This document shows positions 1-64,000 of a stretch of 64,000 bases of DNA, piece after piece (within the stretch, counting starts at the first letter, position 1; every line of letters begins with the position of its first letter). Below the pieces are notes generated by a model. The model was not told the DNA's origin and did not search any database. It saw nothing but the letters and a program-made list of their open reading frames with translations. Made by a program: the position numbers and the translations under genes. Where the stretch lies: the sequence record NC_048731.1. One strand, written 5' to 3'. Source of the DNA: Escherichia phage fp01.

Positions 1-827
1 TCCTCATCTGTTGTCTCAATCCAGATCATGACGATAAACACCCAAGTTTGCGTATTGATCCTGAAACAGGTATTATGCACTGCTTGAGTTGTGGCTTCGG
101 TAAAGGTATACCGAGCATTTACCATTATTTTAATGAGACTCAGTACCGACAGTCTCCAAGACTATCGCAGGTACGTAAAAAGATTTCAGAGATTAGGAAT
201 GGATCTACGAATCTTGCAATTCCTGAATCTGCTTACCTTTTCGAAGGTGATTTCCGAGGTATAAGTTCTAAGACCTTGAAGAAATATTTTGCTTTCCAAC
301 ACCAAGCAGACTGGGAAGGCAGAATTGTATTCCCAATCACAGATGCTGTTGGACGCAATATCCTATTTTTGGGTCGTTCTATAAACAGTTCTGCCCCTCC
401 TAAATACTTAGTAAAACCAAAACAAGTTTCACCACCGATTTTCCCTGTACGATATAATACTCCAGTTCTTATTCTAGTTGAAGGTATCTTTGATATGCTG
501 AACCTAGAGGATAATGGTATAGACTATGCTTCTTGCTGCTTTGGCACACATCAGTTCACCTCAGATAACATTGCAGATAAGTTCAGTCCTTATATTATTG
601 CTGGTGTTAAAGTTGTTGTTATCTTACTAGATAATGATGCTTCTGGTAATAAGGCTGCACAAGCATTGGCCAAATTAATTCGTACAAAAACGCGTTTAAC
701 ACCTGTAGTTGCTAACTTTCTTCTACCAGAAGGCAAAGATCCAGGTGACTTAAACAAAGATGAAATTGATATGTTAGCAAAACGTATTGAAATTTTAGTT
801 GCTGAATCGCTTAAAGATTTGGTATAA
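1..827 (+). CDS. DNA primase, C-terminal part (5' end lies upstream of the window)
   Basis: Frame is open from nt 3; CHC2-type zinc-finger motif 'HDDKHPSLRID...HCLSCG' and TOPRIM-like acidic motifs 'VEGIFD', 'LLDNDASGNKAA', 'KDPGD'. The TTG at 48 in the ORF track is not the real start. Confidence 0.6.
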   Translation, partial: LICCLNPDHDDKHPSLRIDPETGIMHCLSCGFGKGIPSIYHYFNETQYRQSPRLSQVRKKISEIRNGSTNLAIPESAYLFEGDFRGISSKTLKKYFAFQHQADWEGRIVFPITDAVGRNILFLGRSINSSAPPKYLVKPKQVSPPIFPVRYNTPVLILVEGIFDMLNLEDNGIDYASCCFGTHQFTSDNIADKFSPYIIAGVKVVVILLDNDASGNKAAQALAKLIRTKTRLTPVVANFLLPEGKDPGDLNKDEIDMLAKRIEILVAESLKDLV

Positions 828-828
828 T
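799..828 (+). promoter_or_regulatory. sigma70-type promoter upstream of DNA polymerase gene
   Basis: 'TTGCTG' + 18 nt + 'TATAAT' followed by AT-rich 'ATATATTGG', same style as other early promoters in the window. Confidence 0.4.
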
Positions 829-889
829 ATATTGGTAAGTTAGAGAAGAAACACTGAAGTTATACTTACTTACCAAGAGGAGATTAAAT

Positions 890-3457
890 TTGAAAATCGC
901 AGTAGTTGATAAAGCTCTAAATAACACTCGTTACGATAAACATTTCCAGCTATACGGCGAGGAAGTTGATGTATTCCATATGTGTAACGAGAAGTTATCT
1001 GGTCGTTTGCTTAAAAAGCACATTACTATTGGAACACCAGAAAACCCATTTGATCCGAATGATTATGATTTTGTTATACTAGTAGGTGCTGAACCTTTCC
1101 TGTATTTCGCAGGTAAGAAAGGCATTGGTGACTATACTGGTAAACGTGTAGAGTATAATGGATATGCTAACTGGATTGCGAGTATCAGCCCAGCCCAGTT
1201 ACACTTTAAGCCTGAAATGAAACCAGTTTTCGATGCAACAGTAGAAAATATCCACGATATTATCAATGGTCGTGAGAAGATTGCAAAAGCTGGTGATTAC
1301 CGTCCTATTACTGACCCTGATGAGGCGGAAGAATATATCAAGATGGTGTATAATATGGTTATCGGACCTGTCGCATTCGACTCCGAAACCTCAGCACTAT
1401 ACTGTCGAGATGGTTATCTGCTAGGTGTTTCTATATCTCACCAAGAGTATCAGGGTGTATATATCGATTCTGATTGTCTCACAGAGGTTGCAGTATATTA
1501 TCTCCAGAAAATTCTGGATAGTGAAAACCACACTATTGTTTTTCACAACTTGAAGTTTGATATGCACTTTTATAAGTACCATCTGGGACTTACTTTTGAT
1601 AAAGCACATAAAGAACGCAGGCTCCATGATACTATGTTGCAGCATTATGTTCTAGATGAGCGTCGTGGTACTCATGGCTTGAAATCTCTAGCAATGAAGT
1701 ATACCGATATGGGTGACTATGACTTTGAACTAGATAAGTTCAAGGAGGATTACTGCAAAGCACATAAAATCAAGAAAGAAGATTTCACCTATGATTTAAT
1801 TCCGTTTGATATTATGTGGCCTTACGCTGCGAAAGATACTGATGCCACCCTACGTTTGCACAACTTCTTCTTACCAAAAATTGAGAAGAATGAAAAACTT
1901 TGCAGCCTGTATTATGATGTCCTAATGCCTGGTTGTGTATTTCTCCAGCGTGTTGAGGATCGTGGTGTACCTATTTCTATTGATCGTTTAAAAGAAGCAC
2001 AGTACCAGTTAACCCATAATCTGAATAAAGCTCGTGAGAAGCTGTATACTTATCCAGAAGTAGTTCAGCTAGAGAAAGATCAGAATGAAGCGTTTAACCC
2101 AAACTCTGTTAAACAACTCCGTGTTCTTCTGTTTGACTATGTTGGCTTAACTCCAACAGGTAAATTGACGGATACTGGAGCAGACTCTACAGATGCAGAA
2201 GCTCTGAACGAATTGTCTACGCAGCATCCAATTGCTAAGACTCTACTAGAGATTCGTAAGCTGACTAAGCTGATCTCTACTTACGTTGAGAAAATTCTTC
2301 TGAGTATTGATGCAGATGGTTGCATTCGTACTGGCTTCCACGAACACATGACTACTTCTGGTCGCCTGAGTTCTTCTGGTAAACTGAACCTGCAACAGTT
2401 ACCTCGTGATGAATCTATTATCAAGGGCTGTGTAGTAGCTCCTCCCGGGTATCGTGTAATCGCATGGGACTTAACAACTGCGGAAGTTTATTATGCTGCT
2501 GTTCTATCTGGCGATAGAAATATGCAACAAGTATTTATCAACATGAGAAATGAACCAGATAAATACCCGGACTTCCACTCTAACATCGCACACATGGTAT
2601 TTAAGCTCCAATGCGAACCTCGTGATGTTAAAAAGTTATTCCCAGCTCTGCGTCAAGCAGCTAAAGCAATCACCTTTGGTATTCTATATGGTTCTGGCCC
2701 AGCTAAAGTAGCTCATTCTGTTAACGAAGCTCTTCTGGAGCAGGCTGCTAAGACAGGCGAACCGTTTGTAGAATGTACGGTTGCAGATGCTAAAGAGTAT
2801 ATCGAAACTTACTTCGGTCAGTTCCCGCAGCTTAAGCGTTGGATTGATAAGTGCCACGATCAGATCAAGAATCATGGATTTATCTATAGTCACTTTGGTC
2901 GTAAGCGTCGTCTGCACAATATCCACTCCGAAGACCGTGGTGTTCAGGGTGAGGAAATCCGTTCTGGATTTAACGCAATCATTCAGTCTGCTTCTTCTGA
3001 TAGTCTCCTTTTAGGTGCTGTAGATGCAGATAATGAGATCATTTCTCTTGGCCTAGAACAAGAGATGAAGATTGTTATGCTGGTTCATGACTCCGTAGTT
3101 GCTATTGTTCGTGAGGATTTGATCGACCAATACAATGAAATCCTGATTCGTAATATTCAGAAAGACCGTGGTATCAGTATTCCTGGCTGTCCGATTGGTA
3201 TTGATTCAGATTCTGAAGCTGGAGGTTCTCGTGACTACTCTTGTGGTAAGATGAAGAAGCAGCATCCATCAATCGCTTGTATTGATGATGATGAATATAC
3301 CCGCTATGTCAAAAGTGTGTTACTTGATGCAGATTTCGAGTATAAGAAACTAGCTGCAATGGATAAAGAGCATCCAGATCACAGCAAATACAAGGATGAT
3401 AAGTTTATTGCTGTATGTAAAGATTTGGATAACGTGAGAAGGATTCTCGGTGCTTGA
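890..3457 (+). CDS. DNA polymerase, family A with 3'-5' exonuclease domain (T5 DNA polymerase-like, 855 aa)
   Basis: Exo motif 'VAFDSETS'; Pol I motif B 'RQAAKAITFGILYGSG'; motif C 'LVHDSVV'. Apparent TTG start preceded by 'AGGAG'. Size matches T5 DNA polymerase as I recall it. Confidence 0.85.
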   Translation: MKIAVVDKALNNTRYDKHFQLYGEEVDVFHMCNEKLSGRLLKKHITIGTPENPFDPNDYDFVILVGAEPFLYFAGKKGIGDYTGKRVEYNGYANWIASISPAQLHFKPEMKPVFDATVENIHDIINGREKIAKAGDYRPITDPDEAEEYIKMVYNMVIGPVAFDSETSALYCRDGYLLGVSISHQEYQGVYIDSDCLTEVAVYYLQKILDSENHTIVFHNLKFDMHFYKYHLGLTFDKAHKERRLHDTMLQHYVLDERRGTHGLKSLAMKYTDMGDYDFELDKFKEDYCKAHKIKKEDFTYDLIPFDIMWPYAAKDTDATLRLHNFFLPKIEKNEKLCSLYYDVLMPGCVFLQRVEDRGVPISIDRLKEAQYQLTHNLNKAREKLYTYPEVVQLEKDQNEAFNPNSVKQLRVLLFDYVGLTPTGKLTDTGADSTDAEALNELSTQHPIAKTLLEIRKLTKLISTYVEKILLSIDADGCIRTGFHEHMTTSGRLSSSGKLNLQQLPRDESIIKGCVVAPPGYRVIAWDLTTAEVYYAAVLSGDRNMQQVFINMRNEPDKYPDFHSNIAHMVFKLQCEPRDVKKLFPALRQAAKAITFGILYGSGPAKVAHSVNEALLEQAAKTGEPFVECTVADAKEYIETYFGQFPQLKRWIDKCHDQIKNHGFIYSHFGRKRRLHNIHSEDRGVQGEEIRSGFNAIIQSASSDSLLLGAVDADNEIISLGLEQEMKIVMLVHDSVVAIVREDLIDQYNEILIRNIQKDRGISIPGCPIGIDSDSEAGGSRDYSCGKMKKQHPSIACIDDDEYTRYVKSVLLDADFEYKKLAAMDKEHPDHSKYKDDKFIAVCKDLDNVRRILGA

Positions 3458-3947
3458 TTTCAAATTGCCCGTATATGCTTTACGGGCGTTTGTATCAATT
3501 GAGCAAGAGGGTGATTATTCCGTAATTACAACAAGGTATAATAAATATGTGCTAGATAACAGGAAGTTGCCTGGCACGTTTTCTCAACGTAGGCTTATTC
3601 TATTTGAGAAACGGAAAGAATTACCCTACAAGCTCTACCCTATTAGAGGTAGAATATCAATGTTGTCTCAATTAGTTGGGTCAAAGCGTAGCCAATTTAT
3701 AGATTCTGATGGAAATCTTATTAACTGGAAGAAAACTACATTCTATGATGTTGTCACCTCTAAAGTTTTGCATTCAGCTAGAATTTATAATGGAAAATAC
3801 CAATGCTATGTAGCTAAAGTTCCATACCCATTTGTATTATCCTATGTTCCAGCTTATATAAGCTATATTCTGGTAAATAATAGCCCTGTTATTTACCAAG
3901 TCCATCAAGAGGAGCCTGAAATTCCTAGACTTAGAATAAAATTATGA
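3450..3947 (+). CDS. hypothetical protein (start uncertain; possible internal ATG near 3660)
   Basis: Open frame between polymerase and helicase genes; no recognisable motif. Confidence 0.3.
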   Translation: MLDFKLPVYALRAFVSIEQEGDYSVITTRYNKYVLDNRKLPGTFSQRRLILFEKRKELPYKLYPIRGRISMLSQLVGSKRSQFIDSDGNLINWKKTTFYDVVTSKVLHSARIYNGKYQCYVAKVPYPFVLSYVPAYISYILVNNSPVIYQVHQEEPEIPRLRIKL

Positions 3948-5296
3948 AAGTTGTTATATCTAATAAAGCCTATTTCAAGCCCGATGATGAACTTTGGGAT
4001 TATTGTAGTAAGCAAACCACTTATCACATAGAGACAATGACTAGTAAATACCCTATTATGTATAAGAATAGTGGTGTTGTTGCCAAAGAGATTAAGTGGA
4101 TTCCTATCACTCGTCTAGATTTATTAGATGCTAAAGGAGTAAAATACGAATTAGTCGATAAACGCACATTAGCTCCGGCAGATATACCAAAACCTAAGTT
4201 CAAGCTGCGTGAAGAAGATCAGCTTCCAATATACGAAGAATGCGATGATACCTGTATTATTAATGGTAAGCCTGGATTTGGTAAAACTATCCTAGCCCTT
4301 GCACTTGCGTATAAATTTGGCCAAAAAACTCTGGTAATATGTACGAATACATCCATTCGTGAGATGTGGGCAGCAGAAGTTCGTAAATGGTTTGGGTTTG
4401 AACCGGGTATCATAGGTTCTGGGAAATACAATATTGATCCACCAATTGTAGTCAGTAATATTCAAACAGTGAATAAACATGCGAATAATCTTTCTAAAGT
4501 ATTCGGTACTGTTATAGTTGATGAAGTTCACCATTGTGTGGCTACAACTTTCACTAACTTCCTAGAAATATCATGTGCTCGCTATAAGATTGGACTATCC
4601 GGTACATTAAAAAGAAAAGATGGTCTACAAGTTATGTTCAAAGATTTCTTTGGATATAAGATTTTTAGCCCACCGGTTAATAATACTGTTGCACCTACAA
4701 TCCATAGGTACTCTGTACCTGTTGAGTTATCAGGAAATCAGAATGTGCCATGGGCATTACGTGCTAATGATGTGTACAATCATCCTGAGTATCGAGAAAC
4801 TATTATAAACCTAGCACATTTATATGTGAATATGGGGCATAAAGTACTCATTGTAAGCGATAGAACAGAGTTAATCCAAACAGTACTAGAAGCTCTTGCA
4901 CAGCGTGGTGTTACAACTTATGAAATTATAGGGGCAACCCACTTAGATGACCGATTAAAAATCCAGGAAGATATAGCAAAAGGTGGACCTTGTGTACTTG
5001 CAGCAGCTCAGAGTATCTTCTCTGAAGGTATTTCCCTTAATGAGCTATCTTGTTTAATAATGGGAAGTCTTATTAATAATGAATCTCTCATTGAACAGCT
5101 TGCAGGACGTGTTCAACGTATTGTCGATGGTAAACTCGACCCTATTGTTGTAGATCTAATCATGAAAGGTGGTACTGGGCTAAGACAGGCTTCTGGACGT
5201 ATGGCAGTATATCGTAACAACGGGTGGAAAACTATTACCACGACTCCGGAGAAAGCAGTTCAATTAGCTAAAATTGCATTTGGCAACAGCTCATAA
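3944..5296 (+). CDS. SF2 DNA helicase (T5 D10-like)
   Basis: Walker A 'NGKPGFGKT', Walker B/DEAH-like 'VDEVHH', later 'SGT' and Q/R-rich helicase motifs; ATG at 3944 overlaps the upstream stop. Confidence 0.7.
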   Translation: MKVVISNKAYFKPDDELWDYCSKQTTYHIETMTSKYPIMYKNSGVVAKEIKWIPITRLDLLDAKGVKYELVDKRTLAPADIPKPKFKLREEDQLPIYEECDDTCIINGKPGFGKTILALALAYKFGQKTLVICTNTSIREMWAAEVRKWFGFEPGIIGSGKYNIDPPIVVSNIQTVNKHANNLSKVFGTVIVDEVHHCVATTFTNFLEISCARYKIGLSGTLKRKDGLQVMFKDFFGYKIFSPPVNNTVAPTIHRYSVPVELSGNQNVPWALRANDVYNHPEYRETIINLAHLYVNMGHKVLIVSDRTELIQTVLEALAQRGVTTYEIIGATHLDDRLKIQEDIAKGGPCVLAAAQSIFSEGISLNELSCLIMGSLINNESLIEQLAGRVQRIVDGKLDPIVVDLIMKGGTGLRQASGRMAVYRNNGWKTITTTPEKAVQLAKIAFGNSS

Positions 5297-5308
5297 ATGA
5301 TGTATAAT
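5280..5308 (+). promoter_or_regulatory. sigma70 promoter (T5 early type)
   Basis: 'TTGGCA' + 17 nt + 'TATAAT', followed by 'ATATACATAAATTTGAGAGAG', which resembles the downstream region of the classical T5 PN25 promoter as I recall it. Confidence 0.45.
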
Positions 5309-5379
5309 ATATACATAAATTTGAGAGAGAAAGTTTCGGATTGATAAGAAAGTCCGAAGCAGAAAAATAAAAATTTTAG

Positions 5380-5409
5380 TTGCTAAATTCTCTCGAAATC
5401 TAGTATAAT
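5380..5409 (+). promoter_or_regulatory. sigma70 promoter (T5 early type), tandem copy
   Basis: 'TTGCTA' + 18 nt + 'TATAAT' followed by 'ATATACATAAATTCGAGGAG'; near-duplicate of the promoter at 5280-5308. Confidence 0.45.
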
Positions 5410-5793
5410 ATATACATAAATTCGAGGAGAAAACAAAAATTAAATTCTTCGATTATGAAAAGCTATACTTACTAGCTAGAGGAAATTCCGACCTAATTAT
5501 TAAGCTATTCAAAAGAATGCTTACAGAGCCTGATGCTCACCAACTATTGGTCGGTTCCTCATTCATTTTGAATGAATCAACTATTGTTGATAATCCAAAT
5601 AAATTGTCTAATAGACAACTGGCAGAATATCTAGGAATTTTAAGTCTACGAAATTATGCCGAATACAAGTTTACAAACGATCCTAGTTTGGACATGCAAT
5701 ATGTTCCAGTATGGATACCACGTTTAGTAATCGACACTAACCCACTAATCGCAATTAACAAATCGAAATTAATCTTTAAAGAGGAAATAAAAT

Positions 5794-6567
5794 ATGGCTA
5801 AGTCTTGGGGCGAAACTACTGGCGGTTCTAACGATAAAATCGAATTCCTGAAGTTCAACAACGGTATCACTCGTGTTCGTATCGTTTCTGGTGTTCTTCC
5901 ACGTTATGTCTATTGGCTGACTAATAAAGAGGGTAACGTAGCTCCTTTTGAATGTCTCCGTTTTAACCGTGACAAAGAGAGCTTTGTTCGTGGTAAAGCT
6001 GATCCAGTTCATGAGATGGGCTTCTTCGAGAAAGAGCTGGATAAAGATGGTAATCGTGTTCCGCTGAAACCGAAGAAAAACTATATCGCTTTTGTTATTG
6101 ACCGTTCTGATAACAAACTGAAAGTAATGGAAGTCAAGGCTACTATTCTGAAAGGCATCCAGTCTATCATGAAGCAGCTGAGCCTGGCAACTCCGTTTGA
6201 TATTGATATTTCTATCGAGAAAAAAGGTAAAGGTTTCGATACTGAGTATGATGTACAGCAGATTGCTGCTATGCAGTTCCAGATTAAGCTGCAAGATCCT
6301 AACAGTGCGGAATCTAAGCAATATGCTGCGGATGTCGATCTGATCGGTGAAGCTATGTGTGATGAAGATGGCGACATCATTAAGTTCGAAAAAGTTCCTT
6401 CTCTGGAACAAACCTATCCGGTTCCTACCTATGAAGAGCAGAAAGAAGCAATTCAAGCCTTCATGGAGGGTCGTGAGAATAAAGATGATGATGCCAAATC
6501 TGGTAATAGCAATGCAGGCTCCCAGAAAGGTATTGACTCAGAAGCTGCAAGCGATCTGGACGACTAA
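5794..6567 (+). CDS. abundant early protein with acidic C-terminal tail, possibly ssDNA-binding protein
   Basis: Strong RBS 'AAAGAGGAAATAAAATATG'; codon usage visibly biased toward major E. coli codons; C-terminus 'DSEAASDLDD' is SSB-like; followed by a strong terminator. Function is inference. Confidence 0.55.
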   Translation: MAKSWGETTGGSNDKIEFLKFNNGITRVRIVSGVLPRYVYWLTNKEGNVAPFECLRFNRDKESFVRGKADPVHEMGFFEKELDKDGNRVPLKPKKNYIAFVIDRSDNKLKVMEVKATILKGIQSIMKQLSLATPFDIDISIEKKGKGFDTEYDVQQIAAMQFQIKLQDPNSAESKQYAADVDLIGEAMCDEDGDIIKFEKVPSLEQTYPVPTYEEQKEAIQAFMEGRENKDDDAKSGNSNAGSQKGIDSEAASDLDD

Positions 6568-6574
6568 TAAATAG

Positions 6575-6598
6575 AGGGGCTTCGGCCCCTTTCTTTTT
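6575..6598 (+). terminator. rho-independent terminator
   Basis: Hairpin 'AGGGGC-TTCG-GCCCCT' (UUCG tetraloop) followed by 'TTCTTTTT'. Confidence 0.7.
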
Positions 6599-6603
6599 AA
6601 CCA

Positions 6604-7581
6604 ATGAGAATATTATTTAGTGCTGATCATCATATCAAACTAGGACAAGATAAAGTTCCAAAGGAATGGCAGAAGCGTCGCTTCCTGATGCTAGGAGAAC
6701 GGTTAAATGATATATTCCATAATCATAACTGTGATCTTCATATTGCTGGTGGTGATATACTTGATGTTGCCGACCCGTCGTCAGAAGAAATAGAACTGCT
6801 TGAACAGTTCATGTCAAGACTTGACCATCCAGGCAAAATCTTTACTGGAAATCATGAAATGTTAACTAAAACCATTTCATGTCTATATCATTATGCAGGA
6901 GTTATTAATAAAGTAACGAGCGGGAAGTGGGAAGTAATTACCAAACCATATCGTTCCCCTGAATTTGATATTGTTCCATATGACGAAATCCATAAATCTA
7001 AGTGGAAACCATCTGAATCAAAACTATGTTTCACGCATGTTCGTGGTGAAATCCCTCCACATGTAAAACCAGAAATTGATCTAACTAAGTATAACTGTTA
7101 TGATACTGTAATTGCTGGCGATTTACATTCTTATACTAATAGCCAGACTATCGGATCTACTAGACTTCTCTACCCAGGGTCTCCATTAACTACATCGTTC
7201 CATAGAGAACGCACAAAAGGTACAAATGGTTGTTTTATCGTTGATACCGACACATTAAAAGTAGAATGGATTGAACTCGGTGATTTACCACAACTGATTC
7301 GTAAAACAATCGGAGCCGGTGAAGAGATGGAACCTAGTGATTATGATCGTGTAGTATATGAAGTTACTGGTGACGTTGTTCAATTAAAGTCAATCAAAGA
7401 CTCTGATTTATTAGATAAGAAGATTAACCATCGAGTTACTAAAGACGCTAAGTTAAATCTTGTCGATCTTGATATGTTAGGTGAACTTGAACTTTACTTC
7501 CGTGAAGTCGAGAAGCTATCTCAAGGCGACATTGATAGAATCTTGGCTAGAGCTGCGAAATATGTCAAAGATTACAATTAA
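6604..7581 (+). CDS. Mre11/SbcD-like metallophosphatase nuclease (T5 D13-like)
   Basis: Calcineurin-like phosphoesterase motifs 'ADHH', 'GGDILD', 'TGNHE'. Confidence 0.75.
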   Translation: MRILFSADHHIKLGQDKVPKEWQKRRFLMLGERLNDIFHNHNCDLHIAGGDILDVADPSSEEIELLEQFMSRLDHPGKIFTGNHEMLTKTISCLYHYAGVINKVTSGKWEVITKPYRSPEFDIVPYDEIHKSKWKPSESKLCFTHVRGEIPPHVKPEIDLTKYNCYDTVIAGDLHSYTNSQTIGSTRLLYPGSPLTTSFHRERTKGTNGCFIVDTDTLKVEWIELGDLPQLIRKTIGAGEEMEPSDYDRVVYEVTGDVVQLKSIKDSDLLDKKINHRVTKDAKLNLVDLDMLGELELYFREVEKLSQGDIDRILARAAKYVKDYN

Positions 7582-9400
7582 GACACTAAAATTTAGTAAC
7601 GTTATGTCTTACGGTAAGGACATCGTAATTCATTTCGATAAGAATCCAGTTACTCAACTAATTGGTGGCAATGGGCTAGGGAAATCCACTATTGCTACTG
7701 TTATTGAAGAATTGTTTTATAACAAGAACTCACGGGGTATTAAGAAGGACGCCCTGTTCTCTTGGTCTACTCCGAAAAAAGAGTATGATATGCACGCTTA
7801 CTTCTCGAAAGATGAAGATGAGTATGAATTGCATAAAGTAGTTAAATCAACTGCTAAAGTAACTCTTATTAAGAATGGAGAAGATATTAGTGGCCACACG
7901 GCAACTCAAACATACAAGATGATTGAAGAGATTATGGGTGGTGACTTCCAAACATTCACCAAACTAATTTATCAATCAGTGGGTTCCAATCTAGACTTTC
8001 TAAAAGCAACAGATGCAACACGTAAGGCTTTTCTTGTCAACTTGTTCAATCAAGAACAGTATAAAGAAATGTCAGAAACTATTAAGGCTGACCGTAAAGA
8101 AATAGCAAATACCTTAAATAATTTGCAGGGCCAAATGGCTGTAATTACGAAGATCCTTAATGGAAAGAATAATCTGGGAACTTTGCAGGAACCTGTAGAA
8201 GTACCGGAGTTTGATGAAGAGCCATTAGCACAAGAACTTACTGAATCGAAAATTAAGGCGGCATTAGCCAAGTCTCAAGAGGCTAATATTACTAAATTGC
8301 GTAATTTGGACAAAGCTGTACAAGTTGCCGAACAATCTTTCGAACCTTTCAAAAATTTGCCCGCGCCTACTGACCAAAACGAAGAGATCTCAAGTGTTAC
8401 GCGTGACCTAACGATTGTGACCTCACGTGCGGGAGAAGTTAAGAAACGTTATCAGAAGTTCAAGCAAGAGGCTTCAAATACTGAATGTCCTACTTGTGGT
8501 ACTCATCTGGATACAACTGCTGCTCAAAAAGCAATGGATATGGCTAGAATAGAATATGACCCTCTGTTCAAAGAGAAGCAATCTCTTGAAGCTAAGCTAG
8601 AACAGTTGAAGAAAGAACAACTTGAGTACGTTGCGTATACTAGAGCAAAGGATGCTTTGGATAAAGCAGTGGCAGCTAGAGACGAGTTCAAAAATTCAAT
8701 GAGTGACGCCTCTTTTGAAGAACTCAATGTGCAAAACCTACAGGTGCAAATCCGACAACTAGAACAGGAAATAGCTGATGGCCGTTCTAAGGTTGCAATT
8801 GCCAAAGAGCATAATGCAAATGTCGAATTAGCCAATGCAAAATATAAAGCGAAACTAGAACAGATTGAGAAAGCTGAGGCAGAAATGTCTGAGATTACTT
8901 CCAAACTGGATGAAGTATCAGAAGCTGTTTCTGATCTAGATATTCTGATTGCTGCATTGAAAAATCTGGTAGGGTATAAACTAGAACATAGCGTGAAAGT
9001 ATTTGAAGAGCTTATCAATAAATACCTTTCCATTATGACTGGCGGTAAGTTCGCACTTGGATTTGAACTTGATGAAACAAAATTACAAGTAGTAATCTTC
9101 AATGATGGAAACCGTACTAGTATGGAGAATTGCTCTACTGGTCAGCAAAGTCGAATCAACCTAGCAACTCTGTTAGCTATTCGAATGCTACTAACATCTA
9201 TTAGTAAAGTTAATATTAATCTTCTATTCCTTGATGAAGTAATTAGCTTTATTGATACGAAAGGACTTGACACCCTTGTTGAATTATTAAATGAGGAAGA
9301 AAGTCTAAATTCTATCATTGTTTCTCATGGGCATACGCATCCATTGGCCCATAAGATTACTGTCAAAAAAGATGCAGAAGGATTTTCCTACTTAGAATAA
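7562..9400 (+). CDS. Rad50/SbcC-like ATPase (T5 D12-like)
   Basis: Walker A 'GGNGLGKST', long coiled coil with zinc-hook-like 'CPTCG', ABC signature 'STGQQSRINLA', Walker B 'LLFLDEV'. Likely start is ATG at 7562 (MSKITIK), not 7481. Confidence 0.75.
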   Translation: MSKITIKTLKFSNVMSYGKDIVIHFDKNPVTQLIGGNGLGKSTIATVIEELFYNKNSRGIKKDALFSWSTPKKEYDMHAYFSKDEDEYELHKVVKSTAKVTLIKNGEDISGHTATQTYKMIEEIMGGDFQTFTKLIYQSVGSNLDFLKATDATRKAFLVNLFNQEQYKEMSETIKADRKEIANTLNNLQGQMAVITKILNGKNNLGTLQEPVEVPEFDEEPLAQELTESKIKAALAKSQEANITKLRNLDKAVQVAEQSFEPFKNLPAPTDQNEEISSVTRDLTIVTSRAGEVKKRYQKFKQEASNTECPTCGTHLDTTAAQKAMDMARIEYDPLFKEKQSLEAKLEQLKKEQLEYVAYTRAKDALDKAVAARDEFKNSMSDASFEELNVQNLQVQIRQLEQEIADGRSKVAIAKEHNANVELANAKYKAKLEQIEKAEAEMSEITSKLDEVSEAVSDLDILIAALKNLVGYKLEHSVKVFEELINKYLSIMTGGKFALGFELDETKLQVVIFNDGNRTSMENCSTGQQSRINLATLLAIRMLLTSISKVNINLLFLDEVISFIDTKGLDTLVELLNEEESLNSIIVSHGHTHPLAHKITVKKDAEGFSYLE

Positions 9401-9403
9401 AAC

Positions 9404-9886
9404 ATGGCTGTAGATAGTAGAGAGAAAGGTAAACGTGGTGAATATCAGGTAAGAGATATTCTACGTGAGCGTACAGGTCTTGAGTGGGAACGTGTTCCTG
9501 GCTCTGGTGCTTTTGGCCAGAGCCACGGACTAAAAGGTGACATCTACCTTCCACCACAAAGCGGACACATTAGTAGATACTGCTTCGAAGTTAAGTGGTA
9601 TAAAGATGATAATATATCAAGTAATTTATTTAATGTTGGTGAATCCACTCTAGAGAAGTGGTGGCAGCAGTGCTCACGTGAAGGTGAGCAAATGAACTCC
9701 AAACCTGCATTAATATTCAAAAAAGACAGAGGACAGTGGTTAATAGCTTTGGATAGCTCAGACCCGATGGTTGACAACTTAATGAGTCGTACCCATATGG
9801 TGTTAAATAAGAAAGACATGGAAATCGTAATTGGTTTATTTGAGCCGTGGCTACATCATGCATCTGTTGAGGACTTAATTAAATAA
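9404..9886 (+). CDS. hypothetical protein, possible PD-(D/E)xK-type nuclease
   Basis: Candidate 'GDIYL...FEVKWYK' D...ExK arrangement; placed between SbcC-like and flap endonuclease genes. Weak. Confidence 0.4.
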   Translation: MAVDSREKGKRGEYQVRDILRERTGLEWERVPGSGAFGQSHGLKGDIYLPPQSGHISRYCFEVKWYKDDNISSNLFNVGESTLEKWWQQCSREGEQMNSKPALIFKKDRGQWLIALDSSDPMVDNLMSRTHMVLNKKDMEIVIGLFEPWLHHASVEDLIK

Positions 9887-10761
9887 TGAGTAAATCCTGG
9901 GGAAAATTTATTGAAGAAGAGGAAGCTGAAATGGCTTCCCGTCGTAACCTAATGATTGTCGATGGAACTAACTTAGGCTTTCGCTTCAAGCATAACAATA
10001 GTAAAAAACCATTTGCCTCAAGTTATGTTTCCACTATTCAGTCTCTTGCAAAATCTTATTCTGCTAGAACTACAATAGTTTTAGGAGATAAGGGGAAGTC
10101 TGCATTCCGCTTAGAGCATTTACCTGAGTATAAGGGTAATCGAGATGAGAAATACTCTCAGCGTACGGAAGAGGAGAAAGCGTTAGATGAGCAGTTCTTC
10201 GAGTATTTGAAAGATGCTTTCGAATTATGTGAAACTACGTTCCCAACTTTCACTATTCGTGGTGTAGAAGCAGACGACATGGCAGCTTATATTGTTAAGC
10301 TCATCGGGCATCTATATGATCATATTTGGCTAATTTCTACCGATGGTGACTGGGATACTTTATTAACTGATAAAGTATCTCGCTTCTCTTTCACAACACG
10401 TCGTGAATATCATCTTCGTGATATGTATGAGCATCATAATGTTGACGATGTAGAGCAGTTTATCTCCCTGAAAGCAATTATGGGTGATTTAGGGGATAAT
10501 ATCCGAGGTGTTGAAGGTATTGGGGCAAAGCGTGGGTATAATATTATTCGTGAATTTGGTAACGTTCTGGATATTATTGATCAGCTTCCACTGCCTGGAA
10601 AACAGAAATATATACAGAATTTAAATGCTTCGGAAGAATTGCTTTATCGAAACCTAATTCTGGTTGATTTACCTACCTACTGTGTGGATGCTATTGCTGC
10701 TGTAGGTCAAGATGTATTAGATAAATTTACAAAAGATATTTTGGAGATTGCAGAACAATGA
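9886..10761 (+). CDS. flap endonuclease / 5'-3' exonuclease (T5 D15-like, 291 aa)
   Basis: N-terminus 'MSKSWGKFIEEEEAEMASRRNLMIVDGTNLGFRF' and overall sequence match what I recall of T5 5'-exonuclease; conserved acidic clusters 'VDGTN', 'GVEADD', 'STDGDWD'. Confidence 0.85.
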   Translation: MSKSWGKFIEEEEAEMASRRNLMIVDGTNLGFRFKHNNSKKPFASSYVSTIQSLAKSYSARTTIVLGDKGKSAFRLEHLPEYKGNRDEKYSQRTEEEKALDEQFFEYLKDAFELCETTFPTFTIRGVEADDMAAYIVKLIGHLYDHIWLISTDGDWDTLLTDKVSRFSFTTRREYHLRDMYEHHNVDDVEQFISLKAIMGDLGDNIRGVEGIGAKRGYNIIREFGNVLDIIDQLPLPGKQKYIQNLNASEELLYRNLILVDLPTYCVDAIAAVGQDVLDKFTKDILEIAEQ

Positions 10762-11204
10762 TTAAAATTAAATTAACTCATCCAGATTGTATGCCTAAGA
10801 TTGGTTCCGAAGATGCTGCAGGTATGGATCTGCGAGCATTCTTTGGTACTAACCCTGCTGCAGATTTACGTGCTATTGCACCAGGCAAATCCCTAATGAT
10901 TGACACCGGTGTCGCGGTGGAAATTCCGCGAGGTTGGTTCGGTTTGGTAGTTCCTCGTAGCTCTTTAGGTAAGCGTCATTTGATGATTGCAAATACCGCG
11001 GGAGTGATTGACTCAGACTATCGTGGAACTATTAAGATGAACCTGTTCAACTACGGTTCTGAAATTCAAACTCTGGAAAATTTTGAAAGACTTTGTCAGC
11101 TGGTAGTAGTACCACACTACTCAACTCATAATTTTGAAATTGTTGACGAACTAGGGGAGACTGATCGTGGAGAGGGTGGCTTTGGAAGTTCGGGAAGTAA
11201 ATAA
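10758..11204 (+). CDS. dut: dUTP pyrophosphatase
   Basis: dUTPase motifs 'AGMDLRA', 'VPRSSLG', 'GVIDSDYRGT', 'RGEGGFGSSG'. Confidence 0.85.
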   Translation: MIKIKLTHPDCMPKIGSEDAAGMDLRAFFGTNPAADLRAIAPGKSLMIDTGVAVEIPRGWFGLVVPRSSLGKRHLMIANTAGVIDSDYRGTIKMNLFNYGSEIQTLENFERLCQLVVVPHYSTHNFEIVDELGETDRGEGGFGSSGSK

Positions 11205-11228
11205 TCTACATATCAAATAAATAATAAA

Positions 11229-11260
11229 CCCCAGAGGGATATCCCTCTGGGGTTTTCTTT
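11229..11260. terminator. bidirectional rho-independent terminator between converging modules
   Basis: Hairpin 'CCCCAGAGGG-ATAT-CCCTCTGGGG' flanked by A-run upstream and 'TTTTCTTTTATT' downstream. Confidence 0.65.
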
Positions 11261-13389
11261 TATTGAGGTACTATCTGTACCTTTAATTGCTTGAGTTCTT
11301 CTTCTAAGTCTTCAATCCTTTTAATAAGATCTTGAACAACATGCATAGTATCAAGAAGCATTGGAGTTGTATCAAGTTCTTTTTGTTCCTGTTCTGCCCC
11401 ATTGTTATCATAGAATTTTCTAGTTTTAACATAAAGCGGTTCTATAACTTCTGTTTCCTGAGCGATAACACCTCGTCTTATACGTTGAAGATTATCGTTA
11501 TTATATATGAATGTCACAAAGTTTAGATTTTTGATGTTTTCTAAAGCTTTTTCAACAGTTGTATTTTCTATAGAATGTTTAAGGCGCCTATCTGAAGTTG
11601 CATTCTTTTGTAAAGTGTATGTTTCTTCTGATCCTGGTTGCCATTTGTGGAAAAAAATATCGGAATTTAATGGTTGAATACCGACACGAACTCCATAAGC
11701 GTTATTAGCATCGCCAGCAATATGCCATACGGATTGTGCAAAAGATGTTCCGTTGTGATGAATCATCCCCCAGTGACACGAAGTCTTATAACCACCTTGA
11801 CTAGATTGGGCACCACTAAGAAGACTATTAAAAGCGTAATTTGCTCCAATAGCCTGGTCTTCCGCGCTAAATGTACCTTTAGTAAAACCTGTTTCACTCC
11901 AAGCCATCATAGTCCCATATCTTGCTCTATATCGATCGCTACTCAGCGTACCTGTGTCATCAAAGGCAAGGTCTTTTGTCACCCCTTTTGTCTTGTTGTA
12001 TACAGACAGAATCGCATAATAAAGGCCATCCATGTATGCATCGCATCGCAATCCTGCATCCGCTTCAACAACGGTGCCGATTTTGTATTGGGCCTTTACC
12101 TGTCCTGACAATGCCTTTACGCCAGAGCCTGGGCGGACAGCATCAGCATTCATTACACTCCAAGACGTATTCGCGGCAACAAAGCCACCAGAGGCACGAA
12201 TCACCCAAACGCCGACAAAGTTGCGCGGAACGATTTCTGCTGCTGAACGACCATAAACAGGACTGCAGCGAGAAGCGTCAAAGTTGGTTTGTATGTACCT
12301 TGAACCAGAGCCAACCGCAGCAGGAGCGTCCCCCGAAGTTATCGACTGAAAAGCACCGTTAGTTGCCACTTGGCTTGCTAAAGAAGCCAATGTCACCATT
12401 GTGTGCGGCGCTGCGTAAGTTATATTTGGAGCGCCTGATTCAGACACAACCCCGTTGGACGATGAATTCCCGCCGTCACCCCTGCCAAATAAGGCCTGTA
12501 TGGAACCAGTTTGAACACCGTTCCTGTCAGGCACTCGAAACGTTGTTGTTCCGTTACCCAAAGAATATTTACCACGCTTTGATGCGTCAGCAAGCCATTC
12601 CGCATCTGAAATCGGCGTAAGCATTTGCGCATATGCCCAAAGCTCAGGCCAGTCAGCCCTGTTAAGAAGCTGCCCATCAGAAACCACCTCATACGGTTGA
12701 ATATACGCACGGCTATCTCGAAGATGGAAATCACCGACACCGTAGTTCATCACGCCATTCATTGTGGGTCCTACTGTGCCAGTATTAATTTTGTTCTCCA
12801 CCCAACGCTTAGTTACAGCATCATAATCATTAACGGGGTCTCCCGCAAGGGGGGTAGATCCAATAGGACGAACATTTAACCACGCAGCTGCGCGATCTGC
12901 TAAATCTGATAAATTATTTTCAGTCAATAGGCTTTCGTCTTTTGTTGGCACATTATAACTTTGTCTAAAAGCTTCTTTTGATACTACTCCAGTACCCCCT
13001 TGTTCTATAGAAAGTGCAGTGGTTAAACCTGTTAAAGATTTAATAGTTGAGTTGGCACCATCCATGTCTATACTAGCAAATCTTGACCATGCAGTCCATG
13101 AACTGTAAAAAGATCTACTATATATCTCATTACTATTATAAGGTAAGTAAATTTGAGTACAAGAAGTTGCTAAATTGCTTGCATTATTTTTTAAAACTAG
13201 TAATGTACCTGCAGCCGCAACAGGATAGTTAAGAGAAGTAGGAGAGTTAGCATTTTCAGATTGCCAATACTTTCCATACACACTCCCATCAAGTGTATTT
13301 AAATTTGTTCCTGTAGTAATTAAACCATATACAGGTAAAGCGGCTACATCAGTAGCCTTTAAGTTAATTTTATCAATTCTAAGAGCCAT
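11260..13389 (-). CDS. L-shaped tail fibre distal protein with C-terminal intramolecular chaperone (auto-cleaving) domain
   Basis: C-terminal ~110 aa ('KHSIENTTVEKALENIKNLNFVTF...EDLEEELKQLKVQ') resembles the S74-type chaperone domain found at the end of T5 pb1 and other phage fibres; body is Gly/Ser/Thr-rich. Confidence 0.65.
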   Translation of the reverse strand: MALRIDKINLKATDVAALPVYGLITTGTNLNTLDGSVYGKYWQSENANSPTSLNYPVAAAGTLLVLKNNASNLATSCTQIYLPYNSNEIYSRSFYSSWTAWSRFASIDMDGANSTIKSLTGLTTALSIEQGGTGVVSKEAFRQSYNVPTKDESLLTENNLSDLADRAAAWLNVRPIGSTPLAGDPVNDYDAVTKRWVENKINTGTVGPTMNGVMNYGVGDFHLRDSRAYIQPYEVVSDGQLLNRADWPELWAYAQMLTPISDAEWLADASKRGKYSLGNGTTTFRVPDRNGVQTGSIQALFGRGDGGNSSSNGVVSESGAPNITYAAPHTMVTLASLASQVATNGAFQSITSGDAPAAVGSGSRYIQTNFDASRCSPVYGRSAAEIVPRNFVGVWVIRASGGFVAANTSWSVMNADAVRPGSGVKALSGQVKAQYKIGTVVEADAGLRCDAYMDGLYYAILSVYNKTKGVTKDLAFDDTGTLSSDRYRARYGTMMAWSETGFTKGTFSAEDQAIGANYAFNSLLSGAQSSQGGYKTSCHWGMIHHNGTSFAQSVWHIAGDANNAYGVRVGIQPLNSDIFFHKWQPGSEETYTLQKNATSDRRLKHSIENTTVEKALENIKNLNFVTFIYNNDNLQRIRRGVIAQETEVIEPLYVKTRKFYDNNGAEQEQKELDTTPMLLDTMHVVQDLIKRIEDLEEELKQLKVQIVPQ

Positions 13390-13398
13390 TTTAACTCC

Positions 13399-13704
13399 TT
13401 ATGCCCACATGCGAACAGGTGTTTCTGGGTTTACTATAAATTTATCTAGTATAGAGAGATCAAAATCATCAATATTCATAATACGCAGATTAACGTGATA
13501 TCCTTCTTGCACTACATACTCAATATCTTCTATATTTTGATACTCTGTTAAGGGTTTTGCAGGCTGACTGATAATACCGATAAAATCAATACTGACATTT
13601 TCACAATATAAACTACCTGTTTCTTCATCTAAACTAAAGCCAAATTTTATCAAATTAATTTTCATTTCATCAGCATTAGTAAATTTTAGATATAAATCTT
13701 TCAT
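13399..13704 (-). CDS. hypothetical protein within tail-fibre locus
   Basis: Compact ORF between the two fibre genes; no motif. Confidence 0.4.
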   Translation of the reverse strand: MKDLYLKFTNADEMKINLIKFGFSLDEETGSLYCENVSIDFIGIISQPAKPLTEYQNIEDIEYVVQEGYHVNLRIMNIDDFDLSILDKFIVNPETPVRMWA

Positions 13705-13750
13705 TATAGAATCCTTAATTTTATGGGAACATTATATAATATTCCTGTAC

Positions 13751-15654
13751 TTACCGTAAGCCATTAATTTGATCATTATTTAAAGCCCTATACCATACTC
13801 GGAAATTCTTAATATGATATACAAATTTAGAAGGGGTAGGAGATGGTGATGCACCTAACCTAGACGGAATACCTGTCAAACTCACGGGAGTACTAGTAGA
13901 TTTAGCAGTTTTACCATTAAAGAAATTACTAATCTCATTCCCTGTTATTTTTTGAGCATAGGTCATAGGAGGTAGACTTTCTATATCTGGAATAGCTAAG
14001 GTTGGCCCTGTACTAGATCTATATGTTCTTATAGTGGCATTATCAGCGCTATCACAGCGGCAGATAATGTCATACTTAGAACCTCTTACTTGCATAACTT
14101 CTACATAACTAGTATAAGGTCGTACTTTACAATTAAATTCAAAAGATACTGTGCGCTCAAAGTAGTCCGCCAGGGTTCTATAGCCGGCATTATCTGGTAT
14201 ACACCACCATTCATCTGCTGTTCTAGTAGTGGTGGTATCAGTGCTATTACGGATGTAAGAAGTTGGAGCTATGCCTTCCTCAACCTGTATACCCCAAATG
14301 TAGAAACCAGAAACACCATCCCCCTGGTAGACAGTAGTATTGGTATTTTTAGCCATCTGGAGTCTAAATATAGTGCTTCGACTTTCAGTGGCTGCAAAAG
14401 AAACCCAAATTCTATATATACCTCCAGTTAATCTCTCATACCCCCCTCTAATATTACTAGCAGAACCACTTGTAGCAACAGTTTCATTTTTAATATCAAA
14501 AAACATACCAACAGTTGTACCGGAAGCTACACGTAGATATACTAAACGGTTAGCGGTATCATCTTTAACATAAGCAGAATAGCAATAAAAAGTATCAGCA
14601 GTCAAAGATATCCATTTATCGTTGCAGTAATGCTCGCCGTCATTGGTATTCTCGGTAAACTTAGTCATCAACATTTCGCCAGTCGGGCACGCCGAAGCAT
14701 TAGGAGTTGTAATAACTAGACTACCTCCAGTAATTGCTTCTGAATTAGTATATAAATTAGTGCACTGAGACTCCATTAATAAACCTTGCTTTTCAAATCT
14801 AGGTTCATTAATATCTGCAAAACACATTTTACCACTTTTATCTATATAACTGGCGGTAGTTGAGCGAGTAAAATTTGCAGATTTTGTTGGCAATTCCAGA
14901 GTTACATCATTAATTGTTGCTAAATCGTAGGGGGCCATACCAGATAATAATCTCATATCATCAGTTAAAGGTACCCAAACATCCGGATAAGGGACAGGTT
15001 CATACATAATAATACTAGCAGCAGAAGCAGCGGCGGCAGCTTCAGAAGCTTTAGCATTAATTTCAGAAGCTTTAGCGTTAGTCTCTGAAGCTTTAGCATT
15101 AGTCTCAGAAGNNNNNNNNNNNNNNNNNNNNNNNNNNNNNNNNNNNNNNNNNTTTTACTTGCTAATGCATTAGTTTCGCTAGTAGCAGCATTAGTTTCCG
15201 AGGTTTTAGCTTTGGTTTCACTAGATTTTGCATTAGTTTCTGATGCTTTTGCATTAGTCTCGGATGTTTTAGCCTTAGTTTCACTAGCTTTCGCATTAGT
15301 CTCAGATACTTTAGCTGCTGCGGCTGATGCTGCAGATCTATCCGCTGATGCAGCAGATTGAGTAGCAGATGTAGCGGACTGAGTGGCAGAGGCTTCAGAA
15401 GCTCCAGCAGAAATAGCAGCTTCCTGTTCAGAATCCTTAGCATTAAGTTCTGAAGTCTTAGCAGCTATCTCAGAAGCTTTTGCAGCTGCAGCAGATTTAG
15501 CCGTAGCCTCAATAGAGGATACTAATTCACTTGCAGTAATAGAGCTAATAGAATTACCTAGAGTTACAGTATATCTAGGAAATTTACTAGCAGTAGCTTT
15601 AGTATCATCAATATTTAATATCTGTTGTACAATAATCTTAGTAGTTACTGCCAT
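13751..15654 (-). CDS. L-shaped tail fibre proximal protein (interrupted by assembly gap; true length unknown)
   Basis: Reading upstream of the Met at 15007 in the same frame stays open through the 21-nt repeats to the gap; beyond the gap the N-terminal part starts at 15654. Track ORFs 13751..15007 and 14965..15654 are therefore one gene. Confidence 0.55.
15040..15310 (-). repeat. tandem 21-nt repeats encoding 7-aa units (SETNAKA-like)
   Basis: At least 10 copies of 'GCATTAGT(C/T)TC(A/G)GA(A/T)GCTTTA'-like units on the plus strand, encoding 'ASETNAKASETKAKTSETNA...'. Confidence 0.8.
15112..15152. other. assembly gap (41 N)
   Basis: Run of n inside the tandem-repeat region; length is not a multiple of 3, so the downstream frame in the track is artefactual. 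Confidence 0.95.
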
Positions 15655-16076
15655 TATTTAGTTACCCCATCACTGATAAATACTTTACCCTCCATTATGC
15701 GAAAGGAGCTAATTGCAGATCCTACAACATCTCTAGTCATGATTATATCATAGTATCCTGCTAATCGCTGACGGGGGTTATACTTATCTCTATCTTTAGA
15801 TGCTTTAGCTCCTAGATTTTCCACGGATTCTACTGGCAAACTTATAGCCACAGCCCCCTGGGCAGCATCAATAATATTAGTAGTAAAGGATGCTAGGGTT
15901 TCTGCGTTCTCTTCTAGACTACTTTTTATAACACCTCTTAGAGAATACCCCGTTAAATTAACAGGGGTATTTGTAGGTGGGTAAGTACTATCATCAACAT
16001 CTAAGAACTGCATCATTAAACCATATGGTACTTTCTCATCTATTACTAAGTCTATAACTCTATTTTCAGTACTCAT
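15654..16076 (-). CDS. tail collar protein (T5 p132-like)
   Basis: 140 aa; sits between baseplate genes and the fibre gene as in T5; assignment by order and size. Confidence 0.45.
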
Positions 16077-16079
16077 TAT

Positions 16080-18152
16080 TTACCTTATATGGATGTACCC
16101 GTTTTGCAGGTCTATCTTCATTCTGTAATAGGCTTCCGGGTTGGAGGATAGTGCTGCTGCACGATCATATATAATATTTACACCGATTTGGGATAGGAAA
16201 GCATTACCAGCAACTATTTTACTAGCAGTTACAGTACCATTAACTATCATATCACCGTGTAAGACCATAGCAGGGCTAACCCATGCCGAGCCATTCCATT
16301 GTCTAGTAAATGCTGTTTGCGGAGCATTACTATTAAACTCAGTTAATACATCGTATTTAACAGGCGGGGAACCAAAATTACTTTGGAAGAAGGAGTTAGC
16401 ACGACTATCGTCCCATCCTCCTAATCCGGCCACTCCAAGAGAATACATGCCCGGACCTCTCTGGCCATCCGCACCAATAGTACCTTCAGTACCACTCCAC
16501 TGAACAACATCCGCCCAACTAGTACCTTCCAATAATTTATTTGTAACAGGGTCTAGAGTACCAGTTGTAGCATAAATATTCTGAGTCATATCAGTACGGT
16601 TAGGTGGTGTTTTAGACCATCCAGGAGGCGGATAATCTTGCTCCAATGGTTTTGCTGGCAAACTTTTACCAAGTTTATAAACAAATACTGTTTGTTTACC
16701 CTGCATCCCAGTACCAATATCTACGTCTCCATTAGGAGTACCAATAACAACTCCACTAGAAATACGAAGAGTATCGCCATCATAGCGTATCCACTGAGTA
16801 GCATTACCTATATCTAACTTTGGCTTAGCAGAAGTGTTATCCATTCCCATCCAGATACCAGATTTTGTATCTCCCCAAGTTTTACCTTGAGTATAGATTG
16901 CCGGGTTATCTTGGCCAGTTAGATTAGTCATTACAAAGTTAGCAGCATTGATAGTTTTAGTTATAATACTACCATCAACGTTAACTATCTTTTTAATAGG
17001 GTCGAAAGATATTGGTGCTTTTCCTTCTGCATCTAGGAGGCCTATATTAATAGCACCAGTAGCAGCATCGATTAAAAATGTTTGCTTCCACGTGGAGCCA
17101 TCTTTGATCTTACCTTTAATATACGCATAGTTTACTTCTATACCAGTTTCATTAACAAAGCTATTATCAAGATGGGTGTCCTCATTTAGTATAAAAGTCT
17201 GTACTGCAGAATCTGTAACATCTTGAGCATTTGGCCCCCACGCTATAGAGGAGACCTTAAATTTATGCTCAATTTTCCACGGAAACGATATAATAGTTGC
17301 CGCTTGTGCAGCACCTACGTTAATTTTTTGGGCCTTAGTCCATCCAGTTCTTGCAAATTCTGTGGAATCTATATAAGAAACGACAAATTCCCGAACATTG
17401 GCTCCAGATCCCCTATTCCACTCCCACTGTACACGAAGGTCATATCTCTCTTTACCATCTGCAATTCTTGCAGCCTTGAAGGTAATATTGCTAGGAGCAG
17501 TGGGCGGTACAAAGTTATACTCTACAGTAAGAACTTTAGAAAATTCAAAGTATCCAGAGGAGTCTACCGTTACACCATCAGGCATAGTAACTTGCCCTGA
17601 TATGCGTACTTTATAATCACCAATAGGGACACCACCAAATCTAATAGTGGGGGATAACGGACCTACATAATATTTTACCCACGTACTATTTGAAGGTTGA
17701 GTACTTTTTAACTCAATAGTACAGTAGCTTGCTTCACCAGTTGTTTCTACGACAACTATCGGTGCACCTACCCCAACATCCACAGGTTCTGATTCAGATC
17801 TTGCTGCAACAATTGTTGGCTTCTCTTTTGTCCTAAAGTTAGTCTCATTAGAGAGATTGATACCAATCTTAGCCTCTAACAGTTCAGAATCAATAATAGA
17901 GTCGTAAAAAGCCCCTTGAATCTCATAAGAGGTTGAAGGGGTCAGATTATTAATCATTACGAAGAAAGTATCTATACCAGTATAATCACGTCTATCTATA
18001 CTTTCTCCTGTCTTTAACCAAAAAGATCTGCCAATAACGTCATAGTCAGTATATATAGAATGCTGGACATATGCCATTGTATATCCAGTCATTATACTAT
18101 TTAAGACCATTTTGGCTGGTGCATTATTCGAAATCATTAAATGGATGCCCAC
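16080..18152 (-). CDS. baseplate tube / central fibre protein (T5 pb4-like)
   Basis: 690 aa, Gly/Thr/Ser-rich beta-rich composition, downstream of hub gene. Confidence 0.45.
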   Translation of the reverse strand: MGIHLMISNNAPAKMVLNSIMTGYTMAYVQHSIYTDYDVIGRSFWLKTGESIDRRDYTGIDTFFVMINNLTPSTSYEIQGAFYDSIIDSELLEAKIGINLSNETNFRTKEKPTIVAARSESEPVDVGVGAPIVVVETTGEASYCTIELKSTQPSNSTWVKYYVGPLSPTIRFGGVPIGDYKVRISGQVTMPDGVTVDSSGYFEFSKVLTVEYNFVPPTAPSNITFKAARIADGKERYDLRVQWEWNRGSGANVREFVVSYIDSTEFARTGWTKAQKINVGAAQAATIISFPWKIEHKFKVSSIAWGPNAQDVTDSAVQTFILNEDTHLDNSFVNETGIEVNYAYIKGKIKDGSTWKQTFLIDAATGAINIGLLDAEGKAPISFDPIKKIVNVDGSIITKTINAANFVMTNLTGQDNPAIYTQGKTWGDTKSGIWMGMDNTSAKPKLDIGNATQWIRYDGDTLRISSGVVIGTPNGDVDIGTGMQGKQTVFVYKLGKSLPAKPLEQDYPPPGWSKTPPNRTDMTQNIYATTGTLDPVTNKLLEGTSWADVVQWSGTEGTIGADGQRGPGMYSLGVAGLGGWDDSRANSFFQSNFGSPPVKYDVLTEFNSNAPQTAFTRQWNGSAWVSPAMVLHGDMIVNGTVTASKIVAGNAFLSQIGVNIIYDRAAALSSNPEAYYRMKIDLQNGYIHIR

Positions 18153-20986
18153 TCCACAGACTGTTCTCCATCATCTCCTTCCGCTCTAATACGAAAATAT
18201 AGTTTTCTATTGATTCCTAGAGCATCACTATTATGAAGAGCAAAATCTGCCTTATTATACATTAATAAATAGTCATAAGTATACTGATTTTCAATACGTA
18301 CACTTCTTAGCATTCTATTCTGGGAATCATAGATTTCCAGAGTATAGAATATACTTTCTATTATATCTTCTTCTGGTATCCTATCCCAAGCTAGTTTTAC
18401 ATCTGGGCCTACAAATTCAGTTACATCCCCAGAAGCCGTATTAGTTACCCTAAAATTAGATACTACGCTTAGGTTTTTAGCAGAGTTAAGTTCTATAGAT
18501 AATGTTACTGGAGAACTTCTCCTACCATTTATATCCACAGCCCTTATTTCAAATATTGCTAAACCTGCAGGCTCTCCAATTATCTCTTGGATCATGCGTT
18601 CATTGGGATTTGTTTCTAGTTGCTGCACAATATAAGGCTCAGCATGACCGGAATGCACGATAGAGTAATAAACTACGTTATTAGTTAAACTTGGAAGCCA
18701 GGATAACTCACCATTTTTTCCTATGGAACCAACTAAACCACCAGGTGTAGGAGTATATTTAAAATCTCTAGGAGGAAGAACATTGTTACTAATATCTGGT
18801 ATATCATTACCACTATTATCTACTTGATCAGAGTTGATAAATACATCTTCCCCATACTCCTGTAGAGTAACATTTATCTTTCCTTCCCTAGAGTTTTCGA
18901 CTTCATCTACTAAAAAGTACTTCTTATCCCATCCGTAACGGTCGTATGTAAATGCAATAGCATCATTAGGCTCAATACCAATGAATTGATATGGTAAAGA
19001 AAATGAGAGGGTTCTAGAATACCTAGATTTCTTAAGTTCTCTGTCTGCAAAACTTCTAGCAGTATAGTAGTTAGTTATATTTGCAAAAGATAATTGTAAT
19101 TTTTTGTCTAAATTTTTATCTTGCTCTTTATATCTAGAGTTATAAAAGGTAATAGAGTTAGTTTTCCAGCTAAGAGCTGGGTCTACGATAGATGCTTGAA
19201 CTGAGTTGAATTTATTTCTACCAGTAGTATCTGATAGCTCTAAATCACCATAAGTATCCAGAAAATTAATTTCTAATGGAGTATTAGAATATTTTTCTAC
19301 AGTAATCCTATATTGACCCGATAAGTTGTTAATAGCCCCACCGTAGGATTCTAGTAAACCTTGAACATTTTTAAATACTGATTCAGATGTATCTAGAATA
19401 GTATTCATTTGTACTATTTGTCTATTTTCTGCTAATGGATCAGTCCACCCAACATATCTCCAGTATGGCTGCCAGGATACTTGGTAGGATTCATCTATAA
19501 TATCTAGGATAGCAGCTTCTTGTACCAATTGTTGGAGAGGGAACTGATCAATAGCAATGTTTGCACCATACCTATCTGAAGTTAAGTAGTCAAGTGTTTG
19601 CCAAATACCATTTAAACTAGTACTATTAGCAGTTACTCTACCATCAGAATGGTAGATTTTTATCTTCTTACCCTGAATCTCAGCACTAACTTCTGGAATC
19701 TCAGTTCTATTTTCATTAATAGTAAAGCGTACTACCGCGTATGCAGTATCTAATAGTTTATATCTAGCATCCCAGTACTCAGGCCCATTACCGTTCATAC
19801 TTTGGAGATAGAACCCACGCTCCTTCGCTATATTTACTAATACTTCAGAAGCCGTTTGATCAGCTTTTCCATGATAAGTCCAAATCCTTATATCACCATT
19901 ACCATCGTTATATTTATATTCCTGGCCATGCACAGAAGGACTACTAGAAGACATTCCTGATGCTATTCTCTGCATGGTGTCTCCTGCTACTTTTTTAACA
20001 CCGAAACAGGTTCTAGCAGAGCTATCATTAGAGTCCATACAAATCATAGGGTTATCCCCGAAGGAAAAGTCAAGAAAACCGTCTATCTCTCCTTCAGCAA
20101 AAGCATATACTACGTAAACTATATTAGGATTGTGTAATTCCGTATCCGCAAAAATAGGTATTCCCGGTATTTTCTGTACACCATAAACTACTGGTATATA
20201 CTTAGCAGCAAGGTTAAAATCTATATCTACTTCTTTAGTAACAGTCTCATAATACTTTTTAAGACTATAACTTCTAGATAGTCCAAATAGCTTTTTCTTA
20301 GACTTTAGCTTGTATCTTTCTTCCTGTACCTGATACTTTGCTAGAATAGAGATACTTTTATTGGCGTGAAAGAAACCGTAGTCTTCTTGGTACTCAAGTC
20401 TTTTAGCCCCATTAGATGGAAGTAATTGTCCTGCTACAACTTCAAGCCCTCTATGAGAAGCATCATCAGTAAATCTACCATTAACCCTATCAAAATCATA
20501 GAATTGGTTAGAACAATTCCAAGTAATTGTGGAGGTTCCAACTCCCGAAGTACTAATATTATCCTTAATACCTCCACCAGTAATTCTACCTCTAAAGTAT
20601 AATAAAGGCCCATTTGTGTCTGGGTCTACAGGTAAAATAGAACCATCCTCTGTAATAATTGCTTGATGAATTGATACTAGTCTATCTAAAAAGGACACAC
20701 CATTCTGCACTAATTTCAGTACTTCATCCTGCGCTGTACCTGTAATAGTAAAAGATAGGCTGCCAATAGATAAATCTCTATTTTGTTTATGTGTGCTAAT
20801 AGACTTAACTTTACCGGCCTGGTACAGAATACCGTTATATAGTACATCTCTAAAATAGTCAGTTAAGTAAATAAAAGCAGTACTAGTACCAGTAGAGCCG
20901 GGTAATTCTAGAGAAATTAGACTAGCAGTTTTTATTCTGCTATTATTTTTTAAGTAGTTTCTAGCACTATCTAATATTTTTTTCAT
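18137..20986 (-). CDS. baseplate hub protein (T5 pb3-like, 949 aa)
   Basis: Large protein directly after Dit-like gene; size matches T5 pb3 as recalled. Confidence 0.55.
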   Translation of the reverse strand: MKKILDSARNYLKNNSRIKTASLISLELPGSTGTSTAFIYLTDYFRDVLYNGILYQAGKVKSISTHKQNRDLSIGSLSFTITGTAQDEVLKLVQNGVSFLDRLVSIHQAIITEDGSILPVDPDTNGPLLYFRGRITGGGIKDNISTSGVGTSTITWNCSNQFYDFDRVNGRFTDDASHRGLEVVAGQLLPSNGAKRLEYQEDYGFFHANKSISILAKYQVQEERYKLKSKKKLFGLSRSYSLKKYYETVTKEVDIDFNLAAKYIPVVYGVQKIPGIPIFADTELHNPNIVYVVYAFAEGEIDGFLDFSFGDNPMICMDSNDSSARTCFGVKKVAGDTMQRIASGMSSSSPSVHGQEYKYNDGNGDIRIWTYHGKADQTASEVLVNIAKERGFYLQSMNGNGPEYWDARYKLLDTAYAVVRFTINENRTEIPEVSAEIQGKKIKIYHSDGRVTANSTSLNGIWQTLDYLTSDRYGANIAIDQFPLQQLVQEAAILDIIDESYQVSWQPYWRYVGWTDPLAENRQIVQMNTILDTSESVFKNVQGLLESYGGAINNLSGQYRITVEKYSNTPLEINFLDTYGDLELSDTTGRNKFNSVQASIVDPALSWKTNSITFYNSRYKEQDKNLDKKLQLSFANITNYYTARSFADRELKKSRYSRTLSFSLPYQFIGIEPNDAIAFTYDRYGWDKKYFLVDEVENSREGKINVTLQEYGEDVFINSDQVDNSGNDIPDISNNVLPPRDFKYTPTPGGLVGSIGKNGELSWLPSLTNNVVYYSIVHSGHAEPYIVQQLETNPNERMIQEIIGEPAGLAIFEIRAVDINGRRSSPVTLSIELNSAKNLSVVSNFRVTNTASGDVTEFVGPDVKLAWDRIPEEDIIESIFYTLEIYDSQNRMLRSVRIENQYTYDYLLMYNKADFALHNSDALGINRKLYFRIRAEGDDGEQSVEWASI

Positions 20987-21597
20987 AGACTTTCCCGTAA
21001 ATTTAATGAGATGTTGGAATATGTTCCGTTATTATTTAGTGTAGATCCAAAAGCATCACCATTCATGAGTTTTGTTCTAAATAGTATTCCATTAAATACT
21101 GGCTTCTCCGCTCCAGTAGTAGTTATAAATAAATCAGGGTATAAGTTTATAGACCATGTATTACCTGATTTGTTAAATGATGTTATTTTATATACTTTTG
21201 GGTGGTTAGACAGCTTAAATAGATCCCCCGGTTTTGGAGTACCTGTAAGAAGTCCTTTTGTATCCATAGTTACATTAGAACCCTTCTGTCCAGCAGGTAT
21301 ATTTACTAGACTAGTATTACCTCTAACTCTAAAAGCTTCGTATTGGGGTAATATAACATCTATGTAACCACCAGTCCTTTTGTATTCTAGAATAAAAGCA
21401 TCTAGAACACTATATTCATCTGGAAATAATTCTGGATAAGAAATATTTATACCCCAGTATTGAGCAGATACCTTAACTTCGTTAACTTTACCATTTGGTA
21501 ACTCATCACGAATTACTGGGTCATTATCAATCAGGTTAACACTTTCGAATCCTAAGCCTGAAAGTTCTGGATTCGTGTATGGGTCTGGTAATCTCAT
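20983..21597 (-). CDS. distal tail protein Dit (T5 pb9-like, 204 aa)
   Basis: Immediately downstream of the tape measure gene; size matches T5 pb9. Confidence 0.5.
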   Translation of the reverse strand: MRLPDPYTNPELSGLGFESVNLIDNDPVIRDELPNGKVNEVKVSAQYWGINISYPELFPDEYSVLDAFILEYKRTGGYIDVILPQYEAFRVRGNTSLVNIPAGQKGSNVTMDTKGLLTGTPKPGDLFKLSNHPKVYKITSFNKSGNTWSINLYPDLFITTTGAEKPVFNGILFRTKLMNGDAFGSTLNNNGTYSNISLNLRESL

Positions 21598-21680
21598 AGT
21601 TAATTTCTCCTCTTTAATAACAATATTATAATAGTATTAGAAAATTTTATCAAGAAATTTTTATTTTTCCATAAAGAAAA

Positions 21681-21699
21681 GGAGGACTCAAAGTCCTCC
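21681..21699 (-). terminator. hairpin after tape measure gene
   Basis: 'GGAGGACT-CAA-AGTCCTCC' followed on the minus strand by T-rich 'TTTTCTTTATGGAAAAATAAAAA'. Confidence 0.5.
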
Positions 21700-21706
21700 T
21701 CCAGTT

Positions 21707-24700
21707 TTAAGAATTTCCTAATGTTTTCAGACTAGCACCGTTCTCATTCAGAGCTAATTCTACTGCGTCTCTTAGAGCACTACTATTACTAGAAGCAAAC
21801 TCTCTAAAACTTGCAGCATCCATAGCACTAATATTCAGGATGATAGGTCTTCCTGAAGTTGAGTTAGATGAGGTTTTTAGCTCATCATTAGGTGTAGCTT
21901 TCATAGGAACCATAGGGGTAACTACTTCTGTACCATGCTCACCCATTTGATAACTAACCCCAGGGTACATATTACCGCCTTCAGCACGAGGAACGAAAGA
22001 GTTAGCACCACCTATACCTTTATCGCCTCTGATATAAGATAGTTCACCTGCATTAGCAGACATGGACACATCTATATTCTTCTGACGTTCTCCTAAGGTT
22101 AGGTAACTAGTTGTATCCGCTCCAGAATCTGCAATAGAAGACATACCAGATGCAGAAGATGCTTGAGCAAGAGCTAAGGCACCTGCTAAACCTGCCGCCA
22201 CCATCAAAGGAATAGAGAACGGGTACGGTACAGCTGTCGCCGCTTGCATTACAGCTACTGCAGTTTGGATGATGATCTGCTTCTTAGCTGCGTCTTGTTG
22301 AATCTTCAGTTTTTCAGCTTCCAACTTCTTCAACTTAGCTTTAGATGCTTCTGATTTACCATCACGTTTCTGCTCTGCTGCAATAGCCTGATCAATTGCA
22401 CTAACCTGCTGACTAGTACTATACTGAATCACAGAAGATACAGCTTGCATACCTGCTGCGATCGTGGAAGTAGTATCTAGTGATTTCATTGAGAACTGAA
22501 TCATAGCATTAGTTAAATTACCCATGCTTTGAGCCACAGCAGTTGCTTCTGAGTTTAGCTCAGATAACTTAGAGATTGCCTGATCATAAGAGGCCATCCT
22601 ATTTCCCATATCAGCAAAATCTTTGTCTTTTCCAGATAGTCCAGTTGTAGGAGTATACACAGCACCTAAAGAAGACCCAACAGAAGCTTGCATTTGAGCA
22701 TTACGTTGTGCTGTTAAAGCCGCTATCTGAGCCCTTGTCTTGGCTATTTCAGCATTCCAACGCATCTGCTCATTAGCGTTACCTTTAGTAAGTTCCTTCA
22801 TCTGAGTATAAAAGTCTAACTGCATTTCCATTTTTTGCATTTCCCCTGCCAGAGGGAACATTGAAGTTAGAGTATTTTCAAAGGCTTCCTGCCTTTTACT
22901 GGTCATTTCAGCTTGCTGATCTTGGCGGAATTTCCAGATTTCACGTTCAATTTGGGCTTGAGCACGTCTTGATTGTTCAGCTTCTTTGTGTTTATCTGCT
23001 TGCTTAGAGTACCACTCATACTTTTCTTTTTCAATGGTCAATTCAAGATTTAACTGTGCTAGACGATACTGAGTATCTGTCATAGTACGGTTATTTAAGA
23101 GAGCTATCTCACGATCTACACCCAGGATTTTATCTGTGTAATCCTTGACCTTCTTCTGAGCTTCCATACCCTGATTGGTAAGTTTAAGTTTCTCCAGCTG
23201 AATTTTTTCAATTTCTTTCTCAACAGCTTTATTTCCCTGGTTTGTTTGAAGAACACGGCGTAAAGCAGCTTCTTGCTCTTCTAACTGTTGCAGCTCTAAA
23301 CGTCTACCAGCTTCCTGAGCTTTTTCTTTATCCTTAGTTTGGTTATATACATCAGCTATCTTCTGTTGAACTGCTAACTGGTTCTTAGTCTCATTACCAG
23401 TTAGTTTAACGTACTCAGATAAGGCCTGAGACGCAGTTTTCATTTCAGACAGAGTATTGTAACCTAGGTTAAGATTTTTAACGTATTCATCAGCACTCTT
23501 ACCAGTACCTAGAGATAGAGATTCTATGTTTTTTATAGCATCTGCTAAAGTAGCACTAGTTTTAGCAGCAGTATCTGTATTCTGAGCAACGTTCTGTATA
23601 TCATTAGCTAAGTCACTAGCAGTTTTCTTAGTCTGATTGTACGCTTTCTGCTGCTCAGTTAATCCTTTTAATACAGTAGAGTTAAAATCGTATACAGCAT
23701 CAGGATCAGTAGTGTCTCTTTGTAGATTAATTTGCTTCTGAAACTCTGGACTAGCCTTTGCAGCAGCAGCCCCAGCAGCTTGATACGCTGATTTCCAAGC
23801 ATTTAGGTTCTCTGTAGAATCCTCTACTTCCTTACCAAGTCTAGTTACTTGTAGACCCATAGCTGCAGTTTCTGCTACAAATTGCTTATTGGCCTCCGAA
23901 GCACCTGCTGCTGCAAGACCAACAGGAATACCTTCACCAACTTGACGTATAGCTAGTTTTGTATAGAAATCTGCTTGTTCCATTCGTTTATCGAACTCAG
24001 ATTTTAGCTTATTACGCTTATCAAGAGATTCCTTATACATATCTAGAGCTTTATTATAGCCTTCTTCAGAGGCAGCTAAACTTAAAGCAACAGCACCAAC
24101 ATTGGTAGGGTCTATCTGTCTATTAGTTTTTTCTTGGGCCCTAGCTGCTTCAGCAGATATAGAAGCCTGAGATGTATAAAATACTGTGTTGATAGCATCA
24201 ATTACTGGCCCTAAATATTTAGCAGCAGCTTGTTGTATTTTTCTTAGTGCAGCATCTGCATTAGCAGCAAATTGCTCCCACGGAGTTGCACGTAGTACTT
24301 CATCTAGGTAGCCAAATCGCTTAGTAGATTCAGCAATTACCGCGTTAGCGTATGCTTGTTGTTTCTGGAAGGTAGTAAGACTATTAACATTATATGTTAT
24401 ACCTGTGTTTGCAGCATTTAACTGTTTAACATAATCAGCGTATGCGTCATTAAGACGGATAGTGACACCAAGTTCATCCAGAAGTTCGATTTCTTGTTTA
24501 GATACGCCCTTAATTACACGGTTAAGTGCATCAGTCATATCAACGCCAAGAACAGCAGCCGCACGACGAGCTACTAAACCAAATTTATTAAGTTGTTCGG
24601 CATCAAATCCATAAGCGGATGCTGAAGACGCCTGTCTCATTGCTTCCTCAAAAGAAATAGCATATCCAGCAGCTTCTTGTAGCGATCTAGCAAGGGTCTG

Positions 24701-25390
24701 AACAGGAGTACCTGTCTGAGTACCTACTATAACACCAAATTTTTCTAGACGATTTAGCTGATCACCTAGTTTAAGTTGTTCAAATGCTGATTGCAAAACG
24801 AAGATGTTGGAAGCAAGAGCTGCGTACATAATAGGTAGACTACCACCGATCTTAGCCATTGCCGCAAAATCACGAGTTGCACCACGTGCTGAACCAGAAG
24901 TATTACCAATAGCTCTAGAAGCTCTACCAGCGGCACCAGCAGTATCATTAAAACCCCTAGCTGTGCCACCTAATGCTCTATTAGTATCATATAATCTATC
25001 CTGGACTTTTTCTGTTGCAGCTGCAACATCATTACCCATTGTTTTAACAGATCTAGAAACTCCATCGAATCCAATTTCTAGTTTATCTGTTACTTCAATG
25101 AGCTGGATAGCCAGGTAATCTAGCTTATCACCAATACCGTCAATGGATTTAGTGATACCAGCCATACCCCTACTAGCTTGCATTTTAGTAAGACTTTTCG
25201 CTGCTCTGTCTGCTGCCCTCTCAATGGAATAAAGAGTTTTGGGCATTTTACCTAACTGCTCATTTGTCAGTTCGGAAGCAGCAGCAGCGTTTTCTAACGC
25301 ATCAGATACGTTTTCAATAGACTTTGCAGTACGAGTTGCCCCCTTCTGTTTAACGTCTATTAATAATTCTCGTATTAGCTTATCAGTCAT
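21707..25390 (-). CDS. tail tape measure protein (T5 pb2-like)
   Basis: 1227 aa, Ala/Gln-rich, extended coiled-coil-like composition; largest gene of the tail module. Confidence 0.85.
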   Translation of the reverse strand: MTDKLIRELLIDVKQKGATRTAKSIENVSDALENAAAASELTNEQLGKMPKTLYSIERAADRAAKSLTKMQASRGMAGITKSIDGIGDKLDYLAIQLIEVTDKLEIGFDGVSRSVKTMGNDVAAATEKVQDRLYDTNRALGGTARGFNDTAGAAGRASRAIGNTSGSARGATRDFAAMAKIGGSLPIMYAALASNIFVLQSAFEQLKLGDQLNRLEKFGVIVGTQTGTPVQTLARSLQEAAGYAISFEEAMRQASSASAYGFDAEQLNKFGLVARRAAAVLGVDMTDALNRVIKGVSKQEIELLDELGVTIRLNDAYADYVKQLNAANTGITYNVNSLTTFQKQQAYANAVIAESTKRFGYLDEVLRATPWEQFAANADAALRKIQQAAAKYLGPVIDAINTVFYTSQASISAEAARAQEKTNRQIDPTNVGAVALSLAASEEGYNKALDMYKESLDKRNKLKSEFDKRMEQADFYTKLAIRQVGEGIPVGLAAAGASEANKQFVAETAAMGLQVTRLGKEVEDSTENLNAWKSAYQAAGAAAAKASPEFQKQINLQRDTTDPDAVYDFNSTVLKGLTEQQKAYNQTKKTASDLANDIQNVAQNTDTAAKTSATLADAIKNIESLSLGTGKSADEYVKNLNLGYNTLSEMKTASQALSEYVKLTGNETKNQLAVQQKIADVYNQTKDKEKAQEAGRRLELQQLEEQEAALRRVLQTNQGNKAVEKEIEKIQLEKLKLTNQGMEAQKKVKDYTDKILGVDREIALLNNRTMTDTQYRLAQLNLELTIEKEKYEWYSKQADKHKEAEQSRRAQAQIEREIWKFRQDQQAEMTSKRQEAFENTLTSMFPLAGEMQKMEMQLDFYTQMKELTKGNANEQMRWNAEIAKTRAQIAALTAQRNAQMQASVGSSLGAVYTPTTGLSGKDKDFADMGNRMASYDQAISKLSELNSEATAVAQSMGNLTNAMIQFSMKSLDTTSTIAAGMQAVSSVIQYSTSQQVSAIDQAIAAEQKRDGKSEASKAKLKKLEAEKLKIQQDAAKKQIIIQTAVAVMQAATAVPYPFSIPLMVAAGLAGALALAQASSASGMSSIADSGADTTSYLTLGERQKNIDVSMSANAGELSYIRGDKGIGGANSFVPRAEGGNMYPGVSYQMGEHGTEVVTPMVPMKATPNDELKTSSNSTSGRPIILNISAMDAASFREFASSNSSALRDAVELALNENGASLKTLGNS

Positions 25391-25413
25391 GTTTTATTTT
25401 TCCCAATAAAAAA

Positions 25414-25438
25414 GGCTCTGGGCAAATCACCCAGAGCC
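25414..25438 (-). terminator. hairpin plus T-run upstream of tape measure gene
   Basis: 'GGCTCTGGG-TGATTTG-CCCAGAGCC' (minus strand) followed by 'TTTTTTATTGGGAAAAATAAAAC' then ATG. Confidence 0.55.
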
Positions 25439-25473
25439 AAGCCTCATCGTGGAACGCCCATTGGAGGAAACTT

Positions 25474-25842
25474 TTATCGTGCACGAGATTTAGCATGTGG
25501 TTTAACGTTAGGAATCCTTCCGTTTTGCGGTTTATGCTTCTCAGCACGTTTACGTGCAGCGTCTACAGCTTTAGCATCAAATATATTGATAATGTGTAGA
25601 ACAAATTCTTTTTCTATAGGATCAGTAATCCCATAAATATCAAATAAAACACCTAATGCAGCCTTATCCTTACCTATAAAAATAGGAAAGTCACCCGGTA
25701 TGAAACAATCAATTAGACTGTTATAAATATTCATACTAATAGATACAATAGGTGGAAAATCTTCGAGTTCAACGGGCATAGCCTTTGGATCAGGTTCTAT
25801 ACCCATTGACTCGCAAAGTATTAAATATTGTTGTTTAGTCAT
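25474..25842 (-). CDS. hypothetical tail assembly protein
   Basis: 122 aa, between tail tube and tape measure genes where chaperones usually lie. Confidence 0.35.
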   Translation of the reverse strand: MTKQQYLILCESMGIEPDPKAMPVELEDFPPIVSISMNIYNSLIDCFIPGDFPIFIGKDKAALGVLFDIYGITDPIEKEFVLHIINIFDAKAVDAARKRAEKHKPQNGRIPNVKPHAKSRAR

Positions 25843-25903
25843 TTTAGATGCTGAGCTTTTAATACATTTGTCTGCAAAATCAGCAACAGCATCTAGGAGT
25901 TCT

Positions 25904-26308
25904 TTACGCTTTTGGGCTACGAAAAGTGTCTAAGTGGAACACTGTCTGGTTGATCCAAGAATCAAACGCAGCAGAGTTCTGCATGAGCATTACAGCATTA
26001 TCGCGGCTAAAAGGAACCTCAGTAGCAGGATCAGCATCTGTTTCAATCAGCATCAGTTTTTCAACGTCACCAACAGTTAAGCCAGTCCAACCTTTAATAG
26101 CTGCGTCAACAAAGGCTTCAATGAACTTATCATCATCCTGCACCTGAATCAAAGTACCGTTAACCCATTCATCGCGTTTAGCAGAAGAAATAACACGTTT
26201 AGAGGTAGCACGAGACATATAGTTAAGTTCTAGTTTAAAGTTCGGCATACCTGGGTAGGAAAGAGTAATAGTACGAGTATCAAGAGTAATATCTTTTAAA
26301 TTAATCAT
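25904..26308 (-). CDS. putative tail assembly chaperone
   Basis: 134 aa, position only. Confidence 0.35.
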   Translation of the reverse strand: MINLKDITLDTRTITLSYPGMPNFKLELNYMSRATSKRVISSAKRDEWVNGTLIQVQDDDKFIEAFVDAAIKGWTGLTVGDVEKLMLIETDADPATEVPFSRDNAVMLMQNSAAFDSWINQTVFHLDTFRSPKA

Positions 26309-27204
26309 TTTTTAATTTCTCCAAAGAAATCTATTCTCACTGGGTCTGAAGAAGCAGTAGGTATAATATCCCACTCAACTCTATACACATCTGAGAACTC
26401 TAGGCGTTTTGTAATACGTGCTGAAGGAAAATCTATAGAAATATTATTATTTCTTATCGTTAAAGGTACATCTGTCTCCGGTTCTATATTATAAACCATA
26501 TCTCCTGCAAAACGTTTTAAGTAGTATAGAGAAATGGTTGCCGAAGCATTCATTTCAGTTACATAGGCTCTTTTATTATTATAAATTTTATTTATATCAA
26601 AAACACTCTTATCCTCTCTCCAGGAGCACTGCTGTTGGAAAGATAAAGAGGCAGAAATAAGACCGGGTAAGATGCTGCCATTAGTAGAAGCCATTACTGG
26701 GCTGTAAGACATTACTTCACCCTGTATAATAGAAGCTGCTTCTCTATATGTAGATACTTCTGAGAATTTCCCAGACTCAATACCAACATTAAGAATTGGT
26801 ATGTTCTTATCTAAAGAAAAATCTACTGTAGATACATAACAGTTTTCAAAATATACACAGTTATTATCTTTGTTTACTATATAGATATTGAACATAATAG
26901 GTTCAATATTACTACTATATAGCGGGAGTAAGAAAGTATTACCTTTTCTATCAAAACCTAACCATTCAAAGAAGTTAGCCTCAGTAAGAGTATTACTGAA
27001 ATTTACTGCTAAAGAGATAGAAGAGGGGGTTTGAGCATTTATAATAGAGTCTGCATAGTTAGTTCTACGATGAACAGTCCTACGAAGAGTCTTGAATTCC
27101 TCGTAGGAAGTCTGTATATCATAGTTTGATAGGGCATCAAAATGAAATGCCCTACCATCATACTCAACTATAACTTTTGACTCTCTCATTAGAGAGTAGT
27201 ACAT
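26305..27204 (-). CDS. hypothetical tail protein
   Basis: 299 aa directly downstream of the major tail gene. Confidence 0.4.
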   Translation of the reverse strand: MYYSLMRESKVIVEYDGRAFHFDALSNYDIQTSYEEFKTLRRTVHRRTNYADSIINAQTPSSISLAVNFSNTLTEANFFEWLGFDRKGNTFLLPLYSSNIEPIMFNIYIVNKDNNCVYFENCYVSTVDFSLDKNIPILNVGIESGKFSEVSTYREAASIIQGEVMSYSPVMASTNGSILPGLISASLSFQQQCSWREDKSVFDINKIYNNKRAYVTEMNASATISLYYLKRFAGDMVYNIEPETDVPLTIRNNNISIDFPSARITKRLEFSDVYRVEWDIIPTASSDPVRIDFFGEIKK

Positions 27205-27208
27205 TTAA

Positions 27209-28618
27209 TTAGCCACCAGAACTAGTAACTGTAATGCTCTTAGTACCTTCTACACCAGAACCATCTTTAGCAACAGCTTTAACAGTAACCTCTCCAGTCT
27301 TAGTAGTATCCGCAGTTAATAGACCAGATTCTGGATCAATTGTAGCTGCATCACCACTAGAAATAGACCAAGTTACAGCACTATTAGTAGCGTCAGGCGG
27401 AGTTACTTCAACAGACATCTGTAAAGTATTGCTATTCTCCACTGAAGTGACATTACCAGCAGATTTAACTGTGATTGATTCAACTAGTTTTGGTGGAGTT
27501 TTAGCGCCATCTCCTGTAGCAATCAGATTAGCCACAGTGGTTTTAGTATACTTGTTAGAGAAACCAAGATAACCCTCATCACCCGTATCCAAATCTGTAG
27601 GGATAGCTTTAAACTCTACTGAAGTACCAAGTACATCATCAGTCTCAATAGTAGGAATGTTAACATGCGCCTGTTTAGCAACTAACACAGCTGCCGGACG
27701 TTCATCATCGTATTCACCACCAAGGATAAGTGCAATCTCAAACTTGTTAACTACCTTAAGAGTTTTAATTAGATCTTTATATAGCTCCATAGATCCTAGA
27801 GCTTTATCGTTAAGGTAAGCTGTCAGAGAACCAGTTAGTTCAAATGCGCCAGTAAATGAACCGATCGGAATATTTACACGGGACATAATATTCGGGGTTA
27901 GATACGTGATGTTATTATTAATGGTGAAAGTACCACCAGTAATAGGGATATCATATGCCTTATCAGAATCCATATCCTTAATTTTCAGGATAGTCAATTT
28001 GTTCTTGATATAAGAACTCTGAATAGTCATATAAGTTTCATCATCAATACCTACCTCATCTGGATCAAATGGTTGCGCATCCAGAGGAATAAGCTGATTA
28101 CCATTACCAGACCAAGTTACACGACCAATATCCTCAATATCAACGTTAACTTCTGCCTGGTTGATCTGGCAAGAGTCGATGTAACTCCATGCTTTGTCAG
28201 TCAGGATGTAGATATGCAGCATTGCCAGTTCGTGGTACGCGTTATCTTTAAAGTTAACCATAAAATTGGTTTCGTTATTATGTGCTCCTGTATCACCTTC
28301 TAGGTTAAGAGCTTTACCACTAGAAAGAGCATGCCATAACATATAGTCAGGGACAATCTGTTTGTTAGTAGTTTTATCTTTATATGGCAGGATATAAGTA
28401 GAGAAACTCCACTCAGCCGCGTTTAAAGAGTCGTTAAAACGTTTAGAACCACGAGTTGGACGCGGACCAGCTTCATTAACAGTAATATCTGTTGAGTTAC
28501 TGTCCTGACCCCAAGAAATATCATCCTGAACTAGAATCTCTTGCGTGTTGGTCTTATCATGACCAGTCTTAACCGTAGACACGAAGATTCGAGTATTACG
28601 TAATAGTTGTAAAGACAT
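27209..28618 (-). CDS. major tail tube protein with C-terminal Ig-like domain (T5 pb6-like)
   Basis: 469 aa; C-terminal ~90 aa 'ITVKSAGNVTSVENSNTLQMSVEVTPPDATNSAVTWSISSGDAATIDPESGLLTA...' is BIG2/Ig-like. Confidence 0.7.
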   Translation of the reverse strand: MSLQLLRNTRIFVSTVKTGHDKTNTQEILVQDDISWGQDSNSTDITVNEAGPRPTRGSKRFNDSLNAAEWSFSTYILPYKDKTTNKQIVPDYMLWHALSSGKALNLEGDTGAHNNETNFMVNFKDNAYHELAMLHIYILTDKAWSYIDSCQINQAEVNVDIEDIGRVTWSGNGNQLIPLDAQPFDPDEVGIDDETYMTIQSSYIKNKLTILKIKDMDSDKAYDIPITGGTFTINNNITYLTPNIMSRVNIPIGSFTGAFELTGSLTAYLNDKALGSMELYKDLIKTLKVVNKFEIALILGGEYDDERPAAVLVAKQAHVNIPTIETDDVLGTSVEFKAIPTDLDTGDEGYLGFSNKYTKTTVANLIATGDGAKTPPKLVESITVKSAGNVTSVENSNTLQMSVEVTPPDATNSAVTWSISSGDAATIDPESGLLTADTTKTGEVTVKAVAKDGSGVEGTKSITVTSSGG

Positions 28619-28644
28619 TTAATTATTTTCTCCTAATCTGTAAC

Positions 28645-29130
28645 TTATCTGCGAAGTGACCTACGTGGAGGCTGATACCTCACTGTTACATTTATTTCTG
28701 CTAAACCATATGGGGCCAGTAGACCCTCATCTGTACTAACTGATGTAATGATCATATCAGTTGCCTCACATGGGAAGGTCGATCCATTAGGTTTACTAAC
28801 AGTATATTCTAAATTTCCACCTGTGTCAATAACGGTTTTTATATCCGCTACGAGTTTTTCAAGTTGCTCTTGAATGTCTGTTTTCTCTTTATCGTACACC
28901 AGGATTGGAAGTTCTAAAAACATCCACTGTTGGCCTGAAGGAAGATACTGCCCAGTTTCAGTTCCGATATGAACTGCCACATAAGGAAACTCTCGTATTT
29001 CCTCAAATTTATAAGTTTGACGAGAAACGTTTCCATATAGGTTATTAAAATATTCGTCAGGTTGAGAACCGTCCAACTGTTTAGATATACGGTCAACCAG
29101 AGCTTGTGCAATACTTGTTCTATGATCCAT
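28645..29130 (-). CDS. tail terminator / completion protein
   Basis: 161 aa immediately upstream of the tail tube gene. Confidence 0.45.
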   Translation of the reverse strand: MDHRTSIAQALVDRISKQLDGSQPDEYFNNLYGNVSRQTYKFEEIREFPYVAVHIGTETGQYLPSGQQWMFLELPILVYDKEKTDIQEQLEKLVADIKTVIDTGGNLEYTVSKPNGSTFPCEATDMIITSVSTDEGLLAPYGLAEINVTVRYQPPRRSLRR

Positions 29131-29133
29131 TTA

Positions 29134-29901
29134 TTAGGTTCCTTGATTAACCTTGATTTTATATCTAGAGTGAATCAGGTCTCTTGCAGCTTTTGCTATA
29201 GCCTCACCAATAAGTTTTTGGGGGTTTCTAGCACCAGGATAAGGTCGTAGAGATAGTCCCCTATAGGTAGATACTGCAGGGTTGAATACAGAATATGGAC
29301 GAGTCATATAATTATACGTTACGTTTAATTCAGGAGAACCTTTACTAGTTTCAGAATCACGGAGCATAACATCTTTAATTTTTAAAGAGTTTGCAAACCT
29401 GCCAGTTCTAAATTTTAATGGAGCTCCTGTCTTTTTCATATCCTTTATTAAGTACTCTTTAGCAACTATCTCTAGTATAACCTTCATATTGCTATTAGAC
29501 ACGAAACGTCCGGAAGCACCTGTTATTGCACCTGAGTATCCATCCTCTACGTCTCTAGGATCCCCAAAGTTTACCTGCACTCTGCCTGTAGAACGTTTTT
29601 TACCTACAGCGGATTTTTTGCCAGCAGTTGCCTGTATAAGATTTTCTAGAGCACCTAAATCCCCAGAAAGATCTAAACTAGAGGATACCGCTTTTAGTAT
29701 AGAGGCTGTTCTAACATCAAGAAGATCTTGTGATACGGGTTTTGAAAACTTAAAAGATACTTGAGCAACAGTACCATCTCTGGTAGGATCTTTTAACCCT
29801 GTTTCAACAGAGTATACAACAGTATTCTTATTATTTTCAGATCGTCCTGCAGTATCTAGCTGCTCTTTAATAATCTGTTTAGCTAGATCGGAAAGAGACA
29901 T
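29134..29901 (-). CDS. hypothetical head-tail joining protein
   Basis: Position between capsid and tail genes. Confidence 0.4.
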   Translation of the reverse strand: MSLSDLAKQIIKEQLDTAGRSENNKNTVVYSVETGLKDPTRDGTVAQVSFKFSKPVSQDLLDVRTASILKAVSSSLDLSGDLGALENLIQATAGKKSAVGKKRSTGRVQVNFGDPRDVEDGYSGAITGASGRFVSNSNMKVILEIVAKEYLIKDMKKTGAPLKFRTGRFANSLKIKDVMLRDSETSKGSPELNVTYNYMTRPYSVFNPAVSTYRGLSLRPYPGARNPQKLIGEAIAKAARDLIHSRYKIKVNQGT

Positions 29902-30413
29902 TATACTCTCCTATACACTTCAATAATAGTACGAATATGCTCTGGAATACCAGACTTAGTGCTATTGAAGGTTACTGTTTCACCACCAATTGTTTTAGCT
30001 TGGCGGTAATCTTGTTTGTGCCAATGATCTACTAGCATACATGCTGCAAGTTTGAGATCTTCAGGTATTGGATTGAATCCACCTTGTGTATATGCTACAT
30101 CCATATAACCTTCTGGAGGATTAAATTTGAGAAGGATAATACCGTCAGAGTATAGCTTATACTGCTCTGGGTCAATCTCATTATCATTAATCGTCACTTT
30201 AGTTACGGAAGTAGCAGATGGTGAACTCAGAAAATATTTCCTACGTGTAGGTTTTGTATTGATTAACTGGTCTACCGCATCAGCATCATCCATGCCTAGA
30301 AGGCTTGTAATCAGCGCATTGGCAGCAGTAATCATCATTTCTACACCAGACTCTAATTCAGGTCGTTTTAAACTACCGTATAATCTATAATCTTCGGCTG
30401 TGATGATTTGCAT
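29901..30413 (-). CDS. hypothetical head completion / connector protein
   Basis: Position; start follows the shared intergenic cassette. Confidence 0.4.
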   Translation of the reverse strand: MQIITAEDYRLYGSLKRPELESGVEMMITAANALITSLLGMDDADAVDQLINTKPTRRKYFLSSPSATSVTKVTINDNEIDPEQYKLYSDGIILLKFNPPEGYMDVAYTQGGFNPIPEDLKLAACMLVDHWHKQDYRQAKTIGGETVTFNSTKSGIPEHIRTIIEVYRRV

Positions 30414-30433
30414 TTATTTTTCCCAATAAAAAA

Positions 30434-30451
30434 GGAGAGCCGAAGCTCTCC
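30434..30451 (-). terminator. hairpin plus T-run after major capsid gene
   Basis: 'GGAGAGC-TTCG-GCTCTCC' (minus) followed by 'TTTTTTATTGGGAAAAATAAATG'. Confidence 0.55.
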
Positions 30452-30472
30452 TTATCGGCTGAAAAGCCTGTA

Positions 30473-31849
30473 TTAAGACGCAGCGTAAGCACCAGATACA
30501 ACGCCATTACTAAAGTAACGTTGCAGGTTAACACGCTGAGTAACGTAGTACGCATCACGCTGTTTACCAGCTTGGCGCTCACGTTCAACAGTAACAGCGC
30601 GCTGACGCGGCATTACGAAGTTATCTTTATAAACAATAACTGCGAACTCTTTATCTACTGCTTTAGCTGGGAAGTACTCAGAAACTACAACCGGCAGACC
30701 ATAAATACGACCAACCTGACCTTGCAGTTTAACAGCATCGTTACCAACCTGGGCAACATCCTGCCATTCTTCATCTTCTAGCAGGTCGTAGTAAGCATCC
30801 ATAGATACGATCAGTACCAGTTTGCTCAGTTTCAGACCATGACGGCCAAGTTTACGACGCAGTTTAGAAATAGTTTTAGCAGTTACCAGAACAGTACCAT
30901 CAGCTTTAGCTTCAGTAGTAACTTTAGCACCATCGTCTTCAGCCAGTTTCAACAGACCTTTCGGTTTACCAGTACCATCACCAGTCATAAACGCTTCTTC
31001 GATAGAAACAGCATGTGCTTCAATCAGACGCTTACGCAGCAGAGGCAGCAGAGAGAAGATTGCATCTTCTTCAGTTTCATCAGTGATGAAGGATTTAGCA
31101 GCCAGTTTGTAGGTTTTAAAACTAATTTCAGTTAAAGTACCCTTAACTTCTTCACCAACAGTAGCATCAGTACCATATGAACCAGCATCTACCCAAGTAG
31201 CTTTTCCAGCTTCAGGCTCAACCAGCATAGTAAGAATTTTGCTGGACATTGGCAGTTCATCGAACAGTGCACCAACTACTAACTCTTTCTGCAGGTCACG
31301 AAGAATACGGGTAGAGAAAATAGTTTCATAGTTTTCACTGGAAACCTGTACAGAGGAAGAGGTATTAACAGCTTTAACGTGGGCCTTACCATGTTCAGTT
31401 TCAAATACGTCCTTCTCCATCATATAGGACAGAAGAACTAGTTTTTCAACTTCATCTTCAAAAGCTTCCTGAGTACCGTACAGTGCTTTAGCTACACTAT
31501 CACCAACGAAGGAACGACCTTCACGAGCTGCTAGCAGAGATTTAATTTCATCCTGAAGACCAACAATAGTTTCCTGCTGTTTTTCTACAGTCTGTGCAAA
31601 CAGTTCTGCGCTCTTCTTGGATTTTTCATCCAGGGACTTAACCAGCTCCAGAGCTTGTTCCAGTTTCTGACGATCTTCGCCAACTGCTTTAGAAACCAGG
31701 TCATTCATACGAGCCAGTTCTTTTTCTTCCTGCTCTTTACGCATACGTTCAGCTTCGGCAGCTTTCTGAGCAGCGGTCAGACCTTCCAGAGATTTAGCCA
31801 GATCACCCAGACCAAGTTCTTCTTTCAGCTTATTAATATCAATAGTCAT
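30473..31849 (-). CDS. major capsid protein with N-terminal scaffolding (delta) domain (T5 pb8-like, 458 aa)
   Basis: N-terminal coiled-coil 'KLKEELGLGDLAKSLEGLTAAQKAAEAERMRKEQEEKE', then HK97-like body; lies after protease gene. Confidence 0.8.
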   Translation of the reverse strand: MTIDINKLKEELGLGDLAKSLEGLTAAQKAAEAERMRKEQEEKELARMNDLVSKAVGEDRQKLEQALELVKSLDEKSKKSAELFAQTVEKQQETIVGLQDEIKSLLAAREGRSFVGDSVAKALYGTQEAFEDEVEKLVLLSYMMEKDVFETEHGKAHVKAVNTSSSVQVSSENYETIFSTRILRDLQKELVVGALFDELPMSSKILTMLVEPEAGKATWVDAGSYGTDATVGEEVKGTLTEISFKTYKLAAKSFITDETEEDAIFSLLPLLRKRLIEAHAVSIEEAFMTGDGTGKPKGLLKLAEDDGAKVTTEAKADGTVLVTAKTISKLRRKLGRHGLKLSKLVLIVSMDAYYDLLEDEEWQDVAQVGNDAVKLQGQVGRIYGLPVVVSEYFPAKAVDKEFAVIVYKDNFVMPRQRAVTVERERQAGKQRDAYYVTQRVNLQRYFSNGVVSGAYAAS

Positions 31850-31866
31850 TTTTAAATAATTCTCCG

Positions 31867-32499
31867 TTATTCTTTAACGTAGCCTAAAGCTATCGCAAGT
31901 TTTTCTAGTTCAGAAAGATTACGTTCTTGAGCTGGGACAGCTTTAGAACTTATTGCAGTAAAAGATTTGCGCCATTCAGTATAATCATGACCATTCATAC
32001 TCTTAGCGAGATTGAATGTTGAGTCTTGATTACAAGGTACAGAAACTACCGAAACTTCGTATAGTTCTAAATCTTTAATAATAAATATATCAGTAGCTTC
32101 ATCCCACTCTGCATCTAGGCAGCGGAATCCGATACTAAAAGTTTTCAGTACACCGTTTTTAATTAGTGAAAAGATAGCCGGATCAGAACTTTCATAGATC
32201 TCGCATTCGATTTCGAGACCCATTTCAGTAGGATTAAGATCAATACACTTGCCGATTGGACGACGATGGTCGTGTCCGAAAAGAATAATCGGGTTTTTCA
32301 TGTAGTTAGCAAGTGCATTAGATGTTTTCCATGCCGAAGCAGGAATCACATCACCAGCACGATCTTTACTAATTGTATTAGCAAATCCACGGATTTTTAC
32401 AACACCCTCTTTGGATTCGCTATCAATAGATTTAATATAAGCATCTAAATGAACCGGTGCTGATTTTAACTTATTATAGTCAATCGCAGCGTTTGTCAT
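31867..32499 (-). CDS. prohead protease (T5 pb11-like, 210 aa)
   Basis: Position between portal/decoration and capsid genes; size. Confidence 0.65.
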   Translation of the reverse strand: MTNAAIDYNKLKSAPVHLDAYIKSIDSESKEGVVKIRGFANTISKDRAGDVIPASAWKTSNALANYMKNPIILFGHDHRRPIGKCIDLNPTEMGLEIECEIYESSDPAIFSLIKNGVLKTFSIGFRCLDAEWDEATDIFIIKDLELYEVSVVSVPCNQDSTFNLAKSMNGHDYTEWRKSFTAISSKAVPAQERNLSELEKLAIALGYVKE

Positions 32500-32502
32500 T
32501 TA

Positions 32503-32985
32503 TTAGCCTCCAACACCGGGATTAACAGTAGCCACACACTCGTTAGAAGTAATAGAAACGGATTTACTATCCGTTACCACAACTTTATAAGTGCCAGCAT
32601 CTTCCGCAGCAGCTGTAGCTTTGTTAAAGTTAGGACCAGTAGCACCACTTAGCGGGGAACCATCTTTAGTCCAAGCATAAGTATAAGGTGCTGTACCTCC
32701 AGTAACTGTTACACCAAGATTAATTGCTGCACCAGTTTCAACTGTTAGAGTTTTAGCTAAATTTTTAGTGAAGGCTAGAGCAGGTACTGCTGGACCAGCC
32801 TTACCATAAGCCTCTACAAATTTCTTCCATACTTTGCGGTTAGTATGCGCAGATGAAAGTCCTAGTTCTCTACGCAGAAAAGCATAGCTAGGAACATATT
32901 TATGCGCAGCAACCGTAGCAAAGAAGATATGAGATTCTGGTAGTTTTTCACCAAAAATGGTCTTTAGACCACTATAATCAATCAT
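32503..32985 (-). CDS. capsid decoration protein with Ig-like domain (T5 pb10-like)
   Basis: C-terminal 'VTVTGGTAPYTYAWTKDGSPLSG...GTYKVVVTD' Ig-like repeat. Confidence 0.5.
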   Translation of the reverse strand: MIDYSGLKTIFGEKLPESHIFFATVAAHKYVPSYAFLRRELGLSSAHTNRKVWKKFVEAYGKAGPAVPALAFTKNLAKTLTVETGAAINLGVTVTGGTAPYTYAWTKDGSPLSGATGPNFNKATAAAEDAGTYKVVVTDSKSVSITSNECVATVNPGVGG

Positions 32986-34199
32986 TCTTTATCTCCCTCG
33001 GTGGAACCTTGAGGTCTACCACCTTCTTGACCGGATACGCCTGTTGCAGAACCAGCGACGTTAGCAGGAATACGAATCTTATTCATCTGCTCATCATCTA
33101 AAGGCTCAAGGTTCAGCTCTAAACGAGCTTCGTTACCAGTTATAATACCATTATTAACCAATGAGGTTAAATGTTTAGCCTCAGATTCTTTATCTGGTGT
33201 TAATGCAGCTACTTCCTTAGTATTAGGAGTAATCTTATAACCAAAAAAGAAAGTAAGAGAACTAGTCAGCTTGTTCAGCATAGGGATGATAGTCATATAA
33301 TAGAACAGTTCGATATTTGGTCGAATGTTCGCATTATTACCACCATCAAGTAGCACTTGCGGAACACCAAAGGCTAGACAGATAGATTTATTAAATCCTT
33401 CAATGTCTTCCTTAAAGTCTAGATCTTTAAAAGAGGATATTTGGGAGTACGGTTTAGCTTTCATACCACCATCTAGAATCAGGACAGAGGACTGACCAGT
33501 ACTAGGATTATAATCTAGTTGCAATTCTTCTTGTTTACGCTCACGCAATTTCTTGTTCAGGATTTCATCCGTCTCAAGAATAAGACCAATCACGGTTCCG
33601 TTATCGAGGAATTTCTCTTTAAAGTTAAGCATCTTAGAACGCTTCTCAAGAGAATCAATAACAGTAGCAACACGAGATTGTCCAGAAATTTGAGAATTTG
33701 TGCCGCACACGTAACTGTTATCCTTTATAAAGATAATCTCATCTACGCGATAGTCTATCTGATTATTAAATATAAATTTTTTGATAAACTTATTGGCATC
33801 TGCCTCTACTTGCATTAGTGCAGCAGGGACATGGTAAAGTGCTGTGCCATCCCAATAGATGTATGCACAACCTTCAAAGAGTAGGTCAGTGACTACAAGT
33901 CTACGGAATGTGCTTATATCCATGAATGGATTAGGTCGTACATTTAAGAGAGTGTCTAGAGTCTTTGTCTTGATGCCATTGGCATATGTGACAATATTAT
34001 ATTTATCTCCGACAGTATAAGAACACTCCGCCGCACTATCTATAACCATATTAGCAGTTCTATTGAGAATCTCAATTTTACTGTAGGCTTGTCCAGTGGT
34101 AAAAGGCTTACGGTTAGTGCGATGACTAACTGGTTCCATGTCTCTTATAATACGTTGACCCGGATTTAGCTTTTCAGTAATCCAGCTTTTAAAACCCAT
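32982..34199 (-). CDS. portal protein (T5 pb7-like)
   Basis: 405 aa downstream of terminase large subunit; size and position. Confidence 0.7.
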   Translation of the reverse strand: MGFKSWITEKLNPGQRIIRDMEPVSHRTNRKPFTTGQAYSKIEILNRTANMVIDSAAECSYTVGDKYNIVTYANGIKTKTLDTLLNVRPNPFMDISTFRRLVVTDLLFEGCAYIYWDGTALYHVPAALMQVEADANKFIKKFIFNNQIDYRVDEIIFIKDNSYVCGTNSQISGQSRVATVIDSLEKRSKMLNFKEKFLDNGTVIGLILETDEILNKKLRERKQEELQLDYNPSTGQSSVLILDGGMKAKPYSQISSFKDLDFKEDIEGFNKSICLAFGVPQVLLDGGNNANIRPNIELFYYMTIIPMLNKLTSSLTFFFGYKITPNTKEVAALTPDKESEAKHLTSLVNNGIITGNEARLELNLEPLDDEQMNKIRIPANVAGSATGVSGQEGGRPQGSTEGDKE

Positions 34200-34636
34200 T
34201 ATAAGAACCTTGCGAATCCTGATTTTGTTTCAGTCTTGACTTGTGTCTTTTCTTGAGGATTCTGTAATTTGTCTTTCTGCTTTTGAACCCACACTTTTTG
34301 CTTATTAGCAGAAAATAAGGGAGGTTCTTTTGTGTAAACCTTATGTAATAATTGGTGATGGTGTACACAAAGGGTAACAGTGTCTTCTACTAGCTCATGC
34401 CTGTATCGATCATAGAATGCCGTCCTATTTGAAAGGACTGTTTCTTCGTCAGTGAAATCCAGTTGGAGTTCTTTAGCAAATTTTTTAACTAGTAGAGACA
34501 CCGTATGGTAATGATGAAGCTCTAATTCTTCAGCACAACCGCAGATAGCACATTGAGAGTCTTTTTTATATTGACTTTTTATTCCGTCTCTCATAAGGGA
34601 TATAGCATCGCGTTTATATTTTACATTGCTTGCCAT
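34199..34636 (-). CDS. HNH endonuclease
   Basis: 'CAICGC...ELHHYH...LCVHHHQLLH' Cys/His HNH-type motif; likely start 'MASNVKYK' with 'GAGGAG' RBS. Confidence 0.5.
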   Translation of the reverse strand: MASNVKYKRDAISLMRDGIKSQYKKDSQCAICGCAEELELHHYHTVSLLVKKFAKELQLDFTDEETVLSNRTAFYDRYRHELVEDTVTLCVHHHQLLHKVYTKEPPLFSANKQKVWVQKQKDKLQNPQEKTQVKTETKSGFARFL

Positions 34637-34750
34637 AGTGTTCTCCTCAACTGTATGAATATAGTATACATAATCGTATCGAATTTGTAAAGGGGATTTT
34701 AAAATGCAGGAATGGGATACCAACTGAGTAGTATCCCATCCTATACTTAT

Positions 34751-36067
34751 TTATTTACCACGGGAAATAGAGTAAATTCCATAGCGCAGAGCATCACAAA
34801 GGTGAGAGTTAGCATCATGACGTGGTTTTTCACGTGATAATTTCTCTTCGCCTTCTTGGAAATCCCACTTGTAGTTCTGCAATGCATGGATTAATGAAGA
34901 GCATGAAGCGTCTACAATAATCTTACCCTGTTGGAATAGTGCTTGTAAACATGCTAATCCATCTAGGACAGATTTTTTAGCTGGAGCTGATGCAATTTCA
35001 TGTTCGTAAGCTAAGTCCTGGCGGAACTGAGCTGCCGCGGAATCAACGAAGATACGATCTACGTTATAACGATCTATACAGTGCTGAATATACGCAGCAT
35101 GCTGAGCTGTAGTTTTCTCTGCCTGCTGGTACTCTTCTAATACATAGTAAGTATCTGTATCATAATGATACTTGATAGTAAGAACTGCTGTAGGATCACG
35201 ATAACCAACGTCAATGCCAAGCAATGTTTCGAATGCTTCATCATCTTTAAAGAAGTGACGCATACCTTTAAGGTCTTTAACATGATCGATAGCATTAAAG
35301 GTATCAAAGATCTGACCTTCGAATACAGAGAAGTCAGCCTCATATTCCTGACGGAAGTAGTTTTTACTAACAGTACGACGTGCTTCTTCGATGTCATTCA
35401 GGTCAGCACGTGGATTATCACGATATGTACCATGAATAGACACCCAGTTAGGTAATGTATCATCAAATCCATAGGCATAAAACTCTTTAAACCAGTTACC
35501 ACCACGAGGAGTAGAGATAAATAGAGCCTTAGAATTAGGTTTATCTAGAGTAGGGCGCAGCTGAACCCTAAAGGCATCACCACCCACATCGGAAATTGCC
35601 GCCTCGTCAAAGATGATAAAATCATATGAACGTCCAACTGCGGAGTCCGCCTGAGCCGCAGAAGCTAGTTTAAATAGAGAACCATTAGCTAACTCAATCT
35701 CTTTATCTTTAGCATTCTCACGTTCAGTTTGCAACCCATACTTCTTAATAAGACCACGAATCTGAGACCATCCGATATTGGCCAGTGAGTAGTTAGGGGC
35801 AACTACTAGCACCTTCACATTAGGTTCCAGCAATTTTAGGAACCCAAGTGTATATGCTATAAAGGATTTGCCTACACGACGTGACACACACGCCGTTACA
35901 AAACGATGTCTAGGGTCCTCTAAAGCATTAATAATTGCTATTTGAGGACCATTAGGTGTAATACCTTCTTGCGCTAGTATTCCTGAAACCGGTAGACGAA
36001 AGAAACGTTTGTCTATTCCGAAATCAATAACATCTACTGTATTAACGTAGGGTCTTGATACTTCCAT
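34751..36067 (-). CDS. terminase large subunit
   Basis: Walker A-like 'SRRVGKSF', Walker B 'DFIIFDEAA', C-terminal RNaseH-like nuclease acidic residues; 438 aa. Confidence 0.85.
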   Translation of the reverse strand: MEVSRPYVNTVDVIDFGIDKRFFRLPVSGILAQEGITPNGPQIAIINALEDPRHRFVTACVSRRVGKSFIAYTLGFLKLLEPNVKVLVVAPNYSLANIGWSQIRGLIKKYGLQTERENAKDKEIELANGSLFKLASAAQADSAVGRSYDFIIFDEAAISDVGGDAFRVQLRPTLDKPNSKALFISTPRGGNWFKEFYAYGFDDTLPNWVSIHGTYRDNPRADLNDIEEARRTVSKNYFRQEYEADFSVFEGQIFDTFNAIDHVKDLKGMRHFFKDDEAFETLLGIDVGYRDPTAVLTIKYHYDTDTYYVLEEYQQAEKTTAQHAAYIQHCIDRYNVDRIFVDSAAAQFRQDLAYEHEIASAPAKKSVLDGLACLQALFQQGKIIVDASCSSLIHALQNYKWDFQEGEEKLSREKPRHDANSHLCDALRYGIYSISRGK

Positions 36068-36549
36068 TACTTCTTACCTCCAGTAGCTAGGGAAGTAATT
36101 AAGTCCATGTAGTTTTGATCCCCAGCTCCAGCAATAATATTATTCTGGATGTTGGTCTGATTGGCTGGAGTACGGGCTGCTGCCTTCACTTTCTCCAGTT
36201 CTACCATCATTTTCATTTCTTCCATCTTCATCTTGTGTGCCTTCCAGAGAATATCCATAATATCCTGGTCAGAACCCATGCCGGTTTCTTCTAGCTCCTC
36301 TAGTTTACGCTTGATAACTTCATCCAGAACACCAAATAAACGATCTCTGTTACGGAAACCACTCTCCATAAAAATATCATTTAAGTAGTTCTTAACTTCA
36401 CTACGATTCATAATATCTCGAAAAGCAATTTCGGACATCCCAAGACTACGTGCGGCAGAAGGCACATCGCTGCCGCACTGTAAATAAGCTTCAATCACAT
36501 CCATCCCTTCAGGGGACATAAGATCTGGTACTAATACATCATTTGCCAT
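36067..36549 (-). CDS. terminase small subunit (putative)
   Basis: 160 aa immediately upstream of and coupled to the large subunit gene. Confidence 0.5.
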
Positions 36550-36559
36550 ATTTCCTCCT

Positions 36560-38317
36560 TTAGGTAAGGCGTTGAACTGTTACTCTTAATCTAGGTAGGA
36601 AAACCGCACTACCTAAACTTACGTGCATAACTACCCCTAACTCTACATTTCCATTTCCTAGATTTTTAACTGTATATGTGAAACTATTTCTACTTAGTGC
36701 ATTATTAGGTGTGTATCTAAATGCAGATGTAGTATGAAATGGTACTAAGTAACCTACAGGTAATGTTAAAATCTGGTGGAATATTGCATCTCCATTACTA
36801 TAGCTATAAGCCCTTCTTCCCTGCACCTGAAATACACCGTTATTCCATGTATTAGCCGGAACACCAGCACAATTAAGATTACCAGATATAACTTCAGTAG
36901 TAAGAATAACGGTAGCATTACCTCCTGGAATTCCTAGTCCAATAGTAGATAGAGCCACGTATCTGTCTCCAGTTCCGGGGTAGTAAGGGGTAATATCATC
37001 CCCCATGTAAGAACTACCAACATTTCCACTAAAAAGTCTCAGAGGAACTGAAGAAGGCCCCCAAACAACACCATGTTCATTACCAATAGTATTATTACTT
37101 GAGTTTACGTACCATTGCTTACCCGCTCCGAATTTGTAAATACTAATTTGAGACTTAGCCCCTCCATAGTCTACGGGAGACCATAAACTTCCATTACTAG
37201 AGCCTACAAGTTCGCACCTTGCAGTGGTATCTCCAAAGGCTCCAGTGTACGCTGCGTTATTTCCGACGTATTCCATATCTGGCCTATAGCCTAAGTTACC
37301 AAAAGCATTCTGGTTAATAAACTTATATCCAGTATTCGGTAAACTAACCCCTTTTATAGTAAAATTAGAGGGGGAGATAAGAATATCTGAACCAGTAAAA
37401 GGATTACCAGAGATACCCATATTACCATTAGAATACCTCAGATTAAGTACATACCAAATAACCTTAGTAGGAGTTATGTTATACCAATCCTGTAATATTG
37501 TAGCATTACCAGATTGATTAGCTAAATTAGTTGTAGAACCCCTACAAACAAATCTGTTACCTCCATCGTGGTACATAGTATTTACGCTACCAGGAAGACC
37601 TTGTCTTACCCCGCCATACCCACGTATGTTAGAGCTACAAACATAGAACCAATCGTGTCCTCTGTGTGCTGATCCTAAAGGAGACATCCATCCCGGATCC
37701 CAGTAATATGGATTATTACCATCTATAGGTACTGTACTACTATTAGTAGGAAAACCCAGCTGTGCAAAAGCTTCTGCAACAGTAATACCTACTGGAGCTC
37801 CTGCACCTGGCCTAACTATACCATGATAAGTACTATGTAGGGTGGTCCCACCAGTACCATTTCTAGAGATAGATTCTTCATGCCCTATAGATGGGTTATA
37901 GTTATATGTGCCAGATGCCAGGCTATTACCAAATGCAAATCCACTAGTTTGGGAAACGCTAGCAAAAGATCTAAAAGGATCTGCTTGAGTGGCAACTATA
38001 GTTTGACCTACTTTACTCTGAGTACCATTAAGAAAAGCCCTATGAGTACCATTAATCTCAATAGCAGTTAGTATAACTCTACCTGGGTCATTGGATTTAA
38101 TATTTATTATGTCAGAGGGCATCTGACATACAAAAAACCCATTTCCAGCATTTCCTAACCCGGCCTCATAAGTACCATCAACTAGGACAAATGGCATATC
38201 ACTATGAAAAATACTATTGGCATTTGGACTATAGTGACGATTAATGTCACCCCCAGATTCAGTATTTAAAGATAGTACGGTCTTACCATCGCTATATTTT
38301 CCAGCGAAAAAACCCAT
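36560..38317 (-). CDS. receptor-binding tail protein (T5 pb5/Oad-like)
   Basis: 585 aa Gly/Asn/Ser-rich beta-type protein at the end of the late module, divergently paired with an Llp-like lipoprotein gene as in T5; 'AGGAG' RBS. Confidence 0.55.
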
Positions 38318-38402
38318 ATAATCTCCTATTATAAAAATGTATTTGCTTTCATCCCTCTATTTTGCTATAATAGATTCATAAATTAGAAATGGAGAGATAA
38401 AT

Positions 38403-38669
38403 ATGAAAAAGTTTGTGATTGCACTAGTTGCCGCAGTTATGTTATCTGGTTGTGCACCTGCTCCCAAACCATTTTGTACTGGATTTGTAAAATCTTTTGG
38501 TGGTGCGGGAGAAGAACATTACGGTCTCAAGATTCAAAAAGTTCGTATTAAGGGAGATCGCTTCCCAGTAGTACAGCTCCGTACTAAGTTTGGGTGGTGG
38601 GATCTCAGTCAGTTTGACCTTAAATATGGTGATTGTAAATTTAAACTAGAGCAATCTAACTACCTGTAA
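38403..38669 (+). CDS. llp: superinfection-exclusion lipoprotein (Llp-like)
   Basis: Signal peptide with lipobox 'LSGC'; small size; divergent from the receptor-binding protein gene. Confidence 0.6.
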   Translation: MKKFVIALVAAVMLSGCAPAPKPFCTGFVKSFGGAGEEHYGLKIQKVRIKGDRFPVVQLRTKFGWWDLSQFDLKYGDCKFKLEQSNYL

Positions 38670-38844
38670 TTAGTATAAAGCAAAAAGACATCCAAGTAAA
38701 CTAAATTTTTTATTTTTTGGATGGTATATTGGCAGAAACCACTATGCAAGAAAAGTAGAAGTCCTTCTAGGAAGTCACGAGTATGGTTGGTTATGCACAA
38801 ACTATAAAATATTCCAAATACAACATTTACGGGGCACGAAAGTT

Positions 38845-38973
38845 ATGTCAAATAAAAGAAAGAGCAGACGCGGAGAAGTGTATGATAGCTGGATAAATAG
38901 TTTTGGGTTCGGAACTATCTTATTCTTTATTTTCGTAGGTTTTTGGTTAGCAGCTATGGCGGGGTGGATTTAA
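38845..38973 (+). CDS. small membrane protein (42 aa)
   Basis: 'MSNKRKSRRGEVYDSWINSFGFGTILFFIFVGFWLAAMAGWI'; stop overlaps next start (TAATG). Confidence 0.3.
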   Translation: MSNKRKSRRGEVYDSWINSFGFGTILFFIFVGFWLAAMAGWI

Positions 38974-39077
38974 TGGGAGTAGTAATTATTGTTTTACTAA
39001 TTATTGTAATTCTAGGGCAATGTGTCTTGGATAACCACTTAGCTCGTATTGAACGTAAGCTGCGGGAATATAAATAA
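38973..39077 (+). CDS. small membrane protein (34 aa)
   Basis: 'MGVVIIVLLIIVILGQCVLDNHLARIERKLREYK'; start/stop overlaps with neighbours. Confidence 0.3.
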   Translation: MGVVIIVLLIIVILGQCVLDNHLARIERKLREYK

Positions 39078-39322
39078 TGTTTAGTATTATAATTGCTTTT
39101 ATTATCGGGATACTCGCGGGAGTTTTCGGGACGACTGCGGCAATCAACAAGCATCGTAAATATATTGCGGGAGTGACGCGGGAGATTGCGGAAAGGGAGC
39201 GGAAGTTTGACGAGAAACGTGCGGAGTTTGAGCGAGAGTGGTCGGATGGATCTCGGGCGTCGCGGAAGAGATTCCGTGAGTTCAGGCCAGAACACAGGTT
39301 TGATGACCCTTCTATGCGCTAA
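39077..39322 (+). CDS. small membrane protein with charged C-terminal tail (81 aa)
   Basis: N-terminal TM helix 'MFSIIIAFIIGILAGVFG', Arg/Glu-rich tail. Confidence 0.4.
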   Translation: MFSIIIAFIIGILAGVFGTTAAINKHRKYIAGVTREIAERERKFDEKRAEFEREWSDGSRASRKRFREFRPEHRFDDPSMR

Positions 39323-39436
39323 TTTGACTTTTGCCAAATTTCATAAGATTACACATGGAGGTGTGCCCAGTGGGTTGGGGGAGAATACTTAGTCTGCTAA
39401 CCGCCACCCCCGTTACTATTACCTTGCTAACTGTTT

Positions 39437-39471
39437 CATCCTGTAACCATTTTAATTACAGGATGAAACTA
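39437..39471. terminator. strong hairpin (13-bp arms) downstream of dmp-like gene
   Basis: 'TTTCATCCTGTAA-CCATTTTAA-TTACAGGATGAAA' perfect inverted repeat. Confidence 0.45.
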
Positions 39472-39486
39472 TGTCAACTTTAATTA

Positions 39487-40221
39487 TTACGCAACTTTTA
39501 ATTTCTCAATATATTGTTGCGGGCTGCAACTATATTCTGCGCGTTCTTCCTCGGTCATACTTTCCCAACATAATTTCAAACGATCGGCTAGGAACTGATA
39601 ATCATTATCATCCTCGAGGGATTCATCAATAAAGGTTCCGCCTATCAATGCCACGCCGATTGATAGAATATCATTAACGGCTTGCGCATCTAGCGTTTTA
39701 AATCCATATGACGCAGCCGCTGATAATACACCTTTATGATCATCAATCATTGTAAAATCAGCGTTCGGATATAGCTGTTTAAATAATTCAAAGTAATAAC
39801 TTTTGTATACTGCGTCCTTGCTGTGGTATATCTCGCTAACCTTATCAGCCTCAAAATATTTATGCAGTGTATCGCGGGAAAATACACGGATATTACTATC
39901 ACCACGCCCGCGCAATCCTTGTTTGCGCAAATAATAATAATCCGACTTGCTCATCAGCCGAGCGGTGCAAATAATGTTTAAAGTATTTGAGTCATTCATA
40001 CATTGGCGCATATATTCCACCAAAGGTAATAAGGTGTCTTGCATTATTAAATCATGTTTACACGCTTCATTTTTATACTTATTTAAATTTAAATTCCCGT
40101 CGCTATCAAAGCAAGGCGCTACACGATGGAAAGAATTAATGATAGTGCCGTCCAGATCCCAAATCATGACGCGGGAAATATGCGGGAAATTACGGGAAAT
40201 ATTCATAATAGCTTTATTCAT
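39487..40221 (-). CDS. dmp: HAD-superfamily 5'-deoxyribonucleotidase (T5 Dmp-like)
   Basis: HAD motif I 'IWDLDGTI'; 244 aa; sits downstream of the A1-like gene in the GC-richer island. Confidence 0.6.
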   Translation of the reverse strand: MNKAIMNISRNFPHISRVMIWDLDGTIINSFHRVAPCFDSDGNLNLNKYKNEACKHDLIMQDTLLPLVEYMRQCMNDSNTLNIICTARLMSKSDYYYLRKQGLRGRGDSNIRVFSRDTLHKYFEADKVSEIYHSKDAVYKSYYFELFKQLYPNADFTMIDDHKGVLSAAASYGFKTLDAQAVNDILSIGVALIGGTFIDESLEDDNDYQFLADRLKLCWESMTEEERAEYSCSPQQYIEKLKVA

Positions 40222-40300
40222 TTGTTACGTTCTCCATTAAAGGGATGTAGTTTATCCAGCACTGCCCGCTATTTATAAGCGGGCAATAATAAATCAACTA

Positions 40301-40693
40301 TCAAAGACCATAAGCCAAAGCATCGGCGATAAAACTAATATCTTCGCCGGATATATGGGAACGAATACCCGCGCAGATATACACCTTTGCGCTTGATAGC
40401 TGATCATCAAAGCAAGCCGGACAAGGCGCGACAACTGCAAACGCAAGGCCAGCTTTCACGGCGTCAATGATAATCGTTTCTTGTTTCACCGTATCAACAT
40501 AAACGCCTGCGGCCTTGATGTAACTACTTGCGCGGCCTTGCGTATAGGCGAAAGTCGTGATCTGTAGCGCCTCATTAAATTCGATTAAATCATCAACAAC
40601 GTGACCGGCCTCAACGTGATACCGCTCACCATTAGAATAAACCAGAACGATTGAGGATTGAGCGCGATCGAATGGAATATTTTGCTTTTTCAT
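40301..40693 (-). CDS. hypothetical protein with HxE...PCxxC motif
   Basis: 'YHVEAGH' and 'APCPACF'; start 'MKKQNIPF' with leader 'TTAAATTAATTGGAGTTT'. Confidence 0.5.
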   Translation of the reverse strand: MKKQNIPFDRAQSSIVLVYSNGERYHVEAGHVVDDLIEFNEALQITTFAYTQGRASSYIKAAGVYVDTVKQETIIIDAVKAGLAFAVVAPCPACFDDQLSSAKVYICAGIRSHISGEDISFIADALAYGL

Positions 40694-40759
40694 ATTTATA
40701 AACTCCAATTAATTTAATAAGGGGCATAAGCTGGAAGTATTTCCAGCTTATAAATTTAA

Positions 40760-42424
40760 TTATGCGAAAAATTTGCCGTTTTTAAAGTCAATCAAAGTGC
40801 GTTGCCCGTTGGCGTATGTAATTAAATGCGTTTGCGTCCAGCTTGACGCGCCAACGTTGTAACCCATATCCAGACTACCAGCTACGCCAGCGGTATAAAC
40901 GCCGCCATAAATGCTAGCGGTGTGAGTGTGTCCGGTGTTTAACTTGCCCAATTTCTTAAACTGCTTAGGATTGCCACGGCTGCCGTTTATGCCGTTATGA
41001 CCGTGTACACCACACTCAATGCCTGCAATTTTGAATGATTGATCAGTCGTTAGGAAAATCGCGTTAAACTCGCAACCTGCGACGCTACGCAGCGCATAAT
41101 CTAGCACGTTGAAAGTATCGTCATGATTACCGATTGCCGCGTAAATTGCAGCATTAAGGCGGTGATATAGTTCCGCATTGGCTGGGTCGTCTTTAATGTT
41201 AGCATTACGATCATCAAGCCAACGAGATAGCGCCAAATCGTGATTCGATTCAACAATGATCGTTTGACTAAAATCACGCTCCATCGATTCCAGCACGCGC
41301 CCGGTATCGATAAGATCATCAATAACCTTATCCCGTCCGGCTGCATACTGTTTCGCTAGAAATACACCGGAAGCGCGGTTATGATGATTGCGCGATGTAA
41401 AATCATGCACGTCATGGATAAACTGATATTTAGGCTTGAGAATATCAAGCAAACTATTGTCGCCAGCCCATGACGCTGCGGCGCACTCCTCATCTAATTT
41501 TTCGGCGTGAATGTCACCATACTGTAAGCCTAAAACATGCCCCGATGTTTCATAGCATCCGGCGGGAGTAGCGCAAACATTCAGATCATAAAACACCCCG
41601 CTTTCATCCATTGTTTCAAGCTGGCGAACAAAAAATTCACCGTCCTCATCGAACTCGACAATCAGCGCACCAAAGTTATGAAGTGCTTCCGCTTTCTGTC
41701 CTGCTTTCTGCTGAATGTAGTTTTTGAGTGTTGCCGTTCCGGTTGAATACATGCGGCGCACCACTTCACCTTTTAAAGCTGGGACGCTTTCGGCGGTGAT
41801 TTTAGCGTGACCAATTGCCAGACCCTCGATATTTAAAGCCGTTGCAGTTTCTGCAAATCCAGAAAGCGGATAATCTGCGGTTGGCAAAACATTAATTTCA
41901 GCCATGAAAGCAAAACGGCGGTTATTTAAAAACACGTTTTTGCTGCAAATATACTTATCAAAAGCGGAATCATATTTGATTCCGTCAGCACCTTCCCCAT
42001 TTTGGAATCCGTTTTTATTATAAATATACTTAGAAACAAGCAAATCAGCGCCGATAAATTTGGCATATTGTTCAAGCGAGGACAAAAAGTTTTTATGCGG
42101 GAAAGTATTATTCTGAATCGATGTAATAATAAAGCGTTTGCCTTGTTTTACTTCCCACTGTTCCACGGTACTAGAAACAATTCCAGCCGCTTCGGGGCGC
42201 TCATCGTTTTTAATGGCTTTTACCGCTTTCGCCGCTTTCGGTTTAGCTGGTTTATTTGCTTCCAGCCAGTCGCAGATAGCGGTTGAATGTTTTGCAGTAT
42301 CGTAAACCGCTTTTGATATATCGTCGCAGACCTCCAATTTAGTAGCGCGCAGACGTTTACCATAGAAATTAAAGTCAGCGGCTAGTTTCAGGATAGCGGT
42401 TTGTTTTTCTGCGGAAAAAATCAT
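40760..42424 (-). CDS. A1: pre-early A1-like protein with metallophosphatase (Mre11-like) motifs
   Basis: ~554 aa from 'MIFSAEK'; 'GDIHAE', 'ESNHD', 'GHNGINGSRG', 'TGHTHTA' phosphoesterase motifs; size and position match T5 A1 as recalled. Confidence 0.65.
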   Translation of the reverse strand: MIFSAEKQTAILKLAADFNFYGKRLRATKLEVCDDISKAVYDTAKHSTAICDWLEANKPAKPKAAKAVKAIKNDERPEAAGIVSSTVEQWEVKQGKRFIITSIQNNTFPHKNFLSSLEQYAKFIGADLLVSKYIYNKNGFQNGEGADGIKYDSAFDKYICSKNVFLNNRRFAFMAEINVLPTADYPLSGFAETATALNIEGLAIGHAKITAESVPALKGEVVRRMYSTGTATLKNYIQQKAGQKAEALHNFGALIVEFDEDGEFFVRQLETMDESGVFYDLNVCATPAGCYETSGHVLGLQYGDIHAEKLDEECAAASWAGDNSLLDILKPKYQFIHDVHDFTSRNHHNRASGVFLAKQYAAGRDKVIDDLIDTGRVLESMERDFSQTIIVESNHDLALSRWLDDRNANIKDDPANAELYHRLNAAIYAAIGNHDDTFNVLDYALRSVAGCEFNAIFLTTDQSFKIAGIECGVHGHNGINGSRGNPKQFKKLGKLNTGHTHTASIYGGVYTAGVAGSLDMGYNVGASSWTQTHLITYANGQRTLIDFKNGKFFA

Positions 42425-42518
42425 AGTAATAAACTCCATTAAAGGGATAAAAAACGTTTGTTATTGGCAATATTGCCAGATATAACGCCTTGAATAATAG
42501 GCGTTATAATTTGCAACA

Positions 42519-42716
42519 TTAATTTAAAGGCATAAGGCTAGAACTAACACCACAAACAACGGCGGCAATAAAACAAATCAGACCTAAACGCTTCGCTAAC
42601 TTAGATTTGCGTTTAAAATAATACGAATCTAAGTCATTTTGAAAATATGCGAACAATAACGAGGCCGCCATAATAAATAGTCCTAGAATCAGCGATTCAG
42701 TAGGGTAAAAGATCAT
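42519..42716 (-). CDS. small two-TM membrane protein (65 aa)
   Basis: 'MIFYPTESLILGLFIMAASLLFAYF...LICFIAAVVCGV'; leader 'CCCTTTAACTGGAG'. Confidence 0.4.
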   Translation of the reverse strand: MIFYPTESLILGLFIMAASLLFAYFQNDLDSYYFKRKSKLAKRLGLICFIAAVVCGVSSSLMPLN

Positions 42717-42745
42717 TTTAATAACTCCAGTTAAAGGGAAATTAT

Positions 42746-42765
42746 AGTGGGGAATAATCCCCACT
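42746..42765. promoter_or_regulatory. perfect inverted repeat between A2-like and small membrane genes
   Basis: 'AGTGGGGA-ATAA-TCCCCACT'. Confidence 0.35.
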
Positions 42766-42773
42766 AGTTAAAT

Positions 42774-43181
42774 TTATTCACCTGCGGCCTGTTTTACTTC
42801 ATCGGCAACGCCTAACAACTGCGCCACGGCGTCCAGCGTTTCCAGTTTCGCGCTTTCAAGGCTTGCCAGATCATCGGCGTCTTTGATAATGCCGGAATCA
42901 ATAGCGTGTTTTGCAATTACTCGCACATAATGAGCCTTGCGGATTGAACTGCCGCCGCCAACTTTGCGCGGCTTATCGCTTTTTTGATAGGCTTTCGCGC
43001 TGGTCAATTTTGAGCGAACGGATACGGGAGAAGTCGCGCCCACTGCCTTTGCAATCTCTTTCAGGCCGTCGCTATTTGCAAATTCTAAACCGTTTTCGTT
43101 GATTAACTGCTGATACAGGGTAACAGCTTTTTGGGTGTTGTCTTCATTCCAAGTGAATTTTGCGGTTTTTGCGTTAGTCAT
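42774..43181 (-). CDS. hypothetical pre-early protein (A2-sized, possibly DNA-binding)
   Basis: 135 aa, Lys/Ala-rich; upstream of the A1-like gene in the same operon; leader 'TTAAATTAATTGGAGTTT'. Identity with T5 A2 is a guess from order and size. Confidence 0.3.
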   Translation of the reverse strand: MTNAKTAKFTWNEDNTQKAVTLYQQLINENGLEFANSDGLKEIAKAVGATSPVSVRSKLTSAKAYQKSDKPRKVGGGSSIRKAHYVRVIAKHAIDSGIIKDADDLASLESAKLETLDAVAQLLGVADEVKQAAGE

Positions 43182-43279
43182 GGTAAAAACTCCAATTAAT
43201 TTAATTTAAGGGATTAGATTAACTAATGTTAATCGTTATAACCCTCCTTATTCTAGGAGGGTATAAAGTTAACACTAAT

Positions 43280-43531
43280 TTATAATACAGCTTCCCATTT
43301 TTCGTTGCGTTGAACAACCTTTACAACATCGCCTGATTTAACGCGAACGTTATAAACGGTTTTGCCGTTGTTACTGCGTTCTGTTTCAGCGTATACCGCG
43401 TCGATTGTATCGAACGGCATAAGCGCCGCGCCTTTAATACGTTCGGCCTTTCCGGTTAATTCATCCGTTTTAGTAACGAAAGGAATAAAAACGGATTGAC
43501 CAATTTTAGGCGTGGTAATAACGTTTTGCAT
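43280..43531 (-). CDS. hypothetical protein (83 aa)
   Basis: ORF with 'GGAG' RBS. Confidence 0.45.
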   Translation of the reverse strand: MQNVITTPKIGQSVFIPFVTKTDELTGKAERIKGAALMPFDTIDAVYAETERSNNGKTVYNVRVKSGDVVKVVQRNEKWEAVL

Positions 43532-43762
43532 AATATAGACTCCAGTTTATTCAGTGGATTGTTCCGCATTACCTGCTAGAAAATAACAGGTAATAAGAAA
43601 AAATCCGCTCGCCATTATAAAATCAAATTAAAGAACTCCACGCGGGCCGCTATATCCCAGTTAGGGGGCGAGACACATTATGGTAAGTGCCGACCGTCAA
43701 ATTGTATCAAGTTATCGCTCTTTTCGAACTGGGTATATCTTAAAAGCCCATCGGCTAGGTTG

Positions 43763-43963
43763 TCAAACTATTTTTTGCAGTTTTTTATGATTTTCCTTCA
43801 GGTCAATCATAATATTACGCCAGATCATTTCTAAACCTTGCTGGCGCCCTTTCTTGTACTGCGTGAAGCGGTATTTTACCGATCTTTGCGCTACTGTCAA
43901 TAATTTTTTAGTTTCGCTATCCAGTGCCTTGCTAGGTTTACCAGTGATCAATAGAGTTTGCAT
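43763..43963 (-). CDS. hypothetical basic protein (66 aa)
   Basis: ORF; coupled to an upstream 52-aa ORF by TAATG overlap. Confidence 0.35.
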   Translation of the reverse strand: MQTLLITGKPSKALDSETKKLLTVAQRSVKYRFTQYKKGRQQGLEMIWRNIMIDLKENHKKLQKIV

Positions 43964-44121
43964 TATTTGAGATCCTCCAAAGCGTATAAACCTTTGCCAT
44001 CATTGCAGATTATTACTGCTTCTGAATAGGTGGCATGATATTCGTTTGCCGCTTTTACCCATTGCTCGATCTTTTCGATCGTGTCGTGGGTAGCTGGATG
44101 ATCGTTATATATTGTTTGCAT
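43963..44121 (-). CDS. hypothetical protein (52 aa)
   Basis: ORF 'MQTIYNDHPATHDTIEKIEQWVKAANEYH...' translationally coupled to the next gene. Confidence 0.25.
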   Translation of the reverse strand: MQTIYNDHPATHDTIEKIEQWVKAANEYHATYSEAVIICNDGKGLYALEDLK

Positions 44122-44583
44122 ATCGTCGATTCCTTATAATGAATAAGTTTACCGCCGATAGGCTTTTAAGATATACCCAATTTTTAAAGAGCGCGGCGGT
44201 AAACTCCCCGCCGTGTAGTTCGTCATTGCCGCCCTACGAGATAAATAATAACAAACAACGAAAAAGGCGCAACCTTATATTTGTAAAGAAATGTAAAGAC
44301 AAAATCCACCGGACACCGTGCGGCGATCTGGGCGCGACGGCCTAAAATTAAAAGAAACGGGCGCGCGAATACCACAAAACACAGCAGATAAGCAAGTAAT
44401 TTTTTCATTTATATTTGCTTTGCCCTACTTGACAAAATCTAAAAAGCTCGTGGCGACGATAAACGACGTGGCCCCTTATGATTGGATGGCTAAAAACTTT
44501 ACTGCGTTCTGGGGCGTTTCAGGCCGCTTATTTTCGACTTAACAAATCATTAACAAACGCAAAATTGAAAAATAGTTGGAAAA

Positions 44584-44609
44584 GGTCTTGACTTTTAAAA
44601 ATCAAGACC
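44584..44609 (-). terminator. hairpin downstream of HNH gene
   Basis: 'GGTCTTGA-(10 nt)-TCAAGACC'. Confidence 0.4.
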
Positions 44610-44633
44610 AAATGACTTAATTTATTAAATTAA

Positions 44634-45152
44634 TTAATTGACAATTCCAAATTCAGCTTTTTTAGTTTCAAGCCATAATAATAACTCTTGTAAATCATAA
44701 CCTGACTTACTAACACGCTTGTTAGTAATAGGATTCTTAATTTGAGCAGTCAAATAGTCACGCCCGTAACTATCACGGGGGCGAACTTTATTAACGTAAA
44801 TGTTTTTAGGGATACCATTAGCACGCTTACAGTTTTCATACTCACTAGGAGTACGATTATAATTATTCTGCGAACTATCAACCGCGCGAAGATTCCAGAT
44901 GTTATTATTACGAGTGTTACGATCGATATGATCAATCATTAGCTCGCTATCTATACCGCCATTCATTATACAAAAGATAATTCTATGTACTTTTAACTGT
45001 CCCATGCCTAATAGTTCAACTTGCCAATAATTACCATTTAAACCACCTGCGACGGCGTGATCTTCCCGCCAACGTAAAAATGATAACGCTGTTTCATCAT
45101 AATAAAAGTAACTATTAAAAAGATCATAATCTATATCTTTATATTTACCCAT
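44634..45152 (-). CDS. HNH homing endonuclease
   Basis: 'IDHIDRNTRNNNIWNLRAV' HNH motif; gene is markedly AT-richer than its GC-richer surroundings. Confidence 0.65.
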   Translation of the reverse strand: MGKYKDIDYDLFNSYFYYDETALSFLRWREDHAVAGGLNGNYWQVELLGMGQLKVHRIIFCIMNGGIDSELMIDHIDRNTRNNNIWNLRAVDSSQNNYNRTPSEYENCKRANGIPKNIYVNKVRPRDSYGRDYLTAQIKNPITNKRVSKSGYDLQELLLWLETKKAEFGIVN

Positions 45153-45717
45153 TGTTATAGTTTCCTTATGTTATTAATTTAATCTCTATTATATTATATC
45201 AAAACAATTAGCAGACTAGCTAATGAGTTTTTCAGGTTTAATTAGCAGACTCATAATCACTCTAAAAACCTATTAGCCAACTAACTATATTTTATTATAT
45301 AATAACTGTATAAATTAGTTAGTGAGAACCACTATCATTTAAGTTACCCACAGCCTTATACATTTTGTAAAATAATTTGACACAATAGGCGGCGATATGA
45401 GGGCTTTTACACAGACTTATCCACAGGTTATTCCACTGTATAAATATACAGGGTAAAAAGGTAGTGTTAACAACTGCAATCAATTTTAAGCGGCCTAAAA
45501 CGCTTTCTAACGAGCTAAACGCTGCGGGGTAGTATTAAAGTAAAGCCTTCACCCGTCGGCCTGGTGGCTTCGCCGTGTCTTGCTCTTTACTACACCGCTG
45601 CGCGGTTAGCATAAAACTAGGTGTTAGGCAAGGAAAATAAAAAAGTAAAATAATCTTTGCCTATGCTAGAAAATTACCCTTATCATTCACTCACCGATTA
45701 ACGAGGGAGGCCAACAA

Positions 45718-46704
45718 ATGCGGCTATATAAACCAGATAACGCAACCGTCTTAAAAGGTGCGCTGCGTAACCTGCTGGACGGTAGCAGAACAACCAGCAT
45801 TAAACATTTTGTTTTCAATATTGAAACTATTCATCAAAACTTTTTTGATGATTATGATGCTTACAATATGAATAGTTTTCTACCGTTATATAAGCAAGGG
45901 GCAACGCTTGTTTTATATAATCAGGATTATCAATTACTTACTAGTAGGGGGCCGGATACTGATTTCATAGTCGTAAAAGGCAACACAGTAAAAGCCTATG
46001 ATACTGGGGCGGGCTTAGAAGTTTTTTCAATAGAAAACTATGAAGCCAATGATAATGATCTTTATGACGTAGAAAATTTTCTTGATTCATTTTGGCGTTA
46101 TTTATCAGTTGGCTGGAATCGGTCGGATTCTGATGGGTATCGTTTTGCGGCTATAATGGCCTTTGATGATAACGGTAATTTTTTGCTACCGTCGGAGTTA
46201 TATAATCGGGTATATGAAGGCGATATTGTTGACGCCGGATTTTCTTTCGAAAGGGAAGAAAGTATTGACAGTATAGAAAAACATGCTGTAAATTCTAACA
46301 CTAAAAGCGTTCACACTCAAACTACTGAAAACAAAGGAAAAAATGCCATGACCAAGATCGCTAACATCGTTGCCGCCAATAAGTCTGCCGTTGTAAACGC
46401 TGCAAAACTGGAAGCGGGTAAAATTGCACTGACTCAAATTACGAAAGTAGCGGCTAAAAAAGCACCGTTCATGATCAAAGGCTATATTGATACGCCGATT
46501 GGTCGTGTAGTGATCGCTAACCTGCTGAGTGTAGCGGTTGACCAGTACGCCCCGAGTAACCAGAAAGCGAAAGCGGTAGCAGGGGCGGCTATGGAAGCGG
46601 CGATGTTGGAAATGGTGCAAAGTTTTAACATCGCTGAGATGATTGATGAAATGGTAAAAGGTATCGATATTTCTACTTTCACCACTAACACCGAAAGCGA
46701 GTAA
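45718..46704 (+). CDS. hypothetical protein, acidic N-terminal half and Ala/Lys-rich C-terminal half
   Basis: 328 aa; RBS 'GAGGGAGG'; first gene of a tightly packed plus-strand operon. Confidence 0.6.
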   Translation: MRLYKPDNATVLKGALRNLLDGSRTTSIKHFVFNIETIHQNFFDDYDAYNMNSFLPLYKQGATLVLYNQDYQLLTSRGPDTDFIVVKGNTVKAYDTGAGLEVFSIENYEANDNDLYDVENFLDSFWRYLSVGWNRSDSDGYRFAAIMAFDDNGNFLLPSELYNRVYEGDIVDAGFSFEREESIDSIEKHAVNSNTKSVHTQTTENKGKNAMTKIANIVAANKSAVVNAAKLEAGKIALTQITKVAAKKAPFMIKGYIDTPIGRVVIANLLSVAVDQYAPSNQKAKAVAGAAMEAAMLEMVQSFNIAEMIDEMVKGIDISTFTTNTESE

Positions 46705-46768
46705 TAATAACTAGCGGGGTAACAATCCCCGCTTTACTATTCCCTTGTTAATTAATAGGAGGCTAATT

Positions 46769-47086
46769 ATGCAGCTTAACAAAAAAATGCTAGAACAATT
46801 GCGGGGTAGAATCCAGCGCGATGACTACCCTCACATTAATTATTCTTCGGAAGTAGTAGACACTGCCGATTCATGGAAAAAAGCAGGTTACCCCTATGTA
46901 TGGCAACATGCAGAAAGCGCAAACGGATTCCATGCCTTTCGTGATTTAGGTCATGGAAAACTTTGCGTTTTTAAAGGTGAGTTATTAATAGGAGTATCAG
47001 AATCGGAAGTAATCACGGATGAGGTTGTATTCTTAGACAATGACCAATATGAAACAGGCAATCAGTTTTATTTTCCCGCTAATTAA
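46769..47086 (+). CDS. hypothetical protein (105 aa)
   Basis: Start 'MQLNKKM' preceded by 'TTAATTAATAGGAGGCTAATT'. Confidence 0.55.
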   Translation: MQLNKKMLEQLRGRIQRDDYPHINYSSEVVDTADSWKKAGYPYVWQHAESANGFHAFRDLGHGKLCVFKGELLIGVSESEVITDEVVFLDNDQYETGNQFYFPAN

Positions 47087-47100
47087 TAGGAGGCTAATTA

Positions 47101-47595
47101 ATGGCTGAAGAAAAATATGGCTTCTCACTGGGAGAAGTGAGCACGGCAAAACATGATATGATCATTTTAGTCGATTGTCATACTGGCTATTGCGGGGAAG
47201 GGAATACCGAGGAATATTTTGTTCCTGCTGGTACGGATCTAGACGCTTTCGCTCAGGAAATGGCTATTGATAATGCTTCTCGTTTTGGTAGCGATGGCTA
47301 TGAAGACGAGGAAACTGGCGAATGGTATGAAAATGAAAACGTATATGCGAGCCTTTATCATTATCAATTAAGTAAATCCGGCACATATGTAAACGGCGGC
47401 GATCCTATTAATTCCGTCATGAAATTAATTATTAAACACGGTGGCGTCGAGATAATTGATAACAAAGCGGTAATATATGCAAACCGATTAAAACAGCTTG
47501 TTTATATCCCTGATAGTACCCGATGGGATGAATACGCCGTTTTGCATGACGAATTGAAACGATGTTTCAATGTTGAAGCCTTACAAGTAGTCTAA
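47101..47595 (+). CDS. hypothetical acidic protein (164 aa)
   Basis: Preceded by the same 'TTAATTAATAGGAGGCTAATTA' cassette; Asp/Glu/Tyr-rich. Confidence 0.6.
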   Translation: MAEEKYGFSLGEVSTAKHDMIILVDCHTGYCGEGNTEEYFVPAGTDLDAFAQEMAIDNASRFGSDGYEDEETGEWYENENVYASLYHYQLSKSGTYVNGGDPINSVMKLIIKHGGVEIIDNKAVIYANRLKQLVYIPDSTRWDEYAVLHDELKRCFNVEALQVV

Positions 47596-47701
47596 TGTAA
47601 AGTTTTGTAAAGGTCGCCTTTTATGGTGGCCTTTTTTGCTATAATGCCTTTACACCGTTTGAGGACGGTTGAAAATTTTCCCAAAAATTTGGAGGCTTAA
47701 A

Positions 47702-47932
47702 ATGGTTGCTTATTCTTCTTCTGACGCTCTTTTCACTGGGAAAGGCTGGGTATCTAATCGCTGGATTATTCAAGAAATGGTGCAAGAATACGGCATTGCT
47801 AAAACTTACACTACCATTCAGGCGCTTTATGATAATGATCAAATCGATCAGCAAACGGCGGGCTTTTTGCTGGATACCCTGAAAGCGGAACACTGTACCA
47901 AAAAACAAGCGGCAAAAATTGTTTTAATGTAA
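47702..47932 (+). CDS. hypothetical protein (76 aa)
   Basis: ATG at 47702 with 'GGAGG' RBS; preceded by a 'TATAAT' element at 47639-47644. Confidence 0.45.
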   Translation: MVAYSSSDALFTGKGWVSNRWIIQEMVQEYGIAKTYTTIQALYDNDQIDQQTAGFLLDTLKAEHCTKKQAAKIVLM

Positions 47933-47981
47933 TTAATAACGGGGCGTTACTTTCGCCCCACTAACTAGGGGAGTAGTACAA

Positions 47982-48164
47982 ATGGTTATTTTTCGAGCTG
48001 TTCTAGCAGGTATCTTGGGCGCTATTTTGACCCTTTTCGCCACCGCGTATGGTATTCAGGATTCCTATTGCGGTTTGGTAAATACAAAACCAATGGTTAC
48101 TATTGGCGCTGGCATTGCTGTATTTTCTTATCTGCTAGGCTGCATGACTAGTAAAGGAGAATAA
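47982..48164 (+). CDS. small membrane protein (60 aa, two TM)
   Basis: Hydrophobic 'VIFRAVLAGILGAILTLFATAYG' and 'TIGAGIAVFSYLLGC'. Confidence 0.45.
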   Translation: MVIFRAVLAGILGAILTLFATAYGIQDSYCGLVNTKPMVTIGAGIAVFSYLLGCMTSKGE

Positions 48165-48166
48165 AA

Positions 48167-48379
48167 ATGATCCGCAACGTTTCTCTTGCACGTTCGAAAG
48201 GCTTTAAGCTGGTGGATGCTAACACGTTCGAGCGTCTTGATTGTAAAATCGAATATGTAGCACGTAACAAAAATGCCTTTCGTGTTACCGAGAAAAAATT
48301 TGACAAGCGCGGCAACGTGATCGCTGAAACGGTTAAACACTTTGCCACCTTTTACGCTGCGTTTCGTGGGGTGTTATAA
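48167..48379 (+). CDS. hypothetical basic protein (70 aa)
   Basis: 'AAGGAG' RBS; coupled to neighbours. Confidence 0.45.
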   Translation: MIRNVSLARSKGFKLVDANTFERLDCKIEYVARNKNAFRVTEKKFDKRGNVIAETVKHFATFYAAFRGVL

Positions 48380-48380
48380 A

Positions 48381-48725
48381 ATGGTTATTTATGAAGGCAA
48401 TCGTTTTGTTGCTAATTGCCGCCCGGCATTGTTAGCAAACTATTTAAATCAGCTTTCGCCAGCTTATAAGGGCGTTATTAATATTTATGAGGGCAAGGCA
48501 CATTATAAAATTAATGCGGTCGTTGCCCGTGAACTAGCATTTCAATTTTTGACCTTTGCATCTTGTGACGTTCAAGTTATGGGTGAAGCATTAATTGCGG
48601 AAAATGAAGAGGATTTTATTAATATTTTCCGCAAGGTATGCACCGAGCGCCTGATAATGAAAGGCGCGTATATTCAATCCACTGCGGATAGTATTGAAAC
48701 AGCGTTTCGAAAGGTGGCACAATGA
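48381..48725 (+). CDS. hypothetical protein (114 aa)
   Basis: ATG at 48381 directly after upstream stop. Confidence 0.5.
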   Translation: MVIYEGNRFVANCRPALLANYLNQLSPAYKGVINIYEGKAHYKINAVVARELAFQFLTFASCDVQVMGEALIAENEEDFINIFRKVCTERLIMKGAYIQSTADSIETAFRKVAQ

Positions 48726-48880
48726 AAAAGTTTTTAATAGCTGGCATGTTTCCTTTGTTGCCTTATGTAATTTGCTGGGCTTTATATGCTCATGGTGCTA
48801 GTGTTCCCGGTGTGGCTGCATTTGGTGTATCAGCGGGCTTTCTAGCCGGACTACTAGCAAGCGTATATTTACGCAAGTAA
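48722..48880 (+). CDS. small membrane protein (52 aa)
   Basis: 'MKKFLIAGMFPLLPYVICWALYAHGASVPGVAAFGVSAGFLAGLLASVYLRK'; ATGA overlap with previous gene. Confidence 0.4.
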   Translation: MKKFLIAGMFPLLPYVICWALYAHGASVPGVAAFGVSAGFLAGLLASVYLRK

Positions 48881-48899
48881 TTAACAACGGAGCGTTATT

Positions 48900-49094
48900 A
48901 TGAGCAATAAAATTATTGTAACCAAAACCAGCACAACGGTTGATGTTTTTTACGTGCCCGATACGCCGGAAAACCGACAAGCGGTCGAGCGTGGGGAATA
49001 TGATAAAGTGATTTATGATCACGATGGTTATTATCAGTATTTGGTGGATTCATATGGGGAGGAGGAAAAGATCACGCACCGACTACCGGACTAA
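48900..49094 (+). CDS. hypothetical acidic protein (64 aa)
   Basis: Last ORF before the repeat landscape. Confidence 0.45.
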   Translation: MSNKIIVTKTSTTVDVFYVPDTPENRQAVERGEYDKVIYDHDGYYQYLVDSYGEEEKITHRLPD

Positions 49095-49133
49095 TAATCA
49101 CGGGGCGCAACTATCAGGAAGTGCCCCCAATTC

Positions 49134-49158
49134 TCAAATGAGAATGATTCTCATTTGA
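49134..49158. repeat. perfect 25-nt palindrome
   Basis: 'TCAAATGAGAAT-G-ATTCTCATTTGA'; motif 'AAATGAGAATGATTCT' recurs at ~49650 and ~49700. Confidence 0.85.
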
Positions 49159-49360
49159 CCGCGCCCGCGATGGTTAGCCTGCTAATGGTTAGGGTGTTAC
49201 GTGTCGCCTTGTGTGATCGTTAGCGAGCTAACTAATTTTCAAGCCTCCTCCAATTTTGCCCTTGTTTTAGTATCCCCACCAAAATTAAACGCGTTAGAAT
49301 GCGTTTGAGGGCGTTTTAGCGGTATATTAGAATTATTCACTGCGTAGGAATACTGTATAT

Positions 49361-49460
49361 TTATCCAGTAGGATAAGCTGTGGATAAGTCTGTTGATAAC
49401 GCTTCAAAACGGCTAGGATTTTGTCAAGTCAAATCGTGCTGTTGATAAGTCTGGGGATAA
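49361..49460. promoter_or_regulatory. cluster of DnaA-box-like 9-mers
   Basis: 'TGTGGATAA' (perfect complement of TTATCCACA) plus 'TGTTGATAA' x2, 'TGGGGATAA', 'TTATCCAGT' within ~100 bp. Confidence 0.6.
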
Positions 49461-49485
49461 CTTAAATAATAGTGTTTCTCACTTC

Positions 49486-49740
49486 CGTTCTTAAATGCGA
49501 ATCATTATCATTTGCATTCCACTTCCTGAATAAGAATCATTCCACTATCTAAACGATAATCATTCCACTTCCTGAATAATAATCATTCCACTATCTAAAT
49601 AAGAATCATTCCACTATCTAAACGATAATCATTCCACTTTTTAAATGAGATTGATTCTCATTCCACTTTCTAAATGCGAATTATTATCATTCGCATTCCG
49701 CTTTTTAAATGAGAATGATTCTTATTATCATTCGTATTTA
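49486..49740. repeat. tandem iteron-like ~23-bp repeats
   Basis: About 8 head-to-tail units of 'CATTCCACT(A/T)(T/C)CT(A/G)AA(T/C)(A/G)A(T/G)AAT' with variants. Confidence 0.8.
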
Positions 49741-49762
49741 GCGCAGAGCAATTGCTCTGCGC
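49741..49762. repeat. perfect 22-nt palindrome followed by T-run
   Basis: 'GCGCAGAGCA-ATT-GCTCTGCGC' then 'TTTTGTG'; could act as a terminator or protein site. Confidence 0.8.
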
Positions 49763-49765
49763 TTT

Positions 49766-50369
49766 TGTGCAAAACCGACATTGCTCCACGGGTGTTACGT
49801 GCGGGCGTATGTGCAAATCCGACAGGATTTTTGGTAGTGTGCAAATCCGACCCGAAAAATTTTTATAGTGTGCGAATCCGACAATGAATTTTTCCAAAAA
49901 CTCCAGCAATCCGATGCTGCGCATCAATCCTGTGGAATTAACTAGAATATGTGCAAATCCGACATGAGTTTATTTGTGCGAATCCGACAAGATTTTTGTG
50001 ACTTCGATTGGAGGGTGTGTGATTGTGTGGGTTTGGGGAGAAGTTGAGAGAGCGAGGGAAAATTAGGGGAGAAGCTAGAGAGGCGCATGTTTGGTGCGGG
50101 GGCACCCGATTTGCGGGGATTTTGGGGAAGAGTTGAGAAGATTTGGGTTAATTTGAGATTAGTGGAGATAAAGTAAAATTTTATTAGCTAAATGGGGCAA
50201 AATAGCTTGACAAGTGAAAATTCTTGTGGCTCTAAAAACTCAGGCAATCATGGGCCTTCGGCCCGAAATAATGCTGCCATTTTCAAGAGATTATGTGTCC
50301 ATGAAAACTTAGGCAATTGTGCAAATCCGACCATAAATTTCTAGAAACACAATGTGCAAATCCGACAGT
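49766..50369 (+). repeat. eight dispersed direct copies of a 14-nt motif
   Basis: 'GTGC(A/G)AA(A/T)CCGAC(A/C)' at ~49767, 49811, 49840, 49871, 49950, 49977, 50320, 50353, all on the same strand. Confidence 0.8.
50000..50200 (+). repeat. purine-rich G-tract region with 3 copies of 'GGGGAGAAG(T/C)TGAGAG'-like unit
   Basis: Strong G+A skew on plus strand; G-runs 'GGG','GGGG','GGGGG' spaced by short linkers. Confidence 0.7.
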
Positions 50370-50914
50370 AAAATCCAGAAATGTGTTTTCAAAAAATGTT
50401 GTCTAGAAATAACCGCCCTCCCCATAACCGCCCTGTATTAAACCGCCTAGTATATGTTCCTAGAAACTTAGGAGAACCGCCCACTAGAAGTGTGATATCT
50501 CGTGAGTATTTCGTGAGAACTCTGGAGTTTCTAGGAAAGTGTTGTGCCATCCTAGCAGATGAGCGGCAACAGGTGTATCATCTTGAATGTAAATTATGTG
50601 GTCAAAAGTTTTACTTTTATTTTAAATATAAGATCCCCCAGGGTTCTCATATAGAGCTTTGCCCCCGCCAGAAGGTCTCGTGATGTTTCTAGCAATTTAT
50701 ATTAAATTACTTATTAACTTGTCCTGTCGCTCCGTATCCTCCGCTACAAGTTAGTAATTTTAAATTACTGAACCACCACACCTTCTGTGTGGCAACTCTA
50801 AATGGTTAATTCTATTAACTCATAGAGTTATGATAACATACATTTAGCTATCTGTCAACGAGAGTTTGTATTTGAGTCTCGGTACAGGTATTGTGCACCG
50901 AGACTTGCAGGATC

Positions 50915-51799
50915 TTACAGTAACTCTTGGTATGCTTTTTGATACGCCTCAGTGTCCGTAGGTGTACCTTTTGCAATGGCTATTAATTCATCTGTAATCT
51001 GAATATTCGTATTATAACGTGAGTGGAACTCGTCAGGAATTTCTAGATACCTATTGATGAATGCTGCAGCAAGCGGTGAAGCTACACCCATTTCTAGAAC
51101 CCATCCAACATGGTTTTCAAATTTCAGATAAGGAGAATCAGATGGGATTGGTGGGGTTACATCAATTTTCTCTGGTTCTTTTTCTGGAAGCAACGGATTA
51201 TTATATAATGCTTCATCTGGAAGCACAGATTTACGCTCTTTAAATATATAAGTTTCTAGATCAGATGCTTTAGATCCTGAGTATACAGCAAAGATGCTAG
51301 CTTTACCTTGTGATGCTCTAACTGGTAGATAACTAGTAGGATAGCTTCTTAATGCATCATGGAATGGACTTCCTGAATATTTGTACGTATCCCCATAGAG
51401 ATCGTCAATATTCATTCGTTCATCTTCAAAAATGTGAAATGACTTAAATGGTGGAATGGTGAAGTATTCCATCTGTAATCCATAAACTAAGAAACGATGT
51501 GCATATGCACTGATTTTTAAGACTGTGAATGCTTTTTCACCTTCTTTATGGGCATTGCCCTTTGAAGTAACTGGGTAACGTTTACAAAACATCTCTACTA
51601 GACGTTTCTCATTAAGACTAAGGGTGGAGTACAGTCGTCCACTTAACCCTATAAGTGCATCGAACATAAATGCTAGTTTATCTTTTTCTTCTTGGGTTAG
51701 TTCAGGAAACGGAAGTACTTTAGCATTAGGAACACTATTATTCTCCTTTGCCTTTACTTTGCCAGCATTTTGTCTTAGTTTATCTTTAAAGTTATACAT
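50915..51799 (-). CDS. hypothetical early protein (294 aa)
   Basis: Long ORF, first gene of the minus-strand early block after the repeat region. Confidence 0.55.
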   Translation of the reverse strand: MYNFKDKLRQNAGKVKAKENNSVPNAKVLPFPELTQEEKDKLAFMFDALIGLSGRLYSTLSLNEKRLVEMFCKRYPVTSKGNAHKEGEKAFTVLKISAYAHRFLVYGLQMEYFTIPPFKSFHIFEDERMNIDDLYGDTYKYSGSPFHDALRSYPTSYLPVRASQGKASIFAVYSGSKASDLETYIFKERKSVLPDEALYNNPLLPEKEPEKIDVTPPIPSDSPYLKFENHVGWVLEMGVASPLAAAFINRYLEIPDEFHSRYNTNIQITDELIAIAKGTPTDTEAYQKAYQELL

Positions 51800-51877
51800 T
51801 ATTTATCTCTCATTTTTAAGGTCTGGATGACCTTCTTTTTATTTTAGAGCCTCCGTAGAGGCTCATGTATTAGAGGA

Positions 51878-52492
51878 TTAGCTACCTCTCTTATCCTCGT
51901 CGATAACAGCTCCCAACGCCTCCATAATAGCATCTTCTAAGCTTCCATGCTTACTAGGATTATTAAAATGAATAGTACAAACAGAACTCCTAGAAACTCC
52001 AGCATCCGCAGGTGCTACGCTTCGCATATCAGATTCAAAAGCTTCTTGAGTATGTTTCAGCTGTACAGAAGGGCCGTAGTCTTCACCAAACTTATATGAC
52101 TGCGTACTACTTACCACACCCCCACAAGGAACATTGTGCATATCCGACATTAATCTTTTATCGGAGTTATTCAGCATTGAGATTGTCCCTGACTGCCACG
52201 GATCTCTAATAGTCACTGGAGTACTGGGGCGATTCACCTCGGTCTTCACAAGTTTGTACCCTGCATCGATTAATGCGTTAATTAGATTATCAGCCGGGAT
52301 GCGAGCCTTGCCAAAAATCTTACGAGCATCTTCGAGCTTATCCTCAAGATCTTTACATGCTCTAAGGTCATTGTGTGCAAATGTTAGCTTCATAGATTTG
52401 AATTGTACAGTAGCAGTTAAATCTTTAAAGCTATAATCCCATGTGTTCAGTTCATGATCTGGTACTACTTGAATAGGTTGTTGTGTAAACAT
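51878..52492 (-). CDS. hypothetical early protein (204 aa)
   Basis: ORF. Confidence 0.5.
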   Translation of the reverse strand: MFTQQPIQVVPDHELNTWDYSFKDLTATVQFKSMKLTFAHNDLRACKDLEDKLEDARKIFGKARIPADNLINALIDAGYKLVKTEVNRPSTPVTIRDPWQSGTISMLNNSDKRLMSDMHNVPCGGVVSSTQSYKFGEDYGPSVQLKHTQEAFESDMRSVAPADAGVSRSSVCTIHFNNPSKHGSLEDAIMEALGAVIDEDKRGS

Positions 52493-52677
52493 TATTTATT
52501 CTCCAGTTTGTCTAATAGCTTATGAGCTGCTAGATTATATTGTTCAAGTTCACGATTAAGGATTTGGTTTTCACACTTTAACTCTAGGTTCTCTTTATTA
52601 AGAAGATTGCTAATAAATAGAAGTGCTAGTATAATTAGCAAGGAACCTACGAGCATTAAAAGAAAAAGAGTTTCCAT
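52492..52677 (-). CDS. small membrane/coiled-coil protein (61 aa)
   Basis: N-terminal TM 'LFLLMLVGSLLIILALLFI' then coiled-coil-like tail. Confidence 0.4.
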   Translation of the reverse strand: METLFLLMLVGSLLIILALLFISNLLNKENLELKCENQILNRELEQYNLAAHKLLDKLENK

Positions 52678-53117
52678 TATTTTATCTCCATTCTTAACTT
52701 TGAAAACTTATTATACCAAACTATATGATTATCGTCAATTACAAATTTATGATAACATGCTGGTACGGTATAAGTTCCATAATCCGTGACACGCTGCACA
52801 ACCTTGTGTGCACACAGTCGACAACCATGCCCTTCTAAATGAGATCTAGCAGTTTGCCAGTAATAACCATCATGGTCCGGGCAATAGATCTCAACTTGCT
52901 GTTGCATTGTCTTATAATTTACACGCTCATACCCAAAGAAAGCTCCATGAGCTGCAACAGCTTTCTTGATAAATATAAGGTTTAATGCTTCTTGTTGAAA
53001 GTCGGGATGTAGCTGCTTAATCTTAGTTCTATTAATAGATCCATCCGATTTGATAAACCTATTTATTGGGAAGTTGTTAGCTTCCTCGATTAATAATTCA
53101 TTTACTTTTTCTCTCAT
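52677..53117 (-). CDS. hypothetical Cys/His-rich protein (147 aa from 'MREKVNE')
   Basis: 'CPDHDGYYW...HLEGHGCRLCAH' possible metal-binding motif; TAAtATG junction with upstream gene. Confidence 0.45.
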   Translation of the reverse strand: MREKVNELLIEEANNFPINRFIKSDGSINRTKIKQLHPDFQQEALNLIFIKKAVAAHGAFFGYERVNYKTMQQQVEIYCPDHDGYYWQTARSHLEGHGCRLCAHKVVQRVTDYGTYTVPACYHKFVIDDNHIVWYNKFSKLRMEIK

Positions 53118-53118
53118 A

Positions 53119-53343
53119 TTAGATATTCTCACAGCTAAGGTAGAAACATTCGTAAGCATCCCCAGTAAACTCTTTATCTTGTAATATACACTTAGCCTGG
53201 TCTTCTGGTACTCCAGCATCTAATAATTGTTGTTTACTTGGCTTTTCAGCGAATACCTTTACAAAATATTCACCATCCTGATTATACTCATTTATATCTC
53301 TAGTAAGGACATATACTTGCATTTGAAGTTCCTTGAAACACAA
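53119..53343 (-). CDS. hypothetical protein (74 aa)
   Basis: ORF. Confidence 0.4.
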   Translation of the reverse strand: MCFKELQMQVYVLTRDINEYNQDGEYFVKVFAEKPSKQQLLDAGVPEDQAKCILQDKEFTGDAYECFYLSCENI

Positions 53344-53376
53344 AAGGCCAGAACAATTAAGTCCTGGCCTCTAGAA

Positions 53377-53751
53377 TTAATGAAGTTGTTTACCACTTCT
53401 TAAAATAGTGGCCGTTTCCATAAGATTTAATGTTGTATCACGCTTTTTGATTTGTTTGTCGAGTTCATCGGTACGTTTGCCAATGTAAGCGTTAATAGCC
53501 ATATTCATAGCTGAGGCGAGATCTTCTTTGGTTATCTCTTCATCATCTAAAGCTAATTTAGCTAAAGAATCGAAAGTACTAGAAAGTCCTATAAGATCAG
53601 AAGCTTCCCCAGCCAAAATAGGATTTATATTATCTATTGTTACTTCTAACATAGAGTTAACAATATCTTCACCATCTATTAGACCAGATTCAATATTACT
53701 CTCCCACTCCTTCATCTGCTCCAGCAATGGATTTTTCTTTTCTGTCATGGT
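53377..53751 (-). CDS. hypothetical acidic protein (start uncertain)
   Basis: ORF; probable start at internal Met 'MTEKKNP'. Confidence 0.4.
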   Translation of the reverse strand, partial: TMTEKKNPLLEQMKEWESNIESGLIDGEDIVNSMLEVTIDNINPILAGEASDLIGLSSTFDSLAKLALDDEEITKEDLASAMNMAINAYIGKRTDELDKQIKKRDTTLNLMETATILRSGKQLH

Positions 53752-54157
53752 AAAGGTTTCCTGTGTCAGTTGGTAAGAAGGACGATTGAGCTTTAGGTGG
53801 ATGTTGTTTAGCAATCCAGTTAAGAATCAGCACACGACTAGGGACAATATCGGTATTATACCAGAAATCGTGAACCCATTGACGAGCATCCTCAAACTTA
53901 CCAAATTTATACGCTTTCTTAAACAATTCAAACCCAAAACAATCCGGCGTAAAGTCTACTTCACGATACTGAATTACTTTAGAACCCGTTAGATCTTGAA
54001 TTGCTGCATTAATTTCTGTATGGGAGAATTTTGTTTCGTGAAACTTATTAAAGAATCGGTAGTTGAAGCGTCCGTTCGTTTCGACAAATAACTGGATAAA
54101 GAGATCGTTAAATTGGTTATCAAACCAGTAATTCTGTAGTTGTTGTAGTGCTGTCAT
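53696..54157 (-). CDS. hypothetical protein (153 aa)
   Basis: ORF, aromatic-rich. Confidence 0.45.
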   Translation of the reverse strand: MTALQQLQNYWFDNQFNDLFIQLFVETNGRFNYRFFNKFHETKFSHTEINAAIQDLTGSKVIQYREVDFTPDCFGFELFKKAYKFGKFEDARQWVHDFWYNTDIVPSRVLILNWIAKQHPPKAQSSFLPTDTGNLYHDRKEKSIAGADEGVGE

Positions 54158-54354
54158 TTACGAACTCCGTTAATTGCCACGATGATGCCTTCGTACATAA
54201 AAGGAAGTAGTTCAGAAGTGTAGAAGATATTTTCCGTTATTCCTAGATGTCGAAAAAGTATATTAAATAATGCTGTTAGAAATACAATCTGAGGCAGTAA
54301 TACAAAATACTCAGTTACAATCTTTGGTGCCTGATAAACAAGACGTTTTATCAT
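54154..54354 (-). CDS. small membrane protein (66 aa)
   Basis: Hydrophobic core 'VLLPQIVFLTALFNILF'. Confidence 0.35.
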   Translation of the reverse strand: MIKRLVYQAPKIVTEYFVLLPQIVFLTALFNILFRHLGITENIFYTSELLPFMYEGIIVAINGVRK

Positions 54355-54453
54355 TGTTTTTAAGTCTCCTTATTACTTTGGCCTGCTCCACAATAATAAA
54401 AACTGCAAGCACTAATAGTGCTATTAGCCCCGCAGTAATTGGTACTAAATCAA

Positions 54454-54780
54454 TCATGGGAGACGCCATACGTAATTAGCTGTCTGTAGAGTCTTAGCAG
54501 TATCATCATGGTACATTACTACAGACTTTGGTGAATAGCTATCAGCTAGTTCTTTACGAATCATTTCACACTCTTCACCAGTATCAATATTTTTAACTAT
54601 CACTTTCATATTAAGTGGTGTTAATACAGAAAGTGGTTTCCAAGAGTCCTCAATTTCAATTCCTACCTTTTTCTCGATTAACATGAGAACTTCTAGTGTA
54701 TCATCTGGAATACTAATATTATTATTCACAAACTGTAATATCTCATGTAAGGTATTTAATTCATTAAAATTAAGCTTCAT
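54454..54780 (-). CDS. hypothetical protein (108 aa)
   Basis: ORF. Confidence 0.45.
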   Translation of the reverse strand: MKLNFNELNTLHEILQFVNNNISIPDDTLEVLMLIEKKVGIEIEDSWKPLSVLTPLNMKVIVKNIDTGEECEMIRKELADSYSPKSVVMYHDDTAKTLQTANYVWRLP

Positions 54781-55015
54781 CTTTAAGAATATCCTCTACC
54801 ATATCACAAGACTGTTGCAATTCATCCGCAATTCGTTTAATATCAGTTTTTGTTATTTTACCAATTAACATCACCAGTAACATAGAAAAGATAATAAGTG
54901 GGACTGGAATAACAAATAAAGCTACCTTAGCTACATTCTTTGGCGTCCATGTGTGGTACTTAGTAACCAGTACACCAACCACAATTAGATAAAACGCTAG
55001 AATAAACATCATCAT
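54770..55015 (-). CDS. small membrane protein (81 aa)
   Basis: Two hydrophobic helices. Confidence 0.4.
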   Translation of the reverse strand: MMMFILAFYLIVVGVLVTKYHTWTPKNVAKVALFVIPVPLIIFSMLLVMLIGKITKTDIKRIADELQQSCDMVEDILKDEA

Positions 55016-55293
55016 TTTTTAATCTCCGTAATTATCTGTGCACGCATTACTTTATTAGGTAGTTTTGTATTCCCAGCAATTGCTTCGATATTGTTTAGTT
55101 TTTCTTTTAGAATATCTGAGCGTCTCTGAGCTAGTTCAATATCTTGTTCTTGTTCTATTAAGCGGCAGTGAAGTCCACTATTAGTAGTAAGCATACTCTC
55201 TATATTTTTTCGCATGCTTACAATACCAATAATCCCCCCAATCGCTGCTAGTGTCATAAGAACTAGCAATCCAATGAGAATTTCTATAATCAT
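55012..55293 (-). CDS. membrane-anchored coiled-coil protein (93 aa)
   Basis: N-terminal TM 'IIEILIGLLVLMTLAAIGGIIGIV'. Confidence 0.4.
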   Translation of the reverse strand: MIIEILIGLLVLMTLAAIGGIIGIVSMRKNIESMLTTNSGLHCRLIEQEQDIELAQRRSDILKEKLNNIEAIAGNTKLPNKVMRAQIITEIKK

Positions 55294-55826
55294 TTATTTA
55301 ATTCCTCTAAAGTAGGTAATGGTTTTGTATGATCAAAAGTTTCTATAACAGCGGTAGGCCCATGTAGTTCTAAACGTAGTTCATTAGCTCTTTGAACTGC
55401 CAACTCTAAATCTAGGTATCTAAAGTAACCTCCGTGTACTGTAATACTTTCGGCGCTTCTGACCTGGACTCTCCATTGTTGTCGATCTTTTTTCCAGGTA
55501 ATTCCTAAGTACCCCGAATTAGATTGAGCGATTTTGCTACGATTATTCTCTTGGGACGTACAATCTTTTAAATTACACCACCTATTATCTTTTCTTATAT
55601 TATTTAAGTGGTGTACTAGATTTGGAATATACCCCTCCATGTACAAAAAGGCTAATCTATGGGCTGCGTATCTTTTTCTATTTATTCCAATAAATATATA
55701 ACCATCCTTATCAGGACTACCAGCAATACTACCTGCTTTACCTCGTCCTCTACTGACTTTCCTTATAAACTCGCCCGTTTCCGGGTGGTATTCAAATAAC
55801 TCTTTTAATCTTTCTTGTGTTAGCAT
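55290..55826 (-). CDS. HNH homing endonuclease with AP2-like DNA-binding segment
   Basis: 'VHHLNNIRKDNRWCNL' HNH motif; 'GYLGITWKKDRQQWRVQV' AP2-like. Confidence 0.6.
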   Translation of the reverse strand: MLTQERLKELFEYHPETGEFIRKVSRGRGKAGSIAGSPDKDGYIFIGINRKRYAAHRLAFLYMEGYIPNLVHHLNNIRKDNRWCNLKDCTSQENNRSKIAQSNSGYLGITWKKDRQQWRVQVRSAESITVHGGYFRYLDLELAVQRANELRLELHGPTAVIETFDHTKPLPTLEELNK

Positions 55827-56089
55827 TTTTTCTTTAATTGCTTGACTTCACGCTCAAAGCTAGCTGCTCGGCGTTCTGCCACTGCTTGATGCTCCTTAGC
55901 AAAGCGTGTCTCTTGTTTTGCTAAGTTAAAGGCCATAGCGTTCTTGTTAAGAGAATCGTACATCTTCTTCATCGCCGGAATAGACATTTTCATCAGTTGC
56001 CCCTCAAATCCTTGCATGTCGAGGAGAATTGCCAGAACGTTAGCCATTTCATTTTTAGTCATGTTTTCCATTAGAATTTCCTCTCTCAT
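55820..56089 (-). CDS. hypothetical protein (89 aa)
   Basis: ORF downstream of a PN25-like promoter with 'GAGAGAGG' RBS. Confidence 0.45.
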   Translation of the reverse strand: MREEILMENMTKNEMANVLAILLDMQGFEGQLMKMSIPAMKKMYDSLNKNAMAFNLAKQETRFAKEHQAVAERRAASFEREVKQLKKKC

Positions 56090-56103
56090 TAATTTATGAA
56101 CTT

Positions 56104-56132
56104 ATTATACAGAATTTTAAGGCTTAAAGCAA
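56104..56132 (-). promoter_or_regulatory. sigma70 promoter closely resembling T5 PN25
   Basis: Minus-strand 'TTGCTT' + 17 nt ('TAAGCCTTAAAATTCTG') + 'TATAAT' + 'AAGTTCATAAATTAATGAGAGAGG'. Confidence 0.6.
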
Positions 56133-56149
56133 CTGAATTTTTTAATTAC

Positions 56150-56578
56150 TTACCAATCGTTAACAACGCCGGAGAACTCAGAAGCAAAAACTTTTTCAAA
56201 TTTCTCTGCAATTTCAGGATGATCTTTGCAGATCAGCTCAATACAGGCTTCTGGAGTCATTCCTTCATCTTCAGGATCACCGTAGTATTTGTCCCAGAGA
56301 TCATCAGGAATGATGCGTTCAGCTAGATCTTGGAAATAAACTGCCTGGTAACGTGGGGCTTCTTCAGCAAAGAGTTCTTCGATCTCTTCATCAGCCTCAC
56401 CTCTGTAATCTGCCATTAATAGGGCATCAGTTGCGTAACATTCCCAGACCATCAAACGTTCAGAGATAGGATTAGACTTATCTTGAACGTAAGACTGGAA
56501 CAAGGTTCGGAAAGTTGCCTTAACTTGTTCAAACTTATCTGCTGCTGCGAAAACTAGAGCTTTATCAACTTTGTTCAT
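56150..56578 (-). CDS. hypothetical acidic protein (142 aa)
   Basis: ORF with own promoter. Confidence 0.5.
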   Translation of the reverse strand: MNKVDKALVFAAADKFEQVKATFRTLFQSYVQDKSNPISERLMVWECYATDALLMADYRGEADEEIEELFAEEAPRYQAVYFQDLAERIIPDDLWDKYYGDPEDEGMTPEACIELICKDHPEIAEKFEKVFASEFSGVVNDW

Positions 56579-56608
56579 TTTGATTCCTTCTCATCAATTT
56601 ATAAAGTA

Positions 56609-56637
56609 ATTATACAGAAACTTAAGCATTTTAGCAA
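56609..56637 (-). promoter_or_regulatory. sigma70 promoter (T5 early type)
   Basis: Minus-strand 'TTGCTA' + 17 nt + 'TATAAT' + 'TACTTTATAAATTGATGAGAAGG'. Confidence 0.55.
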
Positions 56638-56745
56638 ATAAAACTTTTAATTAAAATGCCTAATCCCGTGCCAATAGCAATACAAATGATTATAAGTATT
56701 GCTATCGCTTGTATGATTCGTTTAATAATAGCCTCGGTTATATAC

Positions 56746-57267
56746 TCAGACATTTAACATCCAGCTAGTTTTATCATGTGAAGTGTACTTACCACCCATG
56801 ATGTCTTCCAGGCGTACTGGTGATTTTGCATACTCGACACAAACATTAATATAACGAGGGTCTCCCATTAGCTCAAAGTGAGTATGCCCATGTAAGTTCT
56901 TTTTACCTCTCAGTTCCCCAGGGTGTATTGGAGCATGGGAAAGCCAGAAGTTTTTATACTTAACTAGTGATTGTACGTTATCTACAACCCCTATTAAGTC
57001 TTTGAAAGATAATCCTTCTCGTTCTAAGTCGTGGTTTCCCAAAACTAACGTAGTTCTAACATTGCCAAATAGTTTTTCGAACTTCTCCAAACCATTTCTA
57101 GATACAAATGCGTCTCCTAAAATATAGAATACTGTACGCTTATCTTTCATGGATGTAATAGTATCCATAATAAATTCATCATGCTCTTCCATAGTAGAGA
57201 AGATTGGTCTGAATTTAGTAATATTTGTATGCCCCAAGTGGAGATCACTCCAAAAGCGAACTTTCAT
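56746..57267 (-). CDS. calcineurin-like metallophosphoesterase (173 aa)
   Basis: 'SDLHLGH', 'GDAF', 'GNHD', 'HGHTH' motifs. Confidence 0.65.
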   Translation of the reverse strand: MKVRFWSDLHLGHTNITKFRPIFSTMEEHDEFIMDTITSMKDKRTVFYILGDAFVSRNGLEKFEKLFGNVRTTLVLGNHDLEREGLSFKDLIGVVDNVQSLVKYKNFWLSHAPIHPGELRGKKNLHGHTHFELMGDPRYINVCVEYAKSPVRLEDIMGGKYTSHDKTSWMLNV

Positions 57268-58130
57268 TAAAGAATCCTCTGTACACCGCAGCTATTATTT
57301 TTGTCTGTGGTAAATGTGGTGATTTTGCCAGTTTCATCGTTAACTTGCGCAACCGTCAACTGCCCGTTGAAAACACCGCCAGTATCCAGATAAACACGGT
57401 TTTTATAAAGAAGTGGGTAAGGAACTCCAGTGTGTCCGTGGAACACAAAATCTACCCCCTTAACTTCTGGCACTACGTTTATTAGTTCCACCGGCATCCC
57501 GGCATACCTTTTAAAGTATGGGTGATTTGCATCCTCAGACATATGGGAAAATACATCTTGAATAATATCACGATCCCATAGGCAAGCATCCATAAGACCT
57601 CCTAACCCATGATCTGTAGCATGTTCTAGTTGTACTACTAGATTGTCCCAATTAGGGATTTTTACTTCATCGCCACATTCTTTGTATTCAATTGGTACTG
57701 CGGCATGTGCTACACCATATTTTTTCCCTCTATGTAGTACAGTCATAAGTAGGGGCATTTTTTCAGCCATATCTTCGGCAATATTTTTAATGGTGTCTGC
57801 ATCTAGTTCATTCATAGCCCACATACCACCATTATACATCCAATTAGCCCAATCTCCTACAATCATAAATTGGTCATGATTACCACGTACACTGATAAAA
57901 CGTGGATTATACAGGAATTTGGCTAAAACTTGTAGGTTTTGTGTGCCTCGGTCTATTAAGTCTCCGACACATACTACGCAATCTTTTTTGCTATTATACC
58001 CAGCTAATTTCAACGCATCTTCTAGCAAATCATTGCATCCATGAATATCACCAACGAAAAACAAGTTGGCGTCATCCGGCACTACTAGAGTTTTATGTAC
58101 ATTAAATTCTTTTTTCATAATTATTCCCAA
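57267..58130 (-). CDS. serine/threonine protein phosphatase (PPP family)
   Basis: 'GDIHGC', 'GDLIDRG', 'GNHD' signature triad; 'HGHT' later. Confidence 0.75.
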   Translation of the reverse strand: MGIIMKKEFNVHKTLVVPDDANLFFVGDIHGCNDLLEDALKLAGYNSKKDCVVCVGDLIDRGTQNLQVLAKFLYNPRFISVRGNHDQFMIVGDWANWMYNGGMWAMNELDADTIKNIAEDMAEKMPLLMTVLHRGKKYGVAHAAVPIEYKECGDEVKIPNWDNLVVQLEHATDHGLGGLMDACLWDRDIIQDVFSHMSEDANHPYFKRYAGMPVELINVVPEVKGVDFVFHGHTGVPYPLLYKNRVYLDTGGVFNGQLTVAQVNDETGKITTFTTDKNNSCGVQRIL

Positions 58131-58366
58131 ATAACAGTTAAAATAGTTGTGCCATAATCATTAGATAGTTGGAGAGTATAACCCTCTTTATAGAGGGCTT
58201 TTATAGCTTCATAACTAATTTCATCACGATTAAACTGTACAAAAGAACCTCCAATCTCCACAGAAGAAACTATTCTCTTTTTAACATACTTATACGTTTT
58301 CTTCTTGCTCTTAAGGAGTGCAGCTCTATTTATCCTGGCTAAACGTTTTGCTTGTTCCGCTAACAT
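58121..58366 (-). CDS. hypothetical protein (81 aa)
   Basis: ORF with PN25-type promoter and 'GGAGGA' RBS. Confidence 0.45.
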   Translation of the reverse strand: MLAEQAKRLARINRAALLKSKKKTYKYVKKRIVSSVEIGGSFVQFNRDEISYEAIKALYKEGYTLQLSNDYGTTILTVIWE

Positions 58367-58393
58367 TTAATCCTCCAATCAATTTATATAAGT

Positions 58394-58422
58394 ATTATAC
58401 CAAAATTTTTAGCAAAAAGCAA
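58394..58422 (-). promoter_or_regulatory. sigma70 promoter (T5 early type)
   Basis: Minus-strand 'TTGCTT' + 17 nt + 'TATAAT'. Confidence 0.5.
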
Positions 58423-58431
58423 GTAAAATAA

Positions 58432-58457
58432 AAGCCTGATCAGCTAAGATCAGGCTT
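58432..58457 (-). terminator. rho-independent terminator
   Basis: 'AAGCCTGATC-(loop)-GATCAGGCTT' then T-rich tract on the minus strand. Confidence 0.55.
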
Positions 58458-58463
58458 TGTTTA

Positions 58464-58754
58464 TTAGTCCTCTGGATTATCATCCAGGAAATTTTTAATA
58501 GCTTCGTGCATAGTTTCTTTACGAAGCTGACGTCCAATCAGAATATGATTAGCTTCTACTCGACCATTAGGTAAGCGATCCGCCAGAACCACTACAGGAA
58601 CTTGGCGCACTCCAAATTTCTGCATTAATTCTGTATTATCAGTCTCTTTATGGATTTCCAAATTATAGTCACTGACTACTTTATCAAATACTGGCTCAAA
58701 CATTTTGCAAGGATTGCAAGTGGAACCTTTCAATAGATATACTAATTTACTCAT
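58464..58754 (-). CDS. thioredoxin/glutaredoxin-like protein
   Basis: Active-site-like 'CNPC' near N-terminus in a ~96-aa protein. Confidence 0.55.
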   Translation of the reverse strand: MSKLVYLLKGSTCNPCKMFEPVFDKVVSDYNLEIHKETDNTELMQKFGVRQVPVVVLADRLPNGRVEANHILIGRQLRKETMHEAIKNFLDDNPED

Positions 58755-59178
58755 AGTTATTAATGGCCTCTAAGAAGTTTTTCATAGTTTTTACAGTTGC
58801 GGTGCTCAGATCAAGATTTACACCCAAACACTCGGTTAGTGCTTCCTGATAAGGAGCCTTTAATCTGCCTTCTGGGACTTCTACCTTCTTATATTCTTTA
58901 TTTTTGACCTTTTTAATCATAGTCTCTAGTACAAGAAGAGGTAATTTAGCACCTTCAATATCAGTACCCAAAAGTTCAGTTAAAATTTTATTAAGATCAA
59001 GACGAGTTAACTTTTTGCCCTTAGACATAGATGCACCTACCTTTGTATCAATAGATTTTTCCGCTTTCTTTTCGAGCTTTTTGTACTCAGGAGAGTCATG
59101 ATCACGGAGTGCAATGTTTAGCTCGTACTGTGGTATACGAAAATGTTCCGCCATTTGAGTATAGAAACGATCAGACAT
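58747..59178 (-). CDS. hypothetical protein (143 aa)
   Basis: ORF. Confidence 0.45.
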   Translation of the reverse strand: MSDRFYTQMAEHFRIPQYELNIALRDHDSPEYKKLEKKAEKSIDTKVGASMSKGKKLTRLDLNKILTELLGTDIEGAKLPLLVLETMIKKVKNKEYKKVEVPEGRLKAPYQEALTECLGVNLDLSTATVKTMKNFLEAINNYE

Positions 59179-59213
59179 AATATATACCTCTCTCTTAACT
59201 AATTTATGTATAT

Positions 59214-59242
59214 ATTATATAATAACTAGGGCTAAAAGTCAA
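59214..59242 (-). promoter_or_regulatory. sigma70 promoter (T5 early type)
   Basis: Minus-strand 'TTGACT' + 17 nt + 'TATAAT' + 'ATATACATAAATTAG'. Confidence 0.5.
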
Positions 59243-59255
59243 CTACTTTTTTATC

Positions 59256-59672
59256 TTAATCTACTGCATGGATAAATCTTTTCCTAACTAGATACATAGT
59301 TATTGGGTAAATTGAGTACATAAGTATCGGGGAGAAAAGGGTGAAATAAGCTGTAACTCCCCCAGCTAACATCAAAGGTATTAATGCTAGAGTAAGGGCC
59401 ATAAGAATCATGCCGAATGAAACAGCCAAAGCTATGGATATAGGATTCTCTAGTTCCATCCATAGCCAACAATATTTCGTATCTCTATGGCAATTGCATT
59501 TACAAACGCCGAATGAACCCATAATTATATACTCTAGTCCGTGAATAACCTTTATTAATAAGCTATTTCGGGTAGTTAATGCAAGGATAGTAAAGACTAT
59601 CATTAAAATGAATACTACTAGACTTATTTTCCAGATACCTAGCAGCATCATAGTGAATAGTTCTGCAAACAT
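59256..59672 (-). CDS. multi-pass membrane protein with 'CKCNCH' motif
   Basis: Four hydrophobic segments; located just downstream of endolysin. Confidence 0.45.
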   Translation of the reverse strand: MFAELFTMMLLGIWKISLVVFILMIVFTILALTTRNSLLIKVIHGLEYIIMGSFGVCKCNCHRDTKYCWLWMELENPISIALAVSFGMILMALTLALIPLMLAGGVTAYFTLFSPILMYSIYPITMYLVRKRFIHAVD

Positions 59673-59750
59673 GGCTTTCTCCTATCTTCAAAAAATTATT
59701 AAAGCCCCCTTTGCCTAAAAAGGCGGGAATATTCCCGCCTCAGTTATTAA

Positions 59751-60164
59751 TTAAACTAGTTCTACATGACCGCCATCATAGGTACCACGTTTTATTTCAT
59801 CGTGATAGTCTCCCGAAGCATTCCAATCAGCACCAAAACGAAGTTTAATGCCTAGTTCTTTACCTGCTTGTTCAAAAGCCTTTTTAACTGCCCAAAATGC
59901 TTCTAAGTCATTCCAATCAATCTTGCCATTAATGTATGGAGCAAAATCAAGAGCATCCCCAGTAATATGCTTGCTTTTACTAGGATCTTTTAAAAATGAA
60001 GTACCATTAGCAATATTCTGGGCACTTTGTGCTACTGTACGAATACCCTGTACGATCGTGAAATCATATGGAGATAATTCTAAAGCTCTACGAGCTACTT
60101 TTTGTAGCTCTGGCTTAACGGTAGCTAATTGTTTTTCGCTATTTTTACCAAATTTAAAACTCAT
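59751..60164 (-). CDS. lys: endolysin, L-alanyl-D-glutamate peptidase type (T5 Lys-like, 137 aa)
   Basis: Sequence 'MSFKFGKNSEKQLATVKPELQKV...' matches T5 endolysin as I recall it; coupled to holin gene. Confidence 0.8.
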   Translation of the reverse strand: MSFKFGKNSEKQLATVKPELQKVARRALELSPYDFTIVQGIRTVAQSAQNIANGTSFLKDPSKSKHITGDALDFAPYINGKIDWNDLEAFWAVKKAFEQAGKELGIKLRFGADWNASGDYHDEIKRGTYDGGHVELV

Positions 60165-60817
60165 ATTGATCTACCTAAAGATCTCTGTTGTGGGGAACAG
60201 AGCTTTGTTAAATACTCGTTAAATTTCTCAGAATCGGCTGCATCTACAGGATTATCTTTCCAAGCAATACCAATATATCCAGCATAGATATTGTTTAGAT
60301 TGAAATACGGACAAGTGTATATGTAATTAAAAGTAACGTTCTTAAACGCAGGTATATTTAACCCCATGTATTTATTTACTTTTACACTTAAATCCGATGC
60401 GTAGTTAAAGCCTTCCAAGTGACGTCTATATAGCTCAGACGTTTTATTTACCGCTTTATCGGCCAAGTCAGCCCTATCTAATTGCGCATTGCTTTCCCAT
60501 GCAATAATGTTAGAATAATCATTAATGGCATCGGGTTTATACTTGACGACAAAAACAGCATCCGCACCCGTTTGAGAAAAGAGTACCATGCTTTTTTCTC
60601 TAGCTACATTAGGAAAGTTATCTATCCTTTGAGTTTGAACATCCTGTAGAACCGCAGACGTGGAGAAAGTCTTTAAGAATGACATCACCTCGCTAGTATT
60701 ACTAACAAATAAGAAAATAATGACAGCAACTAAGATAGTTAGCAGACGTTTAAGAAGCGATGCTGGATCTTTCGCTTCTTGGAGCAGTACCGTTAATAAT
60801 TGTAAGAACTTTTCCAA
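60161..60817 (-). CDS. hol: holin, T4 T-type (single N-terminal TM, large periplasmic domain, 218 aa)
   Basis: One TM 'LLTILVAVIIFLFV' then ~170-aa soluble domain; directly upstream of endolysin. Confidence 0.7.
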   Translation of the reverse strand: MEKFLQLLTVLLQEAKDPASLLKRLLTILVAVIIFLFVSNTSEVMSFLKTFSTSAVLQDVQTQRIDNFPNVAREKSMVLFSQTGADAVFVVKYKPDAINDYSNIIAWESNAQLDRADLADKAVNKTSELYRRHLEGFNYASDLSVKVNKYMGLNIPAFKNVTFNYIYTCPYFNLNNIYAGYIGIAWKDNPVDAADSEKFNEYLTKLCSPQQRSLGRSI

Positions 60818-60973
60818 TTGTAACCTCCTCTAACCAGTACCATTATACTAATTTTGGAGGAAAATTACAATGTGTTTTTAAAGATCACTTCTGGAGCATA
60901 AAATTTTGTCGTTGTCAAGAAGAATTTTAGATAAAAGAAAAGCCAGGGTCGTTAAACCCTGGCTTAAAATTAC

Positions 60974-61573
60974 TTACTCTTCGTTATGCTCCTCGGATTG
61001 AGGTAACTGGGCTTTATTATATTGCTCAGATCGATATTTTGCCAAGATTTCAATACGCTTATGGATTTCTTTGCTATCTAGATAGATATTTTTGTTGTCT
61101 TTTACCATCTCGTCGATTTCATCTATTGAGAAGAACGGATAGTAGACATCTAGCATCATATCTTCTACGAACTTGTTGTAAGATTCATAGGCTTTCTTGA
61201 TTTCTTGACCTTTCTCACAGAATCCGCCAGAGAACGTGTGTCCCATTAGCGTAGCATGTGGATGTACTACCCACCCATGACAGGATAGGAAAATTGTGCA
61301 GTAAGCAGAAGCACTAGGACCAACCAGATGTCCTATAACTGTTCCACGGCAATTAGCAATTAAGTTAGATAACTGTGCAGCAGTATCAACATAACCACCA
61401 GGGCCATTAATCATCAGATTAATTTCGTCGTCCTCATTTGCTTGCATAAGTACCATTGATAAATCACGGTATTCATCCGGCGGGCCTAATTCTTCATCAA
61501 AGAAAAAGGTATACTCATTAGATTGGCGAATGGAGTGAAACAGGTTAGTCTTTTCTTCTTTTTTATTAGTCAT
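60974..61573 (-). CDS. ClpP-like serine protease
   Basis: 'INGPGGYV' and 'GHLVGPSASAYCTIFLSCHG' resemble ClpP active-site regions. Confidence 0.55.
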   Translation of the reverse strand: MTNKKEEKTNLFHSIRQSNEYTFFFDEELGPPDEYRDLSMVLMQANEDDEINLMINGPGGYVDTAAQLSNLIANCRGTVIGHLVGPSASAYCTIFLSCHGWVVHPHATLMGHTFSGGFCEKGQEIKKAYESYNKFVEDMMLDVYYPFFSIDEIDEMVKDNKNIYLDSKEIHKRIEILAKYRSEQYNKAQLPQSEEHNEE

Positions 61574-61585
61574 AGCGATCCTTGA

Positions 61586-62338
61586 TTATCCAACTAGTGG
61601 TTCTAGCTCTAAGTCACAGAAGTTATAAACTTCTAGTTTAAGGTTATTGATACCATCGAATTTATTAACTAATTCGTGAGTAATATATTTTGCAGGAATG
61701 CCACTTTCAGATGGATGATCTGATTTAATAGTGAACTTCTGCTCAGCGGGTACTACATTTACTATCAAAGAATCCATATCTAAATGGTTTGTTTCTCTGA
61801 GTAGCTCTCCTTCATTGGGGAATCTAACATCTGTTATTACGGCGACGTCTGGGTCGTCTTTAGCGATGGATTGCTCCAGAATTATGAGCCAAATGCGTTC
61901 ATGCACCAGCTGCCTTCCTAGCTCTGTTCCTACGAGCTGTAACATTTTTCTCGGAGAAATAAATAAGCTATAAAGACCGTCTTCTTTATTCTCTGAGATA
62001 AGTTGTTGAGGATTAAGATATTTTTCCTCAAAAATAGGCCAAACGTACGAGAAGTCTTCAAACTTATCGATACCGTACTTAAACCACACATCTCTGGCTC
62101 GCTCCAGTTGAGATTGTGTGACCGTAAACCATTGGTCAACCTCTTTCCCCCTGCGCTCTCCTAGAAACTCTGGAGTTACACCGAGGATTACGGATGCAAG
62201 TTCATAAACGGGCTTAGCAAAACTATAACGACGGGGTAAACACGTTGGATACGTGTCATTACACCAATCGATAATTAATTTTGCAACGGTATCTTTTCCC
62301 GAACCAGCTTCACCATGTAAACCGACTAATACTGACAT
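61586..62338 (-). CDS. dnk: deoxynucleoside monophosphate kinase
   Basis: P-loop 'GLHGEAGSGKDT'; 250 aa; matches T5 dNMP kinase in size and position. Confidence 0.65.
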   Translation of the reverse strand: MSVLVGLHGEAGSGKDTVAKLIIDWCNDTYPTCLPRRYSFAKPVYELASVILGVTPEFLGERRGKEVDQWFTVTQSQLERARDVWFKYGIDKFEDFSYVWPIFEEKYLNPQQLISENKEDGLYSLFISPRKMLQLVGTELGRQLVHERIWLIILEQSIAKDDPDVAVITDVRFPNEGELLRETNHLDMDSLIVNVVPAEQKFTIKSDHPSESGIPAKYITHELVNKFDGINNLKLEVYNFCDLELEPLVG

Positions 62339-62691
62339 TAATCTTTCCTATTGTTAATTGGTGGATAGTAAACTAAGCAACGTTTTTCTTGTAAATCTTG
62401 GCGATAGAAGCAAACCATACCAGTCAGTCGTGAAATGTAAGAGTAAACTGCTTCCTCACATTTTGCTTTTGCATTCCAATCTTTATATGGTACAACAACT
62501 ACTACGCCATCTTCTCCATTTGTAGCTAATTTCTTTTCAAACTTAAAGTCAAAGCTACAAGGTTGAAGTCCTTTAGGCCAGTCTACATGAGCTTGCTTTA
62601 ACTCATGAGATGGCTCTGGTTTTATTTCTTCTGCACAGCCTGTGATTGTGATTGCGGCTGCGAGCAGTATTCCAAGTTTCCAGTTAAACAC
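62338..62691 (-). CDS. lipoprotein (117 aa)
   Basis: Signal peptide with lipobox 'ITGC'; Cys-rich mature part; overlaps upstream gene by 70 nt. Confidence 0.55.
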   Translation of the reverse strand: MFNWKLGILLAAAITITGCAEEIKPEPSHELKQAHVDWPKGLQPCSFDFKFEKKLATNGEDGVVVVVPYKDWNAKAKCEEAVYSYISRLTGMVCFYRQDLQEKRCLVYYPPINNRKD

Positions 62692-63071
62692 GCTAATCTT
62701 TCCTCGAACTCTTTATTCTGCTTTTTAGCAATTAATGTTACCAACCCAGGCTTTGCAGCTATAATATCTTGGCGACTAAGTGCTTTATCTAACTGCTTGA
62801 TCTTTTTGTCTAGATCTGCTTGCGAAATATTATTCATTGTGAAATACTGATTCATTCTAGTCTCACGAAGTTCACTTTCAGCTTTCACCTTATTAAGCGA
62901 AGTCTCTAGAGAAGAGATCTTTTTAGTAGCTACTGCAAGATCACCTGCTAGAGTCTCAACCTTATTAACTAAGTGATAAGCACCGAATCCGATGCCTATC
63001 GCTAGACCTGCTCCCAGGATAAACCACTTACCGTGCCATATTCCTGAAAGAAGTTTTTGTATCAAATCCAT
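62622..63071 (-). CDS. membrane-anchored coiled-coil protein (i-spanin-like)
   Basis: N-terminal TM 'WFILGAGLAIGIGFGAY' followed by heptad-rich periplasmic region. Confidence 0.45.
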   Translation of the reverse strand: MDLIQKLLSGIWHGKWFILGAGLAIGIGFGAYHLVNKVETLAGDLAVATKKISSLETSLNKVKAESELRETRMNQYFTMNNISQADLDKKIKQLDKALSRQDIIAAKPGLVTLIAKKQNKEFEERLACLTGNLEYCSQPQSQSQAVQKK

Positions 63072-63726
63072 GCGCTGCTAACCTGTCTTTATCTGATACT
63101 TTAATCATATCAGGCTCACCAGTTCCTAGTACACCGAAGATATACTGTTCGAGAACTTGGTGTAAACGGTATAAGTTACTTTCAATTTCCTGCCACGGAA
63201 TACCTGACTGATGGAAACGAATGTTAGTCTGAATCACGAAGTTACGAACATCATCGTTATCGTTCTTCTTGATACCTTTCACATATGCAATCGGTACACG
63301 CAGTTCGGATAAGATACGTTCTGCTTTAGGTTTTGCTTCAACGAGCAAATCACGCATTGTTTCACGAACATCTCCACGACTCTTATCCATTAAGTAAGAG
63401 CGAGCATGCAATCCCATCTCTTCCATTTTATCGAACATAGTGTCGAGATTAAACGTTTTGAAGCTAAATGCTGGATGCCAGCAGTACAGCTCGTGTAACC
63501 AGTAAACTTCACCTGCAACAAATAGTGGATTCACAAAATATTCGAAATCACCACGGAAAGATAGCGAACCATCACGAAATACCTGGCGACTATGCACGAT
63601 GTTCTTTTCTGCATCATCAGTTACTTTAACCAGTAGCTCTTCGGTTTTACGCTCCCAAACACGATCTGCATCAAATAAACTGTTCTGCAAATCATATACG
63701 TCGGCGAATTTAGAAATGATCCTCAT
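63028..63726 (-). CDS. hypothetical protein (232 aa)
   Basis: ORF with PN25-type promoter upstream. Confidence 0.5.
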   Translation of the reverse strand: MRIISKFADVYDLQNSLFDADRVWERKTEELLVKVTDDAEKNIVHSRQVFRDGSLSFRGDFEYFVNPLFVAGEVYWLHELYCWHPAFSFKTFNLDTMFDKMEEMGLHARSYLMDKSRGDVRETMRDLLVEAKPKAERILSELRVPIAYVKGIKKNDNDDVRNFVIQTNIRFHQSGIPWQEIESNLYRLHQVLEQYIFGVLGTGEPDMIKVSDKDRLAAHGFDTKTSFRNMAR

Positions 63727-63757
63727 ATTTAATCCTCTTGCCTCAATCTATAAACAT

Positions 63758-63786
63758 ATTATACAAAAGTTTGGGCATCTAAGCAA
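63758..63786 (-). promoter_or_regulatory. sigma70 promoter (T5 early type)
   Basis: Minus-strand 'TTGCTT' + 17 nt + 'TATAAT' + 'ATGTTTATAGATTGAGG'. Confidence 0.5.
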
Positions 63787-64000
63787 CTAAAATTTTATTA
63801 TAAAAATAGCCCAGTCGCAAAAGTGCAGGCTGGGCTTTGTCATTATTTGCTTTTGCTAGTAAGCTGACTTAGTGTCAATCTTATGTAATATTAGTTTCTC
63901 TAGCTTTGCGTAGTACCCCTGCATTTCTCCACAATTTGATGTCAGCAACTGTTTCTTTATATGGAGCAATGGTAGAACCAATTGGGCCAGCAACTAATAG

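Follow-up and report, generated by a model that had tools for sequence, protein, structure and literature searches.

The closest described system to the locus studied here is the right arm of the first-step-transfer (FST) DNA of phage T5, genes T5.011-T5.017 (NC_005859 6495-9157), which lies in the FST terminal repeat and diverges from dmp-A1-A2. All 17 T5 pre-early genes were surveyed in 2026, in a study that cites earlier work as having already characterised hdi (bioRxiv 10.64898/2026.04.02.716235). T5.015 is an Ung-dependent AP endonuclease that binds Ung and nicks dUMP-containing host DNA (Mahata et al. 2021, PMC8201957). Its toxicity is lost in a Δung host (PMC8201957), and it was also toxic in the 2026 survey (bioRxiv 10.64898/2026.04.02.716235). 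T5.011 is toxic in E. coli when over-expressed, and T5.013 expression in E. coli was toxic and lytic in one study, with toxicity absent in another (bioRxiv 10.64898/2026.04.02.716235); T5.012 (PMC8201957; bioRxiv 10.64898/2026.04.02.716235) and T5.017 (PMC8201957) were not toxic. Deletion of hegG-017 leaves T5 viable on laboratory strains (bioRxiv 10.64898/2026.04.02.716235), and in record AY692264 the T5.011 orthologue is listed, within a non-essential region, as a '37 kD pre-early protein'. In Bas33 with later steps blocked, pre-early transcripts and 11 pre-early proteins were detected by RNA-seq and proteomics, and a T5 knock-down screen highlighted A1 and A2 as top fitness genes. The first-pass annotation took dmp, A1 and A2 to be the only characterised genes, a premise that is outdated given T5.015 (2021), hdi and the 2026 survey.

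We analysed one strand of 64,000 nucleotides from Escherichia phage fp01 (NC_048731.1; hereafter the window). Seven of the proteins encoded in the block were compared with those of fp01 and are identical to them. ORF analysis of the window found nine consecutive plus-strand ORFs at 45718-49094, as the first-pass annotation had described, and these genes (g1 to g9) lie among the following features:

45321..45451, unstranded: left arm of an inverted repeat of about 130 nt (IRC-spacer-IRD in the T5 annotation; Davison 2020, bioRxiv 10.1101/866236)
45657..45686, plus: sigma-70 promoter TTGCCT-18-TATCAT, 5' of g1, predicted by promoter scan and orthologous to the T5 promoter before 011
45718..46704, plus: g1, 328 aa, T5.011 orthologue (77% identity), Pfam DUF7566
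46713..46733, plus: GC-rich hairpin after g1, 7 pairs with a weak T tail, from a sequence scan; its equivalent in phage HASG4 is annotated as a terminator
46749..46768, plus: 20-nt direct repeat TAATTAATAGGAGGCTAATT, copy 1, carrying the g2 ribosome-binding site (repeat search)
46769..47086, plus: g2, 105 aa, matching the N-terminal half of phrog_16959
47080..47099, plus: 20-nt direct repeat, copy 2, carrying the g3 ribosome-binding site (repeat search)
47101..47595, plus: g3, 164 aa, acidic, phrog_6741
47609..47634, plus: intrinsic terminator, 10-pair stem and T-run, orthologous to the annotated T5 terminator after T5.011
47635..47701, plus: intergenic stretch before g4 in which a second pre-early promoter is predicted, homologous to 'T5P5' of AY587007
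47702..47932, plus: g4, 76 aa, T5.012 orthologue (99% identity)
47982..48164, plus: g5, 60 aa, two transmembrane segments, T5.013 orthologue (93% identity)
48167..48379, plus: g6, 70 aa, basic (pI 10.2), T5.014 orthologue (97% identity)
48381..48725, plus: g7, 114 aa, T5.015 orthologue (93% identity over 114/114 residues; AAS77062.1)
48722..48880, plus: g8, 52 aa, two hydrophobic segments, phrog_35622; fills the T5.016 slot
48900..49094, plus: g9, 64 aa, acidic (pI 4.66), T5.017 orthologue (89% identity)
49353..49483, unstranded: right arm of the inverted repeat (T5 IRD'-spacer-IRC'), at the start of the injection-stop region

The locus shares its position, regulatory signals and most of its genes with the T5 right arm. 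Positions 39378-51478 of the window align collinearly to T5 LTR 15-11499, which confirms that this is first-injected DNA; the block lies between the dmp/A1/A2 arm and the repeat-rich injection-stop region and is transcribed away from dmp-A1-A2, as claimed beforehand and as in T5. Full-length BLASTP matched g1, g4, g5, g6, g7 and g9 to T5.011,.012,.013,.014,.015 and.017 in conserved order, at the 77-99% identities given above. Relative to T5, g2 and g3 are added on an 883-bp insertion between the 011 and 012 orthologues, and g8, a membrane protein for which protein comparison found no T5 counterpart, replaces T5.016. The region was found in 433 phage records, and its core genes recur, with variable slots in between, in most of 29 IMG/VR loci. 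Orthology, synteny, promoter and terminator conservation, and the domain and evolutionary anatomy of the proteins are thus established. The block is very probably the Tequintavirus (fp01-type) orthologue of the T5 pre-early right-arm set T5.011-T5.017, a dispensable accessory host-takeover module. It is a module already mapped in T5, where it is non-essential, and not an undescribed one.

Several details of the first-pass annotation changed on closer analysis. Three gene starts were corrected: that of g2 to an ATG at 46769 after AGGAGG (instead of TTG 46745), that of g4 to 47702 and that of g7 to 48381, the latter two giving the lengths of T5.012 and T5.015 (76 and 114 aa). With these starts, the claim of several start/stop overlaps holds for one true overlap (ATGA, g7/g8), the other two tight junctions leaving 2 and 1 nt. 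Strong Shine-Dalgarno sites had been noted, and the motif does precede eight of the nine genes. The genes stand in tandem, but the hairpin, the terminator and the predicted promoter region within the block mean that they do not form one simple operon. GC content is indeed higher in the block than in the window (0.406 versus 0.386), an elevation that is unremarkable because it reaches only the 87th percentile of sliding windows (approximately 1.2 s.d.).

The promoter before g1 and the terminator after g3 are shared with T5. The T5 promoter ahead of 011 has been described as experimentally characterised (bioRxiv 10.64898/2026.04.02.716235), and in a three-way alignment with T5 and chee24 the promoter before g1 is conserved, with 94% mean column identity over the annotated T5 promoter at 6411-6489. 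The terminator 3' of g3 also aligns with its T5 counterpart. The hairpin at 46713-46733 has the form of a possible attenuating terminator, and the predicted promoter region before g4 contains TATAAT at 47640-47645.

As in T5, the block is bracketed by inverted repeats of about 130 nt that carry DnaA boxes, with the consensus box TTATCCACA at 45417 in the left arm and TGTGGATAA at 49379 in the right. Such repeats on both sides, together with mosaic gene content and a bracketed segment that ranges from 1851 to 4258 bp across T5-like phages (Davison 2020, bioRxiv 10.1101/866236), would fit an invertible or mobile cassette instead of a fixed part of the phage. We regard this as extremely improbable. 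In 29 of 29 related loci the genes keep one order and one orientation with respect to g1; T5, chee24 and DT57C have the block in the same orientation relative to flanking annotated genes; and profile searches, Pfam and PHROG among them, found no recombinase or transposase among the block genes. The bracketing T5-type repeats, with their paired DnaA boxes, have instead been implicated in the injection stop (Davison 2020, bioRxiv 10.1101/866236). Gene content changes slot by slot through insertion and deletion, as illustrated by the 20-nt repeat TAATTAATAGGAGGCTAATT, which occurs only twice in the 64 kb, on either side of g2; chee24 lacks the segment between the two copies.

The profile-HMM and structure searches that the first-pass annotation had proposed gave PHROG family matches for all nine proteins (E≤7e-26) and assigned g1 to DUF7566 (PF24450; 373.5 bits against a gathering cutoff of 27, residues 2-328 covered); they left g3 and the g1 N-domain with no match to a known protein or fold. 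The g1 protein joins an acidic α/β N-domain (residues 1-184) through a disordered linker to a C-domain that is helical and rich in Ala. Its N-domain evolves fast, with 33% amino acid identity compared with 90-98% for the C-domain, and its model matched no known fold, nor did its sequence match any known protein. Some g1 homologues are labelled as DNA N6-adenine methyltransferases; g1 shows neither a SAM-dependent methyltransferase domain nor a Rossmann fold, and we rejected this assignment.

Counterparts of g2 were not found by protein comparison in T5 or chee24, nor those of g3 in T5 or DT57C. Near-identical copies of g2 are rare, and Epseptimaviruses carry 44% identical homologues at the same position. 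For g3, 239 phage records hold homologues at ≥80% identity; the family is small, and every named relative is a protein of a T5-like phage. Searches of Pfam, NCBIfam and PDB sequences gave no significant match to g3, PADLOC defence-protein models returned none, and its confident structure model matched no known fold, including in the PDB; the BFVD matches were uncharacterised phage proteins only, mostly from T5-like phages.

The first-pass annotation had singled out g3 and the N-terminal half of g1 as markedly acidic, and the charge and pI calculation it suggested bears this out: g3 has a pI of 4.44 and a net charge of -17 (-0.10 per residue), below the 5th percentile of the window's ORFs, and the g1 N-terminal half a pI of 4.40 and a net charge of -15. 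The acidity is a family trait, as 36 of 36 g3 family members have a pI of 4.0-4.8, even at 22-30% identity (median net charge -0.115 per residue). The block, chiefly g3 and the g1 N-domain, might therefore encode anti-restriction DNA mimics that guard the second-step DNA. Restriction-modification (R-M) of types I, II and III is ineffective against Tequintaviruses unless sites lie in FST DNA, and the protection is attributed to an FST-encoded factor (PMC10644984). Several defence motifs are depleted in FST DNA, the locus has exchangeable accessory slots, and the divergence between the two g1 domains is compatible with an arms race. We nevertheless consider this reading unlikely. The presence of g3 does not track restriction insensitivity: T5 and DT57C, both in the resistant Tequintavirus panel, lack g3, and homologues of g1, g2 and g3 are carried by the more restriction-sensitive Epseptimaviruses (PMC10644984). 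T5 is also missing g2 and g8, and DT57C naturally has the 013-015 orthologues alone. Within the resistant panel, however, DT57C/T5 with EcoR124I departed from the FST-site rule (PMC10644984). The restriction-insensitivity candidate of Davison, T5p007, lies in the opposite arm (bioRxiv 10.1101/866236).

Nor does g3 itself look like a mimic. Like Ocr of T7 and plasmid ArdA, it is a small acidic protein encoded on first-entering DNA, but it has no sequence or fold similarity to either, and its charge density appears lower than that of Ocr and ArdA. The g3 family conserves Gly, Thr and Ala residues at positions of a globular core, whereas its most acidic loop is variable and in many relatives holds a CxxC...CxxC (zinc-ribbon-like) insertion. 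The specific DNA-mimic idea thus finds no support in either g3 or the g1 N-domain; some member of the block may still act against host defences. Alternatively, g3 might represent a pre-early family, overlooked because T5 itself lost g3, that inhibits a host DNA-binding nuclease or a defence other than classical R-M, with the g1 N-domain as an arms-race interface on an invariant effector domain; we hold this to be quite unlikely.

Among the downstream genes, g7 is the orthologue of the Ung-binding AP endonuclease, as judged by its full-length identity to T5.015 and its shared position; the activity itself is known from T5.015. UniRef names the 114-aa T5.015 family (AAS77062.1) 'DNA-(apurinic or apyrimidinic site) endonuclease'. 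RefSeq and PHROGs (PHROG 4227), in contrast, put the Ung-dependent endonuclease label on the neighbouring 70-aa g6 family, which is probably an error, and one that is spreading in phage annotations. The proposal of a candidate host-takeover module agrees with the identity of g7 and with the toxicity in E. coli of T5.011 and T5.013, the counterparts of g1 and g5. The term is a broad one, and for 011 and 013 it refers to toxicity on over-expression.

Three tiny membrane proteins had been reported for the block, of which we find two, g5 and g8, both having two hydrophobic segments. In related loci, the g6|g7 and g7|g9 slots contain at least five unrelated tiny hydrophobic ORFs (35-53 aa), T5.013 expression caused lysis-like damage in one study, and FST DNA has been proposed to be membrane-bound during the transfer pause (Davison 2020, bioRxiv 10.1101/866236). 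Small membrane proteins acting at the inner membrane during this pause could then be the point of the locus, possibly in superinfection exclusion, control of ion leakage or modulation of the DNA-transfer channel. This seems very unlikely to us, as it leaves six soluble proteins unexplained, the hydrophobic ORFs of relatives are predicted gene calls, and the mutant without hegG-017 still finishes two-step transfer and infection (bioRxiv 10.64898/2026.04.02.716235).

For the host-takeover module, expression timing, T5.015 biochemistry, toxicity and dispensability are carried over from the T5 literature, and we infer that the fp01-type orthologues would act like their T5 counterparts. About 8% of the genome would enter first; then, starting at the conserved promoter ahead of 011, host sigma-70 RNA polymerase would read g1 together with g2 and g3. 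One or two terminators would attenuate this transcription, which would start anew ahead of g4. Genes g4-g9 are tightly packed, and g5-g8 would be coupled in translation. The g7 protein would bind host uracil-DNA glycosylase and cut the resulting abasic sites, which may arrest host replication and division, g1 may disturb nucleoid organisation and g5 may damage the membrane. The exchangeable accessory slots would be held by g2, g3 and g8. Anti-defence islands are reportedly present in the leading region of conjugative plasmids, and the block resembles them in being a mosaic of small accessory genes on first-entering DNA, expressed before the remainder arrives. Unlike in such islands, the sole block member with a known function, g7 by orthology to T5.015, would target host DNA and not a defence.

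How T5-like phages use an FST function to protect the DNA of the second step against restriction, CRISPR and RecBCD is a long-standing question, and the comparison of gene content narrows the search for that function. It suggests that the restriction-insensitive phenotype would not need g1, g2, g3, g4, g8 or g9. The 013-014-015 trio comprises the only right-arm genes common to all phages examined, and it is also present in the more sensitive Epseptimaviruses.

A search with the region returned 433 phage records, the best match being a Tequintavirus (95.5%), and on this similarity the window is assigned to a T5-like phage. Alignment placed 39378-51478 collinear with positions 15-11499 of the T5 left terminal repeat, and therefore dmp, A1 and A2 lie upstream on the minus strand and the injection-stop repeats lie downstream. 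Upstream of g1, the first of nine genes (g1-g9), mean column identity in a three-way alignment with T5 and the T5-like phage chee24 was 94% across the 011 promoter annotated in T5. By comparison with these relatives, the block that the first-pass annotation had proposed as a candidate host-takeover or anti-defence operon is the known right-arm pre-early module of T5-like phages, its dispensability being taken from a T5 mutant. By analogy with the T5 orthologues, its members would include one with a defined host-DNA-nicking mechanism and two toxic effectors. The original observation was real in outline, with several details (overlaps, a single operon, the membrane count and GC) in error. Nine consecutive ORFs do occupy 45718-49094, all on the plus strand:

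45718-46704, plus strand, g1, 328 aa, T5.011 orthologue (77% identity)
46769-47086, plus strand, g2, 105 aa
47101-47595, plus strand, g3, 164 aa
47702-47932, plus strand, g4, 76 aa, T5.012 orthologue (99% identity)
47982-48164, plus strand, g5, 60 aa, T5.013 orthologue (93% identity)
48167-48379, plus strand, g6, 70 aa, T5.014 orthologue (97% identity)
48381-48725, plus strand, g7, 114 aa, T5.015 orthologue (93% identity)
48722-48880, plus strand, g8, 52 aa
48900-49094, plus strand, g9, 64 aa, T5.017 orthologue (89% identity)

Shine-Dalgarno context, together with T5 orthologue lengths, guided the placement of the genes. Mechanical TTG starts at 46745, 47669 and 48342 were replaced by downstream ATGs with better ribosome-binding sites, which gave the exact T5 protein lengths for g4 and g7, and the seven proteins checked match Escherichia phage fp01 proteins exactly. 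The strong Shine-Dalgarno sites described for the whole block are present as a motif in eight of the nine genes. Counted with the refined starts, the several start/stop overlaps come down to one true overlap (ATGA, g7/g8), and two other junctions leave 2 and 1 nt. Nor is the block one simple operon, as there are internal hairpins after g1 and after g3:

46713-46733, GC-rich hairpin, 3' of g1
47609-47634, 10-pair hairpin with a T-run, 3' of g3

The second hairpin aligns base for base with the annotated terminator after T5.011, and the region 3' of it is a putative second pre-early promoter in the AY587007 annotation. Rfam identified no RNA families within 44500-51000. Where three membrane proteins had been counted, only g5 and g8 are predicted as such, with two hydrophobic segments each. 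The GC content is higher than that of the window (0.406 versus 0.386) but unremarkable, and a foreign origin on this ground was ruled out because the value reaches only the 87th percentile among sliding windows of equal size.

The block is bracketed by an inverted repeat:

45321-45451 and 49353-49483, arms of the inverted repeat, ~130 nt
45417 and 49379, DnaA boxes in the arms

In T5, these arms correspond to IRC-spacer-IRD and IRD'-spacer-IRC', and across T5-like phages the spacing between the IRC-IRD arms ranges from 1851 to 4258 bp (Davison, bioRxiv 10.1101/866236). An invertible or mobile cassette between the inverted repeats was ruled out by the constant orientation in all relatives. Next to the divergent promoter region, on its upstream side, a 172-aa ORF (44634-45152, minus strand) equals T5 hegG (T5.010, a putative HNH endonuclease) in length, and its DNA is collinear with the T5 hegG region; T5 hegG expressed alone is toxic (bioRxiv 10.64898/2026.04.02.716235). 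Downstream of the block, the injection-stop region (49127-50372) holds several repeat sets:

49515-49675, 69-nt unit in five overlapping copies at 23-nt spacing
within 49127-50372, palindrome-containing 29-mer in six copies
49765-50366, TGTGCAAATCCGAC-like 15-mers in eight copies

The earlier premise, that the characterised genes are limited to dmp, A1 and A2, is outdated because of published T5 pre-early work, in which Mahata et al. and Annor et al. cover other pre-early genes. Of the 13 T5 pre-early and early genes that Mahata et al. cloned, 008, 011 and 015 proved toxic; T5.015 binds Ung and cleaves Ung-made abasic sites, leading to replication and division arrest (PMC8201957). Annor et al. 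expressed all 17 pre-early genes and observed toxicity for three of this arm, in the form of nucleoid disorganisation with 011, lysis with 013, and elongated cells with trapped nucleoids with 015; in the same work, gene 011 'resists functional predictions', and a viable T5 mutant retains only A1, A2, hdi and 009 (bioRxiv 10.64898/2026.04.02.716235). The genes from hegG to 017 are therefore dispensable on laboratory hosts. In the AY692264 record, the 011 product is a 37-kD pre-early protein from a non-essential deletion region. When infection by the T5-like phage Bas33 was blocked after first-step transfer, pre-early transcripts and 11 pre-early proteins were detected. The text on a T5 knock-down screen singles out A1 and A2 as the top fitness genes.

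In RefSeq and PHROG 4227, the 70-aa T5.014 family, that of g6, carries the label 'endonuclease nicking abasic sites generated by host uracil glycosylase Ung'. We decided the identity of '015' using locus tags and UniRef names. The 70-aa protein is numbered T5.014 in AY543070, ORF015 in AY587007 and T5p013 in AY692264. The two experimental studies use the T5.0xx tags of AY543070/NC_005859, where T5.015 is a 114-aa protein (PMC8201957; bioRxiv 10.64898/2026.04.02.716235), and 'DNA-(apurinic or apyrimidinic site) endonuclease' is the UniRef name for the 114-aa AAS77062.1 and its relatives. Because both the tags and the UniRef name fit the 114-aa protein, we assign the Ung-dependent endonuclease activity to g7. 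The label on g6 is probably a propagated error, and its likely source is the naming of the 70-aa gene as ORF015 in AY587007.

When all nine proteins were scanned with Pfam, NCBIfam and PADLOC, DUF7566 on g1 was the sole hit, and PHROGs returned function-unknown families and, for g6, the endonuclease label doubted above. At the sequence level, neither g1, g6 and g7 nor the g3 profile had a significant match in the PDB. A Foldseek comparison of g3 with viral models retrieved uncharacterised proteins only, the named matches coming from Salmonella, Klebsiella, Pectobacterium, Pantoea and Vibrio phages. The proposal that the acidic proteins are DNA mimics with an anti-defence role is thus unsupported by family, PDB sequence and fold searches.

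The acidity itself was confirmed for the N-terminal half of g1 (pI 4.40, net -15). In the predicted model of g1, an alpha/beta N-domain (residues 1-184, pLDDT about 78-93) is joined by a disordered linker to a helical C-domain of low confidence. Against homologues from Epseptimaviruses, a related genus, the N-domain is 33-36% identical and the C-domain (201-328) 90-98% identical, with 24-30% of the identical-residue codons of the C-domain differing synonymously. Such identity despite the synonymous differences places the C-domain under very strong purifying selection, and g1 has a two-speed architecture in which the N-domain diverges quickly and the C-domain is held. Many g1 homologues (for example, in Salmonella phage STG2) are named 'DNA N-6-adenine methyltransferase' in NCBI/UniRef, a name that has no backing from Pfam or the predicted fold. 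The invariant Met211 is preceded by GAAAAYAAAGGAAAAAAY (AAAGGA; window 46330-46350, codons 204-211), which could serve as an internal ribosome-binding site for a C-domain-only product; codons around Met211 are invariant, but most Lys and Glu codons in the rest of g1 do not vary either.

The acidity of the second protein, g3, was likewise confirmed (pI 4.44, net -17, below the 5th percentile of window ORFs). A family-profile scan of 1.84 billion representative proteins recovered only 33 clusters, and all 36 aligned members are acidic (pI 4.0-4.8). Residues conserved across the family are Thr, Gly and Ala of the core (TGxCGE, NAxSxG, YVNGGDP). The loop that is most acidic varies, and in many relatives it includes a CPxC...CxxC (CxxC...CxxC) insertion resembling a zinc ribbon; in the window protein this point is occupied by 'YEDEETGEWYE' alone. 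Homologues with at least 80% identity number 239 records for g3, as against about 440 for A1. No kinship between g2 and g3 emerged from a profile comparison.

Gene content varies among relatives. T5 lacks segment 46709-47591 (g2 and g3), an insertion here, and has T5.016 where the window has g8 (48727-48878), whereas chee24 differs by g2 alone, which is extra in the window. Phage Bas31 (DaisyDussoix) has both g2 and g3. A 20-nt direct repeat, TAATTAATAGGAGGCTAATT, flanks g2 (46749-46768 and 47080-47099), occurs exactly twice in the 64 kb and provides g2 and g3 with their ribosome-binding sites; because a single copy is present in chee24, which lacks g2, we read the repeat as an insertion/deletion junction. 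The core genes g1, g4, g5, g6, g7 and g9 are found in most of 29 related IMG/VR loci, and three slots vary:

between g1 and g4: empty, g3, or g2 and g3
between g6 and g7: 0 to ~250 bp, often with tiny hydrophobic ORFs
between g7 and g9: empty, g8, T5.016 or other small genes

At least five unrelated tiny hydrophobic ORFs of 35-53 aa, along with a few small soluble ones of 66-71 aa, sit in the g6/g7 and g7/g9 slots, which marks the right arm as a hot spot for predicted small membrane-protein genes. In the natural Tequintavirus DT57C (KM979354, 4000-10500), the inverted repeats enclose only the orthologues of 013, 014 and 015, defining by gene content a minimal conserved trio.

These differences bear on restriction. 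According to the text of Skutel et al., who tested two phage groups against restriction, the Tequintaviruses, T5 and DT57C among them, were the resistant group and the Epseptimaviruses Bas26-29 were generally more sensitive (PMC10644984). T5 is without g2, g3 and g8, this arm of DT57C is reduced to 013-015, and Epseptimaviruses have homologues of g1, g2 and g3; so, on the outcomes given in that text, g1, g2, g3, g4, g8 and g9 would not be required for restriction insensitivity, and the 013-015 trio, being shared, does not tell the resistant genera from the sensitive ones. For classical restriction, comparative gene content, read against those data, argues against an anti-defence or DNA-mimic role for the block. 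Davison's candidate for restriction insensitivity is T5p007, on the other arm (bioRxiv 10.1101/866236).

The DNA equivalent to the first-step-transfer (FST) DNA (39378-49700) is poorer than the rest of the window in several defence or modification motifs: CCWGG occurs once (11.9 expected), GGTAAG (BREX) once (7.4 expected) and AGACC (EcoPI) six times (13.2 expected), with many motifs tested, so that single P values are soft. No EcoRI, EcoRV, EcoKI, EcoR124I/II, HindIII or PstI sites were found in this interval. The depletion agrees with published work in which FST DNA is held to depend on site avoidance. What remains of some interest in the block is the g3 family, which has no member in T5, the two-speed g1 and the probably mislabelled endonuclease.

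Follow-up and report, generated by a model that had tools for sequence, protein, structure and literature searches.

Noncoding gap between the pre-early genes and the T5.018 homologue

The window (the whole 64-kb stretch of Escherichia phage fp01 DNA that was analyzed) belongs to a T5-like phage (Tequintavirus) and was assembled with a single copy of the terminal repeat. Its longest noncoding gap comprises 1,820 bp (49095–50914) and is located to the right of the homologues of dmp, A1, and A2 (39487–43181, − strand) and of the rightward pre-early genes. The features of the gap and several related sites elsewhere in the window are listed in Table 1. An earlier note, made from the sequence alone, had placed the region between pre-early genes and early promoters. 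This placement holds on the left side, whereas the right side is formed by the 3′ end of the leftward T5.018 homologue. Early promoters at the right flank were rejected, because the σ70 scan (11 sites versus 7.1 expected) returned none there on the + strand. The single strong promoter-like site (50858–50830, − strand) is directed into the gap.

The longest run of the window without an open reading frame (ORF) of at least 90 amino acids extends from 48726 to 50380. We compared the six largest ORFs of the gap with 10 relatives. Those of 80, 85, 100, and 53 amino acids are interrupted by stop codons in most of the relatives. A 55-amino acid ORF (49938–50105, − strand) is free of stop codons in the relatives, probably because it is the C/T-rich complement of a G-rich tract, where stops are rare by composition; we therefore dismissed it as an artefact of composition. 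A 50-amino acid ORF (50192–50344) is also open in the relatives, with 10, 7, and 12 substitutions at codon positions 1, 2, and 3, respectively. The absence of a third-position bias, together with the loss of the start codon in T5 and a frameshift in one relative, indicates that this ORF is not coding either. All six ORFs were thus rejected as genes, and the ORF-free region described in the earlier note is real, as are its several unrelated repeat families, which occur beyond chance. Of the extent given there (49095–50400), the left edge stands, whereas the right edge is arbitrary, as the same noncoding block reaches 50914. Scanning the gap for structured RNA with Rfam at E values up to 1 yielded two chance-level matches (27 bits versus a gathering threshold of 82 and 24 versus 52).

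Table 1. Positions of genes, repeats, and putative protein-binding sites in the gap and of related sites elsewhere in the window
Feature	Position	Strand	Remarks
Left flanking gene, 64 amino acids	48900–49094	+	Gap opens at its stop codon
Terminator-like hairpin GGGGCGC...GTGCCCC	49102–49127	+	Just 3′ of the last rightward pre-early stop; no T run
Perfect 12+1+12 palindrome TCAAATGAGAAT-G-ATTCTCATTTGA	49134–49158		First member of the 19-bp family
GGGTGTTACGTG... motif	49192–49215	+	Second copy at 49790–49813
IRD′-spacer-IRC′ module (T5 nomenclature)	49333–49483		Inverted copy of the module at 45321–45455
LexA (SOS) box-like palindrome TACTGTATATTTATCCAGTA	49351–49370		18/20 to TACTG(TA)5CAGTA; CTG-N10-CAG kept
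DnaA box pair 1, TTATCCACA and TTATCAACA	49379–49387, 49391–49399	−	3 bp between
DnaA box pair 2, TTATCAACA and TTATCCCCA	49440–49448, 49452–49460	−	3 bp between; 61 bp from pair 1
Palindrome AATGCGAATCATTATCATTTGCATT	49494–49518		Fur-box-like TGCGAATCATTATCA, 13/15 to the 7-1-7 motif
23-bp tandem array CATTCCACTATCTAAATAATAAT	49515–49646	+	5.7 copies, AT-rich
Three more Fur-box-like palindromes	49644–49662, 49673–49697, 49708–49726		Within 49644–49730
Perfect 24-bp palindrome AGCGCAGAGCAATTGCTCTGCGCT	49740–49763		Right end is the counterpart of the T5 7.9% nick
Six 14-mer copies	49766, 49810, 49838, 49869, 49950, 49975	+	Spanning 49766–49988
G-rich, C-poor tract	49996–50165	+	G 43%, C 7%, purine 65%
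Near-invariant block with GCTTGACAAG	50192–50290		Inferred right end of repeat; hairpin GGGCCTTCGGCCC (50252–50264)
Two 14-mer copies	50318, 50353	+	Spanning 50318–50366; beyond the terminal repeat
Four AACCGCC repeats interleaved with CTAGAAA/TTTCTAG	50409–50485	+	Same noncoding block, less conserved
Right flanking gene, 294 amino acids, T5.018 homologue	50915–51799	−	Gap closes at its stop codon
Partner module, T5 "Repeat Region 2", IRC-spacer-IRD	45321–45455		Inverted orientation
Partner LexA-like palindrome CACTGTATAAATATACAGGG	45434–45453		16/20, CTGT-N8-ACAG
Partner DnaA boxes TTATCCACA and TTTTACACA	45417 and 45405		
Perfect Fur 7-1-7 box TGATAATCATTATCA	39596–39610		Inside the 3′ part of dmp

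Correspondence to Repeat Region 3 of T5

BLAST aligned positions 49259–52691 with nt 9317–12709 of T5 at 84% identity. The misc_feature "injection stop signal (iss)" in the T5 RefSeq record NC_005859 (9140–10149) maps to 49101–50162 and thus falls onto the region. T5 nt 15 aligns at 39378, which places T5 nt 1 at ∼39364, and the end of the left terminal repeat of T5 (10219) maps to 50232. With this boundary inside it, the interval comprises more than first-step-transfer DNA. The alignment with the left terminal repeat of T5, proposed as a check in the earlier note, supports its injection-stop-signal-like reading by homology as well as synteny. To judge from these alignments, the interval is almost certainly the orthologue of the T5 iss region, Repeat Region 3.

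The iss region of the T5 family is already described and ordinary for such phages (Heusterspreute 1987; Wang 2005; Davison 2015; bioRxiv 10.1101/866236), and Repeat Region 3 has been compared among 25 T5-like phages (Davison 2020). In T5, it consists of an IRD′-spacer-IRC′ module with paired DnaA boxes, DRE/DRC repeats, and DRD 14-mers. DNA transfer of T5 halts at ∼7.9% without protein synthesis, and its resumption requires A1 and A2; two-step transfer with an A1/A2-dependent restart is known for T5 and BF23 only. DnaA has been proposed as the host factor by Davison.

As in T5, the locus has the last rightward pre-early gene on one side and the terminal-repeat end on the other, and its elements follow in the same order: the module with four DnaA boxes, palindromes and tandem repeats, the GCGC nick palindrome, 14-mers, the G-rich tract, and the repeat end. 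An inverted partner module ∼4 kb to the left is likewise common to both. At its left end (49095–49258), the region differs from T5 over 165 bp, which are shared with Kenya-K36 and partly with Vibrio phage X1. The hairpin within this segment is also found in Kenya-K36 but not in T5, which carries a different terminator there. The tandem array is two 23-bp units longer than in T5 (and than in Kenya-K36), the exact 14-mers number eight as compared with nine in T5, the LexA-like box reads CCAG where T5 has ACAG, and of the four DnaA boxes a single one has the consensus sequence.

The interval has matches in 449 phage records, of which 230 cover at least 80% of its length, and sequence conservation is higher in the noncoding block than in its flanks. 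Among 20 distinct sequences, identities of 0.86–0.99 were obtained for the module, the 14-mers, and the repeat-end block. Finding the iss region again in another T5-like genome adds nothing by itself. New are the LexA-type box near the DnaA boxes, the Fur-like palindromes, and the 14-mers that flank the repeat end with a sequence varying by lineage. These features divide the region into two halves: the motifs on the left resemble host consensus sites and are fixed across host genera (LexA, DnaA, and Fur-like), whereas the repeats on the right depend on the lineage.

Host-type motifs on the left and lineage-dependent repeats on the right

According to BLAST, the module of the left half (49353–49483) matches T5 6228–6098 in inverted orientation, and its partner (45321–45451) aligns, also inverted, to T5 9541–9411. 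Mean identity of the module is 0.90–0.95 among 20 distinct relatives. It contains a palindrome at 49351–49370 that resembles a LexA (SOS) operator in its sequence and is the sole match in the 64 kb with up to three mismatches (0 expected). In most relatives, this box agrees with the consensus at 19 of 20 positions, and its right arm TTTATCCAGTA is that of the Escherichia coli uvrB operator (consensus and uvrB box taken from PMC6015884). No site of the σ70 promoter scan overlaps it.

The LexA-type box is located 8 bp from the DnaA boxes, of which the one at 49379 is a consensus box and those at 49391, 49440, and 49452 each deviate by one mismatch. Their 12/49/12 spacing is identical to that of T5 (9437, 9449, 9498, and 9510). 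The motif TTATCMMCA occurs eight times in the window (2.95 expected), and the looser consensus TTWTNCACA is not enriched window-wide (11 versus 8 expected), so that what speaks for DnaA is how the boxes are arranged and that this arrangement is conserved, rather than their number. Each of the 14 Demerecviridae examined carries a LexA-type box beside DnaA boxes. The distances from the CTGT of the LexA-type box to the DnaA boxes (+26, +38, and +87 to +90) recur in the window, Vibrio phage X1, and Proteus phage 1; Aeromonas phage AhSzq-1 keeps the spacing in part, with +38 only.

A comparable arrangement is known from the uvrB/DARS1 region of E. coli, where a tight group of DnaA boxes is found at most some tens of base pairs from a strong LexA box and both kinds of box are bound (PMC6015884). 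The homology to this region is limited to the motifs, however; no promoter context is evident in the phage, and the sites of the window are sequence matches. Neither the PLSDB plasmids nor 5,426 E. coli genomes gave a BLAST match to positions 49330–49740, which argues against a plasmid or chromosomal source of the module.

The 19-bp palindrome family AATGAGAATGATTCTCATT has five sites in the window (0.04 expected), and in sequence its members resemble Fur boxes. Within the palindrome at 49134–49158, TGAGAATGATTCTCA agrees with the Fur 7-1-7 motif TGATAATnATTATCA at 13 of 15 positions. Vibrio phage X1 holds a near-identical palindrome together with the following GACCGCGCCCG, as well as the core GTGTTACGTG of the motif at 49192–49215. 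The Fur-box-like palindromes of 49644–49730 form a 41-nt imperfect inverted repeat. Altogether, four sites between 49139 and 49730 reach 13/15, and the 19-mer GATAATGATAATCATTATC is matched best at 49711 (16/19), against a consensus that is AT-rich and degenerate. Across 14 phages, 7-1-7-like sites occur at 2.83/kb in the left half and at 0.10/kb in the flanks, a 28-fold difference that has to be read with the same AT-rich, degenerate consensus in mind. All 7-1-7 matches in the 64-kb window with up to two mismatches fall inside the terminal repeat; the perfect box within dmp, which is separated from the inferred left end of the repeat by ∼230 bp, has an identical sequence in T5 (at nt 233) and Kenya-K36 (at nt 200). 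Fur-like sites are absent from the left half of Proteus phage 1 and displaced in AhSzq-1. The intervening 23-bp array differs in copy number among relatives, and the resulting gaps account for its alignment identity of 0.39.

Phages of Escherichia, Salmonella, Yersinia, Klebsiella, Erwinia, and Vibrio share the combination of LexA, DnaA, and Fur-like motifs, which is partial in those of Proteus and Aeromonas. In the literature searched on T5, Tequintavirus, and Demerecviridae, we found no report of a LexA, SOS, or Fur box, although one may exist.

Immediately to the left of the first 14-mer lies the perfect GCGC palindrome. The T5 "major DNA single-chain interruption" (7.9%) maps to its − strand between 49762 and 49763, the position in T5 itself being annotated by a match to the consensus NPu-pGCGCN. 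A "repeat end" called by PhageTerm in Klebsiella phage Sugarland falls at the homologous position, between CTGCGC and TT. The 14-mer TGTGCRAAWCCGAC ("DRD" in T5) is present in eight exact copies and, allowing one mismatch, in 11 matches in the window (0.03 expected). Per-copy identity among 20 relatives is 0.86–0.98 for the copies at 49766–49988 and 0.99 for those at 50318–50366. Between the two groups lies what the earlier note had called G-rich purine repeats. The tract is G-rich but hardly repetitive, with a single 12-nt pair and a 10-mer in 1.9 copies, and a search allowing loops of at most 12 nt detected no G-quadruplex motif in the window, in T5, or in five other relatives. It is followed by the near-invariant block (identity 0.95 in 20 relatives), within which the terminal repeat probably ends on its right side, between 50232 and 50233; phage phiR2-01 has the same junction sequence.

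The sequence of the short repeats in the right half varies by lineage (GTGCRAATCCGA, GAGTGCGGATTCTA, and GTGAGTAATAGA). Their layout of cluster, gap (∼270–360 bp), and cluster is kept in T5-like, Klebsiella, Erwinia, and Vibrio phages; it is looser in Proteus and replaced by one dense array in Aeromonas. Wherever the repeat end is annotated or can be mapped, it falls in the gap between the clusters. Two further candidate features of the repeat end were discarded. CTAG seems abundant to the right of it (eight sites in 550 bp), yet this count is equalled in further 500-bp bins of the window. A cut-site motif common to both repeat junctions amounted to one 16-nt match (39370–39385 versus 50027–50042, E = 0.05), which is absent at the left end of T5.

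Possible roles in two-step transfer

The stop function probably resides in the left half of the region. We somewhat favor a division of labor in which host proteins would load onto the left half and arrest transfer, and phage proteins would read the right half. In the order of entry, the hairpins ending the rightward pre-early operon would come first, followed by the 130-bp module with its LexA-type box and two DnaA box pairs (a second copy of which lies inverted 4 kb to the left), and then by the AT-rich stretch that holds the Fur-box-like palindromes and the 23-bp array. The GCGC palindrome (the nick site in T5), six 14-mers, the G-rich tract, the boundary of the terminal repeat, and the last two 14-mers would enter thereafter. 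During entry of the left half into the cell, preexisting host DNA-binding proteins would load onto it. The main candidate is DnaA, which is partly membrane-bound, probably alongside LexA and Fur, and a bulky or membrane-tethered nucleoprotein complex could stop transfer without new protein synthesis. At arrest, the nick and the 14-mer region would still be in the envelope or tail, and A1 and A2 would then lift the block. For the right half (14-mers and invariant block), recognition by phage proteins is the likelier case, serving either the restart or the formation of the repeat end.

Host-protein loading as the actual means of arrest is possible but falls short of probable. Untethered cytoplasmic DNA binders would be expected to pull DNA in, and a membrane association is known only for DnaA. 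Moreover, the end of the first step in T5 was mapped by shearing and coincides with the nick, which leaves the point of arrest uncertain by hundreds of bases. Only tentatively can the motifs be taken to suggest that iss would be a landing pad for three host regulators, with the LexA operator, paired DnaA boxes, and flanking Fur-like palindromes as their sites and with the 14-mers as phage release or end-forming sites.

An unlikely alternative is that the repeats serve the terminal repeat, in the cutting or duplication of ends in concatemers or in recombination between left and right ends, with the pause being set elsewhere or otherwise. The inferred repeat end at 50232 indeed lies inside the most conserved 99 bp of the block, and it is flanked by six 14-mers on its left and two on its right, in a layout kept by most lineages despite the change in sequence. 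T7 likewise carries arrays of short direct repeats (SRL and SRR) flanking the boundary of its terminal repeat, although those are unrelated in sequence and belong to a repeat of 160 bp, compared with ∼10.9 kb here. Such a role leaves unexplained the Fur-like palindromes and the LexA/DnaA module with the inverted copy that lies 4 kb within the repeat; furthermore, the left repeat junction is devoid of 14-mers and shares with the right side only the weak 16-nt match, and the annotated repeat ends disagree among records, at three different positions. We consider it distinctly unlikely that the region is an iteron-type replication origin used by a phage initiator. The iteron origins of plasmids (RK2 oriV, P1 oriR, and F ori2) combine DnaA boxes, tandem repeats of ∼22 bp, AT-rich stretches, and G-rich stretches. 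The same elements are all present here in the same order, with four DnaA boxes 55 bp from the 23-bp array (5.7 copies, with a period common for iterons) in a 261-bp segment of 30% GC, followed by the G-rich tract, and the earlier note had also spoken of iterons. However, no initiator gene is evident beside the array, close relatives differ freely in the number of its copies, and PLSDB revealed no similarity to plasmids. In Davison's summary, the origins of T5 were mapped near the middle of the genome by electron microscopy, and its replication genes are silent during the first step.

Little probability attaches to the region being a transcription boundary, in which terminators and operators of host regulators insulate convergent units and LexA, DnaA, and Fur sites tune pre-early promoters. 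The flanking genes do converge, hairpins follow the last pre-early gene at a place where T5 has an annotated terminator, the second module of T5 sits between divergent pre-early promoters, and E. coli uvrB is under joint regulation by LexA and DnaA (PMC6015884). Yet 1.8 kb with more than 30 repeat copies far exceeds what a terminator needs, the LexA box of the region lies downstream of the operon and not over a promoter, and the terminator scan detected no excess over shuffled sequence (three sites versus 1.9). A pause intrinsic to the DNA, caused by a nick at the GCGC palindrome, by cruciforms, or by a G-rich structure jamming the tail or channel, is very improbable. The T5 nick, which maps to 49762/49763, fits the classical first-step length of 7.9%, perfect palindromes of 24–25 bp are present, and the tract at 49996–50165 is rich in G. 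Nevertheless, T5 mutants that lack the nicks reportedly retain two-step transfer, and the G-quadruplex motif is missing from the window and from T5. In the same summary by Davison, T5 ejection into FhuA proteoliposomes runs to completion in vitro, which argues that DNA alone is no block.

The division into host-type motifs on the left and lineage-dependent repeats on the right points to named proteins and short segments for testing, for which a T5 engineering toolkit exists and host mutants (dnaA(ts), lexA(Def) sulA, and fur) are standard. If the landing pad were real, the pause could depend on the state of the host, namely SOS, iron, and DnaA-ATP. A T5 mutant lacking hegG through 017 is viable; on the T5 map, this deletion takes in the second module, and dmp with its perfect Fur box is missing as well, indicating that these copies are not essential for growth. 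The position of the second module fits a minor first-step band of T5 near 5.8 kb.

The T5 injection stop signal and its counterpart

The window derives from a T5-like phage (Demerecviridae, Tequintavirus), whose closest records over 24 kb are Shigella phage SSP1 (94.1%) and Salmonella phage L6jm. The interval 49095-50400, described in the earlier note as resembling an injection stop signal, has its top match in Salmonella phage GSP044 (93.4%) and matches 449 phage records, with coverage of at least 80% in 230. A BLAST comparison of the window with the initial 13 kb of T5 (NC_005859), which includes the suggested alignment with the T5 left-terminal-repeat sequence, returned colinear homology, and the annotated T5 injection stop signal maps onto the interval, bearing out the proposed character.

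In T5, this "Repeat Region 3" comprises IRD'-spacer-IRC', which carries DnaA boxes, together with DRE/DRC repeats, palindromes, and nine DRD repeats; its inverted partner, IRC-spacer-IRD, belongs to "Repeat Region 2." The region is conserved among 25 T5-like phages (10.1101/866236). Every element of Repeat Region 3 recurs in the window in the same order, and the partner module of Repeat Region 2 has its counterpart at 45321-45455. The first reading is therefore upheld: it correctly recognized a cis-acting region that is conserved, already known, and ordinary among T5-like genomes.

On its right, the palindrome AGCGCAGAGCAATTGCTCTGCGCT ends at the homologue of the T5 nick. The PhageTerm-predicted repeat end of Klebsiella phage Sugarland (5270/5271, CTGCGC|TTATGTGCGAATCCGAC) coincides exactly with the homologue of this 7.9% nick (window 49763). 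If PhageTerm read a nick as a terminus here, as it may have done, this would independently support conservation of the nick.

Features of the region, with T5 counterparts and mean identity to the window base over 20 distinct sequences
Feature	Window	T5	Identity	Source
Injection stop signal (iss)	49101-50162	9140-10149		T5 RefSeq annotation
Major DNA single-chain interruption (nick, minus strand)	49762/49763	9748/9749		T5 RefSeq annotation
Left terminal repeat end	50232	10219		T5 RefSeq annotation
Terminator		after last pre-early gene		T5 RefSeq annotation
Alignment block	39378-40723	15-1363		BLAST
Alignment block	40753-43960	1699-4912		BLAST
Alignment block	49259-52691	9317-12709	84% (to T5)	BLAST
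LexA/DnaA module	49333-49483		0.90-0.95	20 distinct sequences
14-mers			0.86-0.99	20 distinct sequences
Repeat-end block	50192-50290		0.95	20 distinct sequences
23-bp array (copy number variable)			0.39	20 distinct sequences
Right part of gap	50486-50915		0.3-0.5	20 distinct sequences

Gene gap, repeat families, and the terminal repeat end

The left edge of the interval at 49095 stands, but the gene gap continues beyond 50400 to 50914. Flanked by two converging genes, this gap of 1,820 bp is longer than any other non-coding stretch of the window. In agreement with the earlier note on the interval, it holds no convincing ORF. Stop codons interrupt the ORFs of 80, 85, 100, and 53 amino acids in most of 10 relatives. 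A 55-amino acid ORF on the minus strand is stop-free in relatives; being complementary to the G-rich tract, it is C/T-rich, and stops are rare in such sequence, so that composition would explain its openness. A 50-amino acid ORF (50192-50344) also stays open, with 10/7/12 substitutions at codon positions 1/2/3, a start codon lost in T5, and a frameshift in one relative; it was rejected as a gene, as its conservation is at the DNA and not the protein level. The right flank, previously taken for early promoters, is instead the 3' end of a leftward T5.018 homologue (50915-51799). The only strong promoter-like site lies just downstream of this homologue (50858-50830, minus strand; TTGACA, 17 nt, TATCAT plus an upstream TG; sigma-70-like, 11/12 matches) and points into the gap, with no conserved ORF after it. 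The surrounding segment is nearly mismatch-free against T5 and replaced in Kenya-K36.

The stacked repeat families proved real. The left half of the region carries the module, a 23-bp tandem array (5.7 copies), and palindromes, including two perfect ones of 24-25 bp and five sites of the 19-bp family AATGAGAATGATTCTCATT (0.04 expected); four DnaA-type boxes are arranged as two pairs whose members lie 3 bp apart. The right half consists of the dispersed 14-mer TGTGCRAAWCCGAC (eight exact copies; 11 matches in the window with at most one mismatch versus 0.03 expected) and the repeat-end block. Of the "G-rich purine repeats," the G-rich, C-poor tract (G 43%, C 7%) was recovered, but it shows little true repetition. 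Elsewhere, two adjoining near-copies of the 14-mer (TGTGCAAAACCTAC and GGTGCAAATCCGAC, 8728-8756) lie within a 639-amino acid ORF (7481-9400, plus strand), and a further one-mismatch copy is found at 52135.

Gene order indicates that the terminal repeat is present as a single collapsed copy (~39364 to ~50232), because late tail genes directly abut the genes dmp-A1-A2 on its left and early genes follow on its right. The inferred repeat end thus falls inside the interval, so that its last 170 bp, and on to 50914, would be unique DNA. Six 14-mers lie left of this end and two right. This layout of two short-repeat clusters separated by a gap of ~270-360 bp is kept in T5-like, Klebsiella, Erwinia, and Vibrio phages, is looser in Proteus phage 1, and becomes one dense array in Aeromonas AhSzq-1; the gap contains the repeat end wherever this is annotated or mappable. 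The sequence of the short repeat varies with lineage: T5-like, Klebsiella, and Erwinia phages share GTGCRAATCCGA, Vibrio X1 has GAGTGCGGATTCTA, Proteus phage 1 has GTGAGTAATAGA, and AhSzq-1 has TAGACGGCTAGA.

Annotated right repeat ends (5695, 5672, 10219, and 6063 in records L003, L004, L001 (T5), and L005) differ relative to the same conserved sequence: directly after GTGGCTC in T5 and phiR2-01, and ~210 bp earlier, at GTGTGATTG|TRTGGG, in saus47N and chee130_1. The motif GTGGGTTGGGGGAGAA (39370-39385), 7 nt inside the left repeat end and not found at the T5 left end, resembles GTGGGTTTGGGGAGAA (50027-50042; 15/16, E = 0.05), which lies at the start of the G-rich tract, at the site given as the repeat end in saus47N-type records.

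LexA-like and Fur-like sites of the left half

Located 8 bp left of the first DnaA pair, TACTGTATATTTATCCAGTA (49351-49370) matches the LexA consensus TACTG(TA)5CAGTA at 18/20 positions and is the sole match with at most three mismatches within 64 kb; the partner module carries CACTGTATAAATATACAGGG (45434-45453). A 19/20 box occupies the same place in T5, Kenya-K36, saus47N, chee130_1, phiR2-01 (two copies), Sugarland, Erwinia KEY, IrmaTschudi, 100268_sal2, and S131. CTGT-N8-ACAG boxes occur in Vibrio phage X1, Proteus phage 1, and Aeromonas AhSzq-1, whose A1 proteins share only 33-42% identity with that of fp01. Distances from CTGT to the DnaA boxes (+26, +38, +87 to +90) are common to the window, Vibrio X1, and Proteus phage 1; AhSzq-1 has +38. 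The CCAG variant of the window box (4/44 sites in IMG/VR contigs) retains CTG-N10-CAG as its core and has a right arm identical to that of the functional E. coli uvrB operator AACTGTTTTTTTATCCAGTA. LexA and SOS are absent from the text of the Davison preprint (10.1101/866236), and no report of a LexA-type box in T5-like phages was found among the papers covered by our literature search. A third CTGTAT-N4-ATCCAG match (2042-2057, within the 855-amino acid ORF 890-3457) is probably due to chance, as its flanks do not fit the consensus.

A resemblance to Fur boxes (7-1-7 reading TGATAATnATTATCA) is seen in the 19-bp palindromes. Within 49139-49730 lie six sites with at most three mismatches versus ~10 expected over the entire 64 kb, and all window matches with at most two fall within the terminal repeat. 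Across 14 phages, the left half has 2.83 Fur-like sites per kb versus 0.10 per kb in the flanks. A perfect 7-1-7 box, TGATAATCATTATCA (39596-39610), sits in the 3' part of dmp, ~230 bp from the inferred left repeat end, and recurs unchanged in T5 (nt 233) and in Kenya-K36 (nt 200). The putative Fur resemblance is nevertheless a lead and not a finding, because the match is weaker than that to LexA, Proteus phage 1 lacks the sites in the left half, and AhSzq-1 has them displaced. Both of these phages also have Fur-like sites near dmp. The unrelated 151-kb Escherichia phage nepoznato (Phapecoctavirus) has three strong Fur-box-like palindromes (2490-2600, e.g. AAATGATAATCATTCTCATTT) within an 800-bp non-coding gap, with BLAST-detectable likeness to the T5-type palindromes.

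The pause in DNA transfer

T5 transfers ~7.9% of its DNA without protein synthesis and then stops until A1 and A2 permit resumption. FhuA alone suffices for full ejection in vitro, which implies a cellular component, and membrane-bound DnaA has been put forward as such (Davison). A minor T5 first-step band near 5.8 kb is consistent with the second module. On our preferred reading, which builds on the DnaA proposal, pre-existing host proteins (DnaA, probably with LexA and Fur as candidate binders) might load onto the left half, and the complex would arrest transfer before the nick and the 14-mers have left the envelope or tail; restart or repeat-end formation would fall to the right half. In this putative geometry, the classical 7.9% length (~9.6 kb) and the nick (9748) lie 200-340 bp right of the module. 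Motifs constant across host genera would fit conserved host proteins, and lineage-drifting motifs a phage-encoded reader. Against host loading, cytoplasmic binders lacking a tether should draw DNA inward, not stop it.

That the repeats are instead signals for repeat-end formation, packaging, or recombination is unlikely for the region as a whole, and its case is strongest for the right half. The architecture also fits an iteron-type replication origin, but T5 origins map elsewhere, no adjoining initiator gene is evident, and no similarity to PLSDB plasmids was found, leaving this reading improbable; we give a transcription boundary an equally slim chance. A purely structural DNA block, for which no G-quadruplex motif was found, is very improbable. 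A further point against arrest by host proteins is that a T5 mutant that has lost hegG through 017 as well as dmp is viable, forming small plaques. On the T5 map, both the second module and the perfect Fur box fall inside the deleted DNA, and these copies are therefore dispensable for growth.

Follow-up and report, generated by a model that had tools for sequence, protein, structure and literature searches.

Since the 1960s it has been an open question how T5 halts DNA transfer once 8% of the genome has entered and how transfer then resumes. The injection-stop (iss) region of this phage, Repeat Region 3, carries the DRC direct repeats and the palindromes palE-J, which were annotated in 1987 and 2005 (Heusterspreute 1987; Wang 2005, GenBank AY587007; Davison 2020 preprint). 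The T5 literature shows that A1 and A2 are jointly required for second-step transfer and that the pause proceeds without new protein synthesis; a newly made protein therefore cannot be the stop factor. With FhuA proteoliposomes the pause is not seen, and ejection in vitro is complete. DnaA is the only host factor proposed to date for the region, and the BF23 paper states that the function of the region, like the exact stop site in T5, awaits experimental study. A second described system of relevance is the operator clusters of the host iron regulator Fur: sites overlapping at a 6-bp offset are a feature of real Fur clusters (Chen et al. 2007), and 303 of 363 clusters overlap a promoter (Chen 2007).

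The window analyzed here is a 64,000-nt stretch of Escherichia phage fp01 (NC_048731.1). It derives from a T5-like phage, and database sequence comparison identified 451 T5-like phage records that match it. Based on alignment and coordinate mapping, the repeat array at issue is almost certainly the DRC/palE-I part of T5 Repeat Region 3: the two share genomic position, 84% identity across 2.8 kb, and the element order of AY587007 (palD, DRB/IRD'/IRC', DRC 1-4, palE-J, nick 1, DRD). The elements of the fp01 region are as follows.

49102-49127, + strand: GC-rich stem-loop GGGGCGC...GTGCCCC, 8 nt beyond the stop codon that ends the final rightward pre-early ORF (48900-49094)
49134-49158, no strand: perfect 25-nt palindrome TCAAATGAGAAT-G-ATTCTCATTTGA, with core dyad AATGAGAATGATTCTCATT at 49137-49155
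49219-49232, + strand: short hairpin GTTAGC-GA-GCTAAC, then TAATTTT; aligns to T5 palindrome C, a putative terminator
49351-49370, no strand: LexA-box-like palindrome TACTGTATATTTATCCAGTA (T5 'palindrome D'), two mismatches to the 20-mer SOS-box consensus
49379-49399, no strand: DnaA-box pair TGTGGATAA-gtc-TGTTGATAA, counterpart of T5 IRD'-spacer-IRC' / DRB
49440-49460, no strand: DnaA-box pair TGTTGATAA-gtc-TGGGGATAA, counterpart of T5 IRD'-spacer-IRC' / DRB
49480-49514, no strand: degenerate first unit, counterpart of T5 DRC copy 1 / palE
49515-49629, no strand: five 23-bp tandem units CATTCCACT(T/A)(T/C)CT(G/A)AA(T/C)..AAT, from Tandem Repeats Finder and the unit parse
49630-49739, no strand: three long units of 29 + 35 + 46 nt, counterparts of T5 DRC copies 3-4 / palG-I
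49740-49763 (element to 49767), + strand: perfect 24-nt GC-rich palindrome AGCGCAGAGCAATTGCTCTGCGCT, then TTTG; aligns to T5 palindrome J
49765-50366, + strand: eight copies of TGTGCRAAWCCGAC (T5 'direct repeat D'), spanning the position aligned to the T5 terminal-repeat end (50232)

The order palD, DnaA pairs, array, palJ, DRD also occurs in 15 other T5-like genomes, and the homologous stretch of AY692264 is labelled 'injection stop signal'. The array sits in the position of the iss region, in the large untranslated interval that closes the inner side of the long terminal repeat, between the rightward pre-early operon and the leftward early genes. Rightward ORFs span 45718-49094 and, on the far side, the next long ORFs begin at 50915; the transcription units on either side converge on the array. 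The interval 39487-43181 encodes dmp, A1 and A2 on the minus strand. Coordinate mapping places T5 position 15 at 39378, the T5 terminal-repeat end (10139) at 50232, and the calculated shear point of T5 first-step-transfer DNA (9618) at 49714, within the array. Three differences from T5 were identified: the 23-bp block of fp01 is ~75 bp longer (an alignment gap that also appears against phage chee24); the perfect outlying dyad at 49134-49158 is not in T5 but is present in chee24 and most relatives; and the palJ stem sequence has diverged, with the nick motif CTCTGCGCT in fp01 versus CCCTGCGCT in T5. The element belongs to a known T5-type repeat region, and the new part is its reading as a set of Fur operators.

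Within the array, eight units could be parsed, each beginning CATTCC(A/G)CT. Five of them, starting at 49515, 49538, 49561, 49584 and 49607, are 23 nt long, and those starting at 49630, 49659 and 49694 measure 29, 35 and 46 nt, the last reaching the second palindrome. The original prediction of about eight head-to-tail 23-bp repeats is therefore borne out in number, with one degenerate unit in addition, and in length for five of the eight units. Tandem Repeats Finder detects the same period (49515-49646, period 23, 5.7 copies, 80% matches, score 166) and makes a second call of a 46-bp super-unit (x2.8, 87% matches), corresponding to two subtypes that alternate among the 23-bp units. In a matrix scan these five units contain weak half-sites only (8-13 bits). 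The strong sites are 19-bp dyads that lie 29 or 35 bp apart, several as overlapping pairs at a 6-bp offset: the degenerate unit carries one at 49494-49512 with a partner 6 bp downstream (49500-49518), and the long units carry dyads at 49644-49662, 49673-49691 (with 49679-49697) and 49708-49726 (with 49714-49732). The highest-scoring site in the window is the outlying dyad AATGAGAATGATTCTCATT at 49137-49155, which is also of Fur-operator type. Allowing at most three mismatches, the 19-bp dyad AATGMGAATNATTCKCATT occurs six times in the window, all within 49137-49726, compared with 0.24 in shuffled sequence.

These dyad-symmetric, operator-like sites agree with the earlier proposal of an array for a dimeric DNA-binding protein; its alternative label, iteron, does not fit, as no initiator gene is adjacent, the region lies where transcription units converge, and T5 origins map elsewhere. 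Plasmid iterons (P1, F, R6K, pSC101) and centromere-like arrays (sopC, parC) resemble the phage array in being noncoding, head-to-tail repeats of ~20-45 bp with adjoining DnaA boxes and presumed cooperative protein binding. They differ in that the phage array has no adjacent initiator or partition genes, its units are dyads whose specificity matches that of a host regulator, and the phage is virulent with origins elsewhere. A plasmid origin or iteron was rejected on the basis of the dyad units, the lack of a nearby initiator gene and the lack of a match in 72,556 plasmids.

The two palindromes described as flanking the array were both recovered by an inverted-repeat search, the first exactly as given (49134-49158) and the second with a real extent of 24 nt, 49740-49763, instead of 49741-49762. 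Two statements about them had to be revised. First, they were said to share the core AAATGAGAATGATTCT; this 16-mer has just two occurrences, one within the first palindrome (49136) and one in the last repeat unit (49707), and the second palindrome is a GC-rich, terminator-like hairpin unrelated to the first. Second, the first palindrome does not bracket the array directly, since 320 bp containing the LexA-box-like palindrome and two DnaA-box pairs lie between. The observation that its half-site recurs in the last units was correct, with AATGAGATTGATTCTCATT at 49644 and AATGAGAATGATTCTTATT at 49708 each one base off. Across the 64-kb window, only four perfect palindromes have arms of 10 nt or more, against 0-2 (mean 0.2) in thirty first-order Markov simulations. 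The T5 'major single-stranded nick 1, 7.9%' maps to 49755-49762 (CTGCGC), inside the second palindrome; CCCTGCGCT is common to the three annotated T5 nick sites inspected.

Turning to the specificity of the dyads, we assessed likeness to Fur operators with the classical consensus GATAATGATAATCATTATC and a reciprocal matrix scan, in place of an independent literature-derived Fur matrix. The interval 49100-49760 is the densest cluster of consensus matches in the window, with nine sites at six or fewer mismatches versus 0.44 in simulations; the best classical match, GAGAATGATTCTTATTATC at 49711, agrees at 16 of 19 positions. Pairs at a 6-bp offset were found at 49491/49497 by the consensus scan and at 49494/49500, 49673/49679 and 49708/49714 by the matrix scan. 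The array sites thus resemble the Fur boxes of Enterobacteria (ryhB, fhuA, fepA-fes, fepB-entC) both in their 13-16 matches to the 19-mer consensus and in their overlap at a 6-bp offset. In addition, a 17-mer, AATCATTCTCATTCGCA, is common to the ryhB operator and the family-wide phage core. The exact dyad AATGAGAATNATTCTCATT is present at no fewer than 120 bacterial loci and is intergenic in 79 of the 81 matches inspected. Among 20 neighboring genes from diverse bacteria, at least 11 are associated with iron or metal uptake, including genes for a TonB-dependent receptor, FeoB, FTR1, Fe3+-type binding proteins, Peripla_BP_2, ZnuA, an ECF sigma factor and a multicopper oxidase.

The reciprocal scan used a matrix derived from 43 phage 19-mers and no other sites, applied to 147 kb of E. 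coli K-12 in three stretches of 49 kb each. Its top seven hits fell in fepA-fes, fepD-entS and fepB-entC, and in the other two stretches the top hit was the fhuA promoter and the ryhB promoter, respectively; the phage matrix ranks all five Fur-controlled promoter regions first in these 147 kb. On the phage side, the array sites score 27-33 bits, compared with at most 16.7 in the rest of the 64-kb window and at most 13.3 in T5 12-62 kb. Other E. coli regulators considered, CRP, ArgR, IHF, GalR, PurR and Zur, appear to be poorer candidates, the spacing or key bases of their sites differing from those of the array dyads.

Several observations count against Fur. In place of GATAAT, the phage sites consistently have the hexamer GAGAAT or GCGAAT, although ATTCTC, as in the phage hexamers, is also present in the fhuA and ryhB operators. 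Occupancy by Fur-Fe2+ is expected to be lowest in iron-starved cells, which express the most FhuA. The promoter overlap expected of a Fur cluster was not found, the array containing only weak promoter-like matches (9-10 of 12) at about chance level. Further differences from known Fur clusters are that the phage array, for which Fur binding is a prediction, is not located at a promoter and lies on a virulent phage genome; that it comprises five strong dyads plus three overlapping partners over ~240 bp at 29/35-bp intervals; and that weak 23-bp half-site units lie between the strong dyads. No paper linking Fur to T5-like phages was found in the searchable literature (Davison 2015, Wang 2005 and Heusterspreute 1987 might mention Fur or LexA boxes), and the text of a genome-wide screen for T5 resistance determinants does not name fur. 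On balance, the sequence evidence indicates that host Fur probably binds the array specifically.

The distribution of the array was compared with that of the phage protein named in the original prediction, A2. The relevant genes are as follows.

40760-42439, - strand: A1, pre-early protein, phrog_1745 'DNA transfer protein'
42774-43181, - strand: A2, 135-aa DNA-binding pre-early protein, assigned from phrog_1725 'DNA binding protein', T5 synteny and the fold model

All 15 other enterobacterial T5-like genomes inspected carry the array, between the DnaA pair and palJ, with 3 to 9 units over 176-372 bp; the repeats are thus not absent from related genomes. Array-like sequence is present in 401 phage records, including myovirus genomes of 131-151 kb that appear neither in the listed A2 tblastn hits nor in the organism counts. 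For DU_PP_I and ZCKP1, the absence of A2 is deduced from organism counts and genome sizes; 15 Cronobacter records have the array, versus at most 3 with A2. Members of the Vequintavirinae and Stephanstirmvirinae carry 3-4 dyads at 29-bp spacing in noncoding DNA. Arrays of rV5-like (Vequintavirinae), phAPEC8-like (Stephanstirmvirinae) and Mydovirus phages share the dyad, its spacing, its noncoding setting and a similar linker, CAACT...AAATG. These phages differ in being unrelated, with contractile tails, in having no LexA, DnaA or DRD elements nearby and, as judged from tblastn listings and organism counts, in being without an A2 gene. We found no earlier description of their dyad arrays in the literature searched. 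Because the dyads have Fur-operator specificity and similar arrays occur in unrelated myovirus families, at least some of them lacking A2, host Fur is a better candidate binder than A2. In Vibrio phage Quinn, six 16-bp TCTATCCATCTAGRCT units occupy the array position, while the LexA, DnaA and DRD elements are kept; Fur is therefore not indispensable for the function of this position.

Together, these features may be explained by an iss-region array of Fur-operator dyads that is coated with Fur and serves as a barrier or anchor at the transfer boundary. We consider this the best joint explanation and give it roughly even chances; the nucleoprotein barrier role, taken separately, is tentative. 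Fur dimers are predicted on the array from the Fur-operator-type dyads, doubled at 6 bp and spaced at 29/35 bp: through the pattern T-G-x-x-A-A-T n A-T-T-x-x-C-A they would coat 49490-49735 and the outlying site at 49137-49155. With the LexA box and four DnaA boxes on its left, the array would form ~400 bp loaded with pre-existing host proteins, directly preceding the palJ hairpin, the nick and the end point of first-step transfer. Located where first-step DNA meets second-step DNA, such a stretch could act as a barrier or anchor, halting read-through RNA polymerase and/or further DNA movement pending the action of A1 and A2. Speculatively, the identity of the bound protein may be secondary, which would explain the motif swap in the Vibrio relative. 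The same arrays in myoviruses without known two-step injection count against a role in transfer.

A further point against such a role is that proteins bound to DNA already in the cell have no evident way of halting DNA still in the tail.

Should the DRC/palE-I repeats prove to be Fur operators, a long-mysterious stretch of DNA gains a testable host-protein candidate, and the conserved, near-consensus LexA box offers a second. The same array in unrelated families would suggest that virulent phages are more generally tied to the host iron regulator, in a way so far unrecognized. Possibly, although we regard this as doubtful, the 29/35-bp-spaced Fur-operator arrays constitute an undescribed module of T5-, rV5-, phAPEC8- and Mydo-like phages that loads Fur onto phage DNA, with Fur, LexA and DnaA together being the long-sought host component, already present in the cell, that arrests the DNA of T5-like phages at the injection stop. 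Should Fur not bind, the finding is that of a known T5-type repeat region in a new relative, which is still useful.

Fur could also bind the array in a role unrelated to DNA transfer, as a general device of large virulent enterobacterial phages placed in a noncoding region, but we consider this unlikely. The array might sense host iron, in which case Fur-Fe2+ would repress or insulate transcription close by. Alternatively, it might titrate Fur as phage genomes multiply and so derepress the supply of iron to iron-dependent phage enzymes such as ribonucleotide reductase. The 29-bp-spaced arrays in Vequintavirinae, Stephanstirmvirinae and other 131-151 kb phages without LexA/DnaA boxes are in line with such a role, as are the Vibrio T5-like phage without a Fur-like array and the class I and anaerobic ribonucleotide reductases encoded by T5. 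Multicopy Fur boxes do titrate Fur, which is the basis of the FURTA assay. Overexpression of FeoB or YdiE, raising Fur-Fe2+, protects BL21 from T5, an effect that fits the same role but that its authors explain by fhuA repression. Within minutes, however, T5 breaks down the host DNA and silences host transcription, so that derepressing host genes would be of little benefit. Moreover, no convincing promoter lies over the array, the flanking units point towards it, and neither the window nor T5 12-62 kb contains a second strong Fur-type site for titration to relieve.

It is quite unlikely that the array consists of operators for a dimeric phage protein, most obviously A2, that binds the dyads cooperatively, for example to release paused DNA, with the Fur likeness being coincidence or mimicry. 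Second-step transfer depends on A2, an essential pre-early protein that binds DNA; its model has a helical bundle at the N terminus, with weak similarities of the HTH/Myb type, and a basic linker that is invariant, all of which would suit such a role. In Quinn, A2 is ~42% identical and the tandem motif at the array position differs, a co-variation that also favors A2, as does a Fur-like dyad 48 bp upstream of the Quinn A2 gene. Conversely, T5-like phages of Klebsiella with an A2 of only 65% identity keep the same motif, and the dyad is not found at pre-early promoters. Recovery of E. coli Fur operators by the phage matrix would be unexpected from a private phage specificity. The possibility that A2 is itself Fur-like was rejected: it has no Pfam match in the local library, and its model is all-helical, without structural similarity to Fur and with no PDB match below E = 0.6. 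We therefore found no support for A2 as the array binder, a proposal that the Fur-type sites and the arrays in phages outside the listed A2 hits partly contradict. A2 may nonetheless act later on array DNA as a release factor.

Very unlikely, in our view, is a stop without any sequence-specific protein, in which DNA structure (cruciforms, intrinsic bends and the palJ nick) jams or slows the DNA in the tail or pore and so sets the end of first-step transfer. This accords with the classical view of the iss region, its unusual richness in perfect and near-perfect palindromes, the position of the 7.9% nick and the AT-rich composition of the array (30% G+C versus 38.6% for the window). Against it, the number and length of units vary freely among relatives whereas dyad positions are fixed, a pattern of protein recognition unlike that of a fixed structure, and the conserved positions are those of Fur operators; the full ejection through FhuA proteoliposomes further implies that DNA alone does not stop transfer. 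That the region is a replication origin, with the units as initiator iterons and the DnaA boxes aiding the opening of an AT-rich stretch, is highly improbable: DnaA-box pairs, direct repeats and AT-rich DNA side by side are superficially oriC- or plasmid-like, but T5 origins lie near the genome middle and replication genes are silent while only first-step DNA is in the cell (both Davison 2020), the T5 origin-binding protein gene is annotated at 59.6 kb with no initiator gene adjoining the array, and the strong units are dyad-symmetric operators, not directional iterons.

The LexA-like box has one mismatch in 12 of 15 related T5-like loci and two mismatches in 2 of 15, and is retained in Vibrio phage Quinn; fp01 carries a second copy at 45434-45453, in the divergent pre-early promoter region. 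The DnaA-box pairs of T5-like phages have been described (Davison 2020), and conservation of the TGTGCRAAWCCGAC repeat reaches Quinn.

Other candidate functions for the region were rejected. An Rfam scan of 48800-51000 for structured RNA gave two sub-threshold chance hits only (mir-4922, NmsRb). A promoter in the array was dismissed on its weak consensus matches, a possible start at ~49738 yielding only a hairpin. Small ORFs over the array (49645-49887, + strand; 49670-49927, - strand) are left unannotated in relatives or replaced by differing hypothetical ORFs, and unit number shifts among relatives by non-multiples of 3. At the RNA level, 49095-49165 folds at -25.6 kcal/mol (z = -3.9), with both the GC-rich stem-loop and the 25-nt palindrome hairpin predicted. 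The hairpin of the second palindrome (-22.3 kcal/mol, z = -6.0) is followed on the plus strand by UUUUGUG; it has no entry in a simple terminator scan, and in phage Lindwurm a terminator is annotated at the homologous site.

A 1.8-kb query around the array, the tandem-repeat stretch at about 49480–49740, matched 451 phage records, the best matches all being T5-like (Demerecviridae), and no plasmid. In annotated relatives, the match is located where the "left terminal repeat" ends on its inner side. Aligned to T5, window position 39378 corresponds to T5 position 15 and 50232 to the T5 terminal-repeat end (10139); together with the gene layout below, this alignment places the array within an untranslated stretch of about 1.8 kb between rightward pre-early genes and leftward early genes.

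minus strand: dmp
40760–42439, minus strand: pre-early protein A1, 559 aa
42774–43181, minus strand: pre-early protein A2, 135 aa
ending at 49094, rightward: block of small ORFs

Late-gene DNA continues unbroken into the equivalent of the T5 left terminus (about 39364), and past the terminal-repeat end equivalent the sequence goes on into early genes; the source assembly therefore either contains the terminal repeat as one collapsed copy or is circularly permuted. As in T5, the pre-early promoter region carries an inserted HNH endonuclease ORF (PF13392; 44634–45152, minus strand); this insert is absent from most T5-like phages (Davison 2020).

The homologous T5 stretch is annotated in detail (AY587007), and the window aligns with it element by element:

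palindromes C and D
inverted repeats D' and C', with direct repeat B
direct repeat C (DRC), copies 1–4, with palindromes E–I
palindrome J (palJ), overlapping "major single-stranded nick 1, 7.9%"
direct repeat D (DRD), nine copies

Judged by this alignment, the array is DRC with palindromes E–I, and the palindrome at its right end is palJ. The original observation is real and far above chance, and the feature is a known element in a new relative. AY692264 labels the homologous region "injection stop signal" (iss); it is called Repeat Region 3 in a comparison of 25 phages, which proposed that membrane-bound DnaA holds the DNA there (Davison 2020, preprint), and a 2023 paper on BF23 describes experimental studies of its function as lacking. 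The T5 7.9% nick maps to 49755–49762, and T5 9618, the calculated shear point of first-step DNA, maps to 49714, within the last dyad. The motif CCCTGCGCT, common to three inspected annotated T5 major nick sites (locus L002, 9640–9690; locus L265, 10230–10280 and 27640–27690), has its counterpart CTCTGCGCT in the palJ equivalent (49755–49763). Two near-consensus LexA (SOS) boxes were also found:

49351–49370: TACTGTATATTTATCCAGTA, iss region
45434–45453: CACTGTATAAATATACAGGG, divergent pre-early promoter region

The iss box differs from the 20-mer consensus by one mismatch in 12 of 15 related T5-like loci and by two in 2 of 15; the T5 annotation calls it merely "palindrome D", and Davison 2020 makes no mention of LexA. 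To the right of palJ, eight copies of TGTGCRAAWCCGAC (T5 direct repeat D; 49765–50366) span the terminal-repeat end equivalent at 50232. This repeat is kept as far as Vibrio T5-like phages, and from where it lies it may help to define or cut the end of the terminal repeat.

Both palindromes said to bracket the array are perfect: one of 25 nt (49134–49158) and one given as 22 nt that spans 24 nt in full (49740–49763). The 64 kb holds only four perfect palindromes with arms of 10 nt or longer; simulated sequence averaged 0.2. The core said to be common to both is not: the 16-mer AAATGAGAATGATTCT occurs only at 49136 and 49707, in the first palindrome and the last repeat unit, and the second palindrome, a GC-rich hairpin followed by TTTTG, contains no copy and is unrelated to the first. 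Between the first palindrome and the array lie 320 bp with other conserved elements. Tandem Repeats Finder recovered the 23-bp unit (5.7 copies, 49515–49646) and also a 46-bp super-unit. Parsed on CATTCC(A/G)CT, the array does comprise eight units, but their lengths are 23, 23, 23, 23, 23, 29, 35 and 46 nt rather than 23 throughout, with a degenerate extra unit at 49480. The half-site of the first palindrome recurs within the last units as described, at 49644 and 49708, with one mismatch each.

In 15/15 other enterobacterial T5-like genomes (Tequintavirus, Epseptimavirus and Klebsiella T5-likes), an array is found between the second pair of DnaA boxes and palJ. Across these, unit number and length vary widely (stretch of 176–372 bp), with three long units in the Klebsiella phages; the block of 23-bp units in the window adds 75 bp relative to T5 and chee24. 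Invariant among these genomes is the dyad AAATG(A/C)(G/A)AAT n ATT(C/A)(T/G)CATT, with the family-wide core AAATGCGAATCATTCTCATTCGCATT, often followed by a second overlapping copy 6 bp on. Free copy number with fixed dyad positions is the pattern expected for protein-binding sites.

The layout of this dyad is 7-1-7, as in a Fur box (TGAgAAT n ATTcTCA versus TGATAAT n ATTATCA). Scanning with the classical Fur 19-mer identified 49100–49760 as the densest cluster in the window, with nine sites of at most six mismatches against 0.44 expected, a best match of 16/19, and pairs at the 6-bp offset reported for real Fur clusters (Chen et al. 2007). The exact dyad AATGAGAATNATTCTCATT, searched in one genome per bacterial species, occurs at no fewer than 120 bacterial loci and is intergenic in 79 of 81 inspected matches; at least 11 of 20 adjoining genes have iron or metal uptake functions. 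Reciprocally, a weight matrix built solely from 43 distinct phage 19-mers was scanned on three 49-kb segments of E. coli K-12. For the segment with the enterobactin region, its top seven matches all fall in the fepA–fes, fepD–entS and fepB–entC intergenic regions, which are all Fur-controlled and make up about 730 of 49,001 bp; in the other two segments, the top matches are the fhuA and ryhB promoters, and the ryhB operator AATAATAATCATTCTCATTCGCACT has a 17-mer in common with the phage core. On this sequence evidence, the array dyads have Fur-operator specificity and are predicted Fur sites. The strong dyads on the phage matrix are:

49137
49494, partner 49500
49644
49673, partner 49679
49708, partner 49714

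These score 27–33 bits, absolute values that are circular because the matrix derives from phage sites, and the five 23-bp units reach only 8–13 bits, as half-sites. Apart from these sites, nothing exceeds 16.7 bits in the 64-kb window, and nothing exceeds 13.3 bits in T5 12–62 kb; on the same scale, the E. coli fhuA and fepA–fes operators score 17.8 and 14.6. Three moderate Fur-type sites (15–17 bits) have scores similar to those of these operators:

39594–39612: inside dmp
45321–45339: AGTGAGAACCACTATCATT, divergent pre-early promoter region, 15.8 bits
47266–47284: inside a pre-early ORF

Given the operator scores, the site at 45321 is possibly relevant too. The array itself was already known; new are the Fur-operator identity of its units and its occurrence in other phage families, both of which lend themselves to inexpensive bench tests. 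Our search, with older key papers outside its reach, found no paper linking Fur to T5-like phages.

Weak BLAST matches led to Fur-type dyad arrays in two unrelated myoviruses:

1495–1620 of locus L017: Pectobacterium phage DU_PP_I (Vequintavirinae)
1478–1595 of locus L018: Klebsiella phage ZCKP1 (Stephanstirmvirinae)

In each, three or four dyads spaced 29 bp apart lie in a long noncoding region, with no LexA or DnaA boxes found nearby. The DU_PP_I array as query matched 401 phage records, among them Vequintavirinae, Stephanstirmvirinae and Mydovirus and many 131–151 kb myoviruses of Escherichia, Cronobacter, Pectobacterium, Enterobacter, Proteus and Klebsiella. Homologues of A2 occur in 891 records, those listed all having Demerecviridae-sized genomes, and their Cronobacter, Erwinia and Enterobacter phages are too few to explain the array matches. 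From these record lists, we infer that A2 is missing from at least some of the phage groups with an array, and this favours a host factor. In the T5-like Vibrio phage Quinn (NC_055850), A2 is about 42% identical, and the DRD repeats, three TTATCCACA boxes and a LexA box CTGTATATTTATACAG are kept. At the array position (locus L262, about 3290–3390) stand six tandem 16-bp units TCTATCCATCTAGRCT, bordered by DRD-type repeats and, on the opposite side, by DnaA and LexA boxes; a Fur-type ACTGAGAATCACTCTCATT, resembling the moderate window sites, lies 48 bp upstream of the A2 gene. This motif swap indicates that an array at this position is conserved and its specificity is not, which fits a role where any tightly bound protein suffices and equally fits co-variation with a phage protein.

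In the window, LexA- and DnaA-type sites lie to the left of the array, and the terminator-like hairpin with the nick motif lies to its right. The sequence of the array points to coating by pre-existing host Fur dimers. We speculate that Fur, LexA and DnaA could jointly form a nucleoprotein barrier or anchor where first-step DNA ends, which might block RNA polymerase read-out from the rightward pre-early operon, halt further DNA movement, or both, until A1 and A2 act. Against such a barrier count the lack of promoter context at the array, the arrays in phages not known to inject in two steps, the motif swap in Vibrio phages, the fact that the text of a genome-wide screen does not name fur among T5 resistance determinants, and the physics of halting DNA from the cell interior, which is not obvious. 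In the main alternative, the array would be a Fur-related module that serves something other than DNA transfer, for example iron sensing or Fur titration; against this, T5 destroys host DNA rapidly.

The 135-aa protein proposed as array binder belongs to the T5 A2 family. Its structure model (23 homologues, pLDDT 85) is all-helical, with a predicted N-terminal bundle, invariant basic linker (PRKVGG..RK.HYV) and C-terminal helical domain, and gave no significant PDB match and no likeness to Fur. With Fur-type dyads and a model unlike Fur, binding of the array by A2 is not supported. The first-step pause happens without new protein synthesis, which excludes A2 as stop factor; it could act as a release factor on iss-region DNA. 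A cooperative operator array, as first suggested, is a reasonable reading; the "iteron" reading is not supported.

Elsewhere in the window, several overlapping tandem repeats at 15042–15390 recur every 21, 42 and 63 bp, all divisible by three, and probably belong to a late structural gene as repetitive coding sequence. The only other perfect palindromes with arms of 10 nt or longer are probably terminators:

11226–11255: AAACCCCAGAGGGATATCCCTCTGGGGTTT, 30 nt
59721–59740: AGGCGGGAATATTCCCGCCT, 20 nt
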